Source: an uncultured Planctomycetota bacterium (GTDB taxonomy: Bacteria; Planctomycetota; Planctomycetia; Gemmatales; Gemmataceae). From it: a DNA stretch of 64,000 nt. A program made the translations under genes and the position numbers. Shown one piece after another: positions 1 through 64,000 of this stretch (positions are counted from its first letter, which is position 1; every line of letters begins with the position of its first letter). The notes below the pieces were generated by a model that was not told the DNA's origin, did no database searches, and was given only the letters and a program-made list of their open reading frames with translations. Location: positions 352,001-416,000 of the forward strand of contig CAWKHF010000001.1 in NCBI GenBank assembly GCA_963849325.1, read 5' to 3'.

Positions 1-765
1 GTTCGCCGTGCTGGCCGGCCTGAGCGCGGCCGTACTTGTGCTGGTCCGCTTCGTACTGCCGCCGATGCGCGGCCATCTCGTTCGCGGCCGGCCGAGCGCC
101 AACGTCTGGGCCGTGTTCGTCCAGCCGACGCACCTGCGCGCTTACCTGCTGATGACGGCCCTGGTGATGAGCACGTTCATGATCGTGCCCTATCTCGCCT
201 CGTACCTGGTGTCCAACGCCGGGCGGAGCGAGCGCGAGCTGCCTTACGTGTATCTGTGCGGCGGTCTGTGTACGCTGGTGACGATGACCCTGTTCGGCAC
301 GCTGTCGGATCGCCTCGGCAAGCTGCCGGTCTTCCGCGCCTGGCCCTGTGTACGCTGGTGCCGATCTTGCTGGTGACCAACCTGCCGCCGGTGACGCTGA
401 CGGCGGCGCTGTTGGTCTCGACGCTGTTCATGGTCGCATCGTCGGGGCGCATGGTGCCGGCGATGGCGCTGATAACGGCCAGCGCCGCCCCTGGCAATCG
501 CGGTAGTTTCCTGAGCATCAACGCCTCGGTGCAGCAGGCGGCGTCCGGCCTGGCGGCGGCGCTGGGCGGTCTGCTACTGGGCCAGGGCGAGGACGGCACG
601 ATGACCGGCTTCCCCCTGGTGGGCGCCCTGGCGTGCGTGGCGACGCTGCTGAGCGTGTGGCTGGCCGGCCGTCTGCGCCCCGCCGCCGGCGGCGAGGAAG
701 CCACGGTCGCGCTGGACGACCCGGCGGAGATCGATTGCGGCATGGTCTGCGCGGCGGCGGAGTAA
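1..765 (+). CDS. MFS transporter, C-terminal part (5' truncated by window; frameshift near 345)
   Basis: ORFs 8..376 and 256..765 join into consecutive TM helices; MFS loop motif GTLSDRLGK; RGSFLSINASVQQ. Confidence 0.85.
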   Translation, partial: VRRAGRPERGRTCAGPLRTAADARPSRSRPAERQRLGRVRPADAPARLPADDGPGDEHVHDRALSRLVPGVQRRAERARAALRVSVRRSVYAGDDDPVRHAVGSPRQAAGLPRLALCTLVPILLVTNLPPVTLTAALLVSTLFMVASSGRMVPAMALITASAAPGNRGSFLSINASVQQAASGLAAALGGLLLGQGEDGTMTGFPLVGALACVATLLSVWLAGRLRPAAGGEEATVALDDPAEIDCGMVCAAAE

Positions 766-773
766 ACGATGGC

Positions 774-812
774 CGCTTGCGGCTTCGCGTCCGACGCGAA
801 GCCGCGAGCGGC
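774..812. repeat. Short palindrome (REP-like / bidirectional terminator) between convergent genes
   Basis: CCGCTTGCGGCTTCGCGT-CCG-ACGCGAAGCCGCGAGCGG. Confidence 0.6.
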
Positions 813-814
813 GT

Positions 815-1213
815 TCAGACATGGCGCGCTTCGAGCAGTCGGGCCACGGCGGCGGCGACGTCGAGAGCCACCTCGAACGGAGCATCGACCTCGCCGCCGG
901 TACTGATCATCTTCGTCGTGGTGAACACGTCCTCGATGTCGCCGGACAGGCCGCAGATGATGAGGTGGCCGCCGACGTGGAGCAGTTGGCGGCGCAGACT
1001 CAGCAGCGGCCAAAAGGCGACGCTGGACAAATAGCGCGCGTGCTGCAAATCGACGACGACCTCTTTGACCCCCGCCTGCTCCACGGCGTCGTGCATCTCC
1101 TCGCGCAGTGCCTGGGCGATCTCTTCGCCCTGGATGCGCGGCTGCGCGACGGTCAGCACCAGGACGCCCTGTTCGACGGAACAGTGCAGAAGCGGGCCGA
1201 ACGATTGGGGCAT
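815..1213 (-). CDS. STAS-domain anti-sigma factor antagonist
   Basis: VVVDLQHARYLSSVAFWPLL...GGHLIICGLS, STAS signature; start taken at MPQSF. Confidence 0.85.
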   Translation of the reverse strand: MPQSFGPLLHCSVEQGVLVLTVAQPRIQGEEIAQALREEMHDAVEQAGVKEVVVDLQHARYLSSVAFWPLLSLRRQLLHVGGHLIICGLSGDIEDVFTTTKMISTGGEVDAPFEVALDVAAAVARLLEARHV

Positions 1214-1341
1214 GGCACGCTCGCGGCTAGAGTGGGGAACGAGTCTCGGACCAAGTAAAAGGGTAACGAAGGCGCCGGCTAACGGCAAGGCGGCGTTCTC
1301 CTTTCTCCTCGTTGGCGTCCGAATTTTGTCCGCGAATTTTC

Positions 1342-1370
1342 TTGACGCTGCGTCTTCGCCCCGTTACATT
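1342..1370 (+). promoter_or_regulatory. Sigma70-type promoter upstream of the GDPD leader
   Basis: TTGACG (1342-1347), 17-nt spacer, TACATT (1365-1370). Confidence 0.6.
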
Positions 1371-1430
1371 CATTCGTGGGTCGGGAGACGGCACGCGCTT
1401 CCGGCCCGAAACGACCTTTTCTCTTCTGAT

Positions 1431-1470
1431 GCCTCGCGGAAGTCTGAGGACCTCCGCGAGGCGTTTTTTT
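1431..1470 (+). terminator. Intrinsic terminator in the 5' leader of the GDPD gene (candidate attenuator)
   Basis: Stem GCCTCGCGGA/TCCGCGAGGC followed by G and T7, ending about 25 nt before the ATG at 1496. Confidence 0.75.
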
Positions 1471-1495
1471 CGCCCACGGGGACGTGCCGACGCCG

Positions 1496-2431
1496 ATGTC
1501 CACGCGCTTCCACTTGCAGGGCCATCGCGGGGCCCGCGGTCTGAAACCGGAAAACACGCTGCCCTCCTTCGAGGCCGCCTTCGACGCCGGCGCCGGCAGT
1601 GTCGAGACCGACGTCCACCTGACGCGCGACGGCGTGGCCGTCCTCTTCCACGACGCCATGCTGGACAAGCTGCCCTGCCGTCTCCAGCCGGGAACGGAGA
1701 TGGCCGCCGAGCTGCTCCTCGTCAGCCGTCTGTCGCTGGCCGAGCTGCGCGGCTATCGCGCCGACGGCAACCCCGACCCGCGCCGCTTTCCCCGCCAGAC
1801 CGCCGAGGTCACGCCCCTGGCCGAACTGTTCGCCGGGCAACACGGACTCGATCCCTACGGCATTCCGACACTCGAGGAGCTGCTGCACTTCGCGGCGGCC
1901 TACGCTGGCGAACTCGGCGAACGCGCCGGCAAGTCGGAGCCGCAACGGCGGCGCGTCCGCGACGTGGGCTTTGACCTGGAACTCAAGCGCGTGCCCTTCC
2001 ACCCCGAGACCATCAACGATCGCTTCGACGCCACGGCGCCGGGCCTGCTGGAAGAGCGCGTCGTCGAGTCCATTCGTCGGGCGGGCGTGGTGGCGCGGAC
2101 GACGGTACGCAGCTTCGACCATCGCTGCGTCCGCTTGCTGCGGCGGATGGAGCCGGGCCTGACGGGTGCGGTGCTCGTCGCGGAAACGGCGCCGGTGGAA
2201 CCGGCCGAGTTGGTCGAGAGGGCCGAGGCCCAGGTGTACTGTCCGGGCTACCTGTTTCTGGATGCGCGGCAGGTGCGGCAGGTGCAGGCGGCCGGGGCGC
2301 GCGTGCTGCCGTGGACGGTGAACCAGCCGGAGCACTGGCAGCGCCTGCTCGACTGGGGCGTGGATGGCCTCACCACCGACGTACCCGATCAGTTGGCGAC
2401 CTTCCTGCGCGAGCGGGGCGTGGCGTTTTGA
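1496..2431 (+). CDS. Glycerophosphodiester phosphodiesterase (GDPD family)
   Basis: GHRGARGLKPENTLPSF, VETDVHLTRDG, WTVN, GVDGLTTDVP motifs. Confidence 0.92.
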   Translation: MSTRFHLQGHRGARGLKPENTLPSFEAAFDAGAGSVETDVHLTRDGVAVLFHDAMLDKLPCRLQPGTEMAAELLLVSRLSLAELRGYRADGNPDPRRFPRQTAEVTPLAELFAGQHGLDPYGIPTLEELLHFAAAYAGELGERAGKSEPQRRRVRDVGFDLELKRVPFHPETINDRFDATAPGLLEERVVESIRRAGVVARTTVRSFDHRCVRLLRRMEPGLTGAVLVAETAPVEPAELVERAEAQVYCPGYLFLDARQVRQVQAAGARVLPWTVNQPEHWQRLLDWGVDGLTTDVPDQLATFLRERGVAF

Positions 2432-2512
2432 ACGAGATTTCACGGCGGCGCAACGAAACGGGGCGAATCCGTGGATTCGCCCCGCACGCTTCATTGCGAA
2501 TACCGTCAAAAC

Positions 2513-3191
2513 TTACGCGCTGAGCGACGCCGACCGCCGGCTCGTTCAGGGGCACGGACGTCGTCTCGCCGGCCTTGACGGCGACGACCTTCTCGACGCG
2601 GACGGGCTTGCCGTCGCGGACGAGTTCGGCCTTCAGGGTGTAGTGATACTCCTGGCCGGGGTTGAGGTCGGGGGAGACGAAGACGCGGCTGGCGCCGGTC
2701 GAGGTGGTCAGCTCATTGTCGATGAGCAGCTTGGCGTCGGCGGCCAACTCGACGACGATCGTCGCCGGGGCCGGGCCAAAGACGCCGGTCTTCTTCGGCG
2801 TCGGCGAGGTCTTCAGCTTCTCGCCGGCGCCCGGTTGCGGTTGCGTGCCCGGCATCATCATGCCGCCGCCGTAGCAGCCGCCGTAGCCGTGGCCCATGCC
2901 CATGCAGCCGCCGTAGCCGTAGCCCATGCAGCCGCCGTAGGCGTAGCCACCACCGTAGCAGCCACAGCTGTAGCCATAACCGTAGCAGCCGCCGTAGGCG
3001 TAGCCGCCGTAGCAGCCGCAGCAGCCGCCGCCGCCGCCTTTACGACCGCCCTTGCTCCGACCGCCGCCGCCCCCGCCGTAGCAGGCGCCCATGCAGCCGC
3101 CCTGGCAGCCGCCGCAACCGCCGCCGCGACGACCCGCTTCGGGGATGTCCACGCTGGTCGTCATCGCCATCATCAGGACCATACTGTACAT
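2513..3191 (-). CDS. Planctomycete TIGR03000-domain protein with Gly/Cys/Tyr low-complexity region
   Basis: MYSMVLMMAMTT N-terminus after GGAGG RBS; GCYGG repeats; C-terminal PATIVVELAADAKLLID...RVFVSPDL...YHYTLKAE; true stop probably near 2513 (indel), the ORF track reads on to 2370. Confidence 0.8.
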
Positions 3192-3447
3192 CGAACTCAC
3201 CTCCCTAAATGGGGAACCATACAGCCCGCCTGCGCGGAGAGCCCCCTCCACGCCTCGAACTGTCCGTCTGAGGCACTCCAGAACAACGATGGTCGTGGGT
3301 AAAATGGAGAACAAGAACGGCGGCACCGCTCCCCTTTGGGTCCAACGGCAGCCATCAGTGCATCCAAGCGCGTAACCCCCTCCCTTCCCCGAGGCCCGAC
3401 AGGGTGAACCGTCGCGATGCCCCGGACGACTGTAACGATCGTGATGA

Positions 3448-3476
3448 ATAGTAAAGCTGGAGCAATAAAGTGTCAA
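3448..3476 (-). promoter_or_regulatory. Near-consensus sigma70 promoter for the TIGR03000 gene
   Basis: Minus strand TTGACA (3476-3471), 17 nt, TACTAT (3453-3448). Confidence 0.7.
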
Positions 3477-3557
3477 TGGCAATTTGGGAGGTTTGAGAAG
3501 ATTTGATAACATGGAAGGAATGATTCTTGCTCCAGCGAAACCGAAGCAAGTCTCATT

Positions 3558-3630
3558 CCGAGCCTGAAGCGTAAGCGAAGAGGACGACAACCTTCGGTTG
3601 TCGTCCTCTTCGCTTACGCTTCAGGCTCGG
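3558..3630. repeat. Palindromic repeat family A (CCGAGCCTGAAGCGTAAGCGAAG arm)
   Basis: Perfect 35-bp inverted arms; other copies at 5213, 16411, 24711 and (interrupted) 32651. Confidence 0.9.
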
Positions 3631-3888
3631 TCTCGGTCAAAAATCGGACGCGGCGCGAACCAGACCACAGAGCAGTCAAGATGGGGAGATCCGCACCGGG
3701 CGCAAGGATCGCTGAAACAGGCGTTCCCCCTAAGTTGAGGCTCGTTTCTACCCCTCCGCGTGGGATTTTTTGGTCATCCTCCGTAGCTTGCCGGACCTGA
3801 TCGGGTATCCTGAAAGAGAGAACGCAAATCCACGTCGGACACCCCGCGAGACGGGGCCGCGACCGCATCAGGAGAGAGGAGCTTGGCG

Positions 3889-5202
3889 ATGGCACGCGAT
3901 CCGCAATCCCTTGTCGCGTCGGTGAGGTCCGCCCTGCGGACATTCCGCCGGCCGTGGCCGACGCTGCTGGCTGGCCTGGCCTGCACCGTGGCGGGCCTGC
4001 TGTTATCGCAGACGCCCTATGTGCCCCTTCGGCTGTTGTTGTTGGGGGCCGGATTGCTCATCGCCGCCGCCGCCGTCGCGCGGCGTCTGCAAACGGCCGA
4101 GTGGGAGCTGGAGGACCGGGCCGAGTCGGCCGGCCTGCTGGCGATGTCCGCTTTCGTGGCCCTGCTCGCCTTTCTGGGCACCGACGAACGCTGGGACTCC
4201 GGCCGCATCTTCCTGGGCGTGCTCATCGCCGTGGCCCTGCTCGGCTCGTTCCTGGTACTGCTGCCGCGCACCGGCCGACGCATCGCCGCCAGCATCCTGG
4301 TCCTGCTGCACTTCGGCGGCATCGTCACGTCGATCACCGCCGTGCCGCCGCGCAATGACCCGGCCCCGTGGCTGTCGATGCAGATCTGGACCCACTTTTA
4401 TCGGCACTACCTGACCTTCGCCTACTTGACCAACGCCTACCACTTTTATTCGCCCGATCCCGGCCCGCCGACGCTGCTGTGGTTCTACGTCAAGTATGAA
4501 GATGGCCAATATCGCTGGATCAAGATGCCCAACCGCGCCGAAAGCCCGGTCGCCCTGCACCACTTTCGTATGTTGGCCGCGGCCGAGAACACCCTCAGCC
4601 CCGCCGGCGTGCCGTTGATTGAGGGCCAAATCCCCGAGTACGAGGCGAAGTTCAACCACAAGTACGAGCTGCTGCCCGGCATCCCGCACGATCCCTGGGA
4701 AACAATCTTGATGCGCCGCAAGCTGGGCGTGACGCTGCCGTATTCGCAGCCGATTCAGCTGGTGCGCGACGATCCCGAGATCAACCAGTACGCCGAGCCG
4801 CAGGAGACTGCTCGCCGTCTGCTGGCCTCCTACGCCCGGCACATCGCCCGCACCTCGCCGCACCCGGAGCACCCCGAGGTCCCGGTCCAGTACGTGCGCG
4901 TCTACCGCGTCATTCACATCCTGATCTCACCGCGCGAGTTCAACGAGGGCAAAAATCCGACCGACGAGACCACCTACGCTCCGTTTTACATGGGCAAGTA
5001 CGACCGCGACGGTCAGCTGCTCGATCCCAAGGACCCGTTCCTGTTCTGGTATCTGCCGATCCTCAAGGTGTCGGAACGCTATCCCCAGGACGACACCGGG
5101 TTGTTCATGCACGTTACACCGCCGGGTCCGTTGAAGCTGATCGACTTCGTGAAGATCCACGCCAACGAAAGCGACGCGGTCCAGGAAGAAAAAGGTTCCT
5201 GA
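3889..5202 (+). CDS. Membrane protein, SdpA/DUF5819-like partner of the HTTM protein
   Basis: About five N-terminal TM helices, then YLTNAYHFYSPDP, resembling the W-x-F-A-P-x-P motif of HTTM partner proteins; directly upstream of the HTTM gene. Confidence 0.55.
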   Translation: MARDPQSLVASVRSALRTFRRPWPTLLAGLACTVAGLLLSQTPYVPLRLLLLGAGLLIAAAAVARRLQTAEWELEDRAESAGLLAMSAFVALLAFLGTDERWDSGRIFLGVLIAVALLGSFLVLLPRTGRRIAASILVLLHFGGIVTSITAVPPRNDPAPWLSMQIWTHFYRHYLTFAYLTNAYHFYSPDPGPPTLLWFYVKYEDGQYRWIKMPNRAESPVALHHFRMLAAAENTLSPAGVPLIEGQIPEYEAKFNHKYELLPGIPHDPWETILMRRKLGVTLPYSQPIQLVRDDPEINQYAEPQETARRLLASYARHIARTSPHPEHPEVPVQYVRVYRVIHILISPREFNEGKNPTDETTYAPFYMGKYDRDGQLLDPKDPFLFWYLPILKVSERYPQDDTGLFMHVTPPGPLKLIDFVKIHANESDAVQEEKGS

Positions 5203-5212
5203 GAACTTCTGT

Positions 5213-5263
5213 CCGAGCCTGAAGCGTTAGCGAAGAGCATCTATTCGCTTACGCTTCAGGCTC
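5213..5263. repeat. Palindromic repeat family A
   Basis: CCGAGCCTGAAGCGTTAGCGAA...TTCGCTTACGCTTCAGGCTC. Confidence 0.85.
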
Positions 5264-5284
5264 CGAAAGACGGGGAATGTCGTC

Positions 5285-6460
5285 ATGAAATCGACGAGTA
5301 CACACGACGCGCCGACGGATGCGGGAGAGGCGGGCGAATCGCCGCTGCGGTTCGCCGTGCGGGCCTGGGACCGCTTCTGGTTCCACCCCACCGACCCGAC
5401 CAGCCTGGGGCTGATACGCATCAGCACCGGCATTCTCATCCTGTACATCCACTTCGTCTACAGCCTCGGACTGCTCAACTACGTCGGCCCGAACGCCTGG
5501 GTCTCCAACAAGGGCGTGATCCACTTCTTGCGCTACGAGAACCCCATTCAGGCTCCCGCCACCAACTGGAAGGACTCCGGCTGGAGCGAGTCCGACGGCG
5601 AGATCCTCAAAGGACAGATGTTGTGGTCGATCTACTACCACGTCGAGGATCCGACCTGGGTGTGGGTGATCCACTGCTCGATCCTGTTCGTCATGCTGCT
5701 GTTCACGCTCGGCCTGTGGACGCGCGTTACCAGTGTGCTGACGTGGATCGGGGCGCTCATGTACATCCAGCGCGTGCCGAGCTTGCTGTTCGGCATGGAT
5801 ACGATGAGCAATCTGGCGCTGCTGTACCTGATGATCGCTCCGTGCGGCGCGGCGCTGTCGCTGGACCGCTGGCTGAAGGAGCGCCGCGAACGTCAGCGTC
5901 TCGGGGCGGCGTACGTGCCGCGGCCGCCGGAGCCGATGGTGTCGGCCAACTTCGCCACGCGGCTGATCCAGATCAACTTCTGTCTCATCTACTTCGCGGC
6001 CGGCACTTCCAAGCTGCTGGGCGCGTCGTGGTGGAACGGCACCGCTCCCAACCGCTTCCTGCTCAACTACTCGTTCGCGCCGTTCGAGGTCGGCATGTAC
6101 TCCCAGATGCTCGTATTCATGGCCAAGCACCGCATGCTGTGGGAACTGTTCGGCGCCGTCGGCGTGATCTTCACGCTCTTCATGGAGTTGGGCTTGCCTT
6201 TCCTGATCTGGAACCGCCACATGCGTTGGGTCATGGTGGCCGGCTCGGTCCTGTTCCACACCATGATCGCCCTGCTCATGGGACTGGTGATGTTCAGCCT
6301 CGTCATGTTGTGCCTGGTGCTGGCGTTCGTGCCGCCGGAGGCGGTGCGGCAGGGATTGCAGGCGACCGGCGAACAGATTCGTGCCCTGCTCTCCTCGCGC
6401 ACGGGGAGGAGTGAGGCAAGCAGGGGCGCCGGCCCCCTGATGCGTCCCTCCGAGGGTTAA
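5285..6460 (+). CDS. HTTM domain-containing membrane protein (SdpB / vitamin K-dependent carboxylase-like)
   Basis: AWDRFWF..DPTSLGLIRI, GLWTRVT, ALSLDRW, RLIQINFCLIYFAAGTSKL..SWWNG, ELGLPFLIW, FH motifs. Confidence 0.88.
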   Translation: MKSTSTHDAPTDAGEAGESPLRFAVRAWDRFWFHPTDPTSLGLIRISTGILILYIHFVYSLGLLNYVGPNAWVSNKGVIHFLRYENPIQAPATNWKDSGWSESDGEILKGQMLWSIYYHVEDPTWVWVIHCSILFVMLLFTLGLWTRVTSVLTWIGALMYIQRVPSLLFGMDTMSNLALLYLMIAPCGAALSLDRWLKERRERQRLGAAYVPRPPEPMVSANFATRLIQINFCLIYFAAGTSKLLGASWWNGTAPNRFLLNYSFAPFEVGMYSQMLVFMAKHRMLWELFGAVGVIFTLFMELGLPFLIWNRHMRWVMVAGSVLFHTMIALLMGLVMFSLVMLCLVLAFVPPEAVRQGLQATGEQIRALLSSRTGRSEASRGAGPLMRPSEG

Positions 6461-6649
6461 CGCCCCCGCTGGCCGGTTTTCTCTCGTCCCTCTCTTTTGC
6501 CTCAAGCGTCTGGGCAGGTGGGACGATAGAGGAAGAATGGCGGATACCCGGCCGTGCCGGACGGGTGCCGCGCTGGGCATAGACACATTGAAGTGGCGAC
6601 GAGAATCGGGTATGAGGCGCGCGAATCTTACGTTCCGGTGAAGACAATC

Positions 6650-8116
6650 ATGGGCCGAATCATCCCCCGAGGCGCCGAGCCGCGAACGGGCCGCACCCAG
6701 GCGGTCGGGCACGTCCTGTTGACGTGCGCTCTGTTCGCCGCCGCGCCCGCCGGATTGTTCGCCCAGGGGACCGACGCCGTCCGCACCTACTGGGTGCCGA
6801 CGCGCAGCTTCAACATTCCCTTCAGCACCGGCACCGACCCGCGCCTCGTGGACATGCTGCTGCACGTCTCCACCGACAACGGACAGACCTATCGCCATGC
6901 CGCCTCGGCGCGGCCAAGCGATCGGCGCTTTTTCTTCCAGGCCCAAGGCGACGGCTGGCACTTCTTCATCGTGCAGACGCGCGACCGCGACAACGTGCTG
7001 GCGCCGTCCGACCTGCGCGGCGCGGCGCCGAGCATTCGCGTCTGCGTCGATACCCAGAAGCCCGTCATCAACCTGCGCCAGATCCCGTCCCAGGACGGTT
7101 ATCCCATCGCCATCGAGTGGTCGATCCAGGACGCCAACTTTGACGACCTGTATGCCGAGTATCGCTCGGTCAACGGCGGCGATTGGTATCCGCTGTTTCT
7201 GCCGCGAACCGCCAGCGGCAAGCACGAATGGACGCCCGCGGTCTCCGGCGATCTCGAGGTGCGCCTCCAGGCGATCGATCGGGCCAAGAACAAGGCCGCG
7301 CCGCTGACCGTGACGATCAAGCCCGATCCGCGCAAGGCCGCCCTGTCGCCGGTCAGCCAGGCCAGCCCCGGCGACGTCAAGCACGTCAAGAACAAGACCT
7401 TCCAGCTCGACTATCAGCTCGACGAGGGCACGATTGGCCCTTCGGACGTCAAGGGCGTGGAGATCTGGAAGATGCATCCGGGCGGCCCGTGGCAGAAGTG
7501 CCGCGAGACGGGTTCGCCGAAGGGGCCGGCTACCGTGACGGTGGACACCTCGGGGCGCTGGGGCTTCCGGCTGATCCCACGCAGCGGCGTCGGCCTGGCC
7601 GAGCCGGACCCGCGGCCCGGCGAGGCGCCGGACCTGTGGGTCGAGGTGGACGACCGAGCGCCGCAGGTCAAAATCACCAACGTCGTCGTCAGTCCCGGCG
7701 CCGACAGCGGCCGGATGACCGTGACCTGGACCGCCAGCGATCCGTTCCTGGCCCGGCAGGCGATCACCATTTCCTACAGCCCTCTCGAACACGAGGACTG
7801 GAAGGTCCTCGAGAAGTGCGACAACTCCGGCAGCTTCTCGTGCGAGCCGCAGAAAATCGGCCTGCCGTACCAGTTCTTCATCAAGGTCGAGGCGGCGGAC
7901 GAGGCCGGCAACGTCGGCGCGGACCGCTGGCGCGAGCCGATCAAGGTGGATCTCAAGGTGCCGCGCATCAAGCGCATTGAGGTCAAGCCCGGCGAGGCTC
8001 GTGAGCCATCGTCCGCCGCGCCGCAAACGCAGCGGCCCTACTCGCCGTTGGCTGCGCCTCCGACCAAGCCCGCAGGCGCCTTGGGCGGCTTGCCGCCGGA
8101 TGATTGGAGACGGTGA
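6650..8116 (+). CDS. Secreted planctomycete protein with tandem Ig-like beta domains
   Basis: Signal-like segment, FNIPF, LHVSTDNGQTY, VDTQKP, VEVDDRAP, VEAADEAGNVG; Pro-rich tail. Confidence 0.7.
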   Translation: MGRIIPRGAEPRTGRTQAVGHVLLTCALFAAAPAGLFAQGTDAVRTYWVPTRSFNIPFSTGTDPRLVDMLLHVSTDNGQTYRHAASARPSDRRFFFQAQGDGWHFFIVQTRDRDNVLAPSDLRGAAPSIRVCVDTQKPVINLRQIPSQDGYPIAIEWSIQDANFDDLYAEYRSVNGGDWYPLFLPRTASGKHEWTPAVSGDLEVRLQAIDRAKNKAAPLTVTIKPDPRKAALSPVSQASPGDVKHVKNKTFQLDYQLDEGTIGPSDVKGVEIWKMHPGGPWQKCRETGSPKGPATVTVDTSGRWGFRLIPRSGVGLAEPDPRPGEAPDLWVEVDDRAPQVKITNVVVSPGADSGRMTVTWTASDPFLARQAITISYSPLEHEDWKVLEKCDNSGSFSCEPQKIGLPYQFFIKVEAADEAGNVGADRWREPIKVDLKVPRIKRIEVKPGEAREPSSAAPQTQRPYSPLAAPPTKPAGALGGLPPDDWRR

Positions 8117-8236
8117 GCGGCCGCGCCCTTTGTCCCCATTTCGCCGCCGCGGCGCGGTTCCACCTTGATTCGCCGGCGCGGGATGGTAGCCTGGAGACTA
8201 CTGGGAATCCCCTGTCTCCGTGGGACGGCGATCATC

Positions 8237-8614
8237 ATGACGGACGAATCGAAACAGAACCAATGCTTCCACATCGAACGGCACGGCGACATCGCCATCA
8301 TCACGCCGTCGCCGGAAGTGGAGAAGATGGCGGAGAACCTCATGGAGCAGGCGGCCCTGATGGTGCTGGCGCCGCTGCGTTCCGATCCGCCGGCCGGACT
8401 CATCTTCGACCTCAGCCGCGTCGATTACGTCGGCTCGGTGTTTCTGTCGTTCCTGCTGCGCTGCCACAAGCGCGTCAAGGAGCACGGCAGCGAGGTCGTG
8501 GTCGCCGGCGCTTCGCACCGCGCCCGCGAGCTGTTGCACATGACCGCGCTGGATACGCTGTGGGCGCTGTACGACACCCGCGCCGAAGCCCTGGCCGCCC
8601 TGACCGGAGATTGA
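8237..8614 (+). CDS. STAS-domain anti-sigma factor antagonist
   Basis: LIFDLSRVDYVGSVFLSFLLRCHKRV...LLHMTALD. Confidence 0.85.
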   Translation: MTDESKQNQCFHIERHGDIAIITPSPEVEKMAENLMEQAALMVLAPLRSDPPAGLIFDLSRVDYVGSVFLSFLLRCHKRVKEHGSEVVVAGASHRARELLHMTALDTLWALYDTRAEALAALTGD

Positions 8615-8622
8615 CTCCCTTC

Positions 8623-8681
8623 GTTTCGCCGCGACGCGCAGTGGAGCGCGCGACAGTCTCCGCTGCGCGTCACGGCGAAAC
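8623..8681. repeat. Palindromic repeat family C (degenerate)
   Basis: GTTTCGCCGCGACGCGCAG...CTGCGCGTCACGGCGAAAC. Confidence 0.75.
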
Positions 8682-8709
8682 AGCCCTCGCCGAACAGAGT
8701 TAGAAGCTA

Positions 8710-9762
8710 ATGCAGAAACCCCCTCTCGGCCCCGGCCGACCTTCCTTCCACGGCGCCTTTCAGCACATTCACGACGACGCGGCCACGGACGATCGGCAGC
8801 AGATCGGCATCGAACAGTTGGCCCAGCAGATCCGCGAGACGGCCGACAAGCTCATCCGCGACGGCGCCATGCGCGGCGACGTCAAACTGCTGAGCACGGC
8901 GCTGAAGGAGCTGCGCTACGCCCTGAAAATCTTCACGCCCTATCGACATCTGCGCAAGGTGACGGTGTTCGGCTCGGCGCGTCTGCCGTCGAGCAACCCG
9001 GCTTACCTGCAAGCGGTGGAGTTCAGTCAGCGCATGGCCGAGGCCGCCTGGATGGTCATCACCGGCGCGGCCAGCGGCATCATGGAGGCCGGACACGTCG
9101 GCGCCGGCCGCGAAAAGAGCATCGGCGTCAACATCCTGCTGCCCTTCGAGCAGGAGGCCAACCCCATCATTCGCGGCGACCTGAAGCTGATGCACCTGAA
9201 ATACTTCTTCACGCGCAAGCTGCTGTTCGTCAAGGAATCCGACGCCGTCGCTCTCTTCCCCGGCGGCTTCGGCACGCAGGACGAATGCTTCGAGGTGCTG
9301 ACGCTGGTGCAGACGGGCAAAAGCCATCTTTTTCCGATCGTCATGGTGGACGAAGCGGGCGGCGATTACTGGGCGCGCTGGCGCGAGTACATCACCGATG
9401 AGCTGCTGAGCCGCCAACTGATCTCGCCGGCCGACCTGTCGCTGTTCAAAGTCACCGATTCGGTGGACGAGGCGGTGGCGGAGGTGTTCCACTTCTATCG
9501 CGTCTATCACAGCATGCGCTACGTCCACGGCGACCTGGTGCTGCGCTTCCAGCACAAGCTATCCGACGCGCTGCTGGAACGACTGCGCGACGAGTTCGCG
9601 GACATCCTCGTGGCCGGCACCTTCGAGCAGACCGAGGCGCTGCCAGAGGAGGCCAACGACACGCACATCGCCCACCTGCCGCGCCTGCGTTTTCGCTTTG
9701 ATCGCCGCAGTCTGGGACGGCTGCGACAGATGATCGACGCCATCAATCAATCGGCTGATTAG
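8710..9762 (+). CDS. LOG family (TIGR00730-like Rossmann fold) protein
   Basis: [35 protein letters not shown]. Confidence 0.9.
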
Positions 9763-9879
9763 CAGATTTGGATTGTCGTCCCATCCATTTTCTCCTTGCC
9801 GTTCTTGCCCGGGCGCGGGATCATCGAAGCGTGTCCGGGATGGATGACCCGGTTGACGGCTCGCGCGTCTGGATCTTCG

Positions 9880-10464
9880 ATGAACACGACCTCGCTCAGC
9901 TTGCTCGATCGCCTCAAGCGTGCCCGGCCGGATTCCACGGAATGGCACAAGCTCCAGGACATCTATCTGCCGTTGATCCGCCACTGGTTGTCACGCCTAC
10001 CCGGATTGCACGATGAGATGGAGGATCTGACTCAGGAGGTGCTCGTCGTCCTCTTCCGCGAACTGCCGTCGTTCGAGCATCGTTTCCACGGTGCGTTCCG
10101 CGCCTGGCTGCGCCAGATCGCGGTCAACCGGACGAGAGCCTTTCTCAAGGCCAGGGGAAGGCGTCCCACGGCGGGCGCCGGCGCGGAGACCGACCGGCTC
10201 CTCGCCCAGCTGGAAGATGCCAACAGCGAGTTGGCCCGGCAGTGGGACCGCGACCACGACAAGCACGTCATCGACAAACTGCTCGCCGTCGTCCAGGTGG
10301 ACTTCGAGGCCAATACCTGGCAGGCGTTCACGCGCTTCGCCCTGGACGGCCAGCCGGCCGCGCGCGTGGCCGAGGAATTGGGCATGACGGAAAGCGCCGT
10401 CATCAAGGCCAAGTCCCGAATCCTCAAACGCTTGCGCGAAGAGGCCGGAGCATTGTTGGACTGA
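9880..10464 (+). CDS. ECF RNA polymerase sigma factor
   Basis: TTSLSLLDRLK, EDLTQEV, FRAWLRQIAVN, VAEELGMTESAVIKAKSRILKRLR. Confidence 0.92.
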   Translation: MNTTSLSLLDRLKRARPDSTEWHKLQDIYLPLIRHWLSRLPGLHDEMEDLTQEVLVVLFRELPSFEHRFHGAFRAWLRQIAVNRTRAFLKARGRRPTAGAGAETDRLLAQLEDANSELARQWDRDHDKHVIDKLLAVVQVDFEANTWQAFTRFALDGQPAARVAEELGMTESAVIKAKSRILKRLREEAGALLD

Positions 10465-10570
10465 GCGCACCTTTTCGCGTCCGGTCGGCTCGACATGCGG
10501 ACTTTCTCTTGGGAGGGCCGCGCGGACAACGCGCCGGCCGCGTCGATTGGTTGCCACGAAGGAGCCTGCG

Positions 10571-13395
10571 ATGGAAGCACGTCCCGTCACGCACCCGTCC
10601 GCCGACGCCCTGCAGGCGTTCGGCCTGGGCCAAATGGACGATGCCGCCGCCTCGGGGATCATGAGCCATCTGGACAGCTGCCCCCAATGCCGCCAGGCGG
10701 TGGCGTCCTTGTCCGGCGACGACTTTCTCCATCGGCTCCGTCAGGCGCGCACTCCGAGCGCCACGCCGGCGCCCGCCAAAGCCCTGTCCCCCTCGGTCGC
10801 CCCCGGCGCCAAGCCGCCCGGCCGGCCGACCACTCTGCACAACTTGCCGCCCGAATTGGCCGAGCATCCGCAGTATGACGTCCTCCGCGAACTGGGACGC
10901 GGCGGCATGGGCGTCGTCTACCTGGCCAAGAACAAGATGATGGACCGCCTGGAAGTACTCAAGGTGGTCAACAAGACGTTGATCGATCGACCCGGCGCCG
11001 TCGAGCGCTTCCTGCGCGAAATCCGCTCGGCGGCCAAGATCAATCACGTCAACGTCGTCACCGCCTACAGCGTCTTGCAACAGGGCGAAGTGCTGGCCTT
11101 CGCCATGGAGTACGTGGAGGGCGAGGATCTCGCCGCGCTGGTGAAATCGCGCGGCCCGCTGCCGATGCCGTACGCTTGCTACTACATCCAGCAAGCGGCC
11201 TTCGGCTTGCAGCACGCTTTCGAGAAGGGCATGGTCCACCGCGACATCAAGCCGCAAAACCTGATCCTGGCCCGCGAGGGCAACAAACACGTCGTCAAGA
11301 TACTCGACTTCGGCCTGGCCAAGGCCACGCGCGAGAAGGCCGACGACACCGGACTGACCGGCGAGGGTCAGATGCTGGGCACGCCCGATTACATCGCTCC
11401 GGAGCAGATGCTGGACGCGGCCAAGGCCGACATCCGCGCCGACATCTACAGCCTGGGCTGTACGTTGTACTATCTGCTGGCCGGTCGTCCGCCCTTCCGC
11501 GGATCGAGTTTGGGGGCGGTGTTGATGGCTCATCAGACGCAGGAGGCCAAGCCGCTGAATTCGCTTCGTGCCGAGGTGCCGGAAGAGTTGACGGCGGTGG
11601 TGCGCAAGATGATGGCCAAGACGCTGGCCCAGCGCTATCAGACGCCGATGGAGGTGGTGCAGGCGCTCCGTCCGTTCGTCAAGCAAGGGCCGCCCGCGGC
11701 GAAGTCGAAGTCGTCGCCGGAGGAGGCGGCCGGGGTGCCGGCCGCGAAGCCGGCGATCCGGAAAGTCGCGCGCGGCGAGCGCTCGATTGCGCCAACAAGG
11801 GCGGATGGACCGGAAGCGCAGCCGGCCGAGGCCTCCTGGGAAGCGCTGACGGAGGGCGGCATCATCTCCGGCGCATCGCGGCGAAGTGCGGCGGCACGCG
11901 GACGCCGGCCGCCGGCGTCGTGGAAGAAATGGTCGATCGGCGGCGGCATCGGCGTCTTTCTTCTCGTGCTGTTGGGCATGTGGGCCAGCGGCGTGTTCCG
12001 AGTGAAGACGGCGAACGGCACGATTGTGCTGGAGAACGTGCCGGCCGACGCTGAGGTGCTGGTGGACGGCGCGACGGTGACGCTCCAGGCCGGCGATGGC
12101 AAGACCGTCACGGTCGCCGTCGCGCGGGGAAAAAGCACCAATTGCAGGTGAAAAAGGAGGGGTTCAAGGTCTTCGGCCAGGAAGTGCAAATCGACGCCGG
12201 CAGCCGTGTACCTATCCGCGTGACTTTGCAGCCGGCGTCCCCGCCGCCCGGAAAGCCGCAGCCTCCGGCCCCCCAGCGCGCGACGGAAGACAAGGGCTTC
12301 GTGTCGCTGTTCAACGGCAAGGACCTGACGGGGTGGAAAGCCCATCCGGAGGCGGCGGGTGACTGGAAGGTGGAGAACGGTATTCTCATTGGCCGCGGCC
12401 CGAAAGTGAGCCACCTCTACAGCCAGCGGGACGACTATGCGGATTTCCATCTTCTGGTGGAGGCGAAGATCAATCAGGGGGGAAACAGCGGCGTCCTTTT
12501 CCACAAGGCATTTACTCCGGACTGGACGCGCGGCTACGAGGCCCAGATTGATAGCAGCAGCCACAAGTTCAAGACCGGCACCCTCTACGTCAAGGCAGCG
12601 CCCGGTGTCGGGATTGAGAAAGTGCTGGTCCCGGTCGATACCTGGTTCACCCAGGAAGTGATCGTCCAGGGGAACCACATTCTCCTCAAGATTGACGGGG
12701 TGACGACGGTGGATTTCGTTGACGCGGACAATACCTGGCCCAGCGGCCACATCGCCCTGCAAGTGTTTGACAAACCGACCGTTGTCCAATTCCGTCGCGT
12801 TGAGATCAAGGAACTGTCGCCTTCCGCTCCGAGCGCGACGGGCTTCGTCCCCTTGTTCAACGGCAAGGATCTGACCGGCTGGAAGACGCATCTCACGCAG
12901 CCGGGCAACTGGCGCGTCGAGAAGGGCGTTCTCCTCGGTTCCGGTCCCGCCGACAGTTATCTCTACACGGATCGCGGTGATTACAAGGACTTTCACTTGC
13001 GCGTCGAAACGCGGATCAACGACGGCGGCAACAGCGGCGTATGCTTCCGTACTCTGTTCGGCCCTTGGTTCCCCGCGGACAATCCGCGGTTTCTTCTCGG
13101 TTACGAGGCCCAGATCAACAGCACGCACACAGACCACTTTAAGACCGGAAGCTTGTATGCGTTACCAGGTGGCGTCCTGGTCAGCAACCGCGAAGCGCCG
13201 ACTCGGCCCGGCGAGTGGTTCACGTTGGAGGTGATCGCGGAGGGAAACCACATCGTCCTCAAGGTGGATGGCAAGACGACGGTGGACTACACGGACGAGA
13301 AGCGGTTGTACAGCAGCGGCCACATCGCCTTGCAGCAGTTTGAACCGCAGACGGTGGCGGAGTTCCGCAAGATCGAGATCGAGGAACGGAAGTAG
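10571..13395 (+). CDS. Ser/Thr protein kinase with N-terminal zinc-finger anti-sigma-like motif, TM helix and two DUF1080 domains (frameshift near 12130)
   Basis: HLDSCPQC; LGRGGMGVVY, HRDIKPQN, DFGLAK, GTPDYIAPEQ; TM IGGGIGVFLLVLL; two LFNGKDLTGWK...GNSGV...GHIALQ repeats in ORF 12142..13395. Confidence 0.88.
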
Positions 13396-13514
13396 GCGAC
13401 GCCTTGGCGGTACGAACGGACACAGACCCGAGGAGTCTTCGGTGTCCACCGACTACGACAGCTCGTGGGCGGCGGTTATGGGCGACGGGAGCCTCGTGAA
13501 TCCGTTCGGCGCGC

Positions 13515-13551
13515 AAAAATATATCCGGCGCTCCCTTGCGGGAGCGCCGGA
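13515..13551 (-). terminator. Intrinsic terminator downstream of c-di-GMP riboswitch 1
   Basis: Minus strand TCCGGCGCTCCC-GCAA-GGGAGCGCCGGA then TATATTTTT; 12-bp perfect stem. Confidence 0.75.
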
Positions 13552-13576
13552 CGACCAGACATACTTACGGGTCCCG

Positions 13577-13685
13577 TCCATCCCTTCGGTAGCCTGGCAG
13601 CCTTAAACCGTCCCCCCTCGGACGGTGTAAGAGCCCATAGCTTTGCGTCCCCGCCTCACGACGGGTTTGCCTTTATCGAGGACGG
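13577..13685 (-). ncRNA. Cyclic di-GMP-I (GEMM) riboswitch aptamer
   Basis: Minus strand CCGTCCTCGATAAAGGCAAACCCGTC-GTGA-GGCGGGGACGCAAAGCTATGGG...GCCAGGCTACCGAAGGGATGG; GGCAAA and GGACGCAAAGC cores, GNRA loop, P1 closes. Confidence 0.9.
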
Positions 13686-13752
13686 CCTAGGTGTCGCCGC
13701 CACTCTTTTCCTTGCGGCCGGTCGATTCGTTACATCAACCGGCCACACCCCA

Positions 13753-13781
13753 ACTGTAGAACGCTTTTTCCGATTGTGCAA
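13753..13781 (-). promoter_or_regulatory. Sigma70-type promoter feeding riboswitch 1
   Basis: Minus strand TTGCAC (13781-13776), 17 nt, TACAGT (13758-13753). Confidence 0.55.
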
Positions 13782-13989
13782 GCGAGGATGGATTTTTTTT
13801 GCCCACCGAGTTTGTCGATCACAATACGGATCCTGTAGGAGGAACGCCTCGGCCGGCTCCGGCACGAGGGCCGAAGCCGATTTCGATGCGGATCGGGAAA
13901 TCCTCTCGCTTTCGCCGTTGCGTTCCGTCTTGTGTCTGGGCGTTTGCCGGGCTAAGGTGGCCATTGGCCCGTTTGCCTGGAGAAGTACC

Positions 13990-14298
13990 ATGACGGCGTC
14001 TGCCTCCTACAAATACCTCGAGCCGAAAAAGAACTCCAACTATCGTCAGTTGTTTGTCTTGGGCCGTATTCGCGCCGAGGTGCTTTACCGCGAAACCATC
14101 GGCCGAGAGCCGCTCACCCCCGAGGAAGTCGCCCGCGAATACGGCCTGCCGGTCGAGGCCGTTCAGGAGGCGATTGACTACGGCACTCGGCACGCCAACC
14201 TCCTGGATGAAGAACGCGCCCGCGAAGAAGCGTGGATTCGAGCCAGCGGACACGACCGCTGGCCTTACGCCCCGCGCAACCATCCGCCGCAACCATGA
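13990..14298 (+). CDS. DUF433-like antitoxin
   Basis: GRIRAEVLYRE...TPEEVAREYGLPVEAVQEAIDY; ATGA overlap with PIN gene. Confidence 0.75.
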   Translation: MTASASYKYLEPKKNSNYRQLFVLGRIRAEVLYRETIGREPLTPEEVAREYGLPVEAVQEAIDYGTRHANLLDEERAREEAWIRASGHDRWPYAPRNHPPQP

Positions 14299-14657
14299 AG
14301 CTCTATCTCGATGACGATGCGGCCAAGAAATCTCTGGCCGCTCGGCTCGGCAAGGCAGGGCATACGGTGGTTCAACCGGCGGACGCGGCCCTCTCGGGAG
14401 CATGGGATCCACGCCATCTGCTTCACGCGGTCCAACACGATTTGCTTCTGCTGACAAAGAACCACGATGATTTCCGCGATCTGCATTTGCTTGTCCAGGC
14501 CGTCGGAGGCCGGCATGCGGGTATCCTGGTTGTCCGCTCCGATAACGATCCGGTTCGGGATATGAAAGATGGCGATATCGTGCGGGCACTCCAGAACCTG
14601 GAACAGTCCCATGTCCCCCTGACCAACGAATTTCACATCCTGAACCATTGGCGTTAG
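14295..14657 (+). CDS. DUF5615-family PIN-like toxin
   Basis: MKLYLDDD...GHTV...D..HL...LLTKNHDDF...HAGILVV. Confidence 0.85.
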   Translation: MKLYLDDDAAKKSLAARLGKAGHTVVQPADAALSGAWDPRHLLHAVQHDLLLLTKNHDDFRDLHLLVQAVGGRHAGILVVRSDNDPVRDMKDGDIVRALQNLEQSHVPLTNEFHILNHWR

Positions 14658-14688
14658 CCGGATTGGCTCATCGCCAAGAACACGCTTA

Positions 14689-14787
14689 GAAGCGGTAACT
14701 TTTTGGCGAGCGGGGGGCGTAAGCCCCCTGTTTTTCGCCGTCAACAGGGGGCTTACGCCCCCCGCTCGCCTATTTGGGTAGTGCCTC
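14689..14787. mobile_element. 99-bp MITE-like element carrying palindrome family B, flanked by TTA on both sides
   Basis: TTA|GAAGC...GGCGAGCGGGGGGCGTAAGCCCCCTG...CAGGGGGCTTACGCCCCCCGCTCGCC...TAGTGCCTC|TTA; same length and right end as 32660..32758. Confidence 0.6.
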
Positions 14788-14861
14788 TTACGGAAAAGCC
14801 CCGAGGGCGTGACATCCGGCGGATGCCACGCCCTCGATTGTCCCGATGCCGCCCAACGCGC

Positions 14862-16209
14862 CTACACGACCTCGCGCAGCACCGGGCTGTCGATGACGTG
14901 CTGCGGCCGGCCGGTCGGATCGAGGATGGTCGTCGTCTCGGGATTGAGGCCGAGATTGCGATAAAGGGTGGCGAAAATCTCGCCGAAGGTGACCGGCCGA
15001 TTGCTGGCGTACTCGCCGAGGCGATTGGTGGCGCCGATGACCTGGCCTGTGCGCATGCCGCCGCCGGCCATCAAGGCGCAGCTGACCTGCGGCCAATGAT
15101 CGCGGCCGGCCCCCTTGTTGATGCGCGGCGTGCGGCCAAACTCGCCCCAGGCGATGACCGTCACGTCGTCGAGCAGGCCGCGCGCCTCCAGGTCGTCGAT
15201 CAGGGCGGTGAAACCCTGGTCGAGCTTGCCGCCGTGATCGCGCACCAGGTCGAAGTTCTTGCCGTGGCTGTCCCAGCGGCCATACGACAGCGACACGACG
15301 CGGACGCCGGCCTCGACCAGCCGGCGGGCCAGCAAGAGCTGGTCGTTGACGGTCGGGGCGCCGTCGTACTGGTACTGATACGGCTTCCCGTCGCCGTAGC
15401 GCTCGCGCACCTTGGCGCTCTCCTTGGACAGATCCAGCGCCTCGACGAGCTTGCTGGAGGTCAGCACGCCGAGGGCGCGCTGCGGTCAGCGCGTCCACGG
15501 TCTGATAGGTGCCGCTGCGGTCGAGGTCGCCGCGAAGGCTGTCGAAGCTGGACAGCAGACGGCGGCGGTCGCTCAGCGCCTCGACGGAGGCGCCGCGCAG
15601 GGTCAGGTCGGCCATGCCGGGACCGTCCGGCTTGAAGGCGGCGTAGGAAGCGCCGAGGAAGCCGGGACCGCCGGCATCGGACCAGGGCACGTGTTGCGTC
15701 CGCGCCGCCAGGCCGACGAAGGGCGGAACGGAGGGATCGACCGGACCCTGCACCTTGGCGGCGACGGCGCCGAGGCTCGGCCGGCCGCCCATCGCTCGCA
15801 GACTCGACGGCGCCCAGCCGGACATGCACTGGAAGGCGTCGTGACCGCCGCTGGCGCCGACCACGGAGCGAATGGCGACACACTTATCCATGCGGGCGGC
15901 GATGCGCGGAAATACCTCGCCGATCTGGATGCCGGGCACGTTGGTGGCGATCGGCTTGAACTCGCCGCGGATCTCGGCGGGCGCCTCAGTCTTGATGTCC
16001 CACATGTCCTGATGCGGAGGACCACCGCCGAGGAAGATGTTGATGACGGACTTGTGCCGGTTGCCGGTCGAGCCGGCGCGGGCCTCGGCCCGGAAGATGT
16101 CCGCCAACGTGAGGGAGGCGGCCCCGAAGGTGAAGGCGCCGATGCGGAGGAAACCGCGGCGGGAGACGCCGTCGCAGAACCGCTGCTTTTGGCCGAAGAT
16201 CGTCAGCAT
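14862..16209 (-). CDS. DUF1501 domain-containing protein (frameshift near 15480)
   Basis: SRRGFLRIG leader, IFLGGGPPHQDMWDIK, ARRLVEAGVRVV, WDSH, WGEFGRTPRIN, GRDHWP. Confidence 0.92.
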
Positions 16210-16410
16210 GGCCGGTCCTTTCGAGCAAGGCGGGAGGCGAGCGATGCGGGATCGCTCGCGTGGGTCGGCGAGCAATGGCGGGCGGAGGAAGGCACTCTCC
16301 GGACGGCCCGGAGAACGGCACCTCATCCGTTGGCTTCAACCTAAACGGCTGAGGTAGGTATGTCAAGCAGGAAGAGCTTGTGCTTCGTGCCCGAACCAGC
16401 GCACTTCTAT

Positions 16411-16483
16411 CCGAGCCTGAAGCGTAAGCGAAGAAACGGCAACCAAAGGTTGCCGTTTCTCTTCGCTTACGCTTCAGGCTCGG
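16411..16483. repeat. Palindromic repeat family A
   Basis: CCGAGCCTGAAGCGTAAGCGAAG...CTTCGCTTACGCTTCAGGCTCGG. Confidence 0.9.
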
Positions 16484-16579
16484 GCAGAAAAATGTCCGCG
16501 CCGGCTTGAGCGCGACGCTCGCTCTGGTATGCTGTCGGTTCGCTGGCTACCCCGTTACCTCAGGAGGTGCTCTGCCGCC

Positions 16580-17633
16580 ATGAAACGCTTCATCCTTCTG
16601 TCCGCGTTCGCCCTGCTCGGCCTCGCGCTCGCCGGCCCCACGGCGATGCGCGGCGACGACAAGAAAGCCACCAAAACGCTCGGCACCATCGAGCGCCTCG
16701 ACCCGGCTTTCGATAACCTCATCGGCCGCGACGCCAAACTCGAAGTCCTCGTCACCGGCCACGTCTGGGCCGAGGGGCCGGTCTGGGTGCCGCGCGACGG
16801 CGGCTTCGTGCTCTTCTCCGACATCCCTCGGAACAGCATTTACAAGTGGCAAGAGGGCAAGGGCGAGAGCTTGTTTCTGAAGCCGTCGGGCGGCACCGGC
16901 AAGGACGCACCCACCTTGAAGGAACCCGGCTCCAACGGCCTGCTGCTCGACGCCGAGGGCCGGCTCGTCCTCATGGAACACGGCGACCGCCGCGTCAGCC
17001 GACTGGACCGCTGGGACGGCAAGGCCAAAACCACGCTGGCCCACCTCTACAGGGGCAAGCGCCTCAACAGCCCCAACAACGGCGTCTTCAAATCCAACGG
17101 CGATCTCTATTTCACCGACCCGCCCTACGGGCGGTCGCTCAAGGATGCCAAGCCCAACGAGTTTCCCGACCGCGACCTCGATTTCTGCGGCGTCTATCGG
17201 CTGGCGAAGGACGGCAAGCTGACGCTGCTGACCCGCGAGATGAGCCGGCCCAACGGCATCGCCTTCTCTCCCGACGAGAAAACGCTGTATGTCGCCAATT
17301 CGGACCCCGAAAAGGCGATTTGGATGGCCTATCCGGTCAAGGACGATGGCACGCTGGGCGTCGGCCGCGTCTTCCAGGACGTGACGAAGTATGTCGGCAA
17401 GGACAGGCCGGGGTTGCCCGACGGCATGAAAGTCGATGCGAAAGGCAATCTATTCGCCACGGGTCCGGGCGGCGTGCTGGTGTTCGCGCCGGATGGCAAG
17501 CACCTGGGCACCCTCGCCACCGGCGTGCCGACGGCCAACTGCAACTGGGGCGCCGGACGGCACCGTTCTGTACGTCACCGCCAACGATGCGTTGACGCGC
17601 ATCAAGACCAAGACGAAGGGTAAGGGCTTCTGA
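16580..17633 (+). CDS. SMP-30/gluconolactonase/LRE family protein, secreted (frameshift near 17555)
   Basis: Signal peptide; WAEGPVW, FSDIP, SNGL, LNSPN, FTDPPYG, PNGIAFSPD, PDGMKVD. Confidence 0.92.
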
Positions 17634-17657
17634 TACTCGTTGCCGGTAATGGTATCT

Positions 17658-17724
17658 CGTTTAGCCGCGACGCGCAGCGGAGCGCGGGAGATTCCCGCGC
17701 TCCGCTGCGCGTCGCGGCTAAACG
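17658..17724. repeat. Palindromic repeat family C (GTTTAGCCGCGACGCGCAGCGGAGCG arm)
   Basis: Perfect inverted arms between convergent genes; copies at 8623, 31177, 34416, 60121. Confidence 0.9.
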
Positions 17725-17730
17725 CCTGTA

Positions 17731-19032
17731 TCAGTCGGTCAGCTCAAAGACGAAGTCATTTCGGCCGCCGGACTCCACAGTCGCCGTCAGTTTGGAGGTT
17801 TCCGGCCGAGCGTAACGCTCCGGCAGTCGATTGGCGCCCCGCGAACCGCCGAGGACCGGCGTCGGCGGATACCAGGTCATGCTGATCTGGTATTCGCCGG
17901 CGGCCGCGCCGTCAAAGGCGCGATAGGTGGTCAAGCGGAAGGAACCGTCTGCCTCGACGCGGCCGCGCGCCGTCTCCGCCGGCTTCCGCGCCGCGGCCCG
18001 AGCCGGACGAAAAACAATCTCCGCTCCCACGGCCGGGCTGCCTCGATAGAACACCTTGCCACGGACCGGCGTAACGGACTTGCCGTAGCCGGGAATGTTG
18101 CCGCCCTCCTCGGTGATCGGCTTCTTCATGTCTTCGGGATAAATACCGTCCAGCAGCACATGGGCCAGGACGGGGCCGTCCGCCTTCATCGTCACCCAGG
18201 TGATGTGATCGAACTCGCCGTAATCGATGCCGCGCAGCGTACTGCCGCCGCCGGTCGTCGCCAACTGATAGTAGTTCATGCCCTGGCGCACGAACTTGCG
18301 AAAGTGATGGATGTGGCCGCAGAACACCGTGTAATTGCGGCCGGCCAACAGCTTCTCCACCTCCGGCCAGCCGGTCTCGGCGCCGTTGGGCCGCGTCCAG
18401 ATGGGCGGATGCAGGGCCACCACCGTCCAGCGCACGGTGGGGTTGTCCGCCAGGGCTTGCTTGACGTAGTCGAGCTGTTCCTTGCCAATCTGCTCCTGGA
18501 AATGCTTTCCTCCCTTGGCTTCCACCTCCGGGCCATCGTAGGCATTGAGGACGAGGAACAGTACGTTCTTGTAGACGAAGTGATAGTAACGGCGGCCAAA
18601 CTTTTCCTGCCAGACCTTGGCCATGTCGGACGTCAGCACGTCGTGGTTGCCGGGAGCGTAGAAAAAGGGCATTTGCAGCTTGCCAACGTAGCCCTGGAAC
18701 TCGCCCCATTGACTCCGCGCCTGCTCGGGCGTGGTGTAGCCCTCCACAAGATCGCCGACGGACAGGACGAACTCCGGCTGCATGAGATTGAGCAGTTCCA
18801 CGGCGCGCGAGAAGATGCCGGCCCGATGACCGCCGGTGCGGTCGGAGACGATGGCGAACTGGAATTGTTCGGCGGAGCGATTGAGGCGCAGGTGCGTCCA
18901 GGGATTGCGCGACTCGACGGTCACTTGCAAGGGCGCCTCGGCGGTAACGCCCGGCTGCGGCGTGCTGCGCGACAGTCCGACGGCCGCCAGCAGCAGACCG
19001 AAGACGAACAGGACCAGAAGCAGGCGTTTCAT
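17731..19032 (-). CDS. Secreted calcineurin-like metallophosphoesterase with C-terminal carboxypeptidase-regulatory-like domain
   Basis: AIVSDRTG, VGDLVEG, PGNHD, VALHPP, CGHIH; C-terminal PVRGKVFYRG...DGSFRLTTY..DGA..GEY...LPERY...NDFVFEL. Confidence 0.85.
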   Translation of the reverse strand: MKRLLLVLFVFGLLLAAVGLSRSTPQPGVTAEAPLQVTVESRNPWTHLRLNRSAEQFQFAIVSDRTGGHRAGIFSRAVELLNLMQPEFVLSVGDLVEGYTTPEQARSQWGEFQGYVGKLQMPFFYAPGNHDVLTSDMAKVWQEKFGRRYYHFVYKNVLFLVLNAYDGPEVEAKGGKHFQEQIGKEQLDYVKQALADNPTVRWTVVALHPPIWTRPNGAETGWPEVEKLLAGRNYTVFCGHIHHFRKFVRQGMNYYQLATTGGGSTLRGIDYGEFDHITWVTMKADGPVLAHVLLDGIYPEDMKKPITEEGGNIPGYGKSVTPVRGKVFYRGSPAVGAEIVFRPARAAARKPAETARGRVEADGSFRLTTYRAFDGAAAGEYQISMTWYPPTPVLGGSRGANRLPERYARPETSKLTATVESGGRNDFVFELTD

Positions 19033-19209
19033 CGTAGCCGTCCTTTCCCGACAGGCGGACCTGGAGAACATCAGAGACACGGGAGAGCCAGAGGCAACTA
19101 CAGAAATATCATAGGGCGCACTGTGCCTCCGCGCTTTGCCATTGCCAGGGGCACGTTGGCGTTTTAGCCTGACAAGAGTGTGTCCGTGGCCGCAACGGAG
19201 GATCGGACC

Positions 19210-19715
19210 ATGCCGCAACTCACGCCGTTGAACCTGCATGCCTGGATCGACGAGCATCGCCATTTGCTGAAACCCCCCGTCGGCAACGCCTGCATCTGGA
19301 ACAGTAACTTCCTGGTCATGATCGTCGGCGGTCCCAACCAGCGCAGCGACTACCACGTCAATCCCGGCGAGGAACTGTTCTACCAGATCGAGGGCGACAT
19401 CGTCCTCAAGATCATCGAGGAGGCCGGCCGCGCGACGTTCCCATCCGGCAGGGCGAAATCTTCCTGCTGCCGGCCGGCGTGCCGCACTCGCCACAGCGTC
19501 CGGCCCATACCGTCGGACTCGTCGTCGAGCAGCCCAAGGCATCGCGGGAGCCGCAGCACCTGCGCTGGTACTGCCGGCGCTGCTACGCCCTGCTCTACGA
19601 CGCCGCCTTTCAGCCGGTCGATCTCGGCGCGCAAATCAAGGAGATCATCGAGCGCTTCCGGGCCGACGAGGAACTGCGAACGTGCAAGGCATGCGGTGAA
19701 GTCTTCGTCCTGTGA
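19210..19715 (+). CDS. nbaC: 3-hydroxyanthranilate 3,4-dioxygenase (frameshift near 19425)
   Basis: LLKPPVGN, VGGPNQRSDYH, EELFYQIEGD, PHSPQR, rubredoxin-like WYCRRC...RTCKAC. Confidence 0.93.
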
Positions 19716-19738
19716 GGCATCGCCCGAGCGCCGCGTCC

Positions 19739-20744
19739 ATGAAAATCGACCTGCACACGCACATCCTGCCGCGGACCTGGCCCGACCTTCGTCAGCGTTA
19801 CGGCTGCGGCGGTTTCGTGCGGCTGGAGCACCACTGCCCCGGCTGCGCTCGCATGATGATCGACGATCGGCTGTTCCGCGAAATCGAGGACAACTGCTGG
19901 GACGCACGGCGACGGCTGGACGACTGCGACCGCCACGGCGTCACGGCGCAGGTGCTCTCGACGGTGCCGGTCATGTTCTGCTACGGGGCCAAGCCGGAGC
20001 ACACGCACGACTTGGCTCGTCTGCTCAACGACCACATCGCCGAGGTGGTCGGGCATGCACCCCGGCCGTTTCCACGGTCTGGGTACGCTGCCGCTGCAAG
20101 CGCCTGACCTCGCCATCCGCGAGCTGGAGCGCTGCCTCGGCGACCTCGGCCTGCGCGGCGTCGAGATCGGCACGCACGTCAACGACTGGAACCTCGATCA
20201 CCCCGCCCTGTTCCCGGTGCTACAGGCGGCCGAGCGCCTGGGGGCGGCCGTGTTCGTCCACCCCTGGGACATGCTCGGCCGCGAACGCATGAGCCAATAC
20301 TGGCGCCGTGGCTGGTCGGCATGCCGGCCGAGACGTCCTTGGCGATCTGTTCGCTGATCTTCGGCGGCGTGCTGGAACGTCTGCCGCGTCTGCGTCTCGC
20401 CTTCGCTCACGGCGGCGGCGCCTTCCCTGGCACCATCGGCCGCATCGAGCACGGCTTCCACGTGCGGCCCGGACCTGTGCGCCGTCGAGAACGACAAAAG
20501 CCCCCGTAGTTATCTCGGGAAATTCTACCTCGATTCGCTGGTGCATGACGCCGACCTGCTGCGTTACCTGGTCCGCCTGGTCGGGGCCGAGCGGATCGCG
20601 CTGGGCTCCGATTATCCCTTTCCGCTGGGCGAGGACGAGCCGGGCCGGCTGATCGAGTCGCTGACCGACTTGCCCGCCGAGGCGCGGCGACGCATGTTGG
20701 CCGGCACCGCCCTGGAGTTTCTGGGCGTGGAAGCGACGCCGTGA
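19739..20744 (+). CDS. 2-amino-3-carboxymuconate-6-semialdehyde decarboxylase (ACMSD, amidohydrolase; several frameshifts)
   Basis: MKIDLHTHILP, QVLSTVPVMF, GVEIGTHVN, FVHPWDM, MPAETS, FAHGGGAFP, LGSDYPFPLGE across frames. Confidence 0.9.
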
Positions 20745-20755
20745 GGGAAGCCGTC

Positions 20756-22013
20756 ATGATCTTCCAACCGGACGAGTCCTTCGCCCTCGCCCTGGACGCC
20801 GACGACCCGCTGCGTCCCTTCCGCGAGCAGTTCCACATCCCGCGCCGCCCCGACGGCCAACCCGTCCTCTACTTCTGCGGACACTCGCTCGGCTTGCAGC
20901 CGAAGGCGGCGCGGAGGCTGGTCGAGCAGGAGCTGGACGAGTGGGCGCGCCTCGGCGTCGATGCCCATTTTCACGGCCAAAACCCCTGGTACTCCTATCA
21001 CGAAAACTTCCGCGACAGTCGGCGCTCGCCTGGTCGGCGCCCAGCCGGGCGAAGTCGTCTTCATGAACAGCCTGACGGTGAACCTGCATCTGCTGATGAT
21101 GACCTTCTATCGCCCCACCGCGTCGCGTTATCGTATCCTGATCGACGAGCCGGCTTTCCCCTCGGACCTGTACGCCATGCAATCGCAGCTCCGCCATCAC
21201 GGTTTCGAGGCGCGAGACGGGCTGCTGCGGATCGAGGGGCGGAACGAGGACATCGAGGTGGTGCTGGACGAGCGCGGCGACGAAATCGTCGTGGTGCTGT
21301 TGAGCGGCGTGAACTTCCTGACCGGGCAGTATTTCGATATTCCGCGCCTGGCGGCGGCGGCCCATCGGCACGGCTGCCTGTTCGCTCTCGACCTGGCCCA
21401 TGCCGCCGGCAATGTGCTGCTGCACCTGCACGACTGGGACGTCGATTTCGCCGTCTGGTGCGGTTACAAGTATCTCAACGGCGGGCCGGGTTCGGTGGCC
21501 GGCTGTTTCGTCCACGAGAAGCACGGCCGCGACATTACGCTGCCGCGCCTGGCCGGCTGGTGGGGCAACGATCCGACCACGCGCTTCCGGATGCGGACGC
21601 AGACCGATTTCGTCGCCAAAAGCGGCGCCGACGGCTGGCAGATTAGCAACCCGCCCATCCTGGCGATGGCGCCATTGCTGGCCTCGCTGGCCCTCTTCGA
21701 CGAGGCCGGAATGCCGGCACTGCGGGCCAAGTCCGAGCGCCTGACGGGGTATCTGTATTATCTGCTGGAACGTCTGCCGAGCGGGCATTTCGAGATCATC
21801 ACGCCGGCCGATCCCGTCCGGCGCGGCTGCCAACTCTCGCTGCTTGTCCACGATCGGCCGCACGAATTGCCGAAGATGCTGCAAGCCGAGGACGTGGTCT
21901 GCGATTTCCGCGAGCCGAACGTCCTGCGCGTCGCGCCCGTGCCGCTGTATAATACCTTCGCGGAAGTGTGGACCTTTGCTCGCATTCTCGAACGATTCCT
22001 GACTTGTTGTTAG
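20756..22013 (+). CDS. kynU: Kynureninase (frameshift near 21015)
   Basis: YFCGHSLGLQP, MNSLTVNLHL, DLAHAAGN, WCGYKYLNGGPG, AGWWG, WQISNPP, RVAPVPLYN. Confidence 0.95.
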
Positions 22014-22046
22014 CCCCGTGCGGCGGGGATCCAGGGTGCGGCTCCC

Positions 22047-22463
22047 TTAACGCGGGACATAGATCCGAGGCTGATCGCGGTATTCCTCCTGGGCGATGCC
22101 GAACAACAGTTCCGCAACGTCGATCGCCACTCGTTTCGCATACCTCGCGCTGTGCTCGAACCTTCCTTTGTTCGCAAGCGTCAGGATGGGAAGGTGGCCC
22201 ATCCGCCAGGAATCCGCGAGGGTCGCCTGAAGGGAGTTTTCGTCCTCATCATTTCGATTCTCGGTGAACAGCACCCATCCGTCCTGTTGGCAGCGATTCC
22301 AAAGAGAGCGGTCATCGAGATCGCGTGGAAGTTGGAGATCGGGGAACGTCGCGAAGGCGAGAGGGATTTCCGCGAGAACGGTCCACAAGTCGAGCGTTTC
22401 GAGCAGTTGGCGAAGGTACGGCAAATGACCCTGGACATTCACGTCGCCTAACAATCCGCGCAT
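22047..22463 (-). CDS. DUF5615-like PIN-domain toxin
   Basis: MRGLLGDVNVQG...DDRSLWNRCQQDGWVLFTENRN; immediately downstream of a DUF433 gene. Confidence 0.75.
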   Translation of the reverse strand: MRGLLGDVNVQGHLPYLRQLLETLDLWTVLAEIPLAFATFPDLQLPRDLDDRSLWNRCQQDGWVLFTENRNDEDENSLQATLADSWRMGHLPILTLANKGRFEHSARYAKRVAIDVAELLFGIAQEEYRDQPRIYVPR

Positions 22464-22464
22464 G

Positions 22465-22905
22465 TCACGTGCCTTTCTCCGGCATCGACTCTCGTTGGGC
22501 AAGCCATTCGCGGAAGGTTGGCAGTCGCTCGGAACCGTTTTCTCCGCTTGCCGATACGGACTCCTCCGCGTTTTCCCGCGTCTGGGCCTGCCGGCGCTTG
22601 GCCAGCCAGTCCTTGAAACGCAGGAAAGCGGCGTGGGTCTGTTCGGCGTGCTCGATCACTTCCGGAGGATTGCCGGCGGCCATCCGCGCCTCGATGTCCA
22701 GATAGCGGGCCAAAACGGTATCCGGGTTATTCAGCACGTAGGCTCGGGCTGCCGCCAGCTGCTCGGGCGTCAGCTCGTACATCCGACAAAGGGAGGCCTC
22801 GGTTGCGGTCGCATCCAGGAAGTGCGGCAGCAAGTTGTACACGGTAATCCGGGTTCCGACAATTTCCGGACCCCGGCCCCGGTCATGGATCAGCTCGTTT
22901 GTCAT
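22465..22905 (-). CDS. DUF433 antitoxin
   Basis: GRGPEIVGTRITVYNLL...YELTPEQLAAARAY. Confidence 0.8.
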   Translation of the reverse strand: MTNELIHDRGRGPEIVGTRITVYNLLPHFLDATATEASLCRMYELTPEQLAAARAYVLNNPDTVLARYLDIEARMAAGNPPEVIEHAEQTHAAFLRFKDWLAKRRQAQTRENAEESVSASGENGSERLPTFREWLAQRESMPEKGT

Positions 22906-23031
22906 TTTCAGCCTCCCCTTGGGGTTGTATCTCCGTTTCTCCATTCTACACGCCGCGCCGCCCCGCAGCTCATAAGATGGCGGAGTGTTCGTGGCGTTGC
23001 TTCATCCCCTTTCGTCCACGGGAGTGGCGTC

Positions 23032-23366
23032 ATGCGAATCGATCAACTGATCTTCGTGGGCCTGCGAGGCTACGTGATCGCCCTGGAGCGCGACTCGGGG
23101 CAGATCGTGTGGGACAATTCGGAACTCGCTTCGGGTTATACGTCCCTGCTGCTCGACGGCGATCGCCTGATCGTCTCGACCAACGGTTACATCTATTGCC
23201 TGGACCCGCTGACGGGGCAGGTGCTGTGGAACAACCCGCTGCGCGGCTACGGCGTCGGTATCGCCGACCTGGCGTCGGTGCGCGGCCAGAGCGCCAGACG
23301 ACGATTCGGCAGACGGCCGCGGCCGAGGAGGCTGCCCGCAGCCAGTCGCATTACCACGGTTCTTGA
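23032..23366 (+). CDS. Small PQQ-like beta-propeller repeat protein (probable frameshift near 23295)
   Basis: GYVIALERDSGQIVW, GYIYCLDPLTGQVLW. Confidence 0.7.
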
Positions 23367-23381
23367 GAGAGACGTAAGACG

Positions 23382-24693
23382 GTGAACGAACCTCTTGGCA
23401 TCGCCTTGATCGGCTGCGGCACGGTGGGCGGCGGCGTGGCCCGGCTGCTGCTGGAACAACCCGACCGCCTGGCCGCCCGCGCCGGCCGGCCGCTCGTGCT
23501 GCGCCGCGTCGTCGTCCGCGATCCCATCCAAGCCACGCCCGGCCGGACTGCCGCGCGAGCTGGTCACGACCGACTTGCAACCCGTGCTGCGCGATCCCGG
23601 CGTCCACGTCGGCGTCGAGCTGGTCGGCGGCGTCGACTGGGCCAAGGCAGGCCGTGCTGGCGCTGCTGGCGGCGGGCAAGGACGTGGTGACGGCCAACAA
23701 GGCGCTGCTGGCCCAGCACGGCGCCGAGGTCTTCGACGCCGCCCGCGCGTCACGGCCGGGCCGTCGCCTTCGAGGCCAGCGTCGCCGGCGGCGTGCCGAT
23801 CATCGCCGCCCTGGCCCAGTGCCTGGCCGCCAACCAGATCCTGTCGCTGCAAGGCATCCTCAACGGCACCTGCAACTTCATCCTGACGCGCATGACCGAG
23901 AAGGGCCAGGGCTACGCCGAGGCGCTGGCCGAGGCCCAGCGGCGCGGCTACGCCGAGGCCGACCCGACCCTCGACGTCGACGGCACCGACGCCGCCCACA
24001 AGCTGGCCATCCTGGCGCAGATCGCCTTCGGCGTGGCGGTGCCGTGTCAGCGCCATCGAGCGCCGCGGCATCGCCGACATCGACGCCCTCGACATCCGCT
24101 TCGCCCGCGAGCTGGGCTACACCATCAAGCTGCTGGCCGAGGCGTGGTTCGCACGACGCATCAGCTGGCGCTGCACGTCGCGCCGGTGCTGCTGCGCCGG
24201 CACGACGCCGCTGGCCCAGGTGCGCGGCGCCTACAACGCCATCTACGTCGTCGGCGACGCCGTCGGCGACGCCCTGTTCTACGGCCAGGGCGCCGGCCAG
24301 ATGCCGACCGCCAGCGCCGTCGTCGCCGACCTGATCGACCTGGCCGTGGGCCGGGCACAGCGGACTTTCACGACCTTGCGGCTCTGGTCCGGCCAGCGAA
24401 CGGCATCCAGCTGCAATCGTCCGCCACGGTGCGCAGCCGCTTCTACCTGCGCCTGCTGGTCGAGGACCGGCCCGGCGTGCTGGCCGACGTGACGCGCGTG
24501 CTGGCCGACCACCACATCAGCATCGCCTCGGTGATCCAGCACGAAGCGCCGGAGGACCACGAGGGCGGCCGAGTCCACCTGGTCATCATGACGCACACGG
24601 CCCTGACCGGCGACTTCCGCGCCGCCGTCGCCGCAGCTGGATCGTCTCGGCCGCGTGGCGCCGCCGAGCGTGTACTATCCCGTTGGCGATTGA
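23382..24693 (+). CDS. hom: Homoserine dehydrogenase with C-terminal ACT domain (multiple frameshifts)
   Basis: IALIGCGTVGGG, VVTANKALLA, GILNGTCNFIL, GYAEADPTLDVDG, YGQGAGQMPTASAV, DRPGVLA across frames. Confidence 0.93.
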
Positions 24694-24710
24694 TCCGCGT
24701 AACGTTTTCG

Positions 24711-24772
24711 TCCGAGCCCGAAGCGTAAGCGAGGGTTGGCTTTCTTTCCCTCGCTTACGCTTCAGGCTCGGA
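24711..24772. repeat. Palindromic repeat family A
   Basis: TCCGAGCCCGAAGCGTAAGCGAGGG...CCCTCGCTTACGCTTCAGGCTCGGA. Confidence 0.85.
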
Positions 24773-24784
24773 TGGGGTTTTTCC

Positions 24785-26524
24785 ATGAAAGCGCTATCGC
24801 TGGGCGCGCGGAGGAACGTCAACGCCTTCTTCGGCCTGATGCTCAACAACGTCACCGTGATGGTGCTGCTGTTGGGCCTGGTCAGCAGCACGACGCCGCT
24901 GGAGCAGCAGGAGAAGGACAGGCAAGTTCGGTTCACGCCCGGCTTCGTGCTGACGCGCATGGTCCCCGGCACCGCCCTGGGCGTGCTGCTGGGCGATTTG
25001 GTGTACACGTGGATGGCCTGGCGGCTGGCTCGCCGCACGGGCCGCGACGACGTGACGGCGATGCCGCTGGGCCTGGACACGCCCAGCACGTTCGGTATCG
25101 CCTTCCTGGTGCTGCTGCCGGCGCTGAACGAGGGCTATTTCCAGGTCGGCGGCCGCGATCACGAACGGGCGATGGCCTTCGCCTGGCACGTCGGCCTGGT
25201 GGTCCTGGTGCTGACCGGCGTGTTCAAGATCGTCTGCGCTCCGTTGGGCAACGCGGTGCGGCGATTGGTGCCGCGCGCGGGACTGCTCGGTTCGCTGGCG
25301 GCGATCGCCCTGGTCCTGATCGCCTTCCTGCCGTTGGCACAGGACGGCATCGCGGCCGTGCCGCTGGTCGGCATGACGGCACTGGCCCTGATCCTGTGGA
25401 CGCTGGTGGCGCATCGGGCCCTACCCGGCCGTTTCCCCGGCGCGTTGGCCGCCGTGCTGCTGGGCGTGTTCGTCTACCAGGCATGTCGATTTTTGGGATC
25501 GGCCGGCGGAGTGGCCCTCGTGCCGCCGCCGGAGCAGGAGACTTCCGCCGTCGTCTGGCAGCCGGCGGCGCTGGTGTCCTTTTACGGCGAACCCTCGTGG
25601 GCCTGGTGGGAGCGCGTCTTCGTCTACGCCCTGGGCAAGCTGCCGGTGGTGCTGCCGTTCGCCCTGGCCACCATCGTCGGCGGCATCGACTGCACCGAGA
25701 GCGCCGCCGCCGCCGGCGACGACTTCGACACTCGCGTCGTCCTGCTGACCGAGGGCGTCGCGTCGCTGCTGGCCGGCCTGCTCGGCGGCGTCATCCAGAC
25801 GACGCCGTACATCGGCCACCCCGCCTACAAGAAGATGGGCGGCCGAGCGGCGTACACCCTGGCGACCGCCCTGTTCGTCGGCGGCGTCGGCTACTTCGGC
25901 GGCTTCCATCTGCTGTTCGAGTGGCTGCCGCGTCCGGCCCTGTTTCCGATCCTCGTGTTCGTCGGCCTGGAGATCACGGCCCAATCGTTCGCCGCCACGC
26001 CTCCGCGGCACTATCCGGCCCTGGCCCTGGCGATGCTGCCGGCGCTGGCGTACTTGCTCACCATTCCCCTCGGCATGGCGCTGGGCCTGCGCGATCCCGA
26101 CCCACAAGCGCGGCTGCTGGTGCAGACGTTGCGCTGCCTGGCGGGCGGCTTTATTATCACGAGTTTGCTCTGGGCGGCGGCGCTGGCCATGCTGATCGAC
26201 GGCCGGCTTTTGCGGGCGGCCTTCTATTTCGCGCTGGCCGGTGTGTTCGCCCTTTTCGGCGTCATCCATTCGCCGCTGCGCAGCGAGCGCATCGACCTGC
26301 CGGCGCGCGTGCTGGGCGATGTACCCGAGGTGTTTCGGGAGGCGGTTTGCTACCAGACGCCGTATCACTGGGCCGGCGCATACGCTCTTGTCGTGCTGAT
26401 GTTGCTACTGCTGGCGCTGGCGCCCGGCAATCCAAGAGCGAACGAAGGAGAGCACCAACGCGAAGAGGCCAAGGAAAAGGAGCGACGTGCCTTGCCCATT
26501 CCACGCCCGATACGGAACGATTGA
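24785..26524 (+). CDS. NCS2/AzgA-like nucleobase permease
   Basis: Polytopic; NAFFGL, TAMPLGLDTP, ESAAAAGDDF, TTPYIGHPAYKKMGGRAAY. Confidence 0.82.
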   Translation: MKALSLGARRNVNAFFGLMLNNVTVMVLLLGLVSSTTPLEQQEKDRQVRFTPGFVLTRMVPGTALGVLLGDLVYTWMAWRLARRTGRDDVTAMPLGLDTPSTFGIAFLVLLPALNEGYFQVGGRDHERAMAFAWHVGLVVLVLTGVFKIVCAPLGNAVRRLVPRAGLLGSLAAIALVLIAFLPLAQDGIAAVPLVGMTALALILWTLVAHRALPGRFPGALAAVLLGVFVYQACRFLGSAGGVALVPPPEQETSAVVWQPAALVSFYGEPSWAWWERVFVYALGKLPVVLPFALATIVGGIDCTESAAAAGDDFDTRVVLLTEGVASLLAGLLGGVIQTTPYIGHPAYKKMGGRAAYTLATALFVGGVGYFGGFHLLFEWLPRPALFPILVFVGLEITAQSFAATPPRHYPALALAMLPALAYLLTIPLGMALGLRDPDPQARLLVQTLRCLAGGFIITSLLWAAALAMLIDGRLLRAAFYFALAGVFALFGVIHSPLRSERIDLPARVLGDVPEVFREAVCYQTPYHWAGAYALVVLMLLLLALAPGNPRANEGEHQREEAKEKERRALPIPRPIRND

Positions 26525-26606
26525 TGTTCGCACCTTCGCTGTGGAAAGCGGGCAAGTCAGCCGTTACTCTTGAAAGGAGGGAAGAGTATCTTTCGAGGCT
26601 TCCTCA

Positions 26607-29166
26607 ATGTATCCGCGTCATGCCTTCTCGATCGTCATCGCTGCCTTCGCCTTCCTGGCGGGACAATCCTCCTGTGCCGAGCCGCACGCGGCCAGGGATG
26701 GGAAGTCTCCAGCGAAAGACCAGCCTGCCCGCGTCGATCACTACGGCGATCCCCTGCCCAAGGGGGCTCGCTTTCGCCTGGGCACCGTGCGCCTGCGGCA
26801 CGATGGCGACGTGATGGCTCTGGCCTGGCTACCCGATGGCCGCACCCTGGCGTCGGCGAGTTGGGATCGCACCGTTCGCCTGTGGCAAATCCCCAGCGGC
26901 AAGCAACTCGCTCAATGGGACAACCGGGAAGGCGTCGTCTTTTCGCCGGATGGCCGAAGCCTAGCTTGCGGCGACGGAAACCCCTTCGGAGAGGAGGAGG
27001 AAGTGATCCGCATCGTCAATGTCGCCACCGGCAAGGAGCGCCGCCGCCTTCCTGTGCGAAAAACCGGCGGAGCCCTCTCCAACGTCAGCGCCCGGCTACC
27101 ATTTAGCTTTTTATTCCCCCAATGGAAAGATCCTCGCCGTCCGCGAAGGAGGATCAGGATCAGGGGTCCAGCTGTATGCCGTGGACAGCGGCAAAGAGCT
27201 CGGTCATCTGAATGCAACAGCGGCCGGCTTTGGGCGTCCCGTAGTGTTCACGCCGGATAGCCGTGCTGTACTCGTGGCGACCGATGAAGGAGTCCTCCAC
27301 TGGACGATTGGTACGGGCGCAAAAAGAAAGTCTTGGAGGACATGCAAGGACAGAAAAAGGTGTTTTCCCTCGCTTTCTCCCCTGATAGCAAGATGCTGGC
27401 GGCCGTTGTCAACGACGACAGCATCACTCTACGAAGTTGGCCTGCGGGCAAGGAATTACGCCGACTCCCAATACGGAATGATGGGTTGGCGACTTTACAT
27501 TGACGGGAACGTTTTAACGTTCTCGCCCGATGGACAGCTACTGGCCTTAAGCGAAAGAGGAACCATCCGCCTGTGGAACCCGGCCACCGGCGAGTCGGTG
27601 CGTCAATTCGAGGCACACCGGGACGATATTTGGGCACTCGCCTTTTCTCCGGATGGTTCCCTGCTCGCTTCCGCCGGCAGAGATAATGCGGTGACTGTGT
27701 GGGAGGTGCGGCCGGGAAAATCGCCACGCCCACTGACAGGCGTAGGGCACTGGCTGGACCTCCTCGGTTTGGCCGCCGACGGTCAAACGCTGCTGACTCG
27801 CTCTGCGGAAGGTTCCTTGAACGTGTGGGATGTTCGCGATGGCCGCCGCCTGCGCACCCTGGCGAACGGAGAAGACCGCATCGAACGGTTCCTCTTCGGT
27901 CCTGATACCGGCCGGACCCTGGCGTTGCTGTGGCAGGACGTGCAGAGAGGCCGGGATCGTCCAGCGTTTTCCAGAGAGAGAATCTGCTGCTCCGCCTTCG
28001 CACCCGACAACGCCTTGTTGGCCATTGGCAGCGTCGAGGATGGCAGCATCCTCCTCTTACGCAAGACGGACGAAGGCATCGAGCACTGCCGCCTGGAGGA
28101 TAGCGCCCCCGTCCAAGAGGCGAAGAAGCGTAGACTCACCATCTCGGTGGATAAGCTAACCTTCTCTCCCGATGGCCGAACGCTGGCAGCCACGTACAGC
28201 GACGGCCGCCTGATCCTGTGGGAGTCGCGCACAGGTCGGCCGCGCCATATCCTCTCCTTACCCAGACATGGCAATCCCTATCGGTGTTTGGAGTTCTCTC
28301 CCGATGGCCGTCTGCTGGCCCTGTCGAACCGGAACGCTCTCTATCTGGTTGAGTCGGCCAGCGGACAACGATTCAAGGAATGGCCCCTCGGTTCGGATTG
28401 GATCGATTCCGTGGTTTTTGCTCCCGACAACCGCACTCTTGCCGCCGGCGACACAGGCCCTCTTGCAACCATCCGCCTGTGGGATTTGCCCACGGAAAAG
28501 TCAATCCACGTCCTGCGCGGCCATCGGGATAGTGTCCGCACCCTGGCCTTTTCGCCGGACGGCACCTCGCTTCTTTCGGGTAGCGATGACCGCACCGTTC
28601 TTTGCTGGGATGTCGCCGCCGTGATGCGCCGCCGCGTGCCGAGCAAGAAACTTTCCGCCGACCAATGCACCGACCTCTGGACCGACCTGGCGTCCAAGGA
28701 TGCCTCGCGCGCTCAGCGAGCCGTCGCCACGTTCATTCAGCCTGCCGATTCCACGCTGCCGTTTCTCGACAAGCAATTGCCTCCCGTGTCCGCGGCGCAA
28801 ATGAGCCGTGTCAAGGCGCTGATCGCCGATCTGGACCACGAGGAATTCACGCGACGGGAAAAGGCTTCGCGCGAGCTGGAGAAGATCGCCGAGGTAGCTG
28901 CTCCGGCGTTGCGTCAGGCGGTCCAGGAAAATCCCTCCCTGGAGATGCGCGAGCGCATCGAGGCCATCCTCGCCGCGCTGGATGAACGGCCGCTCTCTCC
29001 CGAGCGCCTACGCACCATCCGCGCCTTGCAGGTGTTGGAGACTATCGGCACGCCGCAGGCACAGCGAATCCTCGAAGGCTTGGCCCACGGCGCAGCCGAG
29101 GCTTGGCTGACGCACGAAGCGAAGGCGTCACTGCAACGCCTGGTCCGACGCTATGCCCAACCGTAG
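26607..29166 (+). CDS. Secreted WD40-repeat protein with C-terminal helical domain (frameshifts about 27050-27450)
   Basis: Signal peptide; DHYGDPLPKGARFRLG; many AFSPDG..LAS...WD repeats; C-terminal LIADLDHEEFTRREKA...RALQVLETIG. Confidence 0.85.
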
Positions 29167-29204
29167 GAGCAAAGCTCCACGATGCGGATTCGCGGTCCCA
29201 TGCG

Positions 29205-30536
29205 TCAATCCCGCGCTTTCTTCCGCTGTTCTTCGACGAGGGTGCGGAGCGCGCGTACCTCGCTTTCCAACTGCTGGACGCGGCGTTCGAGAACGGGATC
29301 GACGGGGATGGGTCTCGTGACCGAGACCGCAGGATTTTGGATGATTTTCGCCAGGTGCTTTTGAATCGCGGCCTCGGCCTCTTCGAGGCTCAGACCCTTG
29401 ATGGCCACGCGGCCATAGACGGGACCAAGGGCAACCTTGCCGCTGGCCTCAACCTGGAAGACGCCCTGGATGGGCCTGGCTGGCAGGAGGTCCGCGCGCG
29501 GATGTCGAGAAGATCTCCAGGCCGGATGATGTCGTCCTTGTCGAGAGCGGCCGGCGCAGACGGCTTTCGCGCCGGCGTGGACGGCGCTGGCTTGTTGCGC
29601 TCGGCCGTTTCCGGATTCCCCTTGTCCTTCTTCGGCTCGGCCGCTTGCGCCACGGCCTCCGGCTCAGCCGCTCGGGTTCGATAGGCGAATACGCTCGCCG
29701 TTCCGCCGGCGCCGAGGAGGGCCGTCAGAAACAGCACGACCACGACGAGCTTGAGTTTGGTCAGGAACATGCTTCGCAACACTCCTTCCGCCAAAGCGGC
29801 GACAGGGGCCGAGAGAGCACCCGTCGTGACCGCTGGACCCGCCGCGATCCCCATCGCGGCCTTGAGAGTGGACAACACGAGAGGCGCCGGCACAAACGCC
29901 GTCGCCACGGAAAACCCGGCTGTCAACGTAGCCACCGGCAGGGCCAAACCCTGCCGGAGCAGCCGCCTGGCCAGCAGGGCTCGGCCGCGCGCCAGCCGAC
30001 CCGCCACGGTCCCTTCGGGCCAGCCCAGTCGCTCCGCCGCCTCGCGGCGCGTCCGTCCTTCCAGTTCGCACAACACGATCGGCAGCCGATATTTCTCCGG
30101 CAGACGACTTAAGGCCTCGTCCAGCAGCGACAACCGATCGTCGTCCACTTCCTCTCCTGGCGCTTCCGATCGCGCCATCGCCTTCTCGTGGTGTCGGCGG
30201 CGTGCGGCGGTTCGCCTGGCGTTCAGCGCGGTGCGCCGGGCCACGCCGTGCAGCCAATCGCCCAGCACGGCGCGCGAGGTCAACGAAGCGGCCTTGCGCA
30301 CGAGAACGATGAACGTGGCCTGGAAGGCATCCTCGGCGTCGTGGGTATCGCGCAGCAGACGACGACAGACGCCCAGCACCATCGGCCCGTGCCGCCGCAC
30401 CAGTGCCGCGAACGCCGCCTCGTCCCGCCGGGCGAGGAATTGTCCGAGCAGCTGGCCGTCGGTTTGGCCCTCGGCGCCGTGCGTGCGCCGCCCGCAGCAA
30501 CTCCTCGATTTCCACACGGGCGCGATGGCTCGCCAC
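29205..30536 (-). CDS. ECF sigma factor with TM segment and C-terminal polysaccharide-export-like domain (frameshifts near 30480 and 29480)
   Basis: GGAGG then GTG start; TDGQLL..F...DEAAFAALVRRHGPMV, DAEDAFQATF, GTVAGRLARGR; MFLTKLK TM; IRPGDLLDI...GKVALGPVYGRVAIKGLSLEEAEAAI. Confidence 0.82.
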
Positions 30537-30658
30537 CTGTTCCTCCGCTTGTCTCTTGGCTCGATCCGCCCTCCTGTTATAGTGGCGCGAGGGGGCGGGA
30601 TTTGATACGAAATTTTTCGTGAATGGTGGAAAGGCTCTCTTTTGTGCGAGAAACAACC

Positions 30659-31183
30659 ATGCTTTCCGATCCTCGTTTCGCCGTCCTCGAAGGCGACATC
30701 ACTCGGCAACAGGTCGATGCCATCGTCAACGCGGCCAACACGTCGCTCCTTGGCGGTGGCGGCGTCGATGGCGCCATTCACCGCGCCGCCGGGCCGGAGC
30801 TGCTGGCGGAATGCCGCACTCTCCACGGCTGCGACACCGGCGCGGCCAAGATCACGCGCGGCTATCGACTGCCGGCCCCGCACGTCCTGCACACCGTCGG
30901 ACCCGTCTGGGACGGCGGCCAGCGCGGCGAGGAGGACTTGCTGGCGCAGTGCTATCGGAGCTGTTTTCGCCTGATGACGGAGCACGGCCTGCGTTCGATC
31001 GCCTTCCCCGCCATCAGCTGCGGCGCCTACGGCTTCCCCCTCGACCGCGCCGCCGCCATCGCCGTGGACGAGATCCAACGCTTCCTGGAGGACAACAAAG
31101 AAGTGGAGCGCGTCGTCGTCGTCTGCTACAACCGAGAGGTGTACGAGGCGTATCAAGCGCTTTGGCAACGACCTCCCGTTTAG
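30659..31183 (+). CDS. Macro domain O-acetyl-ADP-ribose deacetylase (YmdB-like)
   Basis: [46 protein letters not shown]. Confidence 0.93.
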
Positions 31184-31230
31184 CCGCGACGCGCAGCGGA
31201 GCGCGCTTCGCTGCGCGTCGCGGCTAAACG
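31177..31230. repeat. Palindromic repeat family C (supplies the TAG stop of the macro gene)
   Basis: CGTTTAGCCGCGACGCGCAGCG...CGCTGCGCGTCGCGGCTAAACG. Confidence 0.88.
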
Positions 31231-31266
31231 AGGGAGAGGTCCATGAGATTCATTCGGGAGTTCCTC

Positions 31267-32639
31267 ATGCGTATCGCATCCCTGCTGCTGCTCCTGACCG
31301 CGAGTGTGGCGACAGCGGCGGAGCCGAAGCCCTCCGGTTGGAAGGCCGGCATCGCCGTGCAGGTCATCACGCCGCAACAGCCCATGTGGATGGCCGGCTA
31401 CGCCAGCCGTAACAAGCCCGCCGAAGGCAAGCTCACCGAGTTGTACGTCAAGGCGCTGGCCCTGGAAGATCCGCACGGCGGACGGCTCGTGCTGCTGACC
31501 AGCGACCTCGTCGGCATCCCGCGTCACCTGTCGGTGGCCGTCGCCGAGGAAGTGCGCCAGCGCAAGGGATTGCCGCGCGAACGGCTGATGCTCACCGTGT
31601 CGCACACGCACTGCGGGCCGGTCCTCAACGATTCGCTGCACACCATGTACGACATGCCGCCGGAGGAAGCGAAAAAGATCGAGCCGTACACCCGAAAGGT
31701 CAAGGACTGGATGATCGACGTCATCGTCCGCGCCGTGGACGACCTGAAACCGGCCCAGCTGTCGTTCGGCACGGGCACGGCGCGCTTCGCGGTCAATCGC
31801 CGTAAACCGACGCCGCAGGGCTTCCAGAACGCCGCCAACCCGGAAGGGCCGGTCGAACACGGCGTCCCCGTGCTGCGCGTCGAGGGGCCGGACGGCAAGC
31901 TCCGCGCCGTCGCCTTCGGCTACGCCTGCCACAATACGACGCTGTCATTCTACCAGTGGTGCGGCGATTACGCCGGCTTCGCGCAGGCGTACCTCGAAGA
32001 GAAGCATCCGGCGCGACGGCCCTGTTCTGGATGGGCTGCGGCGGCGACGCCAACCCGCTGCCGCGCAGCAAGGTCGAGCTGTGTAAAAAGTACGGCCACG
32101 AACTGGCCAACGCCGTCGAGGGCGTCCTCACCGGCCGTCGGACGCCCATCGCCGGCGACAATGCCGCGCGGTACGCGACCATCGCCCTGCCATTCGACAA
32201 GCTGCCCGGCCGCGACAAGTGGGAGGCCGACCTCCGCAGCAAGCAGCACAGCGCTCGCAATCGGGCCGCGCGCTACCTGAAGCTCCTCGATGACGGCGGC
32301 AAGATCGACGATCACTATCGTCATTACCCGGTGCAGGCGTGGCGCCTGGGCGAGCTGACGTGGGTGACGCTGGGCGGCGAGGTGGTGGTCGATTACGACC
32401 TGCGCCTGAAGCGCGAGCTGGGCCGCGAGGGTCCGCTGTGGATCGCCGGCTACGCCAACGACGTGATGGCCTACATCCCCTCGCGGCGCGTGCTCCAGGA
32501 AGGCGGCTACGAGGGCGACACGTCGATGATTCCCTACGGCATGCCGGCGAAGTGGGGCCCGACCATTGAAGAGAAGATCGTCGCCAAGGTACACGAGCTA
32601 GTCAAGGAAGTGCGGGCCGACTCGCGCCGGCGTCCGTGA
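31267..32639 (+). CDS. Secreted neutral/alkaline ceramidase-like hydrolase (frameshift near 32010)
   Basis: ITP..PMWMAGYASR, SHTHCGP, GYACHNT, GCGGDANP, GEVVVDY, GYANDVMAYIPS..EGGYE. Confidence 0.85.
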
Positions 32640-32659
32640 TTCCTCATCTCCTTCGCTTA

Positions 32660-32758
32660 CAGGCTGCAACATTCTGGCGAACGGCCGGCGTAAGCCGGCT
32701 GGTAGAGGCACAAAACCAGCCGGCTTACGCCGGCCGTTCGCCAGAATGTTAGTGCCTC
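32660..32758. mobile_element. 99-bp MITE-like palindromic element inserted into a family A repeat arm, with TTA target duplication
   Basis: CTTCGC-TTA|CAGGC...36-bp perfect inverted arms (32668-32703 / 32715-32750)...AGTGCCTC|TTA-CGCTTCCCGCTCGG. Confidence 0.7.
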
Positions 32759-32929
32759 TTACGCTTCCCGCTCGGATCGTTAACCGTCCCCACGAGCCAA
32801 ACGCGCCGATTGTGCCAGCAAGGACAGGAGCGGCCCTCGTTGCATTCCTTTCCGGGCCGTTCCTTCCATTGATTCACCCCGGCGAATTCAGATAAAATGC
32901 GTAATATGGGTGGTCTCGCTAGGATGCAA

Positions 32930-32945
32930 TGGCATACAATTTGCT
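32930..32945 (+). promoter_or_regulatory. Sigma54 (-24/-12) promoter upstream of the KAS gene
   Basis: TGGCAT-ACAAT-TTGCT vs consensus TGGCAC-N5-TTGCW. Confidence 0.65.
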
Positions 32946-33119
32946 TCATGGATGAGTTTCAGGCAGGGGGGAGTCGGGATGGCTCTCCGAGGATCCAGCA
33001 GCCGTTGGCAATGCGGAGGTCAACGGGCTGTGCCCATACGGAAGGAAATGCCGTCTCTGCGTTGCAATCGGGGAGCGGGGAGCAAGCCCCTCCTCCTCGG
33101 CTTTCAGTGGAGAGAGGCC

Positions 33120-34413
33120 ATGCGTAGAGTGGTGGTGACCGGGGTGGGGGTGGTGGCCCCCAACGGGGTCGGCAAGGAGGCGTTCTGGTCGGCCTGCGTC
33201 AACGGCAAGAGCGGCGTCGGGCCGATCCGCAGTTTCGACACGTCGTCGCTGCCGGTGCAGGTCGCCGGCGAAGTGCCGGACTTCGACATCACGCCCGTTC
33301 ATGCCCAGCGTCCACCGCAAGAGCCTCAAAATCATGGGCCGGGCTGCCCGCTTCGGCGTGGCGGCGGCGGGCCTGGCCGTGCACGACAGCGGCCTGGACC
33401 TGTCGCGCGACAACCCCGAGCGCGTCGGCGTCGTCATGGGCGCGGGACTGGTGCCGATCGAGCTGCCGGAGGTGGCGCCCCTCGTGGCCGGGGCGCTGCA
33501 ACGAGCGACGGCCAGCTGCACCTGGACCGACTCGGCCACGCCGGCAAGGACACGCTGTTCCCGCTGTGGATGCTGAAGTATTTGCCGAACATGACGGCGG
33601 CGCACATCTCGCTGATCCACGGCGCCCAGGGGCCGAACAGCACGATCGTGACGGCGTGCGCCGCCAGCACGCAGGCGGTCGGCGAGGCGTTCCGTCTGAT
33701 TGCCCGCGAGGACGCCGACATCGTGCTGGCCGGCGGCGCCGACAGCCGCCTCGATCCGCTGCTGATCCTGGCCTACTCGGCGCTGGGCGCGCTCAGTCCG
33801 GCGCAGCGTCGCCCGGCGGAAGTGTCGCGGCCATTCGACGGCCAGCGCGACGGCTTCGTGCTGGGCGAGGGCGCGGGCGTGCTGGTGCTGGAGGAGTTGG
33901 AACACGCCCGGCGGCGCGGCGCGGTCATCTACGCCGAGGTGCTCGGCCTGGGCAGCAGCTTCGACGCCTACGCCGTGACCAAGCCCGACCCCGAGGCGCG
34001 CGGCGCCGCCCGCGCCATCCGCTGGGCCTTGCGCGAAGCGCACGTCGATGCCGGCGACATCGACTACATCAACGCCCACGGCACCAGCACGCGGCTCAAC
34101 GACCTGATGGAGACGGTGGCCGTCAAGCGCGTCTTCGGCCCGGCGGCGCGGACGCTGCCGCTGTCGTCGATCAAGTCGATGGTCGGCCATCTCATCGGCG
34201 CCTCCGGCGCCGTCGAGGCGGCGGCGCTGGCGCTGACGCTGCATCGACGGCGTGCTGCCGCCGACCATCAACCAGACGCACCCCGATCCCAGCTGCGATC
34301 TCGATTACGTGCCCAACTGCGCCCGCGAGATGCCGGTGCGGACGGGCCTGTCCACCAGCTTCGGCTTCGGCGGCCAGAACGCCGCCCTGGTCATGCGCCG
34401 CTATGCCGGCTGA
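33120..34413 (+). CDS. fabF: Beta-ketoacyl-ACP synthase II family (three frameshifts)
   Basis: [16 protein letters not shown] (Cys), [36 protein letters not shown]; probably a paralog. Confidence 0.85.
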
Positions 34414-34415
34414 CC

Positions 34416-34483
34416 CGTTTAGCCGCGAACTGTCGCAGCGGAGCGCTGCCTCGGCTCGCTCTCGCTGCGCGGTTCGCGGCTAT
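34416..34483. repeat. Palindromic repeat family C (degenerate)
   Basis: CGTTTAGCCGCGAAC...GTTCGCGGCTA between convergent genes. Confidence 0.65.
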
Positions 34484-35039
34484 AATCCTTGCTCCTGCTG
34501 CAGCGCCTCGGCATTGTCGGTAAACCCTGTTCCAGGCGGATACGGTCCACCTCGCCCATCACCTCATCGATGACGCCGGCGTTGATCGACACGTTGCGAT
34601 ACTCGACGACGAACGCCCACAGGTTGACGAGCAGCGTGACGGTGGCCAGCGTGGCGTGGATCGTCCACGGCCATTCCTGTCGCTGGGCGGCGGCGCCGGC
34701 GGCGGCCGTGGCGATCGGCACCAGCATGGCCAGCAGAGCGATCGGAAACGTGCGCCGCTTCAAATCGCGCGTCAGGCGCGGCAGCGGTGCGTCCGGCAGA
34801 CGATAGGCGATCGCCACTTCCTTGACCCAGCGGCCGGTGCCCAGGAAGTAGATGAAGATCAGGCAATGCACTCCGAGTGTCAGCAGCACCGCGAACAGGC
34901 CAGGTAGAAGTGGATCGGATAGAGCGGATCGTCGAGGTTCGCGCAGGCTGCCGCGCCAGCGCGACAGCCAGCCCACCGCGAAGGTCAACAGCAGCACAAA
35001 AAAATTGAACGCCGCCAGGCGCGCCAGGATGCGTGACAT
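34480..35039 (-). CDS. Hypothetical four-TM membrane protein
   Basis: HCLIFIYFLGTGRWVKEV, hydrophobic helices; probable indel near 3' end. Confidence 0.7.
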
Positions 35040-35361
35040 GGAACTCTCACAGGCAGGAAGGAACTCGAAACGGGTCGGCGAGCCCTGCCGTCTGCGCCGC
35101 TCGTGCCGAAGACCGGCGGATGTTCAGGACGATGACAAAGAGGGCGGTCCCGCCAAGGCAACCCGTCTGTGCGTCCTGTATCGTTGCGCCTCCGCCTTCG
35201 GCCGCCACGGAGGCAGAAGGATTTTGGTTCCCGTCTTGAGCCGGGCGCTATAATAGAGGGCACGAGGCGAGCCGCGACCGTCGAGTCGCGAGCGGAAGCG
35301 AACTCCGCTCCCTCACGATCGCAGCTCGGAAGGCCACAGTCGCGGAGCGTGCGAGGCGGGC

Positions 35362-35743
35362 ATGGCCGCTCTTGAGGCGACGGTTTCTTCCTTCCTTCTG
35401 CTGGCCGACGCGCCGAGGATGCAGTTGCTCGTGACGGGCCTGTGTCTCGCCGCGGCGCTGCTTCTGGGGCGCCATCGTCATCGCCCTCGTTCAGTCGCTG
35501 GTGGCAGCGGCGGACTCGAAGGATGATCTCTCGCCCAGTGCGCAGCTGGCCCATTTTCGCTCATTGTACGAGGCGGGAGCGATCAGTCAGGAGGAATTCG
35601 AGCGCCTTCGGTCCTTGCTGGGCGGCCGGATGCGCGAGGAATTCGGGGTCCCTTCGCCGGCGCCGAACGCGGCGGCGAATCCGCCCCCGGGAGACAACGG
35701 GCAGCCGCCCGACAATCCCGAGACGGGCGTCCGCCCAGCATGA
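35362..35743 (+). CDS. Small membrane protein with SHOCT-like domain (frameshift near 35470)
   Basis: TM then QLAHFRSLYEAGAISQEEFERLR. Confidence 0.65.
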
Positions 35744-35974
35744 CACGGCGAAAGTCCTTGCGGATCTTTCCGCCGCCCCGTAGAATCCGGAACGAGAAAC
35801 GAATCTGAACCTGTTACGAGGCAACCACTTCAACGGACCCCGGCGCCGCCACACCCACGACTTCTTTCTCCTCTGCATTCCGCGCTGAGCCGTTGATCGG
35901 CTGTTCTCGCAACCTATTTGCTGGCAACCGTTTCCCGACCTCTTGGCAGGTGGGGCCGACGAAAAGGAGACCGC

Positions 35975-37278
<1,304 letters not shown>

Positions 37279-37297
37279 GGCAATCCGAATCCGGCGA

Positions 37298-37338
37298 AGG
37301 CTCGGAGGGCGCGAACCCACGTTCTCCGGGCCTTTCTT
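37298..37338 (+). terminator. Probable terminator after clpX
   Basis: AGGCTCGGAG...CTCCGGGCCT followed by TTCTT. Confidence 0.5.
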
Positions 37339-37360
37339 GTTCCTGCTCTCAACGGCCCTC

Positions 37361-37416
37361 CGTATTCGCAAATTGCGAAGAAAGCGCTTGACAATTTCGC
37401 AATTTGCGAATACGCT
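37361..37416 (+). promoter_or_regulatory. higBA promoter with two palindromic operators
   Basis: TTCGCAAATTGCGAA (37365-37379) and TTCGCAATTTGCGAA (37396-37410) flank TTGACA (37388-37393); TACGCT -10 after 17 nt. Confidence 0.8.
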
Positions 37417-37554
37417 GACTTGCAGATGCCGATAGGGACAATAGTTTTGAGCCCCGTTGTTACAAGTTCTATGCTGTTAGACCATACGCAAAACCATTCA
37501 TGAAATACCCTGCTGAAACTATTCCGTTAACCTGATCGGTCGAAAGAATATGTG

Positions 37555-37950
37555 ATGCGAGTCATTTCCCCCAAGAAACTCCGCCACTTCTGGACGGATC
37601 CCCGAAATCCCGACTCGGAATCGCCTCTTCGAGCATGGAATCTGGTCGTAAGGGCAGCCGATTGGACTTGTTTTGCCGATGTCCGCAACACTTATGGCAC
37701 GGCGGATCTCGTCGGCAACCGCGTGGTTTTCAACATAGGTGGCAACAAGTATCGGCTAGTCGCCGTAATCGATTACGAAGGACACAAAGTATTTATCCGA
37801 TTCGTCCTCCGCCACGAGGATTACGAAAAAGGGCACTGGAAGAGCGATACGTTTGGTCAGGACTGGAAGCCAGGTTCACAACAGGCTCCCGCAAGTCCAG
37901 CGCCAGGCAAAGCAAAAGGACGCCACCGGAAAGGCCGTCCCAAGAAGTGA
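37555..37950 (+). CDS. higB: HigB-family toxin
   Basis: MRVISPKKLRHFW...PLRAW...ADLVGNRVVFNIGGNKYRLV..IDY...FIRFVLRHEDY. Confidence 0.92.
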   Translation: MRVISPKKLRHFWTDPRNPDSESPLRAWNLVVRAADWTCFADVRNTYGTADLVGNRVVFNIGGNKYRLVAVIDYEGHKVFIRFVLRHEDYEKGHWKSDTFGQDWKPGSQQAPASPAPGKAKGRHRKGRPKK

Positions 37951-37959
37951 GATCGAGCC

Positions 37960-38382
37960 ATGAAAACGACTCGCAAGGTTGACGACCACCGAGATGCTTA
38001 CATGGAGCTGATCCGGCGATTTCCCCTCCGCCCGATCCGCTCGGAGGAAGAACTGGACCGGGCGATGGAAGTTATTGACGAGCTAATTGATCGAGACAAT
38101 TTGGATCAGTCGGAGAAAGATTACCTAGACGTGCTCAGCGACTTGACTGAGCACTACGAATCGGCGCACCATCCCATCGAACCTGTCTCGGACGCGGAGG
38201 TGCTGGCGCATTTGATCGAGGCGAAGGGCACTACCCAGGCGAAACTCGCCCGCGAAACCCGGATTGCGGAATCGACGATCTCCGAAGTTCTCGCCGGCAA
38301 GCGAATCCTCAATCGCGTTCAGATCGGCCGGTTGGCCCGGCACTTCAACGTCGGCCCGACGGTCTTCCGCTTCAACGAGTAA
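37960..38382 (+). CDS. higA: HigA-family HTH antitoxin
   Basis: LRPIRSEEELDRA...LDVLSDLTEHYE...TQAKLA...STISEVLAGKR. Confidence 0.92.
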   Translation: MKTTRKVDDHRDAYMELIRRFPLRPIRSEEELDRAMEVIDELIDRDNLDQSEKDYLDVLSDLTEHYESAHHPIEPVSDAEVLAHLIEAKGTTQAKLARETRIAESTISEVLAGKRILNRVQIGRLARHFNVGPTVFRFNE

Positions 38383-38650
38383 TCCCGTTTCGGCGCGTCA
38401 ACTCCTCGCCGGTCGCTCCTCCGGCCTGGTCCGCAGGAGTGCGCTCGTTCGCGTTCGCCACATTTATCGGAACTTGCTTGACCGAGCCGTTGCCGACGTT
38501 TACGATGCGTGAATAGATTGTTCCGCTGGCTCATCGGTCGCCTACCTCCCGATGGGTCTGGCCCGCCGTTAGCTGCCAACCGCTGCCCGCCGTCGCGCTC
38601 CCGCCGACCGACTGTTTTCAGGAATTCGGATTGCTCAGGAGTATCTTGCC

Positions 38651-40932
38651 ATGGTCGTCTCCCTCCGTGCCCTGCTCGGGGTTCGTCGTTGCCTGGCTCT
38701 GCTGCTCGTCGGCGCCGGCCTGTTACTCACCAGCCGCACTGATGCCCAGCAACAGATCGGTTCCAACCTGCCCGCCCCGCGCCTGTTGACCGTCATGCCG
38801 CCGGGAGGCAAGATCGGCTCCACGGTCGAAGTGACCTTCACCGGCACCGACCTCGAAGAACCGGAGCACCTGCTCTTCAGCCATCCCGGCATCAAGGCCG
38901 AGATGGTCGCGGCCCCCGAGCCGCCGCCGACGCCCCAGCCGACGCCCAAAAAGGGACGACGGCAGGGCATGATGGGCAAGCCGAGCGTCAGCCGCTTCAA
39001 GGTAACACTCGCCGCCAACGTGCCGCCGGGCATCCACGATGTCCGCTTCGTCAACAAGTGGGGCGTCAGCAACCCGCGCGCCTTCGTGGCCGGCGATCTC
39101 AACGAGGTGCTCGAAAAAGAGCCGAACAACGACGTCGAGCAGGCCCAGCGCGTCGAACTGAACGCCACCGTCAACGGCTCGATGGCCGCTCCCACCGACG
39201 TGGATTACTACGTCTTCGCCGGCAAGAAGGGCCAGCGCGTCGTCTTCAGCTGCCTGGCTTCCAGCATCGACAGCCGTTTCCACGCCGGCCTGGAAGTGTA
39301 CGACAGCAAGGGCAAGCAGGTGGCGTCCGGCCGCGATTACCACGACAACGACGCCCTGGCCGACTGCACTCTGTCCGCCGACGGCGATTACTACGTTCGC
39401 CTGTTTCACTTCACGCATACGCAGGGCACCGCCGAGCACTTTTACCGTCTCCGCATCAGCACCGCTCCCTGGATCGACGCGGTTTTCCCCTGCGCCGTTG
39501 AACCCGGCAAGACGACGGCCGTGACCGTCTATGGCCGCAACCTGCCCGGCGGCAAGCTCGACCCGTCGGCCGTGGTCGAGGACCGCGTGCTGGAGAAGAT
39601 CACCGTCAACGTCACCGCTCCGACGGACGCCGGCCAGCGTCTGACGTTCGGCGGCCTGGTGGCGCCGCGCATGGCCGCCCTCGACGGCTTCGAGTACCGC
39701 CTGCGCAACGAGACCGGCTGGTCCAATCCGTTTCTGATCTCGCTGGCCCATGCTCCCGTCGTACTCGATAAGGACGGCAACGACACACCCGAGACGGCCC
39801 AGGAAGTCCCTGTTCCCTGCGAGATCGCTGGACACGTCGAGAAGCGGAGCGACCGCGACTGGTACGCCTTCGCGGCCAAAAAGGGCGACGTGTACAACAT
39901 CGAGATCCTCAGCGATCGCCTCGGCGCGCCGACCTACATGTACTTCATGCTCCGCGACCAGAAGACCGAGTTGAAGGAATCCGACGACAATCCGGACATC
40001 CTGAGTCGTGCATTCTACGCGCGGACGGAAGACCCGCAGGCGTATCGCTTCACGGTCCCGGCCGACGGCAAGTATCAGCTTCTGGTGAGCAGCCGGCTCG
40101 CCGACACGGTAGCGGGCCCGCGTCACTTCTATCGCGTCCGCATCACGCCGCCGCGGCCCGACTTCCATCTGGTGGCCCTGCCGCCGGACGACCATCGACC
40201 GGCGGGCATGACGGTCCTGGCCGGTGGTCAGCAGGCGTTCACCATTCTCGCCGTCCGCCAGGACGGCTTCGTCGGCGACATCGCCCTGACGGCCGAGGGG
40301 TTGCCGCCGGGCGTGACGGCCGCACCGCAGACTGTCGGCGGCGACCTGCGCGAGACGCGCTTCGCCGTCTCGGCCGCTCCGTCGGCCGCCGCCTGGACGG
40401 GCGAGATCAAGGTCGTCGGCACCGCTGTCATCGAGGGCAAGAAAGTGGTGCGCGAGGCTCGTTCCGGCAGTGTCGTCTGGCCGGTGCCGCCCAACCAGAA
40501 CATCCCCACCATCAGCCGCGCCGATCACAGCCTTATGCTGGCCGTGCGCCCGGCGCTCCTTACAGTCTGACCGGCACTCTCGACAAGCCGGCGCTGGCGC
40601 CAGGCGAAAAGGGCACGCTCAAGGTGAAGCTGGCTCGTCTGTCGCCGGACTTCAAGACGCCCTTGACCGTGCAGGCGCTGCAAGCCGAATTGCCGAAGGG
40701 GCTGACCTTCAACAACAATCAGCCGCTCACCATCGCCGCCAACCAGGCGGAAGCGTCGCTGGCGATCAACGTCGCCAACAACGTACCGCCGGGCACTTAC
40801 ACCATCGTCCTGCGCACGCAAACGCAGATGCCCTACAGCAAAGACCCGGCGGCCAAGCAGAAGCCGAACACTCCGGTTGTCCTGCCGTCGGCGCCGGTGA
40901 CGCTGACCATCCTGCCCAAAAAGAAGAAGTAA
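38651..40932 (+). CDS. Secreted PPC-domain (pre-peptidase C-terminal) planctomycete protein (frameshift near 40550)
   Basis: Signal peptide; PPGGKIGSTVEVTFTG, GVSNPRAF, EKEPNND, DVDYYVFAGKKGQ, DRDWYAF. Confidence 0.85.
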
Positions 40933-40945
40933 GCAACTTCAATGC

Positions 40946-41047
40946 AAAGAGAACCACGGATAACACGGATAACACGGATAAAAACAAAAAGAACAATGGG
41001 CCTCTCTTTCTTTATCCGTGTTATCCGTGTTATCCGTGGTTCTCTTT
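40946..41047. repeat. Inverted cassette of tandem nonamers (ACACGGATA-like x3 / TATCCGTGT-like x3)
   Basis: AAAGAGAACCACGGATAACACGGATAACACGGATAAA ... TTTATCCGTGTTATCCGTGTTATCCGTGGTTCTCTTT. Confidence 0.9.
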
Positions 41048-41071
41048 TTTTGATGTAAGGAGATACCTGCA

Positions 41072-42490
41072 ATGCGTTCCCTGTTCTCCCTTGGTGTCCT
41101 CGCACTGCTGCCGGGACTCGTTCTCGCCCAGCAGAAAAAATCCAAACCGCCGCAGCCGATCAAGGTCGTCGAGCTGAAACGCACCGAGCCGGTGCTGTAC
41201 GACAAGGACGTCGAGCCGATCCTGGTCAACAAGTGCGCCTTCTGTCACAGCGACAACATCAAGGAAGGCAAGCTCGACATGGGCAACTACGAGGCGCTTC
41301 TCAAGGGCGGCAAGCGCGGCGCGCCGATCGTGCCGGGCAAGTCGGGCGAGAGCTTGCTGGTCAAGCTGGCCGGCAAGACGCAGCGTCCAGCTATGCCGCC
41401 CAAGAGCGAGGAGCCGCTGACGCCGGAGGAGTTGGCCCTCCTCAAGCTGTGGATCGACCAGGGCGCCAAGGCGCCGAGCATGAGACGAGAACGCCCCAAG
41501 GTGATCGTCAGCGGGCCGCCCGCCAACGTCCATCCCGTGCTCGGCGTCGCCGTCAGCCCCGACAAGTCCGCCGTCGCCGCCTCGCGCGGCAACCAAATCC
41601 ACATTTACAACGCTGCCTCCGGAGCACACCTGCGTTCGCTGATCGACCCGCAGCTGACCGGGCCGGACAAGAAGCCGGTCAAGGCCGCTCACCTGTCGCT
41701 GGTCGATTCGCTGGCCTACAGCCCCGACGGCAAAACGATCGCCTCGGGCGCCTTCCAGGAGGTCATCCTGTGGGACGCTTCGAGCGGCGCCATTCGCCGC
41801 CGCCTGACCGGCTTCGCCGACCGCGTCGTGGCCCTGGATTTCTCGCACGACGGCAAACTGCTGGCCAGCGGCGGCGGCGCTCCGACGGCCGACGGCGAGA
41901 TCAAGGTCTTCGACGTGGCCGACGGCAAGCTGATCGTGGACATCAAGAACGGCCACAGCGACACCGTTTTCGGCGTCAGCTTCAGCCCCGACGACAAGAA
42001 GTTAGCCACCTGCGCCGCCGACAAGTTCGTCAAGACGTTCGAGCTGCCTTCGGGCAAGTTCCTCAAGTCGTTCGAGGGCCACACGCACCACGTCCTCGGC
42101 GTCGGCTGGAAGGCCGACGGCAAGCTGCTGGCCTCGGCCGGCGCCGATAACATGGTGAAGATCTGGGACTTCGACAAGGGCGAGCAGGTCCGCACCATCA
42201 CCGGCCACGGCAAGCAGGTGACGCGCCTGTTGTTCGTCGGCAAGACCGATCAGTTCGCCACGTGCAGCGGCGATCAGACGGTGCGCTTCTGGAACGTCAA
42301 CGGCGGCAACACGCGCAACTTCAGCGGCAACACCGATTACCTCTACGCCCTCGGCGTCAGCCCCGACGGCGCCCTCGTCGCCGCCGGGGGACAGGAAGGC
42401 ATCGTGCGCTTGTACAACGGCACCAACGGCCAGCTCGTCAAAACGCTGCTGCCGCCGGACGCCGAACCCGCCGCGCCGACGAAGAAGTAA
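41072..42490 (+). CDS. Planctomycete cytochrome c domain + WD40 repeat protein
   Basis: Signal peptide; CAFCH heme motif, MPP...LWIDQGA; WD40 repeats with GHSD, GHTH. Confidence 0.9.
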   Translation: MRSLFSLGVLALLPGLVLAQQKKSKPPQPIKVVELKRTEPVLYDKDVEPILVNKCAFCHSDNIKEGKLDMGNYEALLKGGKRGAPIVPGKSGESLLVKLAGKTQRPAMPPKSEEPLTPEELALLKLWIDQGAKAPSMRRERPKVIVSGPPANVHPVLGVAVSPDKSAVAASRGNQIHIYNAASGAHLRSLIDPQLTGPDKKPVKAAHLSLVDSLAYSPDGKTIASGAFQEVILWDASSGAIRRRLTGFADRVVALDFSHDGKLLASGGGAPTADGEIKVFDVADGKLIVDIKNGHSDTVFGVSFSPDDKKLATCAADKFVKTFELPSGKFLKSFEGHTHHVLGVGWKADGKLLASAGADNMVKIWDFDKGEQVRTITGHGKQVTRLLFVGKTDQFATCSGDQTVRFWNVNGGNTRNFSGNTDYLYALGVSPDGALVAAGGQEGIVRLYNGTNGQLVKTLLPPDAEPAAPTKK

Positions 42491-42503
42491 TGTCTCTAAC
42501 CTA

Positions 42504-42617
42504 AAGAGCCTCACGCAAAGAGCAGCAAAGAACGCAAAGGAAAACAAAAAATAGGCGTAAGTCGCTTTGGTCTTCCTTGTCTTTCCTTTGCGTCCTTTGC
42601 CTTTGCGTGAGGCTCTT
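42504..42617. repeat. Inverted cassette of tandem GCAAAG-core repeats
   Basis: AAGAGCCTCACGCAAAGAGCAGCAAAGAACGCAAAGG ... CCTTTGCGTCCTTTGCCTTTGCGTGAGGCTCTT. Confidence 0.8.
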
Positions 42618-42924
42618 CTAGGGAAATCTTCTAACACTCAAATCCAGTATCGAATTTGATTCGGCGTTGTATTTTTATCGCCCTCCTTCTGTCAACTTTT
42701 CCTTGCCTCTTTTTCGTATTTTTCCGGCGCGATTGCACTTCTTACAATGGTTGGAGCGCTTGTATCATCGCGCCTCCGACTTTATACAAACCACAACTGC
42801 TGAACGGATCGCAGATTACAACAATGTCTCGGCGGAAGTTTTCGGCCGCGCCGGCTCGTGGCTCAGCTTTTGCGTGTAGAGTTGAGCGTTCGGGACTCGG
42901 CCCCTCTTCGCTGGAGGCAATGGC

Positions 42925-43977
42925 ATGGCTGCACGCCCCTCGATCCTTCTCGTGCTGGCCGGGCGCTGGCATCCCTCGCCGCGTCCTATCGCACGCAAAA
43001 CTTCGTCGTCGAGGCGCCCACGCCCGAGTTCGCCAAGCAAGTCGGCGATTGGGCCGAACACTACCGCCGTCAAAAAGCGATCGACTGGCTCGGCGACGAA
43101 ATGCGGCCGTGGGGCCAACCCTGTCCGCTGCGCGTCACCGTGACGATGAACGGCTCCGGCGGAGCGACCTCGTTCGCCTTCGACCGCGGAGCGATCCTCA
43201 GCATCGACATGCACATTGAGGGCCGGGCCGATCGCCTCGTCGCCAGCGTCCTGCCGCACGAGATCACGCACACCGTCTTCGCCTACTACTTCCGCACGCC
43301 GGTGCCGCGCTGGGCCGACGAGGGCGGTTCGGTGCTGTCCGAGGACGACCAGGAGCGCGCCGTCCACGACCAGATGGTACGGCAAATCCTGCAAACGCCG
43401 CAGCCGCATGATCCCACTGCGCCGCTTGTTCGACTTGAAGGACTATCCGCGCGACGTGATGGTGCTGTACGCCGAGGGCTACTCGGTGACGAACTTCCTG
43501 GTCAGCCAGAGCAGCCGCTCGGTGTTCCTGGCGTTCGTGGCCCAGGGCATGCAAGGCAACTGGGATCGAGCGTTGCAGACGCACTACCGTTATCGCAGCG
43601 TCGAGGACCTGGAAGCGGCGTGGGTGCAGCACGTCTACAGTAATCGGCCGCAGCCGATCGAAGTGGCCAGTACGCGCGGACGAGGCGAAGTATCGCCAAC
43701 ATCGCGCGTGGTGGTGCGGCAGACCGCTCCGCCGGTGCAGCCGCTGCTCGAAGCGCCGCAGCCGATCTATCGCGGTCAGGCGCCCGGGGAGGATGAGGGC
43801 GTCGATCCGCGCCGCGAGTATCGACGGACGCCGCCGGCGCAACCTGTGTCGCGGCCGCCGCAGGGCTACCGGGTGCCGCCGCCGCCGACGGTATCGCTGG
43901 GAGCACCGGAATTCGAGCAGGCGCCGCCGGCCATGCCGCAGTTCGGCCCGCGTTCGCCGGTGGGATATTCGCCGTGA
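42925..43977 (+). CDS. Secreted gluzincin-like (HExxH) protein with Pro-rich tail (frameshifts near 42960 and 43400)
   Basis: ASYRTQNFVV, VLPHEITHTVF...PRWADEG, VLYAEGYSVTNFL. Confidence 0.7.
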
Positions 43978-43988
43978 TGTCACCCACC

Positions 43989-44045
43989 GACCAGCCCGGA
44001 GCGTCCGCGACGGTTCTCACCCGTCGCGGACGCTCCGGGCTGGTC
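43989..44045. repeat. Palindrome between convergent genes
   Basis: GACCAGCCCGGAGCGTCCGCGACGG...CCGTCGCGGACGCTCCGGGCTGGTC. Confidence 0.8.
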
Positions 44046-46740
44046 AAGATCCGCCATTCAATTTCTCCATCGCCAACTTCTTCGCCAACTGCAGCGCCTC
44101 GGCGAGCTTGCCGGCGTCCTTGCCACCGGCCTGGGCGATGCCCGTCGGTGGACCACCGCCCTTGCCGCCGACCACCTTCGCCACCTCGCCGACCAGCTTG
44201 CCCGCATGCAGCCCCTTTTTGCCGAGGTCATCCGTGACCAGACTCATCAGCCCGACCTTGCCTTCGTCGGCCCAGCCGACGACAACCACGGCGCTTTTGG
44301 CCTTCTCGCGCAGGCGGTCGAGCTGCTGTCGCATCTGCTCGACGGGCGCCGCCGGCATCTCGCCGACAATGATCTTCGAGCCGTCCGCCTCGACCGCCTG
44401 CGCCAGCAGACGATCGCCGGCGCCGGCCAGGTCGCCGGCCGCTCCCTTGCGCAGCTGGGCCTGCAACTTCTTCACTTCCTCCTGCAAGACCTCGACTCGG
44501 CGCGGCAGGTCGTCCGGCTGGCAGTTGAAGCGCCCGGTCAGTTCGTCCACCACCGCCGCCAGGCGCTGCACGGTGGCGACGGCCTCGCGGCCAGTGACGG
44601 CGACGACGCGGCGCACACCTTTGCCGACCAACTCCTGGCCGACGATCTTGAAGAAGCCTGCCTGTCCGGTGTGGTTCAGGTGCGTGCCGCCGCAAAACTC
44701 GACGGAGTCCTCGCGCGTCGCATCCTCCGGCTTCTGCGGCCCGATGAGCAGCACGCGCACGGGATCGGGGTACTTCTCGCCGAAGACGGCGCGGACGCCG
44801 GGCAGCTTCTTCGCCCCCGCCAACGGCATCGTCACCGCACTTACCGGCAGGTCGAAGTAAATCTTCTCATTGACCAGCCGCTCCACGTCCGCAATCTCCT
44901 GGACTGACAACGGCTTGTCATGCATAAAGTCGAAGCGCGTCTTCTCGGCATCGACCAGCGAGCCGCGCTGCTCGACGTGCTCGCCGAGCACTTTGCGCAG
45001 CGCCCAATTGAGCAAGTGCGTGGCCGTGTGATTGCGCATCGTATCGTAACGCAAACTCCCCACGTCCAGCGTCGCCGCCTGATCGCACTCCAGATAACCT
45101 TCCTTGACTTCGCCGAGGTGCAGTACCGCGTCGCCGAGTCTCTGGGTATCGTAGACCCAAAACTCCCCGGTGGGGGTATCCATGACGCCGTGGTCGCCGA
45201 CCTGGCCGCCCTGCTCGGCGTAGAAGTTCGTTTGATCCAGCAACAGCGCCGCCTCCTCGCCCTCCGGAAGCTGGCCCGAGCGGATAACGACGTTGTCCTT
45301 GACCCAGCCGAGGATCTTGCCATAGGCGGTCAGGCTGCCGTACTTGGGCGCATCGTTCGTCGCCGGCAGCTCGCCGTGGAGGGCGGAGAGGACGATCTTC
45401 GCGCGTCCCTGGCCCGACTTGCGGCGGTGTTCTTCCATCGCCTCCTCGTAGTCCGGCCGGTCCACGTGCATGCCGACCTCGGCCGCCATCTGCTCGGTCA
45501 GGTCGATGGGGAAGCCGTAGGTCGTGTGCAGGTTCGCCGCCTCGTGCCCACCGATGAGGCCGCCATGCTGCTTGCCGCGCTCCACCGCCTCGGCGAAGTG
45601 CGACAGGCCGCGCTGGATCGTCTTGAGGAACTCCGCTTCCTCGGCGCGCAATATGTCCGCCGTCCGCGCCGGATTCGCCTTCAACTCCGGGAACGCTCCT
45701 CCCATCTGCTCGACGACGACCGGAACCAGTTTATAGACGAACGGTTCGCGCAGATCGAAATACTGGTAGCCGAAGCGCACCGCGCGGCGGATGACGCTGC
45801 GCAGCACGGCATCGCGCTTCTTGTTGCCCGGCCGCGCTCCATCGGTGATGGCAAACGTCGCCATGCGCAGGTGGTCCGCGATCACCCGGAAACCTACGTC
45901 ATGCACGTCATCGAGCCGGCCGCCATACTTCTTGCCCGTCAGGTGGCCGATCGCATCCATGATCGGCGTGAACACGTCGGTGTCATAATTGCTCGTTTTG
46001 CCTTGTAGCACCGCGCAGATGCGCTCGAAGCCCATGCCGGTATCGACGTGTTTCGCCGGCAGCGGCGTCAGCTTCTTGTCCGGCCCGCGATTAAACTGGA
46101 TAAAGACGAGGTTCCATATCTCGATTACGTCCGGCGTGCCCTGGTTGACGAGCTTGCCGCCGCTCTTGTCCGGCGTGCGGTCGATGTGGATCTCGGTGCA
46201 GGGACCGCACGGACCCGTCTCGCCCATCTCCCAGAAATTGTCCTTCTTGTTGCCCTTGTGGATGTGCGACGGATCGATGTCCGTCTCGGAGCGCCACAGC
46301 GCCGCCGCCTCGTCGTCGGGCGCCAGGCCCAGTTCCGAATCGCCCTCGAAGACAGTCGCGTGCAGCCGGCTTTTGTCCAGCTTCCACTCTTTCGTTAGCA
46401 GTTCCCACGCCCAGCGGATCGCCTCTTTCTTGAAGTAATCGCCGAACGACCAGTTGCCGAGCATCTCGAAGAAGGTGTGGTGATAGGTGTCCTTGCCAAC
46501 GTCTTCGAGGTCGTTGTGCTTACCGCCGGCGCGGATACACTTCTGCGTGTTGGCCGCGCGCTTGTACGGCCGGGTGCCGGTGCCGAGAAACACGTCCTTG
46601 AACTGGTTCATGCCAGCGTTGCTGAACAGCAGCGTCGGGTCATCGTGCGGCACGACACTGCTGGACGGCACGAACGTGTGACCGTGCTTCTTGACGAAGA
46701 AGTCGAGGAACTGTTGACGGATGTCGTTGGCGGATGGCAT
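44044..46740 (-). CDS. alaS: Alanine--tRNA ligase
   Basis: NAGMNQFK, HHTFFEMLGNWSFGDYFK, DTGMGFER, NHTATH, EFCGGTH, GGKGGG. Confidence 0.98.
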   Translation of the reverse strand: MPSANDIRQQFLDFFVKKHGHTFVPSSSVVPHDDPTLLFSNAGMNQFKDVFLGTGTRPYKRAANTQKCIRAGGKHNDLEDVGKDTYHHTFFEMLGNWSFGDYFKKEAIRWAWELLTKEWKLDKSRLHATVFEGDSELGLAPDDEAAALWRSETDIDPSHIHKGNKKDNFWEMGETGPCGPCTEIHIDRTPDKSGGKLVNQGTPDVIEIWNLVFIQFNRGPDKKLTPLPAKHVDTGMGFERICAVLQGKTSNYDTDVFTPIMDAIGHLTGKKYGGRLDDVHDVGFRVIADHLRMATFAITDGARPGNKKRDAVLRSVIRRAVRFGYQYFDLREPFVYKLVPVVVEQMGGAFPELKANPARTADILRAEEAEFLKTIQRGLSHFAEAVERGKQHGGLIGGHEAANLHTTYGFPIDLTEQMAAEVGMHVDRPDYEEAMEEHRRKSGQGRAKIVLSALHGELPATNDAPKYGSLTAYGKILGWVKDNVVIRSGQLPEGEEAALLLDQTNFYAEQGGQVGDHGVMDTPTGEFWVYDTQRLGDAVLHLGEVKEGYLECDQAATLDVGSLRYDTMRNHTATHLLNWALRKVLGEHVEQRGSLVDAEKTRFDFMHDKPLSVQEIADVERLVNEKIYFDLPVSAVTMPLAGAKKLPGVRAVFGEKYPDPVRVLLIGPQKPEDATREDSVEFCGGTHLNHTGQAGFFKIVGQELVGKGVRRVVAVTGREAVATVQRLAAVVDELTGRFNCQPDDLPRRVEVLQEEVKKLQAQLRKGAAGDLAGAGDRLLAQAVEADGSKIIVGEMPAAPVEQMRQQLDRLREKAKSAVVVVGWADEGKVGLMSLVTDDLGKKGLHAGKLVGEVAKVVGGKGGGPPTGIAQAGGKDAGKLAEALQLAKKLAMEKLNGGS

Positions 46741-46759
46741 GAAGGCTTCTCGCTAGGCT

Positions 46760-47143
46760 TCACTTGATAAAGCGGATGTTCAAGGGATAACGATAAACTT
46801 CGCCCTTGTTGGCGGCCACGCCGCCCAGGATGCCGAAGACCAGGGTCAGCACCCAGACGGCGAGGTTGAGGGCGCCGAAGGTGAAGCAGATGGTCAGGCC
46901 GCCGAGAAAGTGACCGATCATCATGGTCAGATGGAAGTTGACCGCTTCCTTGCCCTGGTCGTCCACGAAGCGCGACTCGTCTTTCTTCAGGAGCCAGATG
47001 AGGAGCGGGATGAGGAAGCCGAAAATGCCGCCGAGGTGGGCGAACATGGCCATCTGCCGCTCTTGCGCGTTGGAACGGATGCTCGGTAGCCCCGGGGAGT
47101 CGTCCGGTAAGGGGTCGCGGTCGTTGTCCTCGTAGTCGGTCAT
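46760..47143 (-). CDS. DUF4870 domain membrane protein
   Basis: AMFAHLG..PLLIWL.KKDESRFVDDQGKEAVNF...YRYPLNIRFIK. Confidence 0.88.
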   Translation of the reverse strand: MTDYEDNDRDPLPDDSPGLPSIRSNAQERQMAMFAHLGGIFGFLIPLLIWLLKKDESRFVDDQGKEAVNFHLTMMIGHFLGGLTICFTFGALNLAVWVLTLVFGILGGVAANKGEVYRYPLNIRFIK

Positions 47144-47428
47144 GGCTGCTTCTCCGGGAGGTTGCCCTGTCCCCGGCGGGCGGAGGGTTGCGACAGCGGA
47201 CACAGCGATTCGCAGCGGATTATTCTCCGACCTGGCGCCGCTCCCGTCAACGTGACGGCGACCAGAAGCCTCGCCCTCCTCCTCGACACGGCACGCCTCT
47301 CCTCGGTTCGACTCGCCGTCGGCCGCGAAAAACCCGCCCTTTGTGGTTGACTTGCTCCCATCACCCGGCTTTGATGTATCTTTTGTTCCCCTTCGCGTGA
47401 GGTTGACCGAAGAACGTCCTCAAGGAGA

Positions 47429-47899
47429 ATGCGCGTGTCCGCCCATCACCTGGTTCGCCTGGCCCTCGTCCTGTTGACGTTGACATCGCTGTCTCTGCCG
47501 GCCGTGGCGCAGCCGGGCCGGCCCGGACAACCGGGTCGGCCGGGGCAGCCGTTCCAGCCTGTTCGGCCAGGCCAGCCGTTCTCCTCCGGCCCAAGCGACG
47601 CGCAGAAAGCGGGTGCCGCCGCCTGCGGCGGCGCGGCCATCTTCTTCGTCATCGTGATGGTCGCCATCTCCATTGTCACCACGGTTATCTGGGTCTTTGT
47701 CCTGATCTGGGTGGCCAAGGACGCCAGGTCGCGCGGCATGGACAACGGCGCCATGTGGGTGGTCCTCATCCTGTTTACCGGCGTCATTGGCCTGGTTATC
47801 TACATCGTCTCCCGGAACCAGGGCGATCTGGTGATCTGTCGGGAGTGTGGCAACAAGCGTCTGCGCGAGAGCCGTCGATGCCCTCACTGTCGCGCCTGA
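47429..47899 (+). CDS. Membrane protein with PLDc_N-like hairpin and C-terminal zinc ribbon
   Basis: Signal, QPGRPG repeats, WVAKDARSRGM..W..LVIY, CREC...CPHC. Confidence 0.7.
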   Translation: MRVSAHHLVRLALVLLTLTSLSLPAVAQPGRPGQPGRPGQPFQPVRPGQPFSSGPSDAQKAGAAACGGAAIFFVIVMVAISIVTTVIWVFVLIWVAKDARSRGMDNGAMWVVLILFTGVIGLVIYIVSRNQGDLVICRECGNKRLRESRRCPHCRA

Positions 47900-48234
47900 G
47901 AGACCCGCGGACCTGGTTGGTGTTGTTCGCCGGCCTCGCCTTGCTGGCCGTGCTGGACTCGTTCCGCGCGCCCGAGCAACAGCGAACCGCCCGGGCCTAC
48001 GTCGGCGCGGTTCATCTTTATCAGAGGGCTGGCCGCCCCGTGCTCCGGGGCCGTGTCGTGTGCCGGTTCACGCCGAGTTGTTCGGATTATTCGATCGAGG
48101 CGGTCGAGCGGCACGGCATTCGTCGAGGGCTGGTCCTGACCGTCAAACGGCTGGCGGCGTGCAACCACGGCACAGCACCGGGCACCTACGATCCGGTGCC
48201 GCCGGAAGAACCAAACCACAAATCACACGAATAA
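47878..48234 (+). CDS. yidD: Membrane protein insertion efficiency factor YidD-like
   Basis: YQR...CRFTPSCSDYSIEAVERHG..RGL....RLAACN...YDPVP. Confidence 0.85.
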   Translation: MPSLSRLRDPRTWLVLFAGLALLAVLDSFRAPEQQRTARAYVGAVHLYQRAGRPVLRGRVVCRFTPSCSDYSIEAVERHGIRRGLVLTVKRLAACNHGTAPGTYDPVPPEEPNHKSHE

Positions 48235-48332
48235 CACGAATCAAAGACAAAAAAGGCGTCTATAGTGCGCATGTTTCCACGGGCATTCTTTCTTGTCTTT
48301 TATTCGTGTTATTGTCGTGTGATTCGTGGTTT
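48213..48332. repeat. Inverted cassette of tandem nonamers (ACACGAATA-like)
   Basis: AAACCACAAATCACACGAATAACACGAAT ... ATTCGTGTTATTGTCGTGTGATTCGTGGTTT. Confidence 0.75.
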
Positions 48333-49502
48333 TTCTCTTGATGAGCACGGCGGACGGCGGCGTAGACCTCGCGCAGGGCGACGCCGTGTTGGCGGGCGAC
48401 GCGGGCGCAGTCGTCGTATTCCGGCGTGAACACGCTCGGCCCACCCTCGCGCCAGCCGCGCTTGCCGCGGACGGGGCCCCACGGCGTCGAGACCGTCACC
48501 GCCTCGCGCTGCAGCTTGCGGCGCTCAACCGGATAACGGCGGATGCCGAACGTCTCCGTCTCGCGGAACAGCACCGCCTCCAGCACCGGCAGAGCGCTCT
48601 CGACGGCCAGCACGCTCAGCAACACGCCGGGCCGATTCTTCTTCATCTGGATCGGCGTGCTGAATACGTCCAGCGCCCCCGCCGCGAACAGCTGATCGAA
48701 GCAGTAGCCGACAACCTCGGCCGCCACATCGTCGAGGTTCGTCTCCAGTATCCAAACGCGGTCATGCTCCTCCGGGTTCGCCGGGCCGGACACCTCGCCG
48801 ACGAATACGCGCAGCAGGTTCGGCTGTTCGAGAAAGTCGCGCTGGCCGGCGCCGTGGCCGATGCGCTCGATCGTCATGACCGGCTGCTCGATCCACTCCT
48901 GCACGATGGTCGTGAGGATGGCGGCGCCGGTCGGCGTCGTCAGCTCGGCCTTGATCGGCGAAGCAGCCAGCGGAACGCCCTTGAGCAGCGCCGCCGTGCC
49001 GGGCGCGGGCACCGGCATCAGGCCGTGCGCGCACTTCACCATGCCGCTGCCGGTCGGCACCGACCGGCTGGTGATGCGCTCGGCACCCAGCAGGTCCAGG
49101 GCGATGGCGACGCCAGCGATGTCGGCGATGCTGTCGAGAGCGCCGACCTCGTGGAAGTGGACTTTCTCCAGCGGCATGCCGTGGGCGGCGGACTCCGCTT
49201 CGGCCAGGCGGCGGAAGATGCGCAGGGCCAGGTCGCGCTGCGAGGACGTCGAGCTGGCCGCGACCCAAAATCTCTTCCACGTCCGGCAGATGGCGATGCG
49301 CGTGCTCCTCGGGAGCGTCGATGGTGACCTGCGTGGCCGCGAAGCCGCCCTTGCGTACTCGGGCCACGTCGAGACGGATCGGCAGGCCCAACGACGCGAG
49401 GCCGTGGCGGACGGACTCGACATCCACGCCCGCGTCGAACAGCGCCGCCAGCGTCATGTCGCCGCTGAGTCCACTGAAACAATCGAAATGCAGTCCACGC
49501 AC
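48260..49502 (-). CDS. larC: Nickel pincer cofactor biosynthesis protein LarC (frameshift near 49250)
   Basis: HFDCFSGLSGDM, VHFHEVGALDSIAD, AHGLMPVPAP, ELTTPTG, ETNLDD, MKKNRPG, PEYDDC. Confidence 0.93.
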
Positions 49503-49583
49503 CGTAGAATCCTCCCGTGTCGGAGTGATTCTACAGCGCCGGAGAGAGGCGCCCAAGGGGCAGGGCGAGAAACCACCCAGCAG

Positions 49584-50590
49584 CTAGCGCAGAGGAATGG
49601 CGGCCGGCGTCGGCGCGACGAGCGGTTGCGGTGTGGAATGGCCCTCGACCTCGGCCGCGGCGCTCAGCGGAGGCAACGGAACGCCTGGCAAGACGGTGGT
49701 CGGTGCAGTCGGCGGCGTGCTCGGCGTACTCGGGACCGAAGCGGTGGCCGGGGCAACGGAAGGAAGCGGGCTGCCCTGGGGTAGCAGAGCCGAAGGCGTA
49801 GGCGCGGCGCCTGGGGTCTGGTAAGAGGTTTGCACAACCGTCGCTCCCGGCGCGGCCGGCAGCGTGCTCCGCTGGGCCAGCGACGTGCCCAGGTTCGGAT
49901 CCTTCTGCATGGCCACTTCCAGGTAGCGCCGACTCAATTCGGGTTGATGCAAATGGTCCAGCGTCTGCGCCAGCCGATAGTGTCCCAGGGCGTCGCCGCT
50001 GGAGCGGACGAAGCAATCCAGGCTCTCCGGATAGCGGCCGGTCTGGGCCAGCACGACGCCCAGCGTGTTGAGATAACCGCGGTTGGCCGGCTCCAGCTGC
50101 GCCGCTCGGCTCAGGCAGTCCGTCGCGGACACCCAGTCCTTTTGGCGGTTGTAGTTCACGCCCAGTTCGTACCAGAGGGAGGCATTACTGGGAGCGATCT
50201 GGAGGGCTTTCTGATAGGTCTCCACGGCGCCAGCGGATCTTGCATGGCCGTGTACAGGCGGGCCAGGGATTGATAGGCCGGCACGTACTTGGGATCGTTC
50301 TTGATGGCGCGCTCGTAATCCTGGCGTGCGGCCTCGAGGACTTGCTGCTGCCGGGCCGGCGGGAAGTCCGGCGCCAACGCCTCGCCCGCCTTGAAATCGC
50401 CCCACGACACCAGCACGGCGGGCGGCGGCTCTTTCACCGGCTGAGTCGCCGCTTTCTTGATCCGGCTGGGGTCGATCGGCGTCTGGTTGGCTACCTGCAC
50501 CGACGGCGGCACGGTCGTCACCTGATGCTGACAGCCCGCCGCGCCGCCCAGCAGGCACAAAGTCAGCCCCAACGTCCGGCGACAATCCAT
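49584..50590 (-). CDS. TPR-repeat lipoprotein, TadD/pilotin-like (frameshift near 50235)
   Basis: Lipobox-like AAGC; TPR helices YERAIKNDP, YQKALQIAP, YLNTLGVVLAQ; Pro-rich tail. Confidence 0.7.
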
Positions 50591-50611
50591 GTCGGAACCT
50601 CCTCGGGACTT

Positions 50612-51953
50612 CTACTTGAATTCGCGGATGAAGCTGGTTGCCGCCTCGGCGATGAGATCGCGCGTCAATTGAACCGGCTGTCGTCTGAATCGACAAATCG
50701 ACTGAACCGTCTCCAGCAAATCGCGGCAATCGCTGGCGCGAGGACAACGACCGCGATTGTAATAATTGTTCATACATGTAATCGATGGCGGCGGGACACT
50801 GGTTCATGCCCAGGCGCTTGGCGTAGCTGTGGAAGATGCGCTCATAGATGTCGCGCTTGGGAGCGGTGATCTCCAGCTTGTGCCTCATGCGGCGCAGGAA
50901 GGCGTCGTCCACCAGGTCCTTGGGATCGAGGTTGGTGGAGAACATGGTCAGCTGCTCGAACGGCACCTGGAACTTCTGGCCGGAGGCCAGCGACAGGTAA
51001 TCGATGCGGTTTTCCAGCGGTACGATCCAGCGATTGAGCAGCTCCTTGGGACTGCACAGCTGACGGCCGAAGTCGTCGATGAGGAAGACTCCGCCGTTGG
51101 CCTTGACGTGCATCGGCGCCTGATAATAGTTCGATTCGGGCGAATACTTCAAATCGAGCATGGACAGGTTCAGCTCGCCGCCGGTGATGATGACCGGACG
51201 CTTGATCTTGACCCAGCGCGCGTCCACGGTGCCGGTATTGAGCAGGCGGCGGATGGTCGCCTCGTTGTCCTCCAGGCGCGTCGAGGGCCCCTCCTCGGCC
51301 GCTTCGTGTACGGCCTGATCGTAGACGGTGACGATGTTGTTCTCGGCGAGGAAGGCGTAGGGCACGAAGATCTCGCCGCCCGAGGTGTTCATGAAGGCGC
51401 CGATGGACTGGGCCATGGCGGTCTTGCCGTTGCCGGGCGGGCCGTAGATGAACACCGACTTGCCGCTGACGATGGCCGGGCCGACCGCGTTGAACAATTC
51501 ATCGCTGACGACGAGATGGGCGAAGGCGGCGCGCAGCGATTCGGGCGAGACCTCGATGGCGGTGACGGCCTGGCGATAGACCTGCTCGACGTAATCCTCC
51601 AACGGCACCGGCGCCGGGCCGACGTAGGCGCACTGCTCCAGCGACTCCTGGGCGCGACGACGGCCCAGCTCGGTCAGGCTGAAGCGGTAGCTGATGCGGC
51701 CGATCAGGTCGCCGCCCAGCACCTCGACGCACTTCTCGTTTTTGAGGAAGGTCAGCGATTCTTCAACGATCTTGAACGGCAGGCACAGGACGCGCGACAG
51801 GTCCAGGCCGAGCATGCCGCCGCGCACGTACAGGGTGCGCAGGATCAGGTCGTTGAGAAAGCCCAGCAGCAGACCCGTCTGCTGCATGTTCTCCGGAGCG
51901 CTGGGCGCCTCCGGCAGTCCGCTGCTGTCCCAGTCCATTCCGCTTCGTTTCAT
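50612..51953 (-). CDS. AAA+ family ATPase (frameshift near 50765)
   Basis: Walker A GPPGNGKT, Walker B FLIDDFGRQ, FSTNL, AFLRR. Confidence 0.85.
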
Positions 51954-51997
51954 CGTTTGCACGTCACGAACCCCCCATTGGGCACGAGAGCCTTCCT

Positions 51998-52264
51998 TTA
52001 CTGTAGCTTGCGAATCATGACGAAAAGAGCCACGCACATGGCGCCGGCACAAAATTGCACCACGCGCGTTCGGCCGCCGCCGGCGAACCACTTGCCGAAG
52101 CTGAAACCCTCCGCCAACAGGACCGGAGCCGTCACGGCGTCCACGTCGGCGCGGACCACGGCGAACGATCCCGGCCGCTCGGACGCATCGGCCGGCGCCG
52201 CCGCCGTCGTCGTCAACAACAGCAGAGCGGTCAACAAAACCCGTCGGTGACAGGACATCGTCAT
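51998..52264 (-). CDS. Small hypothetical membrane protein
   Basis: Signal-like N-terminus and C-terminal TM ending VMIRKLQ; GGAGG RBS. Confidence 0.55.
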   Translation of the reverse strand: MTMSCHRRVLLTALLLLTTTAAAPADASERPGSFAVVRADVDAVTAPVLLAEGFSFGKWFAGGGRTRVVQFCAGAMCVALFVMIRKLQ

Positions 52265-52322
52265 GGCGCTGCCTCCCATTGCTTCTCGATCTCTCGTCTC
52301 CGCACTGAACGGGACATCGGGG

Positions 52323-52367
52323 AAAAAGAAAAGGCCAGAGCGGGCCTGTGTAAAGCCCTCCCTGGCC
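52323..52367 (-). terminator. Intrinsic terminator at the end of the core Tad transcript
   Basis: Minus strand GGCCAGGGAGGGC...GCCCGCTCTGGCC then TTTTCTTTTT. Confidence 0.65.
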
Positions 52368-52374
52368 CGTCGTT

Positions 52375-52460
52375 AGTTCTGAGTTCTGAGTTCTGAGTTC
52401 TGAGTGAAAAACGACAACTAGCGTCTTTCACTCAGAACTCAGAACTCAGAACTCAGAACT
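52375..52460. repeat. Inverted heptamer cassette (AGTTCTG)x4 / (CAGAACT)x4
   Basis: Arms end in GAGTGAAA...TTTCACTC around a unique spacer. Confidence 0.92.
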
Positions 52461-52466
52461 TTGGGC

Positions 52467-53201
52467 TTACCGGCCAGCTCCGGCTCCGCCGCCGGTGCCG
52501 GTGCCGGACCCGCCGGAAACATTGGCGCCGCCGGTGCTACCCATGTTGCCGCCCATGCCGCCCATGCCGCCGCCCATGCCGCCGCCCATGCCGCCGCCCA
52601 TGCCGCCGGCCATGCCGCCCATGCCGCCCATGCCGCCACCCATGCCGCCGCCCATGCCACCCATCATGGGTAGACCGCCCATGAAGCGGAAGTACATCTG
52701 CGACACACTCTGGTTGACCGGCGTAGACGCCAGGTCCACCTGGGCCGGGTCATGCACGACGATATGGAACGCCAGCGGTCGGCCGGCGGTCTGGGCCGCC
52801 AGGTACGCCTGCACGGCCGCGATCCGTCGTCCGTCCAGCGTCTGCCGCATCTCGACCAGCTTCTCCGGCACCGTCTGATCGTAGACCAGATCCTGAGCCG
52901 TCTGCAGATACAACGCCGTGTCGGGGCACGGCCGGCGTCGCGCCAGGTTGGCCAGGCGCTCCAGCCCCCCGGTCGTCAGCTTGTCCGTACCCGGCTCGAA
53001 GTAGTAGTTCCAAACCGTCTGATCGAGCACGTGTCCGTTCTGCACCTGCGGCGCGATGGCGGCGTTGAGTTCCTGACGCGCCATGTAGTTGTAGCGCATC
53101 GGATAGCACGGATCGACACAGGTATCCGGCAGACAGCCCAGGCCGGCCGCCGACACGACGCCGCACAGGACGGCCGCCGACTTGTTGATGAATCCTTTCA
53201 T
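52467..53201 (-). CDS. Putative lipoprotein with Gly/Met-rich tail, directly after tadC
   Basis: AGLGC lipobox-like, VDPCYP..QVQNGHVLDQTVWNYYF, (GGM)n tail. Confidence 0.75.
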   Translation of the reverse strand: MKGFINKSAAVLCGVVSAAGLGCLPDTCVDPCYPMRYNYMARQELNAAIAPQVQNGHVLDQTVWNYYFEPGTDKLTTGGLERLANLARRRPCPDTALYLQTAQDLVYDQTVPEKLVEMRQTLDGRRIAAVQAYLAAQTAGRPLAFHIVVHDPAQVDLASTPVNQSVSQMYFRFMGGLPMMGGMGGGMGGGMGGMGGMAGGMGGGMGGGMGGGMGGMGGNMGSTGGANVSGGSGTGTGGGAGAGR

Positions 53202-53221
53202 CGTCCTTCACTCCTTTTTCA

Positions 53222-53310
53222 AGTTCTGAGTTCTGAGTTCTGAGTTCTGAGTGAAAAAACAATCCACTTGCTTCTTTCACTCAGAACTCAGAACTCAGAA
53301 CTCAGAACTC
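53222..53310. repeat. Inverted heptamer cassette (AGTTCTG)x4 / (CAGAACT)x4
   Basis: Same architecture as 52375, different spacer. Confidence 0.92.
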
Positions 53311-53313
53311 TAC

Positions 53314-54264
53314 TTACTTCATCATCGTCTTCATGATGCTGATGGCCGCCGGCCCCACGAGGACCACGAAGATCCCCGGGAAGATGAACAGCACCAGCGG
53401 GAAGATCAACTGCACCGCCGTCTTGGCGGCCTTCTCCTCGGCCAACTGCTTGCGCCGCGTCCGCATCGAATCGGACTGCACGCGCAGCGCCTGGGCGATG
53501 CTCGAGCCGAAACGATCGGCCTGGATGAGGATGGCCGCCAGGCTGCGCACGTCATCGACGCCGGTGCGCACGCCCAGGTCGTGCAGCACCTCGCGGCGCG
53601 GCCGGCCCATCTGCAGCTGGAAGTTGGCCAGCGAAAACTCCTCGGCGATCACCTTGGCGTGGTCCTTCATCTCGTCGCACACCTTGCGCATGGCCGCGTC
53701 CAGGCCCAGGCCGCTCTCCACGCACACCACCAGCAGGTCCAGGGCGTCCGGCAGGGACAGGAAGATTTCCTCCTGGCGCTTCTTGCGCAGGAACCACAGC
53801 ACCAGGCTGGGCAGGTAAAAGCCGATGCCGCCGAAGATGCCGATCGGCTTCAGCGCCGCCATCGTGAAGCCGTGCTTGGGCAAGAAGATGGCCAGCGCCC
53901 AGCAGCAAGAAGCCGACCAGCACGGCCAAGCGCAGGCCGAGGTAGACCGCCACCGCCGAATCGCTGCGGAAGCCGGCGTTGGCCAGCTTGATCTTCAGCT
54001 CCGATTGCTCCAGCTCCGTCTGCGGCATCAGCGGCCCGGACAGGGCCTTGGCCGTCTCCATGACGCCCTGGAAGCGTTCCTTCTTCAGCTTGGGGTCCTC
54101 GATCTCGGCCAGCGAGGCCGGCCGGCTCGATGCGGTCCAGCCGCTCCTGGGCGCGGCTGTTGCGGTTGGAGATCATGCGACAGGACGGCGAAGACGCCGG
54201 CCACGAGCCCGCCGAACACCAGCAGCGGGATCATTTCCTGTAAGCCGACTAGGGCAAAGACCAC
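53314..54264 (-). CDS. tadC: Tad pilus assembly protein TadC (T2SS F family; frameshifts)
   Basis: KLANAGFR, LPDALDLLVVCVESGLGLDAA, LIQADRFG, AEEKAAK..LIFPLVLFIFP. Confidence 0.9.
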
Positions 54265-54282
54265 GACGCACCTCCCACTTGA

Positions 54283-54414
54283 GCAATCAGCAATCAGCGA
54301 TCAGCAATCAGCAGCCCGTTCTCAACGATTACCGATGAAATCGACTTTTCGCATCTCTCAGCGTGAAAAACTTTACGCCGTCTTCGCTGATCGCTGATCG
54401 CTGATCGCTGACAG
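54283..54414. repeat. Inverted heptamer cassette (CAGCAAT/CAGCGAT)n / (GCTGATC)n
   Basis: GCAATCAGCAATCAGCGATCAGCAATCAGC ... GCTGATCGCTGATCGCTGATCGCTGA. Confidence 0.85.
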
Positions 54415-54417
54415 CTT

Positions 54418-55383
54418 TTACACCTTGATGTTGACGATCTTGCGGATCACCAGCGCCCCGAGGATCTGGGCGATGATGGCGGCGACGCTCATCTTCTTGC
54501 CCAGCTCGGTCGTCCACAGCGACTCGACGTAGTCCGGCTTGGCGTTGAGCATGAAGCCGAACAGGGCGAACGGCAGGGCGATCAGCACGACGCCGCTGAG
54601 CCGGCCCTCGCCGGTCAGCGCCTTGACCTGGCCGAGGATGCGGAAACGCTCGCGGACGACGTAGCCGATCTTGTCGAGGATCTCGGCCAGGTCGCCGCCG
54701 GTCTGCCGCTGGATGGCGACCGAGGTGACGAAGAAGCGCAGGTCCAGGTTGGGCACGCGCTCGCACATGGCTCGCATGGCCTCCTCGATGGGGATGCCCA
54801 GGTTCTGCTCCTCGAAGACGCGGCCGAACTCGTCGGCGATGGGCGACGGCATCTCCTCGGCGACGACGTGCATGCCGGCGCCGAGGCTGTGCCCGGCCCG
54901 CAGGCGCCGGGCCACCAGCTCCAGGGCGTCGGACAGCTGGGCGGCGAACTTCTTCAGGCGAGCGCGCCGCTTGTTCCACAGCCAGACCCACGGCAGGGCG
55001 AACATCAGCAGGCCGTTGAGCGGCGCGAAGTAGACCGGCACCTTGACCAGCACGGCTGGCCGTCGCCCCGACCAGCGGCCAGCAGCAGGCCGATGCCGAA
55101 CAGCGTGCTCGGCTTGATGTGGCAGTCGGCCTGCTCGAACAGCCTCTGTCGGCGCTGAGGAACTTCGGCGTAATCGCCTCCAGGAAGTTCTTCTTGTCGC
55201 CCTCGAAGGCGCGTCTTGCGCAGGATGTCCTGCGCCTGATCGTGCCTCGCGGCTGCGCTTGCCGACCAGCATGTCCAGCCGCGTCGCCGTCTGCGGCGCG
55301 TTGTCGCGGAACACGAAGGCCAGCAGGCCGACCAGGGCCGCCACCGCCATGAAGACCATCGCCGAGATCAGCACGGGTGTCAT
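54418..55383 (-). CDS. tadB: Tad pilus assembly protein TadB (frameshifts)
   Basis: QLSDALEL..LRAGHSL, EQNLG, IQRQTGGDLAEIL, VKALTGEGRLSG. Confidence 0.9.
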   Translation of the reverse strand: MTPVLISAMVFMAVAALVGLLAFVFRDNAPQTATRLDMLVGKRSREARSGAGHPAQDAPSRATRRTSWRRLRRSSSAPTEAVRAGRLPHQAEHAVRHRPAAGRWSGRRPAVLVKVPVYFAPLNGLLMFALPWVWLWNKRRARLKKFAAQLSDALELVARRLRAGHSLGAGMHVVAEEMPSPIADEFGRVFEEQNLGIPIEEAMRAMCERVPNLDLRFFVTSVAIQRQTGGDLAEILDKIGYVVRERFRILGQVKALTGEGRLSGVVLIALPFALFGFMLNAKPDYVESLWTTELGKKMSVAAIIAQILGALVIRKIVNIKV

Positions 55384-55388
55384 GTTTC

Positions 55389-55508
55389 AGTTCTCGAGTT
55401 CTGAGTTCTGAGTTCTGAGTTTCGAGACCGGGTTCGGAGCTGAGGACTGCGCGATAAACACGCGGTTTGTCTCTTTTACTCAGAACTCAGAACTCAGAAC
55501 TCAGAACT
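55389..55508. repeat. Inverted heptamer cassette (AGTTCTG)n / (CAGAACT)x4
   Basis: Between tadA and tadB. Confidence 0.9.
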
Positions 55509-55515
55509 TTGGATT

Positions 55516-56894
55516 TCAGTCGCGCAACAGCACGCGCTCCTGGAACAGGTTGCGACGGCAGCTTGATGCCGGCCGCCTCCAGGCGGCTGACGAAGGACGG
55601 CCGCACGCCGGTCGCCTCGAACTGGCCGTAGGCGCGGCCGTTCTGGTCGATGCCCAGCTGCTTGTAGCGGAAGACCTCCTGCATGATGATCATGTCCTGC
55701 TCCATGTTCATCACCTCGGTGATCGACGTCACCTTGCGCGGGCCGCCCTGCAGGCGGTTGGCCTGGATGATGAGGTCGACCGCCGAGGAGATCTGCTGCC
55801 GCATGGCCTTCATGGGCAGCTCCATGCCGGCCATCATGATCATCGTCTCCAGCCGGGCCTGGGCGTCGCGCGGCGTGTTGGCGTGCAGCGTGGTCATCGA
55901 GCCGTCGTGGCCGGTGTTCATGGCCTGGAGCATGTCCAGCGTCTCGCCGCCGCGGCACTCGCCGATGATGATGCGCTCCGGCCGCATACGCAGGGCGTTG
56001 CGCACCAGGTCGCGCGTCGTCGACCGCGCCCTTGCCCTCGATGTTCGGCGGCCGCGTCTCCAGGCGGACGACGTGGTCCTGCTGCAGCTGCAGCTCGGCC
56101 GCGTCCTCGATGGTGACGATGCGCTCGTCGTGCGGGATGAAGCTCGACAGCGTGTTGAGCAGCGTCGTCTTGCCGCAGCCGGTGCCGCCGCTGATGACGA
56201 TGTTCAGCCGGGCCTTGATGCACGCCTCCATGAGCATCGCCATCTCCGGCGTGAACGCCTTGTAGTTGAGCAGGTCTTCCAGCTTCAGCGGGTTGGCGCC
56301 GAAGCGGCGAATGCTCATCGACGGGCCGTCCAGGGCCAGCGGCGGGATGATGGCGTTGACGCGGCAGCCGTCCGGCAGGCGGGCGTCCACCATCGGCGAC
56401 GTCTCATCGACGCGCCGGCCGACCTTGGACACGATGCGGTCGATGATCTGCAGCAGGTGGTCGTTGTCGCGGAACTTGACGTCGGTCTTCTCCATCTTGC
56501 CGCGGCGCTCGACGTAGATCTTGTGCGGCCCGTTGATGAGGATGTCGCTGATGGTCGGGTCCTTGAGCAGCACCTCCAGCGGGCCGAAGCCGAACGTCTC
56601 GTCGAGCACCTCGTCGATGAGGCGTTCGCGCTCCATGCGGTTGAGCAGCGGGTTTTCGGTGTCGCACAGGCGCTCGACGACCAGGCGGATCTCGCGGCGG
56701 AGCGTGTCGCCTTCCAGGTCGCTGACGCGCGACAGGTCGAGCTTATCGACCAGCTTGCCGTGGATGAGGCGCTTGAGCTCCTCGAAGCTCTTGGTGCCCT
56801 GGCGGTCGCCGCCCATGCCGGACATCGAGCCGCCCAGCCGGCTGACGGTGCCGTTGTTGCTCAGCCCGCTCAGGCCGCGTTGCAAACGGGACAT
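55516..56894 (-). CDS. tadA: Tad pilus assembly ATPase CpaF/TadA (frameshifts near 56020 and 55555)
   Basis: [59 protein letters not shown]. Confidence 0.95.
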
Positions 56895-56924
56895 GATGCA
56901 TACTCTCCGCTGTCATTCAACTAT

Positions 56925-56986
56925 GGCGAGCGGGGGGCGTCAGCCCCCTGTTGCTTCGGAACAGGGGGCTGACGCCCCCGCTCGCC
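56925..56986. repeat. Palindromic repeat family B
   Basis: GGCGAGCGGGGGGCGTCAGCCCCCTGTT...AACAGGGGGCTGACGCCCCCGCTCGCC. Confidence 0.9.
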
Positions 56987-57000
56987 GGGAGTTTTGCCTC

Positions 57001-58203
57001 TCAGCGTCGCGAGAACAAGGCCCATCGACTGGCCTTGTCCTTGACGGCCGGTTGCAGCTGTTTGCCGGACAGGGCCTGGGCCAGGCCGGCGATAGCTCTG
57101 CTGCACCTTGCTCTTGGGCGCGTGCAGCAACAGCGGCACGCCGTGGTTGCGCGACTCGATCATCAGCTTGGCGTCGTTGGGCACCTGCCAGTAGATCGGC
57201 TTGCCGATGGTCTCCTCGGCCTTCTTCAGGGTGATGTCGTTGTCGCTGCCGACGCGGTTGAGGACGATCTTGCACCTTGTCGGCCAGGCTCTCGTCGGCC
57301 CCCAGGGTCAGCAACATGCGGACCACGTTGCGCAGGCTGGACAGCTCGAGCTGGGCGACCAGCAGGATCACGTCGGCCATGCGCAGGGCCGTCACGTCGG
57401 TCGGCGAGAAGCTCTTGCTCAGGTCGAGGACCAGGTGCGTATAGCTGGCCCGCAACAGGCCGATGACGCGCTGCAGGTGGTCCTCGCGGATCAGGCTGAC
57501 GTCTTCCATCTGCACCGGGTGCGGCAACAGCGACAGGCCGGAGGCGTGCTTGCTCAGCGAGCGCCGCAGGAAGTGCATGTCGAGGCGCTCGATGTTCAGG
57601 GCCACGTCGGCCAGGGTGTAGTCGGCCATCAGGTCGAGGGCGACGTCGGCGTCGCCCAGGGCCAGGTCGAGGTCGATGAGGGCGACGCTGTGCTCGGGTC
57701 CTGGGCCAGGGTGGCGCCGAGGTTGACGGCGAGGCTGGTGCAGCCGACGCCGCCGCGCGAGCCGAGGATGGCGACGACTTGCGACTCGGCCTCGAACCGG
57801 CGATTCGCTGCTGCCGCCTTCGCCGTTAGGCCGGCCGCGCTGCAGACGCTGCAGCGCCTTGAGCAAGTCTTCGAGCACGACCGGCACGGTCAGGAATTCG
57901 CGGGCGCCGTTGCGCAGCGCCTGCAAGATGGCCTGGCCGTCGCCGCGGGCGCTGATGGCCAGGATCGGCACTGCGGCGCCTCCGGCGTCAGCTGGGCGAT
58001 CAGGCAGCGCCTTGATCTGGTCGGAGTCCAGCGAGACGACGACCACGTCGGGGTTGGACTGCGCGATCACGTCGAGGAAGAACTCGTAGCGCGAGCACTC
58101 CGCCTCCAGCCAGACCGACTCCATGCCCAGCAGGACATTGCGCAGCTCCTCGCGGCGTGGAGTCGGAGGGATCGACGATCGCGATACGTTGCACGTCCCT
58201 CAT
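57001..58203 (-). CDS. cpaE: CpaE/TadZ (receiver-like + MinD-like domain; frameshifts)
   Basis: ILQALRNGAREFL, GSRGGVGCTSLAVNL, LIDLDLALGD, QLELSSLRN, PND. Confidence 0.88.
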
Positions 58204-58238
58204 GAGCACCACCGATTCTTGGTAACTATCTTCCATCT

Positions 58239-58301
58239 GGCGAGCGGGGGGCGTCAGCCCCCTGTTCCGAAGTAACAGGGGGCTGACGCCCCCCGCTCGC
58301 C
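58239..58301. repeat. Palindromic repeat family B
   Basis: Same arms as 56925. Confidence 0.9.
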
Positions 58302-58307
58302 GGGTTT

Positions 58308-60061
58308 TCACCGCGTTCCCGCCGTGGCGGACAGATCGTTCGTCGGAACCCAGCCGGATTCTTCTCGACCCAGCGCGGCCGGCCGCACCTGATTGTCGGT
58401 CCTGGTCTCGGCCGCCGCCGTCGCCGCCGGGGCCGGGGTAGCTGGCGCCGAGGTCGTCGGCGTCGGCGTCGAGGTCGCCGGCAGGGGCGCTGGGACCGAC
58501 ATCAAGCTCGCCGGCGGCTGCATCGTCGCGGCGGGTTCCGTCGGGCCGAAGCCGACCGGCAGCTCGCCGCTGGGGACACCACAGCCGCCGACGCCACAGT
58601 TGCCTCGGCCGGCACACGGGAACACCGCGGCCGACGGACTGCTCTTGTAGGGCGGCACATAGTGAAGTTTCTGCCATGCCTGGCGCGGTCCCCGCGGTGC
58701 CTCGATGATTCCTTCCAAGAATAGCTCAAAATCATCGGGCCGGCGCGTTTCCTCGCCCGGCAGCATTTTCGGCCGTTGATCGCACGATTCGGCATCGACC
58801 AGCCAGGGCGTGACGATGACCAGCACTTCCTGCTCGGTATCCTGGTACTGTGTGCTGCGGAAGAACGTGCCCAGGTAGGGCAGGTCGCCCAGGCACGGCA
58901 CCTTACTGGTGGTGGCCTGCGTCTCGTGCTGGATCAGGCCGCCGAGGACGAAGGTCTGGCCGGCCTCCAGCTCGACCGTCGTGTTGACGTAGGTGATCGT
59001 GCGGCCGGGGACGGACGAGCCGCCGACGTTGGCCAGGCCGGACGCCTGGTCCAGGTTGCTGACTTGCGGCGCAACTTCCAGGTGGATACGGCCGTTACCC
59101 AGGACGATGGGGATGAAGCTCAACATGGTGCCGAACGGCAAGAACTGCACGCCGGTGCCGCCGAAGCTGCCGGTCTGCGGGACGGCCTGCTGGCCGCCGA
59201 CGTTGAAGTAGGCGGGCCGGCCGCTCAGCGTCACCAGGCGCGGCTCGGCCAACAGCTTCGACATGCCGTTTTGCCGTAACGCCTCCAGGAAGTTCTGGAA
59301 GCCCCAGGCGTTGTGGACGATGCCCAGCAGCAGGTTGGTGGCCGAGTTGGGAGCGCCTGGATGTTGCCCAGCGAGGTGAACGTACCGCCCGTGCCGCCAA
59401 CCGCGCCCGGGTTGGTGGCCGCCCCACCGACGGTGCTGCCGGCGGCGAAGCCGCTGCCGCTGCCCAAAATGTTGAAGGTCAGGTTGCGCAGGTCGGAACG
59501 CGACACCTGGACGATGATGACGTCCAGCTGCACCTGCTGCACGCCGCCGACGCGCATGCCGTCGATGTACTTGAAGCCGACCGACTGCACCAGGCCGCGG
59601 ATGATGGCCACGTCCTCGGCTCGCGGGACCGTGCCGGTCAAGATGACCGTATTGTTCGAGGTCGGAATGGCCATGATGTGGGCCGTCGGCACGGCACGCT
59701 GCAGCTGCGTGCGCAAGTATTCGATGTCCGCCTGCACGATCACCTCGTAGGTCTCCTTGCTGCCGTCGTCGCCCTCCAGCTCGAGGCGCGTGACGTCCGG
59801 CTGCTGGCCGATGACCATAATCGTCGTCGGGTCGCCCACGATGGTACGGATGTTGATGGCGTTTTCTTTGGGATTGGTGACGGTACGAATCTTCTGCTTG
59901 TGGGACATCTGCAGCTTGACCGTGCCGTTGATGGGGACGATCAAGGCGCTGGGCTTGGGCGAAGGCTCCTGCGCGGCGGCGGGTCGGGGCCCGCCTGGGA
60001 CAATCAGGGCGACAATCATGCCCGCCAACAGGAGCGGGGGCCTGCCGATAGAGCGGTGCAT
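58308..60061 (-). CDS. cpaC: Tad secretin CpaC/RcpA (frameshift near 59355)
   Basis: QQVQLDV..VSRS, LLAEPRLVTLSG, FG..LSFIP, LEVAPQVSNLD, TTVELEAGQTFVLGGLI, VIVTPWLV. Confidence 0.9.
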
Positions 60062-60120
60062 CCATTCACCTCGTCAGTAAGAGCGGGCGGGAGTCAGCCA
60101 CCCGTCAGGGTCCGTACTGT

Positions 60121-60185
60121 TCGTTTAGCCGCGACGCGCAGCGGAGCGCGGCCGCCGCGCTCCGCTGCGCGTCGCGGCTAAACGA
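60121..60185. repeat. Palindromic repeat family C
   Basis: TCGTTTAGCCGCGACGCGCAGCGGAGCGCGG...CCGCGCTCCGCTGCGCGTCGCGGCTAAACGA. Confidence 0.9.
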
Positions 60186-60210
60186 GGGTTTCGACAGCGC
60201 AAACTGCCTA

Positions 60211-61305
60211 TCATTTGCCGTGCCCGCCGCGGGCGCCATTTCGAGCGGGGCCGGCAGGGGGAGCGATCGGGTCGTCGGGCGAAAGGACCGGCCCGGCGAG
60301 CCGGCGCGGCGGGGCATCTTCCCCGTTGCGGTCCAGGCCGCCGTTGGTCCACACCTTCTCCGTGGGATCCAACGTGAAAACGGCCTTCTGCACGTATTCG
60401 CCGTTGATGACGGTCATGGTGTGCGTCTTGGGCGGCGCCGGCGCTTCCGGCTCCACCTCGGGCGTCTTCTGCACCACCGGCGTCGGAGCGGTCTGCGGCG
60501 GGGGCGGCGGTGGGGCCGGCGGCAGCGGCGGCAGCGGCGGCACCGGCGGAGCGCTCGCCGTCTGCTGCCCATCATCATCGTCCTTGTTGCGGTTCTCGTG
60601 CATCGGCCGGCCGAGGTCGTCCCACTTCGAGCCGGGCAGGCGGACGATGCGCGTATCGTCGGGCGTCCGCAGCGTCAGCCGCAGCTCGCCCATCGACGCC
60701 GCCAGCGACAACCGCTGCGCCTCCTCCGGCGTGGCGGCCAGCGTCACGGTGCTGCCGAGCATGGACGTCGTTTGCGTATCGCGGGTCGAGTTGGTGTCCA
60801 CGGCCAGCACCAGCATGTTTTGCATGATGATCTTGGCCACCGACTCGTTGGCCCCGCCGCGCAGCGTGGACACCACGTCCACGCGCGAACCGGGCAGGAT
60901 GAATCCGCCGGCCAACGCCTCGGCGTTGACCTTCAGGGCGATGGCCCGCAGTCCCGAGGGCAGCTTGGCCAGCAGACCGACCTGTTCGGCGTTGACCAGC
61001 TTATCCGCCAGCACGTACTCGCCCTCGGTCAGCGCCTGGCTCAGCCGCTGGTTCTCCACTTCCTTCAGCTCCTTCAGCGCCTTCTTGGGCACCGCGCTCT
61101 CGGCGACGTCCTTTTCCTCGAAGTATTTCGCCGGGTCTTTGATCAGCACCCAGGCCGGCACTTTGCCCTTGGCCACCAGGATCTTGATCTTCGGCTCCTC
61201 GACCGTCGTGGTCGAGCGATCGGCCAGCAGGCGGCTGGTCATGTAGCTGGCCGCCAGGCCGCAGCCGACGGCCACGACCATCAGCATCATCGTCTTCGGT
61301 TTCAT
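60211..61305 (-). CDS. cpaB: Flp pilus assembly protein CpaB/RcpC
   Basis: N-terminal TM, SAF-like region, GLRAIALKV..GFILPGSRVDVV, QNMLVLAVD, TVTLAATPEEAQRL. Confidence 0.92.
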   Translation of the reverse strand: MKPKTMMLMVVAVGCGLAASYMTSRLLADRSTTTVEEPKIKILVAKGKVPAWVLIKDPAKYFEEKDVAESAVPKKALKELKEVENQRLSQALTEGEYVLADKLVNAEQVGLLAKLPSGLRAIALKVNAEALAGGFILPGSRVDVVSTLRGGANESVAKIIMQNMLVLAVDTNSTRDTQTTSMLGSTVTLAATPEEAQRLSLAASMGELRLTLRTPDDTRIVRLPGSKWDDLGRPMHENRNKDDDDGQQTASAPPVPPLPPLPPAPPPPPPQTAPTPVVQKTPEVEPEAPAPPKTHTMTVINGEYVQKAVFTLDPTEKVWTNGGLDRNGEDAPPRRLAGPVLSPDDPIAPPAGPARNGARGGHGK

Positions 61306-61324
61306 GGTGCATACCTCAAGGTCA

Positions 61325-61409
61325 GAGTTCCAAGTTCGGAGTTCTGAATTCTGAGTGAAAGCAGGGCAGACCTTCTTCACTCCGAACTCAGAACTCCGAA
61401 CTCCGAACT
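61325..61409. repeat. Inverted heptamer cassette (degenerate AGTTCKG / CMGAACT)
   Basis: AGAGTTCCAAGTTCGGAGTTCTGAATTCTGAGTGAA...TTCACTCCGAACTCAGAACTCCGAACTCCGAACT. Confidence 0.85.
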
Positions 61410-61511
61410 ACCGTTTCATTCGACCGCCCGTGACGCGGAACTTCAACTTTATCGCTTGTAGCAAGCCTTCCGAGTTTGCCCAGGGAATCGGTTTGCCCGA
61501 CTCCCGCAGTT

Positions 61512-62120
61512 TCACCCTAGGCACCGTGCAGGTAAATCAGGTAACTGACGAAGCCCAGACACAAGCGGGATCCCGTAGGGCAGCAAGTGCATGCGCGGCT
61601 TGCGCTGGGCGGCCTTGTCCGCCGCCTTGCCCACACCCGAGCCGAGCAGATCGCGGAGGATCTCCGCCGAGTTGGCCATGTTGGTCTTCAGCTGACCGCG
61701 AAGGGCGATCATGCCCAGGGCCAGGACGCCGCCGATGAGGGCCGCCAGACAGAAGGCGGAAACCAGGATCCATCCGGCGCCGGGATGGATCTCGGTGGCC
61801 CGCATGCCATAGAAGGAGCCGACCCAGGCGCCGAAGCCCATCTGCATCTTGACGTCGCCGGCGCCCATGCCGCCGATGGCGTACAGCGGAAACAGCAACA
61901 GAAAGCCCAGGCCGGTGGCGAGCAGACTGGCGCCGAAGCCGCCGGAGCCGGTGGACTCCAGCCAGCCGCAGCTGTGCAGCGCTCCCAAGGCCCAGCCGCT
62001 CAGGATCAGCGGAAACGTCAGCCAGTTGGGCACCTTCAGTTTCCAGCCGTCGATGACGGCCGCCACGATCATCGCCGCGCACACGAACGCCAGCGGCCAA
62101 TTGTTGAGAATGAAGTGCAT
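61512..62120 (-). CDS. cpaA: A24 prepilin peptidase CpaA/TadV
   Basis: AVIDGWKLKVPNWLT, GGMGAGDVK, LPYGIP. Confidence 0.92.
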   Translation of the reverse strand: MHFILNNWPLAFVCAAMIVAAVIDGWKLKVPNWLTFPLILSGWALGALHSCGWLESTGSGGFGASLLATGLGFLLLFPLYAIGGMGAGDVKMQMGFGAWVGSFYGMRATEIHPGAGWILVSAFCLAALIGGVLALGMIALRGQLKTNMANSAEILRDLLGSGVGKAADKAAQRKPRMHLLPYGIPLVSGLRQLPDLPARCLG

Positions 62121-62254
62121 GAGACGGCATCCTCTCAGACGAGTGTCACCCGATCGTCAGGGAACGCGGCAAGCCGCGGCACCGTCGGGCGCCGCGGCTC
62201 ACCGTTCGCCGCCGGTCGAACCCGGCCCGGCGTTCCACTCCAGCCCTCGACCGT

Positions 62255-62440
62255 TCAGCTGCTGGTCTTGCCGACCTGCGTGCTGACGTAGCTGAAGGTG
62301 TTGTTGGCGTTGCTGCCCAGCGTGGTGATGGCGGTGATGCACACCACGATAATCAGGGCCAGCATGACGGCGTACTCGACCGCGGTCGGGCCGTCTTCGT
62401 TCTTGACAAAGTTCACCAGGCCGTTGGCAAACTTACGCAC
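62255..62440 (-). CDS. flp: Flp type IVb pilin, copy 4 in transcription order
   Basis: NEDG^PTAVEYAVMLALIIVVCITAITTLG. Confidence 0.95.
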   Translation of the reverse strand: MRKFANGLVNFVKNEDGPTAVEYAVMLALIIVVCITAITTLGSNANNTFSYVSTQVGKTSS

Positions 62441-62497
62441 GAGTCTCTCCTTTGTGGATGAAAGCTAAACCCCGTAGGTCCCGTCCCCCCAAAACGC

Positions 62498-62683
62498 TCA
62501 GCTGCTGGTCTTGCCGACCTGCGTGCTGACATAGCTGAAAGTGTTGTTGGCGTTGCTGCCCAGCGTGGTGATGGCGGTGATGCACACCACGATAATCAGG
62601 GCCAGCATGACGGCGTACTCGACCGCGGTCGGGCCGTCTTCGTTCTTGACAAAGTTCATCAGGCCGTTGGCAAACTTACGCAT
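62498..62683 (-). CDS. flp: Flp type IVb pilin, copy 3
   Basis: Mature part identical to copy 4. Confidence 0.95.
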   Translation of the reverse strand: MRKFANGLMNFVKNEDGPTAVEYAVMLALIIVVCITAITTLGSNANNTFSYVSTQVGKTSS

Positions 62684-62741
62684 GTGTCTCCCCTTTGGTG
62701 GATGAAAGTTAAACTTGGGCGAAGCCCGTCCCCCGAAACGC

Positions 62742-62927
62742 TCAGCTGCTGGTCGCGCCGACCTGCGTGCTGACATAGCTGAAAGTGTTGTTGGCGTTGC
62801 TGCCCAGCGTGGTGATGGCGGTGATGCACACCACGATAATCAGGGCCAGCATGACGGCATACTCGACCGCCGTCGGGCCGTCCTCGTTCTGCAAGAAACT
62901 CACCAGACCGTTCGCAAACTTACGCAT
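62742..62927 (-). CDS. flp: Flp type IVb pilin, copy 2
   Basis: Mature part differs by one residue (VGATSS). Confidence 0.95.
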   Translation of the reverse strand: MRKFANGLVSFLQNEDGPTAVEYAVMLALIIVVCITAITTLGSNANNTFSYVSTQVGATSS

Positions 62928-63024
62928 GGGTCTCGACTTCCTCACAAGAAACCACAGACGAATTGAACGGACGGGAGACCGGATACCGCATCCGGTTGAG
63001 TGCATCCTTCCCCGAATGGGTTGC

Positions 63025-63216
63025 TCAGGAACTCTTGGCGCCGGCAGCGGCGTTGAGGGCGACGTTGCTGAACGTGCCGTTGGCGTTGCTGCCCAGCGTG
63101 GTGATGGCCGTGATGCATACCACGATGATCAGGGCCAGCATGACGGCGTACTCGACCGCCGTCGGGCCGTCCTCGTCGCGCAGGAATTGTTTCGTCCTGG
63201 CGATCCACTTGTTCAT
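63025..63216 (-). CDS. flp: Flp type IVb pilin, copy 1 (divergent C-terminus)
   Basis: DEDG^PTAVEY...NANGTFSNVALNAAAGAKSS. Confidence 0.95.
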   Translation of the reverse strand: MNKWIARTKQFLRDEDGPTAVEYAVMLALIIVVCITAITTLGSNANGTFSNVALNAAAGAKSS

Positions 63217-63376
63217 AAACCTGTCCCCTTTCCCTGTTCGCGGAACACGGAGCCGGCCCGTGGCCCGGACGTGAGCCGCCGGCCTCTTCGTCTTCTCGCG
63301 CATGAGGAGGATCGAGCACCGAGAAATCGGCGGAACGAATGTCTGGGGCCGTCCGTTCCGGATTGGTGTGCGACGT

Positions 63377-63467
63377 CCTCATCCCTTCGGGAGCCTGGCG
63401 ACCCGCGAGGGGCCCATGGCTTTGCGTCCCCGCCTCGCGACGGGTTTGCCGGTATCGAGGATGAAGA
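63377..63467 (-). ncRNA. Cyclic di-GMP-I (GEMM) riboswitch upstream of the flp/tad operon
   Basis: Minus strand CTTCATCCTCGATACCGGCAAACCCGTC-GCGA-GGCGGGGACGCAAAGCCATGGGCCCC...GCCAGGCTCCCGAAGGGATGAGG. Confidence 0.92.
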
Positions 63468-63549
63468 GGCGATTACCGAGGATTGTCCACCGCGGCTGGG
63501 ATCGTCGCCGACCCTCGCCGCGGGCATCCGCCGAACCGCTCGTGACAAA

Positions 63550-63578
63550 AAAGTAGATCGCACCAGGGCCATAGTCAA
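63550..63578 (-). promoter_or_regulatory. Sigma70-type promoter for the riboswitch-flp-tad transcript
   Basis: Minus strand TTGACT (63578-63573), 17 nt, TACTTT (63555-63550). Confidence 0.55.
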
Positions 63579-63655
63579 ATGGTTGTGCCAAAATTCTCGA
63601 TTTTTCCGCAGAATTCTTGCCTCGGCAACGGCCGGCCCGCCGCGCCCTCAATCCG

Positions 63656-63765
63656 TCCCCCTCTCCCCCGTACTCGGGAGAGAGGGGTTGGGGGTGAGGG
63701 GGTGCCGGGCGATGACTCTCCCCCTCACCCCCAACCCCTCTCTCCCGAGTACGGGGGAGAGGGGA
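63656..63765. repeat. Long palindrome (CCCCTCACCCCCAACCCCTCTC family)
   Basis: CCCCTCTCCCCCGTACTCGGGAGAGAGGGGTTGGGGGTGAGGGG ... CCCCTCACCCCCAACCCCTCTCTCCCGAGTACGGGGGAGAGGGG. Confidence 0.88.
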
Positions 63766-63866
63766 GACTCGCGCGCCCATCCACGGCCGTGAGTTATGCT
63801 CCCGACAGGGAGCGTCCGTGTCCGCCGACCCTGGAGTGCAATATGTCCCTGGTGTATCCGCAAACG

Positions 63867-64000
63867 ATGTCGAAGCCGCGGCGGCGCGATCGCCTTTTCG
63901 CCGTCCTGCTGGTGAGCATCACGGCGCTGGCCGTGCTGCTGCGCCTGGGCGCCCTGCGCTCGGAGTTCTGGTTCGACGAGATCTGGTCGTGGGAGTTCGC
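63867..64000 (+). CDS. Probable GT-C (family 39-like) glycosyltransferase, N-terminus only
   Basis: MSKPRRRDRLFAVLLVSITALAVLLRLGALRSEFWFDEIWSW: first TM followed by W-x-DE motif; runs off window. Confidence 0.6.
   Translation, partial: MSKPRRRDRLFAVLLVSITALAVLLRLGALRSEFWFDEIWSWEF

Follow-up and report, generated by a model that had tools for sequence, protein, structure and literature searches.

Riboswitches are defined by the genes under their control, and the locus examined here raises the question of what such an element does when no gene follows it. In the window, a stretch of 64,000 nucleotides from a Gemmataceae genome, a c-di-GMP-I aptamer lies on the minus strand within a compact unit (13781-13515), and neither the list of open reading frames (ORFs) nor Pfam searches revealed a same-strand gene 3′ of its terminator in this genome. 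A preliminary description had considered a stand-alone RNA or ligand sink, c-di-GMP-gated antisense transcription, and a relic left after gene loss. Judging from sequence comparisons across the family, the unit is genuine and conserved, and it probably represents a stand-alone riboswitch RNA, one that carries an enigmatic invariant module. A gene-less riboswitch RNA that is conserved family-wide would imply that aptamers are also parts of free-standing regulatory RNAs.

Organisation of the RNA unit

The promoter, aptamer and terminator that had been proposed to span about 230 nt of the minus strand were all recovered. Homologous units are divided below into type 1, with a c-di-GMP aptamer as the 5′ half, and type 2, with the same 3′ module behind a different 5′ domain. 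On the upstream side, an A-tract (13793..13800, minus strand) lies 5′ of the −35 box and may act as an UP element; of the 66 type 1 units, 44 have an A/T tract of at least four nucleotides no more than 30 nt 5′ of the promoter-like site. The promoter-like site (13753..13781, minus strand) consists of TTGCAC (13781-13776), a 17-nt spacer and TACAGT (13758-13753), as previously described, and the motif recurs at the same place in orthologous units. The pattern TTG[CA]N-N16-19-TAnnnT occupies the equivalent position in 59 of the 66 orthologous type 1 units, against 2.0 expected from shuffles, and TTGCA and TAnnnT are kept across an alignment of 20 loci. A consensus promoter scanner called 0 sites in the unit, because TTGCAC agrees with TTGACA at just 3 of 6 positions. 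The transcript is predicted to start near 13746, within a conserved GTGTG, and would run to roughly 13515, giving an RNA of about 232 nt on the minus strand.

Within this RNA, all on the minus strand, a first 5′ hairpin (13716..13744, from the minimum free energy (MFE) fold and the alignment) varies in sequence between genomes. A second (GGCGGC/GCCGTC, 13681..13701), found in the MFE fold and as a GACGG...CCGTC pairing in the alignment, overlaps the 5′ strand of P1 and could compete with P1. The aptamer follows at 13579..13684, with an extended P1 (CGUCCUCG with CG-AA-GGGAUG), a P2 closed by a GUGA tetraloop and a P3 bearing a distal hairpin with the loop GAGGGG. The 3′ strand of P1 and the linker after it together form an invariant 21-mer, CCGAAGGGATGGACGGGACCC (13569..13589), our proposed effector motif. 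An alternative hairpin, here termed H-link (13554..13598), with the loop AUGGACGGGA, appears in the MFE fold and in the RNAalifold consensus of type 2 RNAs.

The unit closes with an intrinsic terminator (13515..13552, minus strand). Its stem (13552-13523, GCAA loop) was taken to be 12 bp long; the terminator itself stands, and we count 13 pairs, 10 of them G-C; ATATTTTTGC comes next, with the T-run at 13519-13515. A hairpin followed by a U-run is present in 107 of 111 homologous units, with stems of at least 9 bp, a median of 12-13 bp and about −25 kcal/mol. The terminator hairpins of these 111 units comprise 91 distinct sequences, so the stem sequence shifts from unit to unit while the pairing is kept.

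The aptamer appears to be of the canonical c-di-GMP type

In cmscan the aptamer (13680-13584) reaches 71 bits with RF03167 (E 8e-15), for which the gathering score is 59. With RF01051 the genome search gave 65 bits against a gathering score of 35 (E 5.6e-12), covering positions 1-87 of the 87-position model. The aptamer therefore lies above the gathering scores of both c-di-GMP-I families. The genome holds five aptamers, and all five pass both models. The hairpin in P3 that had been described as an extra element is the distal P3 hairpin, which already belongs to the canonical RF01051 model and is absent from RF03167. RNAalifold on 66 sequences recovered P1, P2 and P3; of its 39 predicted pairs, drawn from the aptamer, the platform and the terminator region, 13 are retained although both partners have changed. 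In the same alignment the P2 loop is GUGA or GCGA.

The core GACGCAAAGC agrees with the RF01051 consensus, having the A that RF01051 also has where RF03167 has G, and the junction reads GACGCAAAG, as in the RF01051 consensus; the variant nucleotide of the RF03167 consensus (GACGCGAAG) is absent. On our reading of the two consensus lines, this junction position appears to define the GGC variant. Since the junction has A at the sole conserved position that differs between these lines, we read the aptamer as of the canonical c-di-GMP type, with ligand binding predicted. The resemblance noted earlier to a second aptamer of the window (63385-63459) is real, P1 and P2 being 92% identical over 50 nt.

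An invariant 3′ module occurs with and without the aptamer

The most conserved stretch of the unit is the 3′ strand of P1 together with the linker after the aptamer, not the ligand pocket. The platform of this RNA is more conserved than its aptamer, a pattern that is unusual among expression platforms. The 21-mer CCGAAGGGATGGACGGGACCC is invariant in 66 of 66 rows of alignment A1, an invariance that is partly by construction as the rows were gathered by exact 21-mer match; the conservation was checked independently by BLAST searches of family genomes with the intergenic region and by a 29-nt core with up to 2 mismatches (see below). Exact copies of the 21-mer occur in at least 119 stretches of a species-level genome collection, and the matches listed are mostly labelled Gemmataceae, Gemmata, Fimbriiglobus, Limnoglobus or Urbifossiella. 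Among these listed matches, 121 distinct full-length contexts comprise 66 of type 1, 45 of type 2 and 10 coding contexts, the latter from other phyla and with the translation PKGWTGP, which we take to be phosphoketolase.

What the two types share is a 3′ module made up of the distal P3 hairpin (loop GAGGGG), the P3 3′ strand, the 21-mer, GUAAGUA and the terminator. For eight aptamer-less type 2 loci, an Rfam search at E values up to 1 found nothing, and an alignment of 22 type 2 RNAs shows a 9-bp stem, supported by many pair types, under a conserved CAGUUUUUGUG loop. The intergenic BLAST draws the same division, with certain genera matching the 3′ module alone (query 353-436) and others the full stretch from aptamer to terminator, and from these sequences types 1 and 2 seem to replace each other between lineages. 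Aptamer-less counterparts also occur in the cultured strains Limnoglobus roseus PX52 (NZ_CP042425.1, near 526.4 kb) and Gemmata algarum JC673.

One tentative extension of these observations is a modular riboregulator family in the Gemmataceae, in which a trans-acting 3′ hairpin (loop AUGGACGGGA in CCGAAGGGAUGGACGGGACCC) would be combined with interchangeable 5′ sensors, and the 5′ domain of type 2 may sense another signal; we regard this broader scheme as a possibility somewhat on the unlikely side. Were it true, what looks like the expression platform of a riboswitch would be a trans-acting binding module rather than a device for gene control.

The recurrence of the module also bears on the idea that the RNA is a sponge or buffer, acting by binding and releasing c-di-GMP with its 3′ part serving stability. 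Such a role would suit an aptamer RNA that stands alone between a strong promoter-like site and a terminator, and the merRNA of Bdellovibrio offers both a precedent and a proposal for it in the text of PMC3627812 that deals with merRNA. RNA libraries hint, if weakly, that the Gemmataceae RNA occurs in RNA pools: 20 runs from 20 studies (16 runs recorded as RNA) contained 7-11% of the sampled words, and in 4 of these studies the RNA libraries yielded contigs nearly identical to the aptamer and linker, for example with 0 differences over 104 nt in X2. These contigs span just 13556-13690, with neither promoter nor terminator, and as contig depth does not equal expression they indicate presence in the libraries at most. 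Against a sponge, the most conserved stretch is outside the ligand pocket, and ligand buffering fails to explain why, among the matches listed, 45 RNAs carry the 3′ module with no detectable c-di-GMP aptamer. We consider a sponge unlikely, and the ligand-sink form of the stand-alone reading is disfavoured on the same grounds, the peak of conservation lying outside the aptamer and recurring without it.

An alternative fold suggests c-di-GMP-dependent presentation of the module

In the folded aptamer, the P1 5′ strand C[G/A]UCCUCG pairs with CG-AA-GGGAUG, so the first half of the 21-mer is buried in P1. The H-link instead pairs GCCAGGC of the P3 3′ strand with GUCUGGU, and GGG with CCC, and excludes the folded aptamer. 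Both the MFE fold of this RNA and the type 2 consensus fold contain it, the latter together with a short P3-like stem. Among the 66 type 1 sequences, 98.9% of H-link cells are paired, against 8.6-50.6% for slid partners, and one pair has changed on both sides, a level of covariation that 24 of 500 shuffles reach. Because the columns are nearly invariant, the H-link is compatible with the data rather than proven by them. The MFE fold contains it in 22 of the 49 type 1 RNAs (of 66) that could be parsed, and in the same 49 the aptamer-constrained fold lies a median of 7.7 kcal/mol (1.0-19.1) above the MFE. In our judgement this calculated gap may be small enough for a high-affinity ligand to pay, given that the Kd for c-di-GMP is roughly 1 nM as cited in the relevant part of PMC3627812.

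The reading that we favour, with moderate confidence, is that of a stand-alone small RNA whose invariant 3′ hairpin would act in trans on a putative partner and would be refolded when c-di-GMP binds. In the absence of ligand, the P3 3′ strand GCCAGGC would pair with GYYUGGY just 5′ of the terminator, and the H-link would display AUGGACGGGA. With c-di-GMP bound, P3 would claim GCCAGGC and P1 would claim CGAAGGGAUG, so that the H-link would dissolve and half of the motif would be buried. The output would be the presentation of the invariant 3′ module to a putative trans partner, either protein or RNA. In the modelled structures the terminator forms in both folds and looks constitutive, so that c-di-GMP would alter the presentation of the module rather than the stop of transcription. 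Both the two-state switch and the action in trans are proposals at this stage. If the refolding model holds, c-di-GMP would directly control a trans-acting RNA module, and this would be a new output route for c-di-GMP in planctomycetes.

Conservation and spread in the Gemmataceae

The stand-alone reading draws its support from how the unit is distributed and where its conservation ends. A BLAST search with the 594-nt intergenic region found matches in 161 of 201 family genomes, and in the 19 best-matching other genomes the aptamer-to-terminator stretch shows 85.6-95.0% identity across 167-194 nt. Among the 20 aligned loci, conservation extends from the A-tract and the −35 box to the T-run, with none past the T-run. 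The 29-nt core, with up to 2 mismatches, is present in 143 of the 252 genomes of the family, in 81 of the 135 that are of high quality and in 63 of 90 genera, figures that are not independent events as the family genomes are kin. It usually occurs in one copy per genome, as it does here; the reversed core, used as a control, gave 0 matches. Beyond the family, the core was found at up to 3 mismatches in 0 of 300 other Planctomycetota genomes, which represent 98 other families.

Neighbouring genes vary from locus to locus

In this genome the RNA unit faces a convergent gene, which lies outside it on the plus strand (12142..13395) and encodes a protein of 417 aa with two stretches of 3-keto-disaccharide hydrolase (DUF1080; Pfam PF06439, E 6e-84). 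About 119 nt separate the T-run from the stop codon of this gene; the earlier estimate of about 120 nt is borne out, and the gene, which had been taken for a kinase, is the DUF1080 one. A Ser/Thr kinase (10547-12151) and an ECF sigma factor (9796-10464) come before it. On the other side, also outside the unit, a divergent ORF of 102 aa (13990..14298, plus strand) lies upstream and has a weak Sigma70_r3 match (E 0.0019) that falls under the cut-off.

The preliminary description had asked whether relatives have a gene directly downstream, and we addressed this by collecting the ORFs in the 1.5-kb flanks of 20 loci and scanning 108 ORFs against Pfam. The nearest Pfam-supported downstream gene is convergent at 11 loci, same-strand at 6 and unresolved at 3. 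The convergent neighbours are DUF1080, LOG (lysine-decarboxylase-like, PF03641), an IS110 transposase, DUF2330, arginine decarboxylase, Hsp70, fructose-bisphosphatase, WD40, FAA hydrolase, GNAT, and a 23S-IVS protein followed by another LOG. The same-strand neighbours, about 100-280 nt downstream, are six different and unrelated proteins, two of them of the sigma-70 family: an ECF sigma-WD40 protein, a sigma-70 region 4 protein, a kinase, a molybdopterin oxidoreductase, a PLD-like protein and PSCyt1/2. The first of these layouts, with an ECF-sigma/WD40 gene on the same strand after the RNA unit, is that of a genome of the same genus (L007). No neighbour family recurs among the 20 loci beyond close relatives. 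A link to sigma factors was considered, since 5 of 21 loci have a sigma-like gene within about 6 kb, where about 2.1 would be expected; the association is not robust, and we discount it because the queries came from the same loci and two pairs among the five loci each belong to one genus.

The position typical of a cis-element, in the 5′ leader of a controlled gene, is not seen for the RNA unit in this genome and is not a shared feature of the 20 loci. Since its neighbours are unrelated and mostly convergent and its conservation ends at the T-run, the unit appears to be a gene of its own and not the controller of a neighbour. The stand-alone reading of the preliminary description is supported by this bounded unit, present across many genera with unrelated downstream genes, and with its predicted ends it would correspond to a discrete non-coding RNA with no conserved downstream ORF, in the manner of merRNA.

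A different use of the same sequence elements would be an ON switch in cis, in which bound c-di-GMP frees GYYUGG to pair with the base of the terminator 5′ arm (CCRGSC) and thereby permits read-through. RNAalifold on the 66 sequences does pair GYYUGG (columns 184-189) with the 5′ arm of the terminator (columns 196-202), which yields a classical chain of competing helices, and a same-strand gene within reach (about 100-280 nt) exists at 6 of the 20 loci. Yet this candidate anti-terminator has 6 pairs, 2-3 of them G-U, and opposes terminators whose G+C-rich stems have a median of 12-13 pairs and about −25 kcal/mol; moreover, the downstream genes are unrelated and convergent at 11 of the 20 loci, and nothing past the T-run is conserved. 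We think such a switch quite improbable. Its consequence here would be an antisense RNA to the DUF1080/kinase/ECF-sigma operon, with same-strand genes transcribed elsewhere, and we hold that consequence to be equally doubtful, even though antisense layouts are most enriched among c-di-GMP riboswitches in the data that PMC9943018 gives on this point. As the convergent gene varies across the 20 loci, antisense control is not the function of the family; gated antisense transcription therefore fails as a conserved function and may at most be a local effect.

A relic, left when its gene was lost or inverted, or an assembly artefact, would account for the missing gene in this genome and would be consistent with the same-strand ECF-sigma/WD40 gene of L007, but 19 other genomes carry the unit at 86-95% identity with its promoter, aptamer and terminator intact, the unit occurs in 63 of 90 genera and its terminator stems covary, which contradicts the relic of the preliminary description and leaves this explanation very little room. 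That the unit is the leader of a small protein gene is hardly credible: ATG ORFs of 42 codons (13453-13581) and 28 codons (13476-13562) exist, as had been reported, the former with its ATG after AAGGG at 13581, but both run through the terminator, and the frame is not conserved, since a change of TAT to TAA closes it after 6 codons at 8 of 20 loci and 1-nt indels in the linker shift it in further homologues, in keeping with their earlier dismissal as spurious.

Candidate partners

If the module of the favoured stand-alone RNA acts in trans, proteins and RNAs both come into question. Nine matches to the CsrA domain in this genome exceed the cut-off; a search of the assembly for Hfq found none, a result that falls short of showing its absence because the assembly is 84.7% complete. 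The linker contains the 7 contiguous positions ARGGAUG of the CsrA SELEX consensus, without its ACA, the 12-nt consensus being RUACARGGAUGU in the part of PMC7652899 that reports it. Three GGA motifs fall within the invariant linker, the sole concentration of GGA in the RNA, and no GGA enrichment was seen against dinucleotide shuffles, either in type 1 (7.92 GGA per RNA against 6.88) or in type 2 (6.29 against 5.72). A CsrA sponge of the CsrB/RsmZ type was set aside as speculative, GGA not being enriched outside the linker, and it is likewise speculation that one of the nine CsrA-family proteins is the partner.

For RNA partners, the 33-nt linker has 69 perfect complements of at least 11 nt in the genome, its own gene included, against about 90 expected naively, and base-pairing targets were set aside, complementary sites being no more frequent genome-wide than expected. 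The longest complement, of 17 nt on contig C5 (C5:1119691), is the antisense of a coding stretch. This stretch is presumably a phosphoketolase gene, given its likeness to the PKGWTGP contexts, in which case its mRNA would have the linker's own sequence and not a complement of it. Complements of 11-12 nt also lie directly 3′ of two other c-di-GMP aptamers on contig C9; such riboswitch leaders were rejected as a conserved trans target, the pattern occurring in just 2 of 131 family genomes, and no group I intron or other Rfam family was found near these two aptamers.

Relation to known systems

Aptamers coupled to a function in trans are known from other ligand classes. The B12 riboswitch of EutX/Rli55 controls a protein-sequestering small RNA, a short or a long transcript being made by termination, and SreA and SreB are SAM riboswitches that act in trans. 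The RNA described here resembles these systems in that an aptamer would be coupled to a trans function and not to an adjacent gene. EutX/Rli55, however, decides by termination, whereas we propose refolding inside one transcript with a constitutive-looking terminator.

The closest known case is merRNA of Bdellovibrio bacteriovorus, likewise a non-coding RNA with a c-di-GMP-I riboswitch. In the sections of PMC3627812 that concern it, merRNA is described as 445 nt long, with a c-di-GMP riboswitch and no conserved ORF downstream; it is proposed to be a c-di-GMP sponge, is thought not to be a classical cis regulator, and was found by its authors just within the Bdellovibrio lineage. Set against that description, the Gemmataceae RNA is shorter (about 232 nt against 445 nt), belongs to a different lineage, where it occurs in 63 of 90 genera, and carries an invariant 3′ module, which other RNAs have without an aptamer. 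The preliminary description had regarded the locus as a candidate for an undescribed system: the stand-alone unit is upheld, and the absence of precedent is not, in view of what PMC3627812 says of merRNA, which is the sole c-di-GMP precedent that we found and whose mechanism is itself, in that text, a proposal.

Antisense-acting riboswitches share with this locus the orientation towards a convergent gene, and the counts that PMC9943018 gives for c-di-GMP riboswitches are 152 antisense against 2,554 sense; the Gemmataceae RNA differs from them in that its convergent gene is not conserved across 20 loci. Our literature search found no publication that combines Gemmata, riboswitch and c-di-GMP; one, PMC2864571, mentions both 'c-di-GMP riboswitch' and Planctomycetes. 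The hundreds of homologues, the sharp bounds of the unit, the invariant motif outside the pocket and the aptamer-less counterparts provide handles for testing the proposed mechanism.

The window itself offers a comparison with a classical GEMM-I riboswitch, at 63385-63459, which has an aptamer of the same family and an intrinsic terminator after it. That riboswitch precedes two Flp pilin genes (Flp_Fap, E 3e-11), whereas the stand-alone RNA precedes none.

Exchange of the 5′ domain and unit copy number

The loci L026-L144 include RNAs, here termed type 2, that have the 3′ module and terminator of the stand-alone riboswitch RNA studied here, while the 5′ half of the c-di-GMP aptamer, which characterises type 1 units, has been exchanged for other sequence. 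Examples are found in Limnoglobus roseus PX52 (L039; NZ_CP042425.1, ~526.4 kb) and Gemmata algarum JC673 (L052). The replacement 5′ domain consists of a covarying 9-bp stem beneath a conserved CAGUUUUUGUG loop in 22 of the 45 type 2 RNAs. A search of eight type 2 loci against Rfam returned no match at E ≤ 1, and the type 2 5′ domain may represent an undescribed RNA family or aptamer.

Type 1 units can also occur in more than one copy. In one complete genome, two tandem units lie on the same strand ~1.1 kb apart (L040 and L041; OY969623.1, ~5,195,900 and ~5,197,000), with a third, diverged copy elsewhere, and a few further genomes carry two to three copies.

Other c-di-GMP-I aptamers in the genome

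The second aptamer of the window (63385-63459, minus strand) and a further one on contig C4 (C4:413940-414033) are ordinary cis-acting c-di-GMP riboswitches. The former lies upstream of two Flp/Fap pilin genes (window ORFs 63028-63216 and 62745-62927, both minus strand, each with E = 3e-11). The ORF following the C4 aptamer, its sequence read by eye, is a candidate Flp-type pilin gene.

Two c-di-GMP-I aptamers on contig C9 (C9:335442-335528 and C9:336556-336641; loci L001 and L004) are spaced 1.1 kb apart on the minus strand and share ~110 nt of conserved sequence 3′ of the aptamer; the first 11-12 nt of this shared stretch are complementary to the invariant linker. The two aptamers flank a NUMOD4 + HNH_3 endonuclease gene (L001:618-1148, minus strand), and no group I intron was found at this pair. 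Among 131 family genomes, only two carry this leader pattern.

Coding-sequence identity, RNA-binding proteins and the convergent operon

In other phyla, the invariant 21-mer (P1 3′ strand plus linker) is matched exactly by coding sequence at ten loci, including L035, L102 and L106, where it is translated as PKGWTGP; we take these to be phosphoketolase genes. A site in the genome of the window, C5:1119691 (plus strand), has 17 nt in common with this stretch and is assumed to belong to the same gene. The match is probably coincidental; the stretch would be common to that mRNA and the sRNA, not complementary between them.

Searching the whole genome (assembly 84.7% complete) identified no Hfq match and nine CsrA-domain (PF02599) matches above cut-off, some of which sit in extended open reading frames (310-333 aa).

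The sRNA gene converges with an apparent operon (window 9796-13395, plus strand) encoding an ECF sigma factor, a Ser/Thr kinase and a double DUF1080 protein; the kinase N-terminus has a weak, sub-threshold match to zf-HC2 (anti-sigma-like).

Follow-up and report, generated by a model that had tools for sequence, protein, structure and literature searches.

Large hairpins at the gene junctions of a planctomycete Tad operon are copies of genome-wide palindromic repeats

The Tad operon and its hairpins

The window, which is the whole 64,000-nucleotide stretch of DNA that was analysed, comes from the 8.16-Mb genome of a soil planctomycete (G000) and carries a gene cluster on the minus strand that was assigned to Tad by Pfam matches (Flp_Fap four times, Peptidase_A24, RcpC, Secretin, a weak TadZ_N, T2SSE, and T2SSF twice). 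At the head of the operon stands a c-di-GMP-I-GGC riboswitch aptamer, at 63385-63459 (Rfam RF03167, 64.1 bits with a gathering score of 59, E = 1.6e-13), and 4 of 10 loci in relatives likewise have an aptamer from this clan ahead of flp. This bears out an earlier note on this DNA, in which the cluster was described as a c-di-GMP-controlled polycistron. The aptamer is followed by four tandem Flp pilin genes at 62255-63216 (Flp_Fap, E = 1e-11 to 8e-11), namely flp4 (63025-63216), flp3 (62742-62926), flp2 (62498-62683), and flp1 (62255-62440). Downstream of these lie the prepilin peptidase gene cpaA/tadV (61512-62120; Peptidase_A24, E = 1.6e-13), cpaB/rcpC (60211-61305; RcpC, E = 1.1e-25), and the secretin gene cpaC/rcpA (58308-60061; Secretin, E = 4.7e-41), which is split by one frame break in the assembly into two coding segments in different frames. 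Frame breaks are also present in cpaE/tadZ (57001-58203), which was recognized by weak TadZ_N and Response_reg matches and by tblastn synteny with intact relatives. The ATPase gene tadA/cpaF (55516-56894; T2SSE, E = 4.3e-37) covers just the profile's first half and carries a frameshift near residue 292, as in 30 of 30 relatives the matches to residues 1-292 and to residues 286-458 lie in different frames. The cluster continues with tadB (54418-55383; T2SSF, E = 2.5e-17) and tadC (53314-54264), the latter containing frame breaks and identified by synteny and by a T2SSF match (E = 7.2e-20) in the ORF piece that encodes the C terminus. The last gene (52467-53201) is lipoprotein-like with a long GGM-rich tail; it had no match in the Pfam search and was placed by tblastn synteny in the genus, family, and order. 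Behind it, at 52332-52347 on the minus strand, a consensus scan found a terminator-like stem followed by a T-run (AGGCCCGCTCTGGCCT then TTTCTTTTTC), and similar GGCCAGGGA...TCCCTGGCC stems lie behind the orthologous last gene in G004, G006, and G002. This stem, canonical in form, is probably the real end of the Tad operon.

Nine hairpins lie in this cluster between 62204 and 52375 on the minus strand: one follows flp1, and the eight genes after it are each followed by one as well. It was claimed in the earlier note that every junction carries a large hairpin; the nine structures listed there are in place, but the three flp-flp gaps hold no large hairpin (best inverted-repeat scores 7, 5, and 4), and the fold of the flp2/flp1 gap is no more stable than those of its shuffles (z = +0.81). 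Between riboswitch and terminator, 9 of 12 junctions therefore contain a hairpin. For each hairpin the arms and Watson-Crick matches were counted, and the minimum free energy as RNA was calculated together with its z-score against 200 shuffles. The eight large hairpins have stems of 20-39 bp and energies of -59 to -71 kcal/mol, and all of them come from dispersed families. The ninth, in the flp1/cpaA junction, is larger than the 8-bp GCCGCGGC stem seen in the earlier note, and folds as a 17-bp stem-loop, G-U pairs included, at 62167-62204 (-36.7 kcal/mol, z = -6.6). This stem is unique, belongs to no dispersed family, has a Watson-Crick inverted-repeat score of only 9, and has no U-tract downstream.

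The large hairpins, all read on the minus strand, are of two kinds. Heptamer-array hairpins, whose two opposing arms are each made of about four 7-nt units in tandem, occupy five junctions. The cpaA/cpaB copy (61326-61409; 30 of 34 pairs, 88%; -59.0 kcal/mol, z = -9.1) is degenerate, with GTTCGGA and GTTCTGA units, and belongs to the 60-copy heptamer family. The GTTCTGA hairpin in tadA/tadB (55396-55508; -61.5 kcal/mol, z = -8.7) has 25-30-nt arms around a 52-57-nt loop and starts 7 nt past the tadA stop codon. The tadB/tadC hairpin (54282-54416; -71.3 kcal/mol, z = -8.0) is built of CAGCGAT units, a rare second heptamer type, with arms of 26-31 nt that are 87-92% complementary; the spacer alignment shows its 73-nt loop to be a conserved element of that spacer in 9 of 9 genus members. 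Fourfold GTTCTGA arrays form the hairpin between tadC and the lipoprotein-like gene (53222-53310; 35-38 bp, -68.4 kcal/mol, z = -13.3), which lies 5 nt past the tadC stop codon and upstream of an AAGGAG ribosome-binding site, and the hairpin behind the last gene (52375-52460; 38 of 39 bp, -70.4 kcal/mol, z = -14.9), which starts 6-7 nt past the stop codon. The other three are REP/REPIN-like GC-rich palindromes: one of family C in cpaB/cpaC (60121-60185; 32 of 32 bp with a 1-nt gap, -71.1 kcal/mol, z = -11.1) and two of family B, in cpaC/cpaE (58239-58301; 28 of 28 bp, -70.8 kcal/mol, z = -12.7) and in cpaE/tadA (56925-56986; a perfect 20-bp core, 27 bp with one bulge, -62.9 kcal/mol, z = -11.3). 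A T-run was found at none of the eight large stems, and the canonical terminator lies downstream of the last one; the eight are thus not terminators in form.

Hairpin families across the genome

About 1,560-1,670 such hairpins are present in the genome, where 2,266 inverted-repeat loci with a 12-nt perfect seed were found, 1,670 of them with at least 16 matched pairs. The suggestion in the earlier note that the junctions are filled by several unrelated sequence families holds, family labels included, and the families are dispersed genome-wide: 282 copies belong to family C and 60 to family B, which is represented twice in the Tad operon, and the GTTCTGA heptamer family counts 60+4, with four of these 64 lying within the 9 kb of the Tad operon. 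Among the 885 hairpins located in co-directional junctions, the median position is 9 nt past the upstream stop codon (quartiles 1 and 23) and 76 nt before the next coding segment, and the Tad hairpins obey this placement rule. The eight large Tad hairpins are ordinary members of the genome's intergenic palindromic repeats. They have a published parallel in heptamer arrays for which PMC4692102 gives a preference for four units, convergent pairing, and positions no more than 50 bp from stop codons.

Occupancy of the junctions in the genome and in relatives

Genome-wide, 19-27% of the co-directional junctions with a spacer hold a hairpin. In the Tad operon eight filled co-directional junctions follow one another, which is the longest run in the genome, the next being of 4-6. 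The gene calls for testing this run came from a crude purpose-made caller, and the assembly contains numerous frame breaks, at which the caller creates false empty junctions that cut runs short elsewhere and reduce the background. Under these conditions shuffling of the occupancy among 3,744-4,617 junctions gave a run of eight at P = 0.0005-0.005 by the seed criterion (nine settings) and at P = 0.0005-0.026 by the inverted-repeat score (five thresholds). P was at most 0.007 in 13 of the 14 settings and reached 0.026 at the most lenient threshold. A run of eight is therefore unlikely under uniform occupancy, which indicates that something raises the propensity of the Tad junctions to be filled. 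Two of the checks proposed in the earlier note were run: Tad occupancy is indeed higher than the genome background, and orthologous junctions do hold different hairpins in same-genus genomes.

In the relatives, a junction was counted as filled at an inverted-repeat score of at least 13. The eight Tad junctions are filled in 39 of 60 cases in same-genus relatives, by different hairpins, and five control junctions filled in G000 (of prfA, nuoB, and an M16 peptidase gene) in 37 of 43, the relatives being kin rather than independent and the controls being drawn from hairpin-dense stretches rather than at random. A sixth control junction filled in G000 is filled in 6 of 10 relatives, and four junctions empty in G000 are filled in 14 of 36 cases. 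Within the Tad operon, cpaE/tadA is filled in 8 of 9 genus members by different families, and tadA/tadB in 9 of 9 when G001 and G005, which have small CGGTTTT hairpins there, are included. Slots thus tend to persist while their occupants are replaced, in Tad and in unrelated genes alike, and Tad does not stand out in keeping sites filled as the families in them change. Slots with a changing occupant are paralleled by the REPIN-filled spaces reported in bioRxiv 10.1101/2024.10.14.618302, in which a REPIN is kept while its type switches.

In two members of the same genus, G001 and G005, hairpins occupy just 3 of the 8 Tad junctions. In G005 the empty spacers are 14 nt (tadC/lipoprotein-like gene) and 6 nt (cpaE/tadA) long, whereas eight other genus members carry hairpins of 60-110 nt, of at least five kinds, at the same two places. 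The elements are therefore insertions, placed (or grown) between the stop codon and the next ribosome-binding site, and the short hairpin-free spacers of G005 indicate that the operon does without them.

Explanations for the filled Tad junctions

The explanation that we hold to be, on balance, probable is that the hairpins are selfish or neutral palindromes that come to rest just past stop codons, in slots that persist and can be overwritten, and that the Tad operon offers many such slots in succession. Elements insert, or grow, between a stop codon and the downstream ribosome-binding site, and a junction once filled tends to remain so across species, with its occupant swapped for another family. 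The ten genes of the Tad cluster are short and each has a Shine-Dalgarno site of its own, which provides nine consecutive slots, and with nearly all of these filled in the studied species the longest run in the genome results. The stems would fold at the energies given above on the c-di-GMP-controlled transcript, and side effects are then probable, as they may act as 3' exonuclease barriers, RNase III substrates, or weak pause or stop sites. Against this reading stand the length of the Tad run, the roughly doubled hairpin density of the Tad region in five relatives, the hairpins of a second tad-like locus in G000, the G-U mismatches of G000's own Tad hairpins, and the crowding of families: same-family pairs no more than 10 kb apart number 13, compared with 5.3 +/- 2.2 after shuffling, and Tad supplies six of them. 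The analysis linked no transposase to these families.

Alternatively, structure rather than sequence may be selected, so that any family can serve as the 3' hairpin of a Tad cistron. Through cleavage by RNase III, blocked exonucleases, or a termination cascade, the hairpins would then split or attenuate the riboswitch-controlled polycistron and set pilin-to-machinery ratios. The title of a 2008 study by Kram and colleagues on the tad locus names a "termination cascade". The long run of occupied junctions and the filling of cpaE/tadA and tadA/tadB by different families in most genus members speak for such selection; the stems have sufficient length for RNase III to act on, and the genome has a gene with an RNase III domain (107 bits). 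All five transition mismatches in G000's own Tad hairpins, a small number, are G-U on the mRNA strand and none is A-C. A precedent within an operon is REP325, described in bioRxiv 10.64898/2026.03.23.713779 as a terminator and stabiliser within yjdMN. However, the G-U bias is absent from the relatives' Tad hairpins (18 G-U, 14 A-C) and from sense-strand stem mismatches genome-wide (194 and 196), the stems have no U-tracts, the junctions of unrelated control genes persist at least equally, and two same-genus genomes keep few of the Tad hairpins. Selection for structure is thus unlikely, and the proposal of the earlier note that mobile hairpins were co-opted as punctuation finds no support on the same grounds: the large Tad hairpins are copies of genome-wide repeats, and a role as the operon's own RNA punctuation is not supported by the tests run.

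It is also conceivable, and less likely still, that the region is an insertion hot spot, where strong or conditional transcription, or the replication context, exposes single-stranded DNA and more elements land, with neither selection nor mere tolerance as the cause. Attraction of the elements by a highly transcribed operon was the second possibility named in the earlier note; in the public RNA runs, relatives are represented only by short contigs. The density fits, with 8 hairpins in about 9 kb against a background of 1.9 per 10 kb in G000 and, in five relatives pooled, 22 in 52.1 kb of the Tad region against 69 in 331 kb of sampled background, about twofold. The loops of the four GTTCTGA copies differ, and the closest loop relative of the tadC/lipoprotein-like copy is on another contig, which suggests repeated independent arrivals rather than local duplication; action on single-stranded DNA is known for IS200/IS605-type Y1 transposases (PMC6006769). 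Against a hot spot, no active transposase was found for these hairpin families; the only Y1 transposase match is a truncated one, and the small hairpins flanking it are of a different family. Other hairpin-dense stretches contain unrelated genes, housekeeping genes among them (GNAT, M16 peptidases, nuoA/B, aroE, prfA, prmC, and a sigma54 activator). Counts per 10-kb window are close to a Poisson distribution genome-wide, and two windows hold eight hairpins, where a hand estimate would give about five such windows. Chance alone, with the operon as the extreme tail of about 1,600 randomly scattered hairpins spotted post hoc, would agree with the near-Poisson counts, the second eight-hairpin window (C5:310932), the P of 0.026, and the caller's false empty junctions, but is very improbable given the lower P in the other 13 settings and the hairpin richness of the relatives and of a second tad-like locus in G000 (three hairpins within a run of five co-directional genes).

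Under the preferred reading of overwritable slots behind stop codons, only one structure in the operon could be a dedicated post-pilin attenuator, namely the unique 17-bp stem that follows flp1.

The Tad cluster and the hairpins at its junctions

The window corresponds to C1:352001-416000 of the genome G000. Its minus strand holds, between 63459 and 52332, a Tad/Flp pilus cluster that was delineated by Pfam and Rfam searches. A c-di-GMP-I-GGC riboswitch aptamer is located at 63385-63459 (-), about 170 nt upstream of flp4, and is followed on the same strand by four tandem flp pilin genes (Flp_Fap), by cpaA, cpaB, cpaC and cpaE/tadZ (Peptidase_A24, RcpC, Secretin, and a weak TadZ_N match), and then by tadA (T2SSE), tadB and tadC (both T2SSF). 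The last gene of the cluster (52467-53201, minus strand) has a long low-complexity tail of the (GGM)n type and no Pfam family, and its position is kept from the genus to the order. Behind it, at 52332-52347 (-), a terminator consensus scan identified a stem of canonical terminator-like form followed by a T-run. The Tad gene order is common to genomes of the same genus, the same family and the same order. The c-di-GMP control proposed in the earlier note is supported by the aptamer in the 5' leader, which scores above the gathering score of its family (RF03167, 64.1 bits against 59); aptamers of the same clan were also found upstream of flp in four of the 10 relatives' loci scanned (those of G006, G007, G016 and G017). 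The gap that separates the operon from its divergent neighbour contains, directly ahead of the riboswitch leader, a perfect 45-bp palindrome at 63658-63764, which belongs to a C/G-tract family with 58 copies (GGGGAGAGGGGTTGGGGGTGAGGGGG...).

Several Tad genes are frame-broken, probably by indel errors of the (long-read) assembly, given that the assembly of the studied genome, G000, is a draft (14 contigs, 84.7% complete) and that candidate frame breaks are frequent throughout it (1,641, or 2.0 per 10 kb, with four in the 11 kb of the Tad cluster). In tadA (55516-56894), all of 30 relatives change frame relative to the query near residue 292, and the relatives' metagenome contigs have one base fewer at 56021/56022 and at 55552. 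Decay of the operon was set aside as the cause for the same reasons. The assemblies of two relatives, G002 and G007, resemble that of G000 in this respect.

Inverted-repeat and RNA fold analysis located all nine hairpins where the earlier note had placed them. Its wider statement, that every junction of the operon carries a large hairpin, holds for nine of the 12 junctions, eight of which are filled by repeat families; the three flp-flp gaps hold no large hairpin (best inverted-repeat scores 7, 5 and 4; z +0.81 for the flp2/flp1 gap). Folded on the transcribed strand, the eight large hairpins reach minimum free energies between -59.0 and -71.3 kcal/mol, with z-scores of -8.0 to -14.9 against 200 dinucleotide shuffles each, and no shuffle was as stable. 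The ninth structure, at flp1/cpaA, is a unique 17-bp stem with G-U pairs (-36.7 kcal/mol, z -6.6) and exceeds the 8-bp core described previously. Matches of the hairpins to Rfam microRNA precursors fell far under the gathering scores on both strands and were dismissed as generic long-hairpin matches.

Based on greedy clustering, the minus-strand hairpin at 60121-60185 belongs to a GC-rich palindrome family of 282 copies (family C), and those at 58239-58301 and 56925-56986 (-) belong to a palindrome family of 60 copies (family B). The arms of the remaining large hairpins, all on the minus strand, consist of tandem heptamers: GTTCTGA units in the hairpins starting at 52375, 53222 and 61326, which form another family of 60 copies, and in the one starting at 55396, which falls into a four-copy sister group, and CAGCGAT units in the hairpin at 54282-54416, a clustering singleton. 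Judged by sequence, the elements at the Tad junctions combine two described kinds, namely REP/REPIN-like palindromes and paired heptamer arrays.

The tadB/tadC spacer also contains an element of about 75 nt (54313-54385, minus strand; core ...TCTCATGCCGAGAGATGCGAAAAGTCGATGTAATCGGTAAAC...), which recurs in the stretches L013-L017, L021, L022 and L027. It is conserved in nine of nine genus members and missing from two other genera. In G000 and G002 it makes up the loop of hairpins whose heptamer arrays differ in unit (CAGCGAT and CAGTGGT, respectively). The element folds weakly as a consensus (-9.1 kcal/mol), with a compensatory change in two of 16 pairs; it might bind a protein, encode a tiny upstream ORF or act as a leader for tadC.

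Dispersed families and the genome background

Hairpins were searched in the whole G000 genome with a 12-nt perfect inverted seed, a loop of at most 200 nt and an extension allowing mismatches. This gave 2,266 loci, including 1,670 with at least 16 and 1,556 with at least 18 paired bases. Single-linkage clustering fused unrelated families into one group of 757 and was discarded in favour of greedy clustering, and the resulting families of 282, 60 and 60 + 4 copies support the view that the Tad hairpins are dispersed repeats. Exact runs of the CAGCGAT unit number only seven, and numerous further heptamer units form the same type of hairpin. Among exact heptamer runs, a length of four units is the commonest (155 runs, against 82 of three units and 42 of five), and four units per arm is also the mode of the 64 GTTCTGA copies, nearly all of which are paired into hairpins with a common centre (GTGAAAGA...TCTTTCAC) and variable loops. 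Neither GTTCTGA nor CAGCGAT contains a G-tract.

Hairpins of at least 18 matches rarely have their midpoint within a coding block (62 of 1,556). Those at co-directional junctions (n = 885, all kinds) lie at a median of 9 nt from the upstream stop codon (quartiles 1 and 23) and of 76 nt from the next coding segment, and the Tad hairpins conform to this stop-codon-proximal placement.

For a comparison of the Tad run with the genome background, coding segments were called by a home-made codon-usage log-odds scan, same-strand pieces less than 40 nt apart were merged, and the gaps were scored for a hairpin. At the threshold of 18 matches, 415 of 1,949 co-directional junctions on the minus strand and 510 of 2,176 on the plus strand were filled, as were 342 of 966 convergent and 157 of 961 divergent junctions. 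The longest run of filled co-directional junctions in G000 is that of the Tad cluster, with eight; the runner-up has four, or six at a threshold of 16 matches. When occupancy was shuffled among the co-directional junctions, a run of eight was reached with P = 0.0005-0.005 (nine settings, 2,000 shuffles each), and an independent inverted-repeat score of 4,125 junctions, at thresholds from 11 to 20, gave P = 0.0005-0.026. These probabilities are rough, since the caller is home-made and frame breaks make false empty junctions; the direction of the enrichment is nevertheless clear. The hairpin-filled Tad run is thus real and unusual within G000, and its occupancy stands above the genome background under both scoring schemes.

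Hairpin density per 10 kb had been considered as a measure and was dropped in favour of the junctions, because one gap can hold several hairpins and orientation is ignored. By this measure the Tad cluster is not singled out: its eight hairpins tie with the window at C5:310932, and the counts are near-Poisson, with about five such windows expected by a hand estimate.

Two other gene clusters were inspected. A six-gene co-directional cluster in the window (5303-13392, plus strand) has five spacers of 136-229 nt, none with a hairpin by the seed criterion; the spacer before 8746 holds a decayed copy of the 282-copy family (inverted-repeat score 18), and relatives bear hairpins at several of the spacer sites. 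A second, partial tad-like locus in G000 (L161, C12:1215500-1222400) encodes a ParA-like protein, TadA, TadB, TadC and a Ser/Thr kinase, and carries three hairpins of three different families inside this run of five co-directional genes.

Occupancy in relatives and at control junctions

In eight other genomes of the genus, 39 of 60 scored copies of the eight Tad junctions were filled (inverted-repeat score of at least 13), from 3/8 in G001 and G005 to 7/8 in G004, with 4/4 on a short contig of G009. Pooled over five relatives, the Tad region contained 22 hairpins in 52.1 kb, as against 69 in 331 kb sampled elsewhere, which is about a twofold excess. In the comparison that the earlier note had proposed, orthologous junctions proved to hold different hairpins in the relatives: the occupants are mostly different elements, among them arrays of other heptamer units (ATTGATG, TAGTCCG, CCGCTAT, AGTGTTC, CGGTTTT and further ones) as well as REP-like families not seen in the Tad cluster of G000. 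Outside the genus, in other genera and in the sister family, Tad operons carry essentially no hairpins, with 0-1 per operon by the seed criterion (at least 18 matches).

The empty state can be seen in G005, in which the tadC stop lies 14 nt from the next start and cpaE lies 6 nt from tadA. Given these tight spacers, the Tad hairpins are insertions that widened the junctions to about 100 nt, and the idea that ancestral long spacers made the Tad cluster permissive is ruled out for at least two junctions.

Ten hand-picked control junctions, with those beside prfA, nuoB and an M16 peptidase gene among them, were found by protein search at other loci, because the neighbourhood of the operon is syntenic for only about 3-4 kb downstream (G004, G006 and G008). 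Five control junctions filled in G000 were also filled in 37 of 43 cases in the relatives, again with different families; a sixth was filled in six of 10, and four junctions empty in G000 were filled in 14 of 36, all of these being counts from hairpin-dense stretches of kindred genomes, with flanks of 240-270 nt in place of annotated gaps. Junctions therefore vary in how prone they are to carry a hairpin, a property that lasts while the occupant turns over, and the Tad junctions (39/60) are within the range of the controls. Since the controls behave alike, the persistence of slots with changing occupants is not special to the Tad cluster.

The reading to which we give slightly better than even odds is that selfish or neutral palindromes fill persistent slots close to stop codons, and that the Tad cluster offers and fills the most consecutive slots in G000. 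On this account the cluster would offer many slots in a row, and nearly all of them would have become filled in the species of G000. If the hairpins are only tolerated, the cluster is a clean natural case of an essential-looking multi-gene operon loaded with perfect palindromes of 60-130 nt. Judged by the empty sites of the sister species, spacers of 6-14 nt have been stretched to about 100 nt. Filled slots moreover outlast the elements in them, and descriptions of such repeats from this phylum are scarce.

Relation to known systems and role in the transcript

The palindromes of G000 resemble the REP, BIME and REPIN elements of Proteobacteria in being GC-rich, high-copy, extragenic and located behind genes. 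In families B and C each arm holds a smaller internal stem (GGGGG-CGTCAG-CCCCC and GCCGCG...CGCGGC, respectively), which would fit an inverted REP doublet. In Pseudomonas chlororaphis, the REPORTH preprint reports that 13 of the 20 REPIN spaces filled in all 42 strains hold mixed REPIN types, and that "they may be overwritten" (bioRxiv 10.1101/2024.10.14.618302); the junctions of the G000 genus are alike in staying filled while the type of element changes. Unlike in REPIN systems, the REP-like palindromes of G000 share their slots with structurally different heptamer-array hairpins. The occurrence of REPs in Planctomycetes has been reported (PMC3733652), and a search of the literature on repetitive extragenic palindromic elements in this phylum, main texts only, found no paper that dealt with this genus or with junctions of Tad genes.

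A further difference from REPIN-RAYT systems, apart from the planctomycete host, is that no RAYT flanked by family B or C was found in G000, although one could be absent from the assembly owing to its 84.7% completeness. The single Y1_Tnp match (PF01797, 49.6 bits, C2:573643-573867) lies in an IS200/RAYT-like ORF truncated after the HUH motif (L028 1340-1960, that is C2:573480-574100). On either side of this ORF stand three small stem-loops (CCCAGCCCTTCAGGGCTGGG, GCCGCTTCAGCGGC and GCGGGCTTCAGCCCGC), the two sets being inverted and belonging to a small dispersed family of their own, and the nearest hairpins of the family type lie more than 1.5 kb from this ORF.

Paired convergent heptamer arrays near stop codons were described by Rehm et al. 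(2015, PMC4692102), with GGGAATC in Xanthomonas and GGGGA(C/T)T in Nostoc, and their preference for four units was explained by G-quadruplexes. These arrays are like those of G000 in preferring four units, in forming inverted pairs capable of a stem-loop, and in lying in intergenic DNA, for the most part near a stop codon and between aligned genes. They differ in that the G000 units (GTTCTGA, CAGCGAT and many others) are not G-rich, that many unit types coexist in one genome, and that the GTTCTGA copies are nearly all paired around a common centre. The G-quadruplex reading is inapplicable to these G000 units because they are not G-rich, and the four-unit peak, present although most of the heptamers lack G-richness, argues against it as a general explanation.

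The exact (GTTCTGA)x4 array was also found in more than 110 stretches of public genome records from Acidobacteriota, Chloroflexota, Bacteroidota, Cyanobacteria, Planctomycetota, candidate phyla and others. Plain tandem arrays make up the majority, an inverted partner being present in five of the 80 stretches examined by a simple count (L049-L128). Within the Tad cluster, the four GTTCTGA copies look like separate arrivals, since their loops differ and the closest loop relative of the tadC/lipoprotein copy is on contig C6; for the same reasons copying from junction to junction inside the operon is unsupported. Genome-wide, 13 pairs of same-family hairpins lie within 10 kb of each other, compared with 5.3 +/- 2.2 in shuffles, and six of the 13 come from the Tad cluster.

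With regard to the transcript, the eight large stems are not canonical terminators, as no T-run follows any of them and the consensus scan picked up, within family B, no more than inner sub-stems whose tails are poor in T. At 20-39 bp they are long enough for RNase III sites, and RNase III cleavage is possible since G000 has a gene with an RNase III domain (PF14622, 107 bits). The likeliest side effect of the hairpins, by analogy, would be of the kind described for REP325 in the yjdMN operon of E. coli, where read-through into the downstream gene is limited and the message of the gene upstream is stabilised (Harris et al., 2026, bioRxiv 10.64898/2026.03.23.713779). REP325 is likewise a palindromic repeat that separates two genes within an operon, and it differs in concerning a single junction with experimental evidence, as against eight consecutive junctions recognised here in the DNA sequence. 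Should the Tad hairpins shape the transcript, they would provide a simple model of selfish repeats becoming expression dials in a riboswitch-controlled pilus operon. In each of 22 public RNA runs the share of sampled words was at most 0.13, and four runs at 85% likeness gave pieces of relatives of about 170-590 nt, none of which usefully bridged a junction or revealed RNA ends.

An alternative is that, in this genus, the position of a strong hairpin behind a gene is selected while its sequence is free, so that the families would be interchangeable as modular 3' punctuation. The Tad cluster would then be the extreme case, with a riboswitch-driven transcript cut by RNase III and, together with exonuclease barriers, divided into nine separately stabilised messages. 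We regard this as improbable, and co-option as operon punctuation, which the earlier note had suggested, is a minority reading at best. It found no support in the control junctions, which persist alike (37/43), in the mismatches of the stems or in the sequences behind them, which lack T-runs. A stem kept for its RNA fold should tolerate G-U and not A-C on the transcribed strand, and the sense-strand mismatches at co-directional junctions of G000 comprise 194 G-U, 196 A-C and 229 others; the Tad hairpins of the relatives have 18, 14 and 23, respectively, and those of G000 five, none and two, which are too few to weigh. The absence of a G-U bias is weak evidence against selection and not proof, because recent insertions would bear no signal.

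The early genes of phage T7 are separated by conserved, dedicated and bulged RNase III sites. The Tad cluster is similar in having long intercistronic stems in a polycistron that could be cut into single-gene messages, and differs in that its stems are near-perfect repeat copies which vary between sister species. If positions were selected, the hairpins would be a bacterial counterpart of the punctuation of phage T7 or mitochondrial transcripts, made from selfish DNA. In Aggregatibacter actinomycetemcomitans, the tad locus reportedly shows a "termination cascade", said to have been described by Kram et al. in 2008, in which transcription is driven from upstream of flp and internal sites lower downstream expression; unlike those dedicated sites, the stems of G000 lack U-tracts and are copies of dispersed repeats.

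The two arms of one hairpin in the relatives seem to evolve in concert. In the close pair G008 and G004, the orthologous cpaC/cpaE hairpin (L013 5138-5213 and L014 5120-5193, sense coordinates) consists of heptamers of the TCGGCAN type, and several positions within a unit differ in both arms at once, with the pairing kept in G008. Together with the missing G-U bias, this concerted change fits a process at the DNA level, for instance template switching, through which the arms stay complementary.
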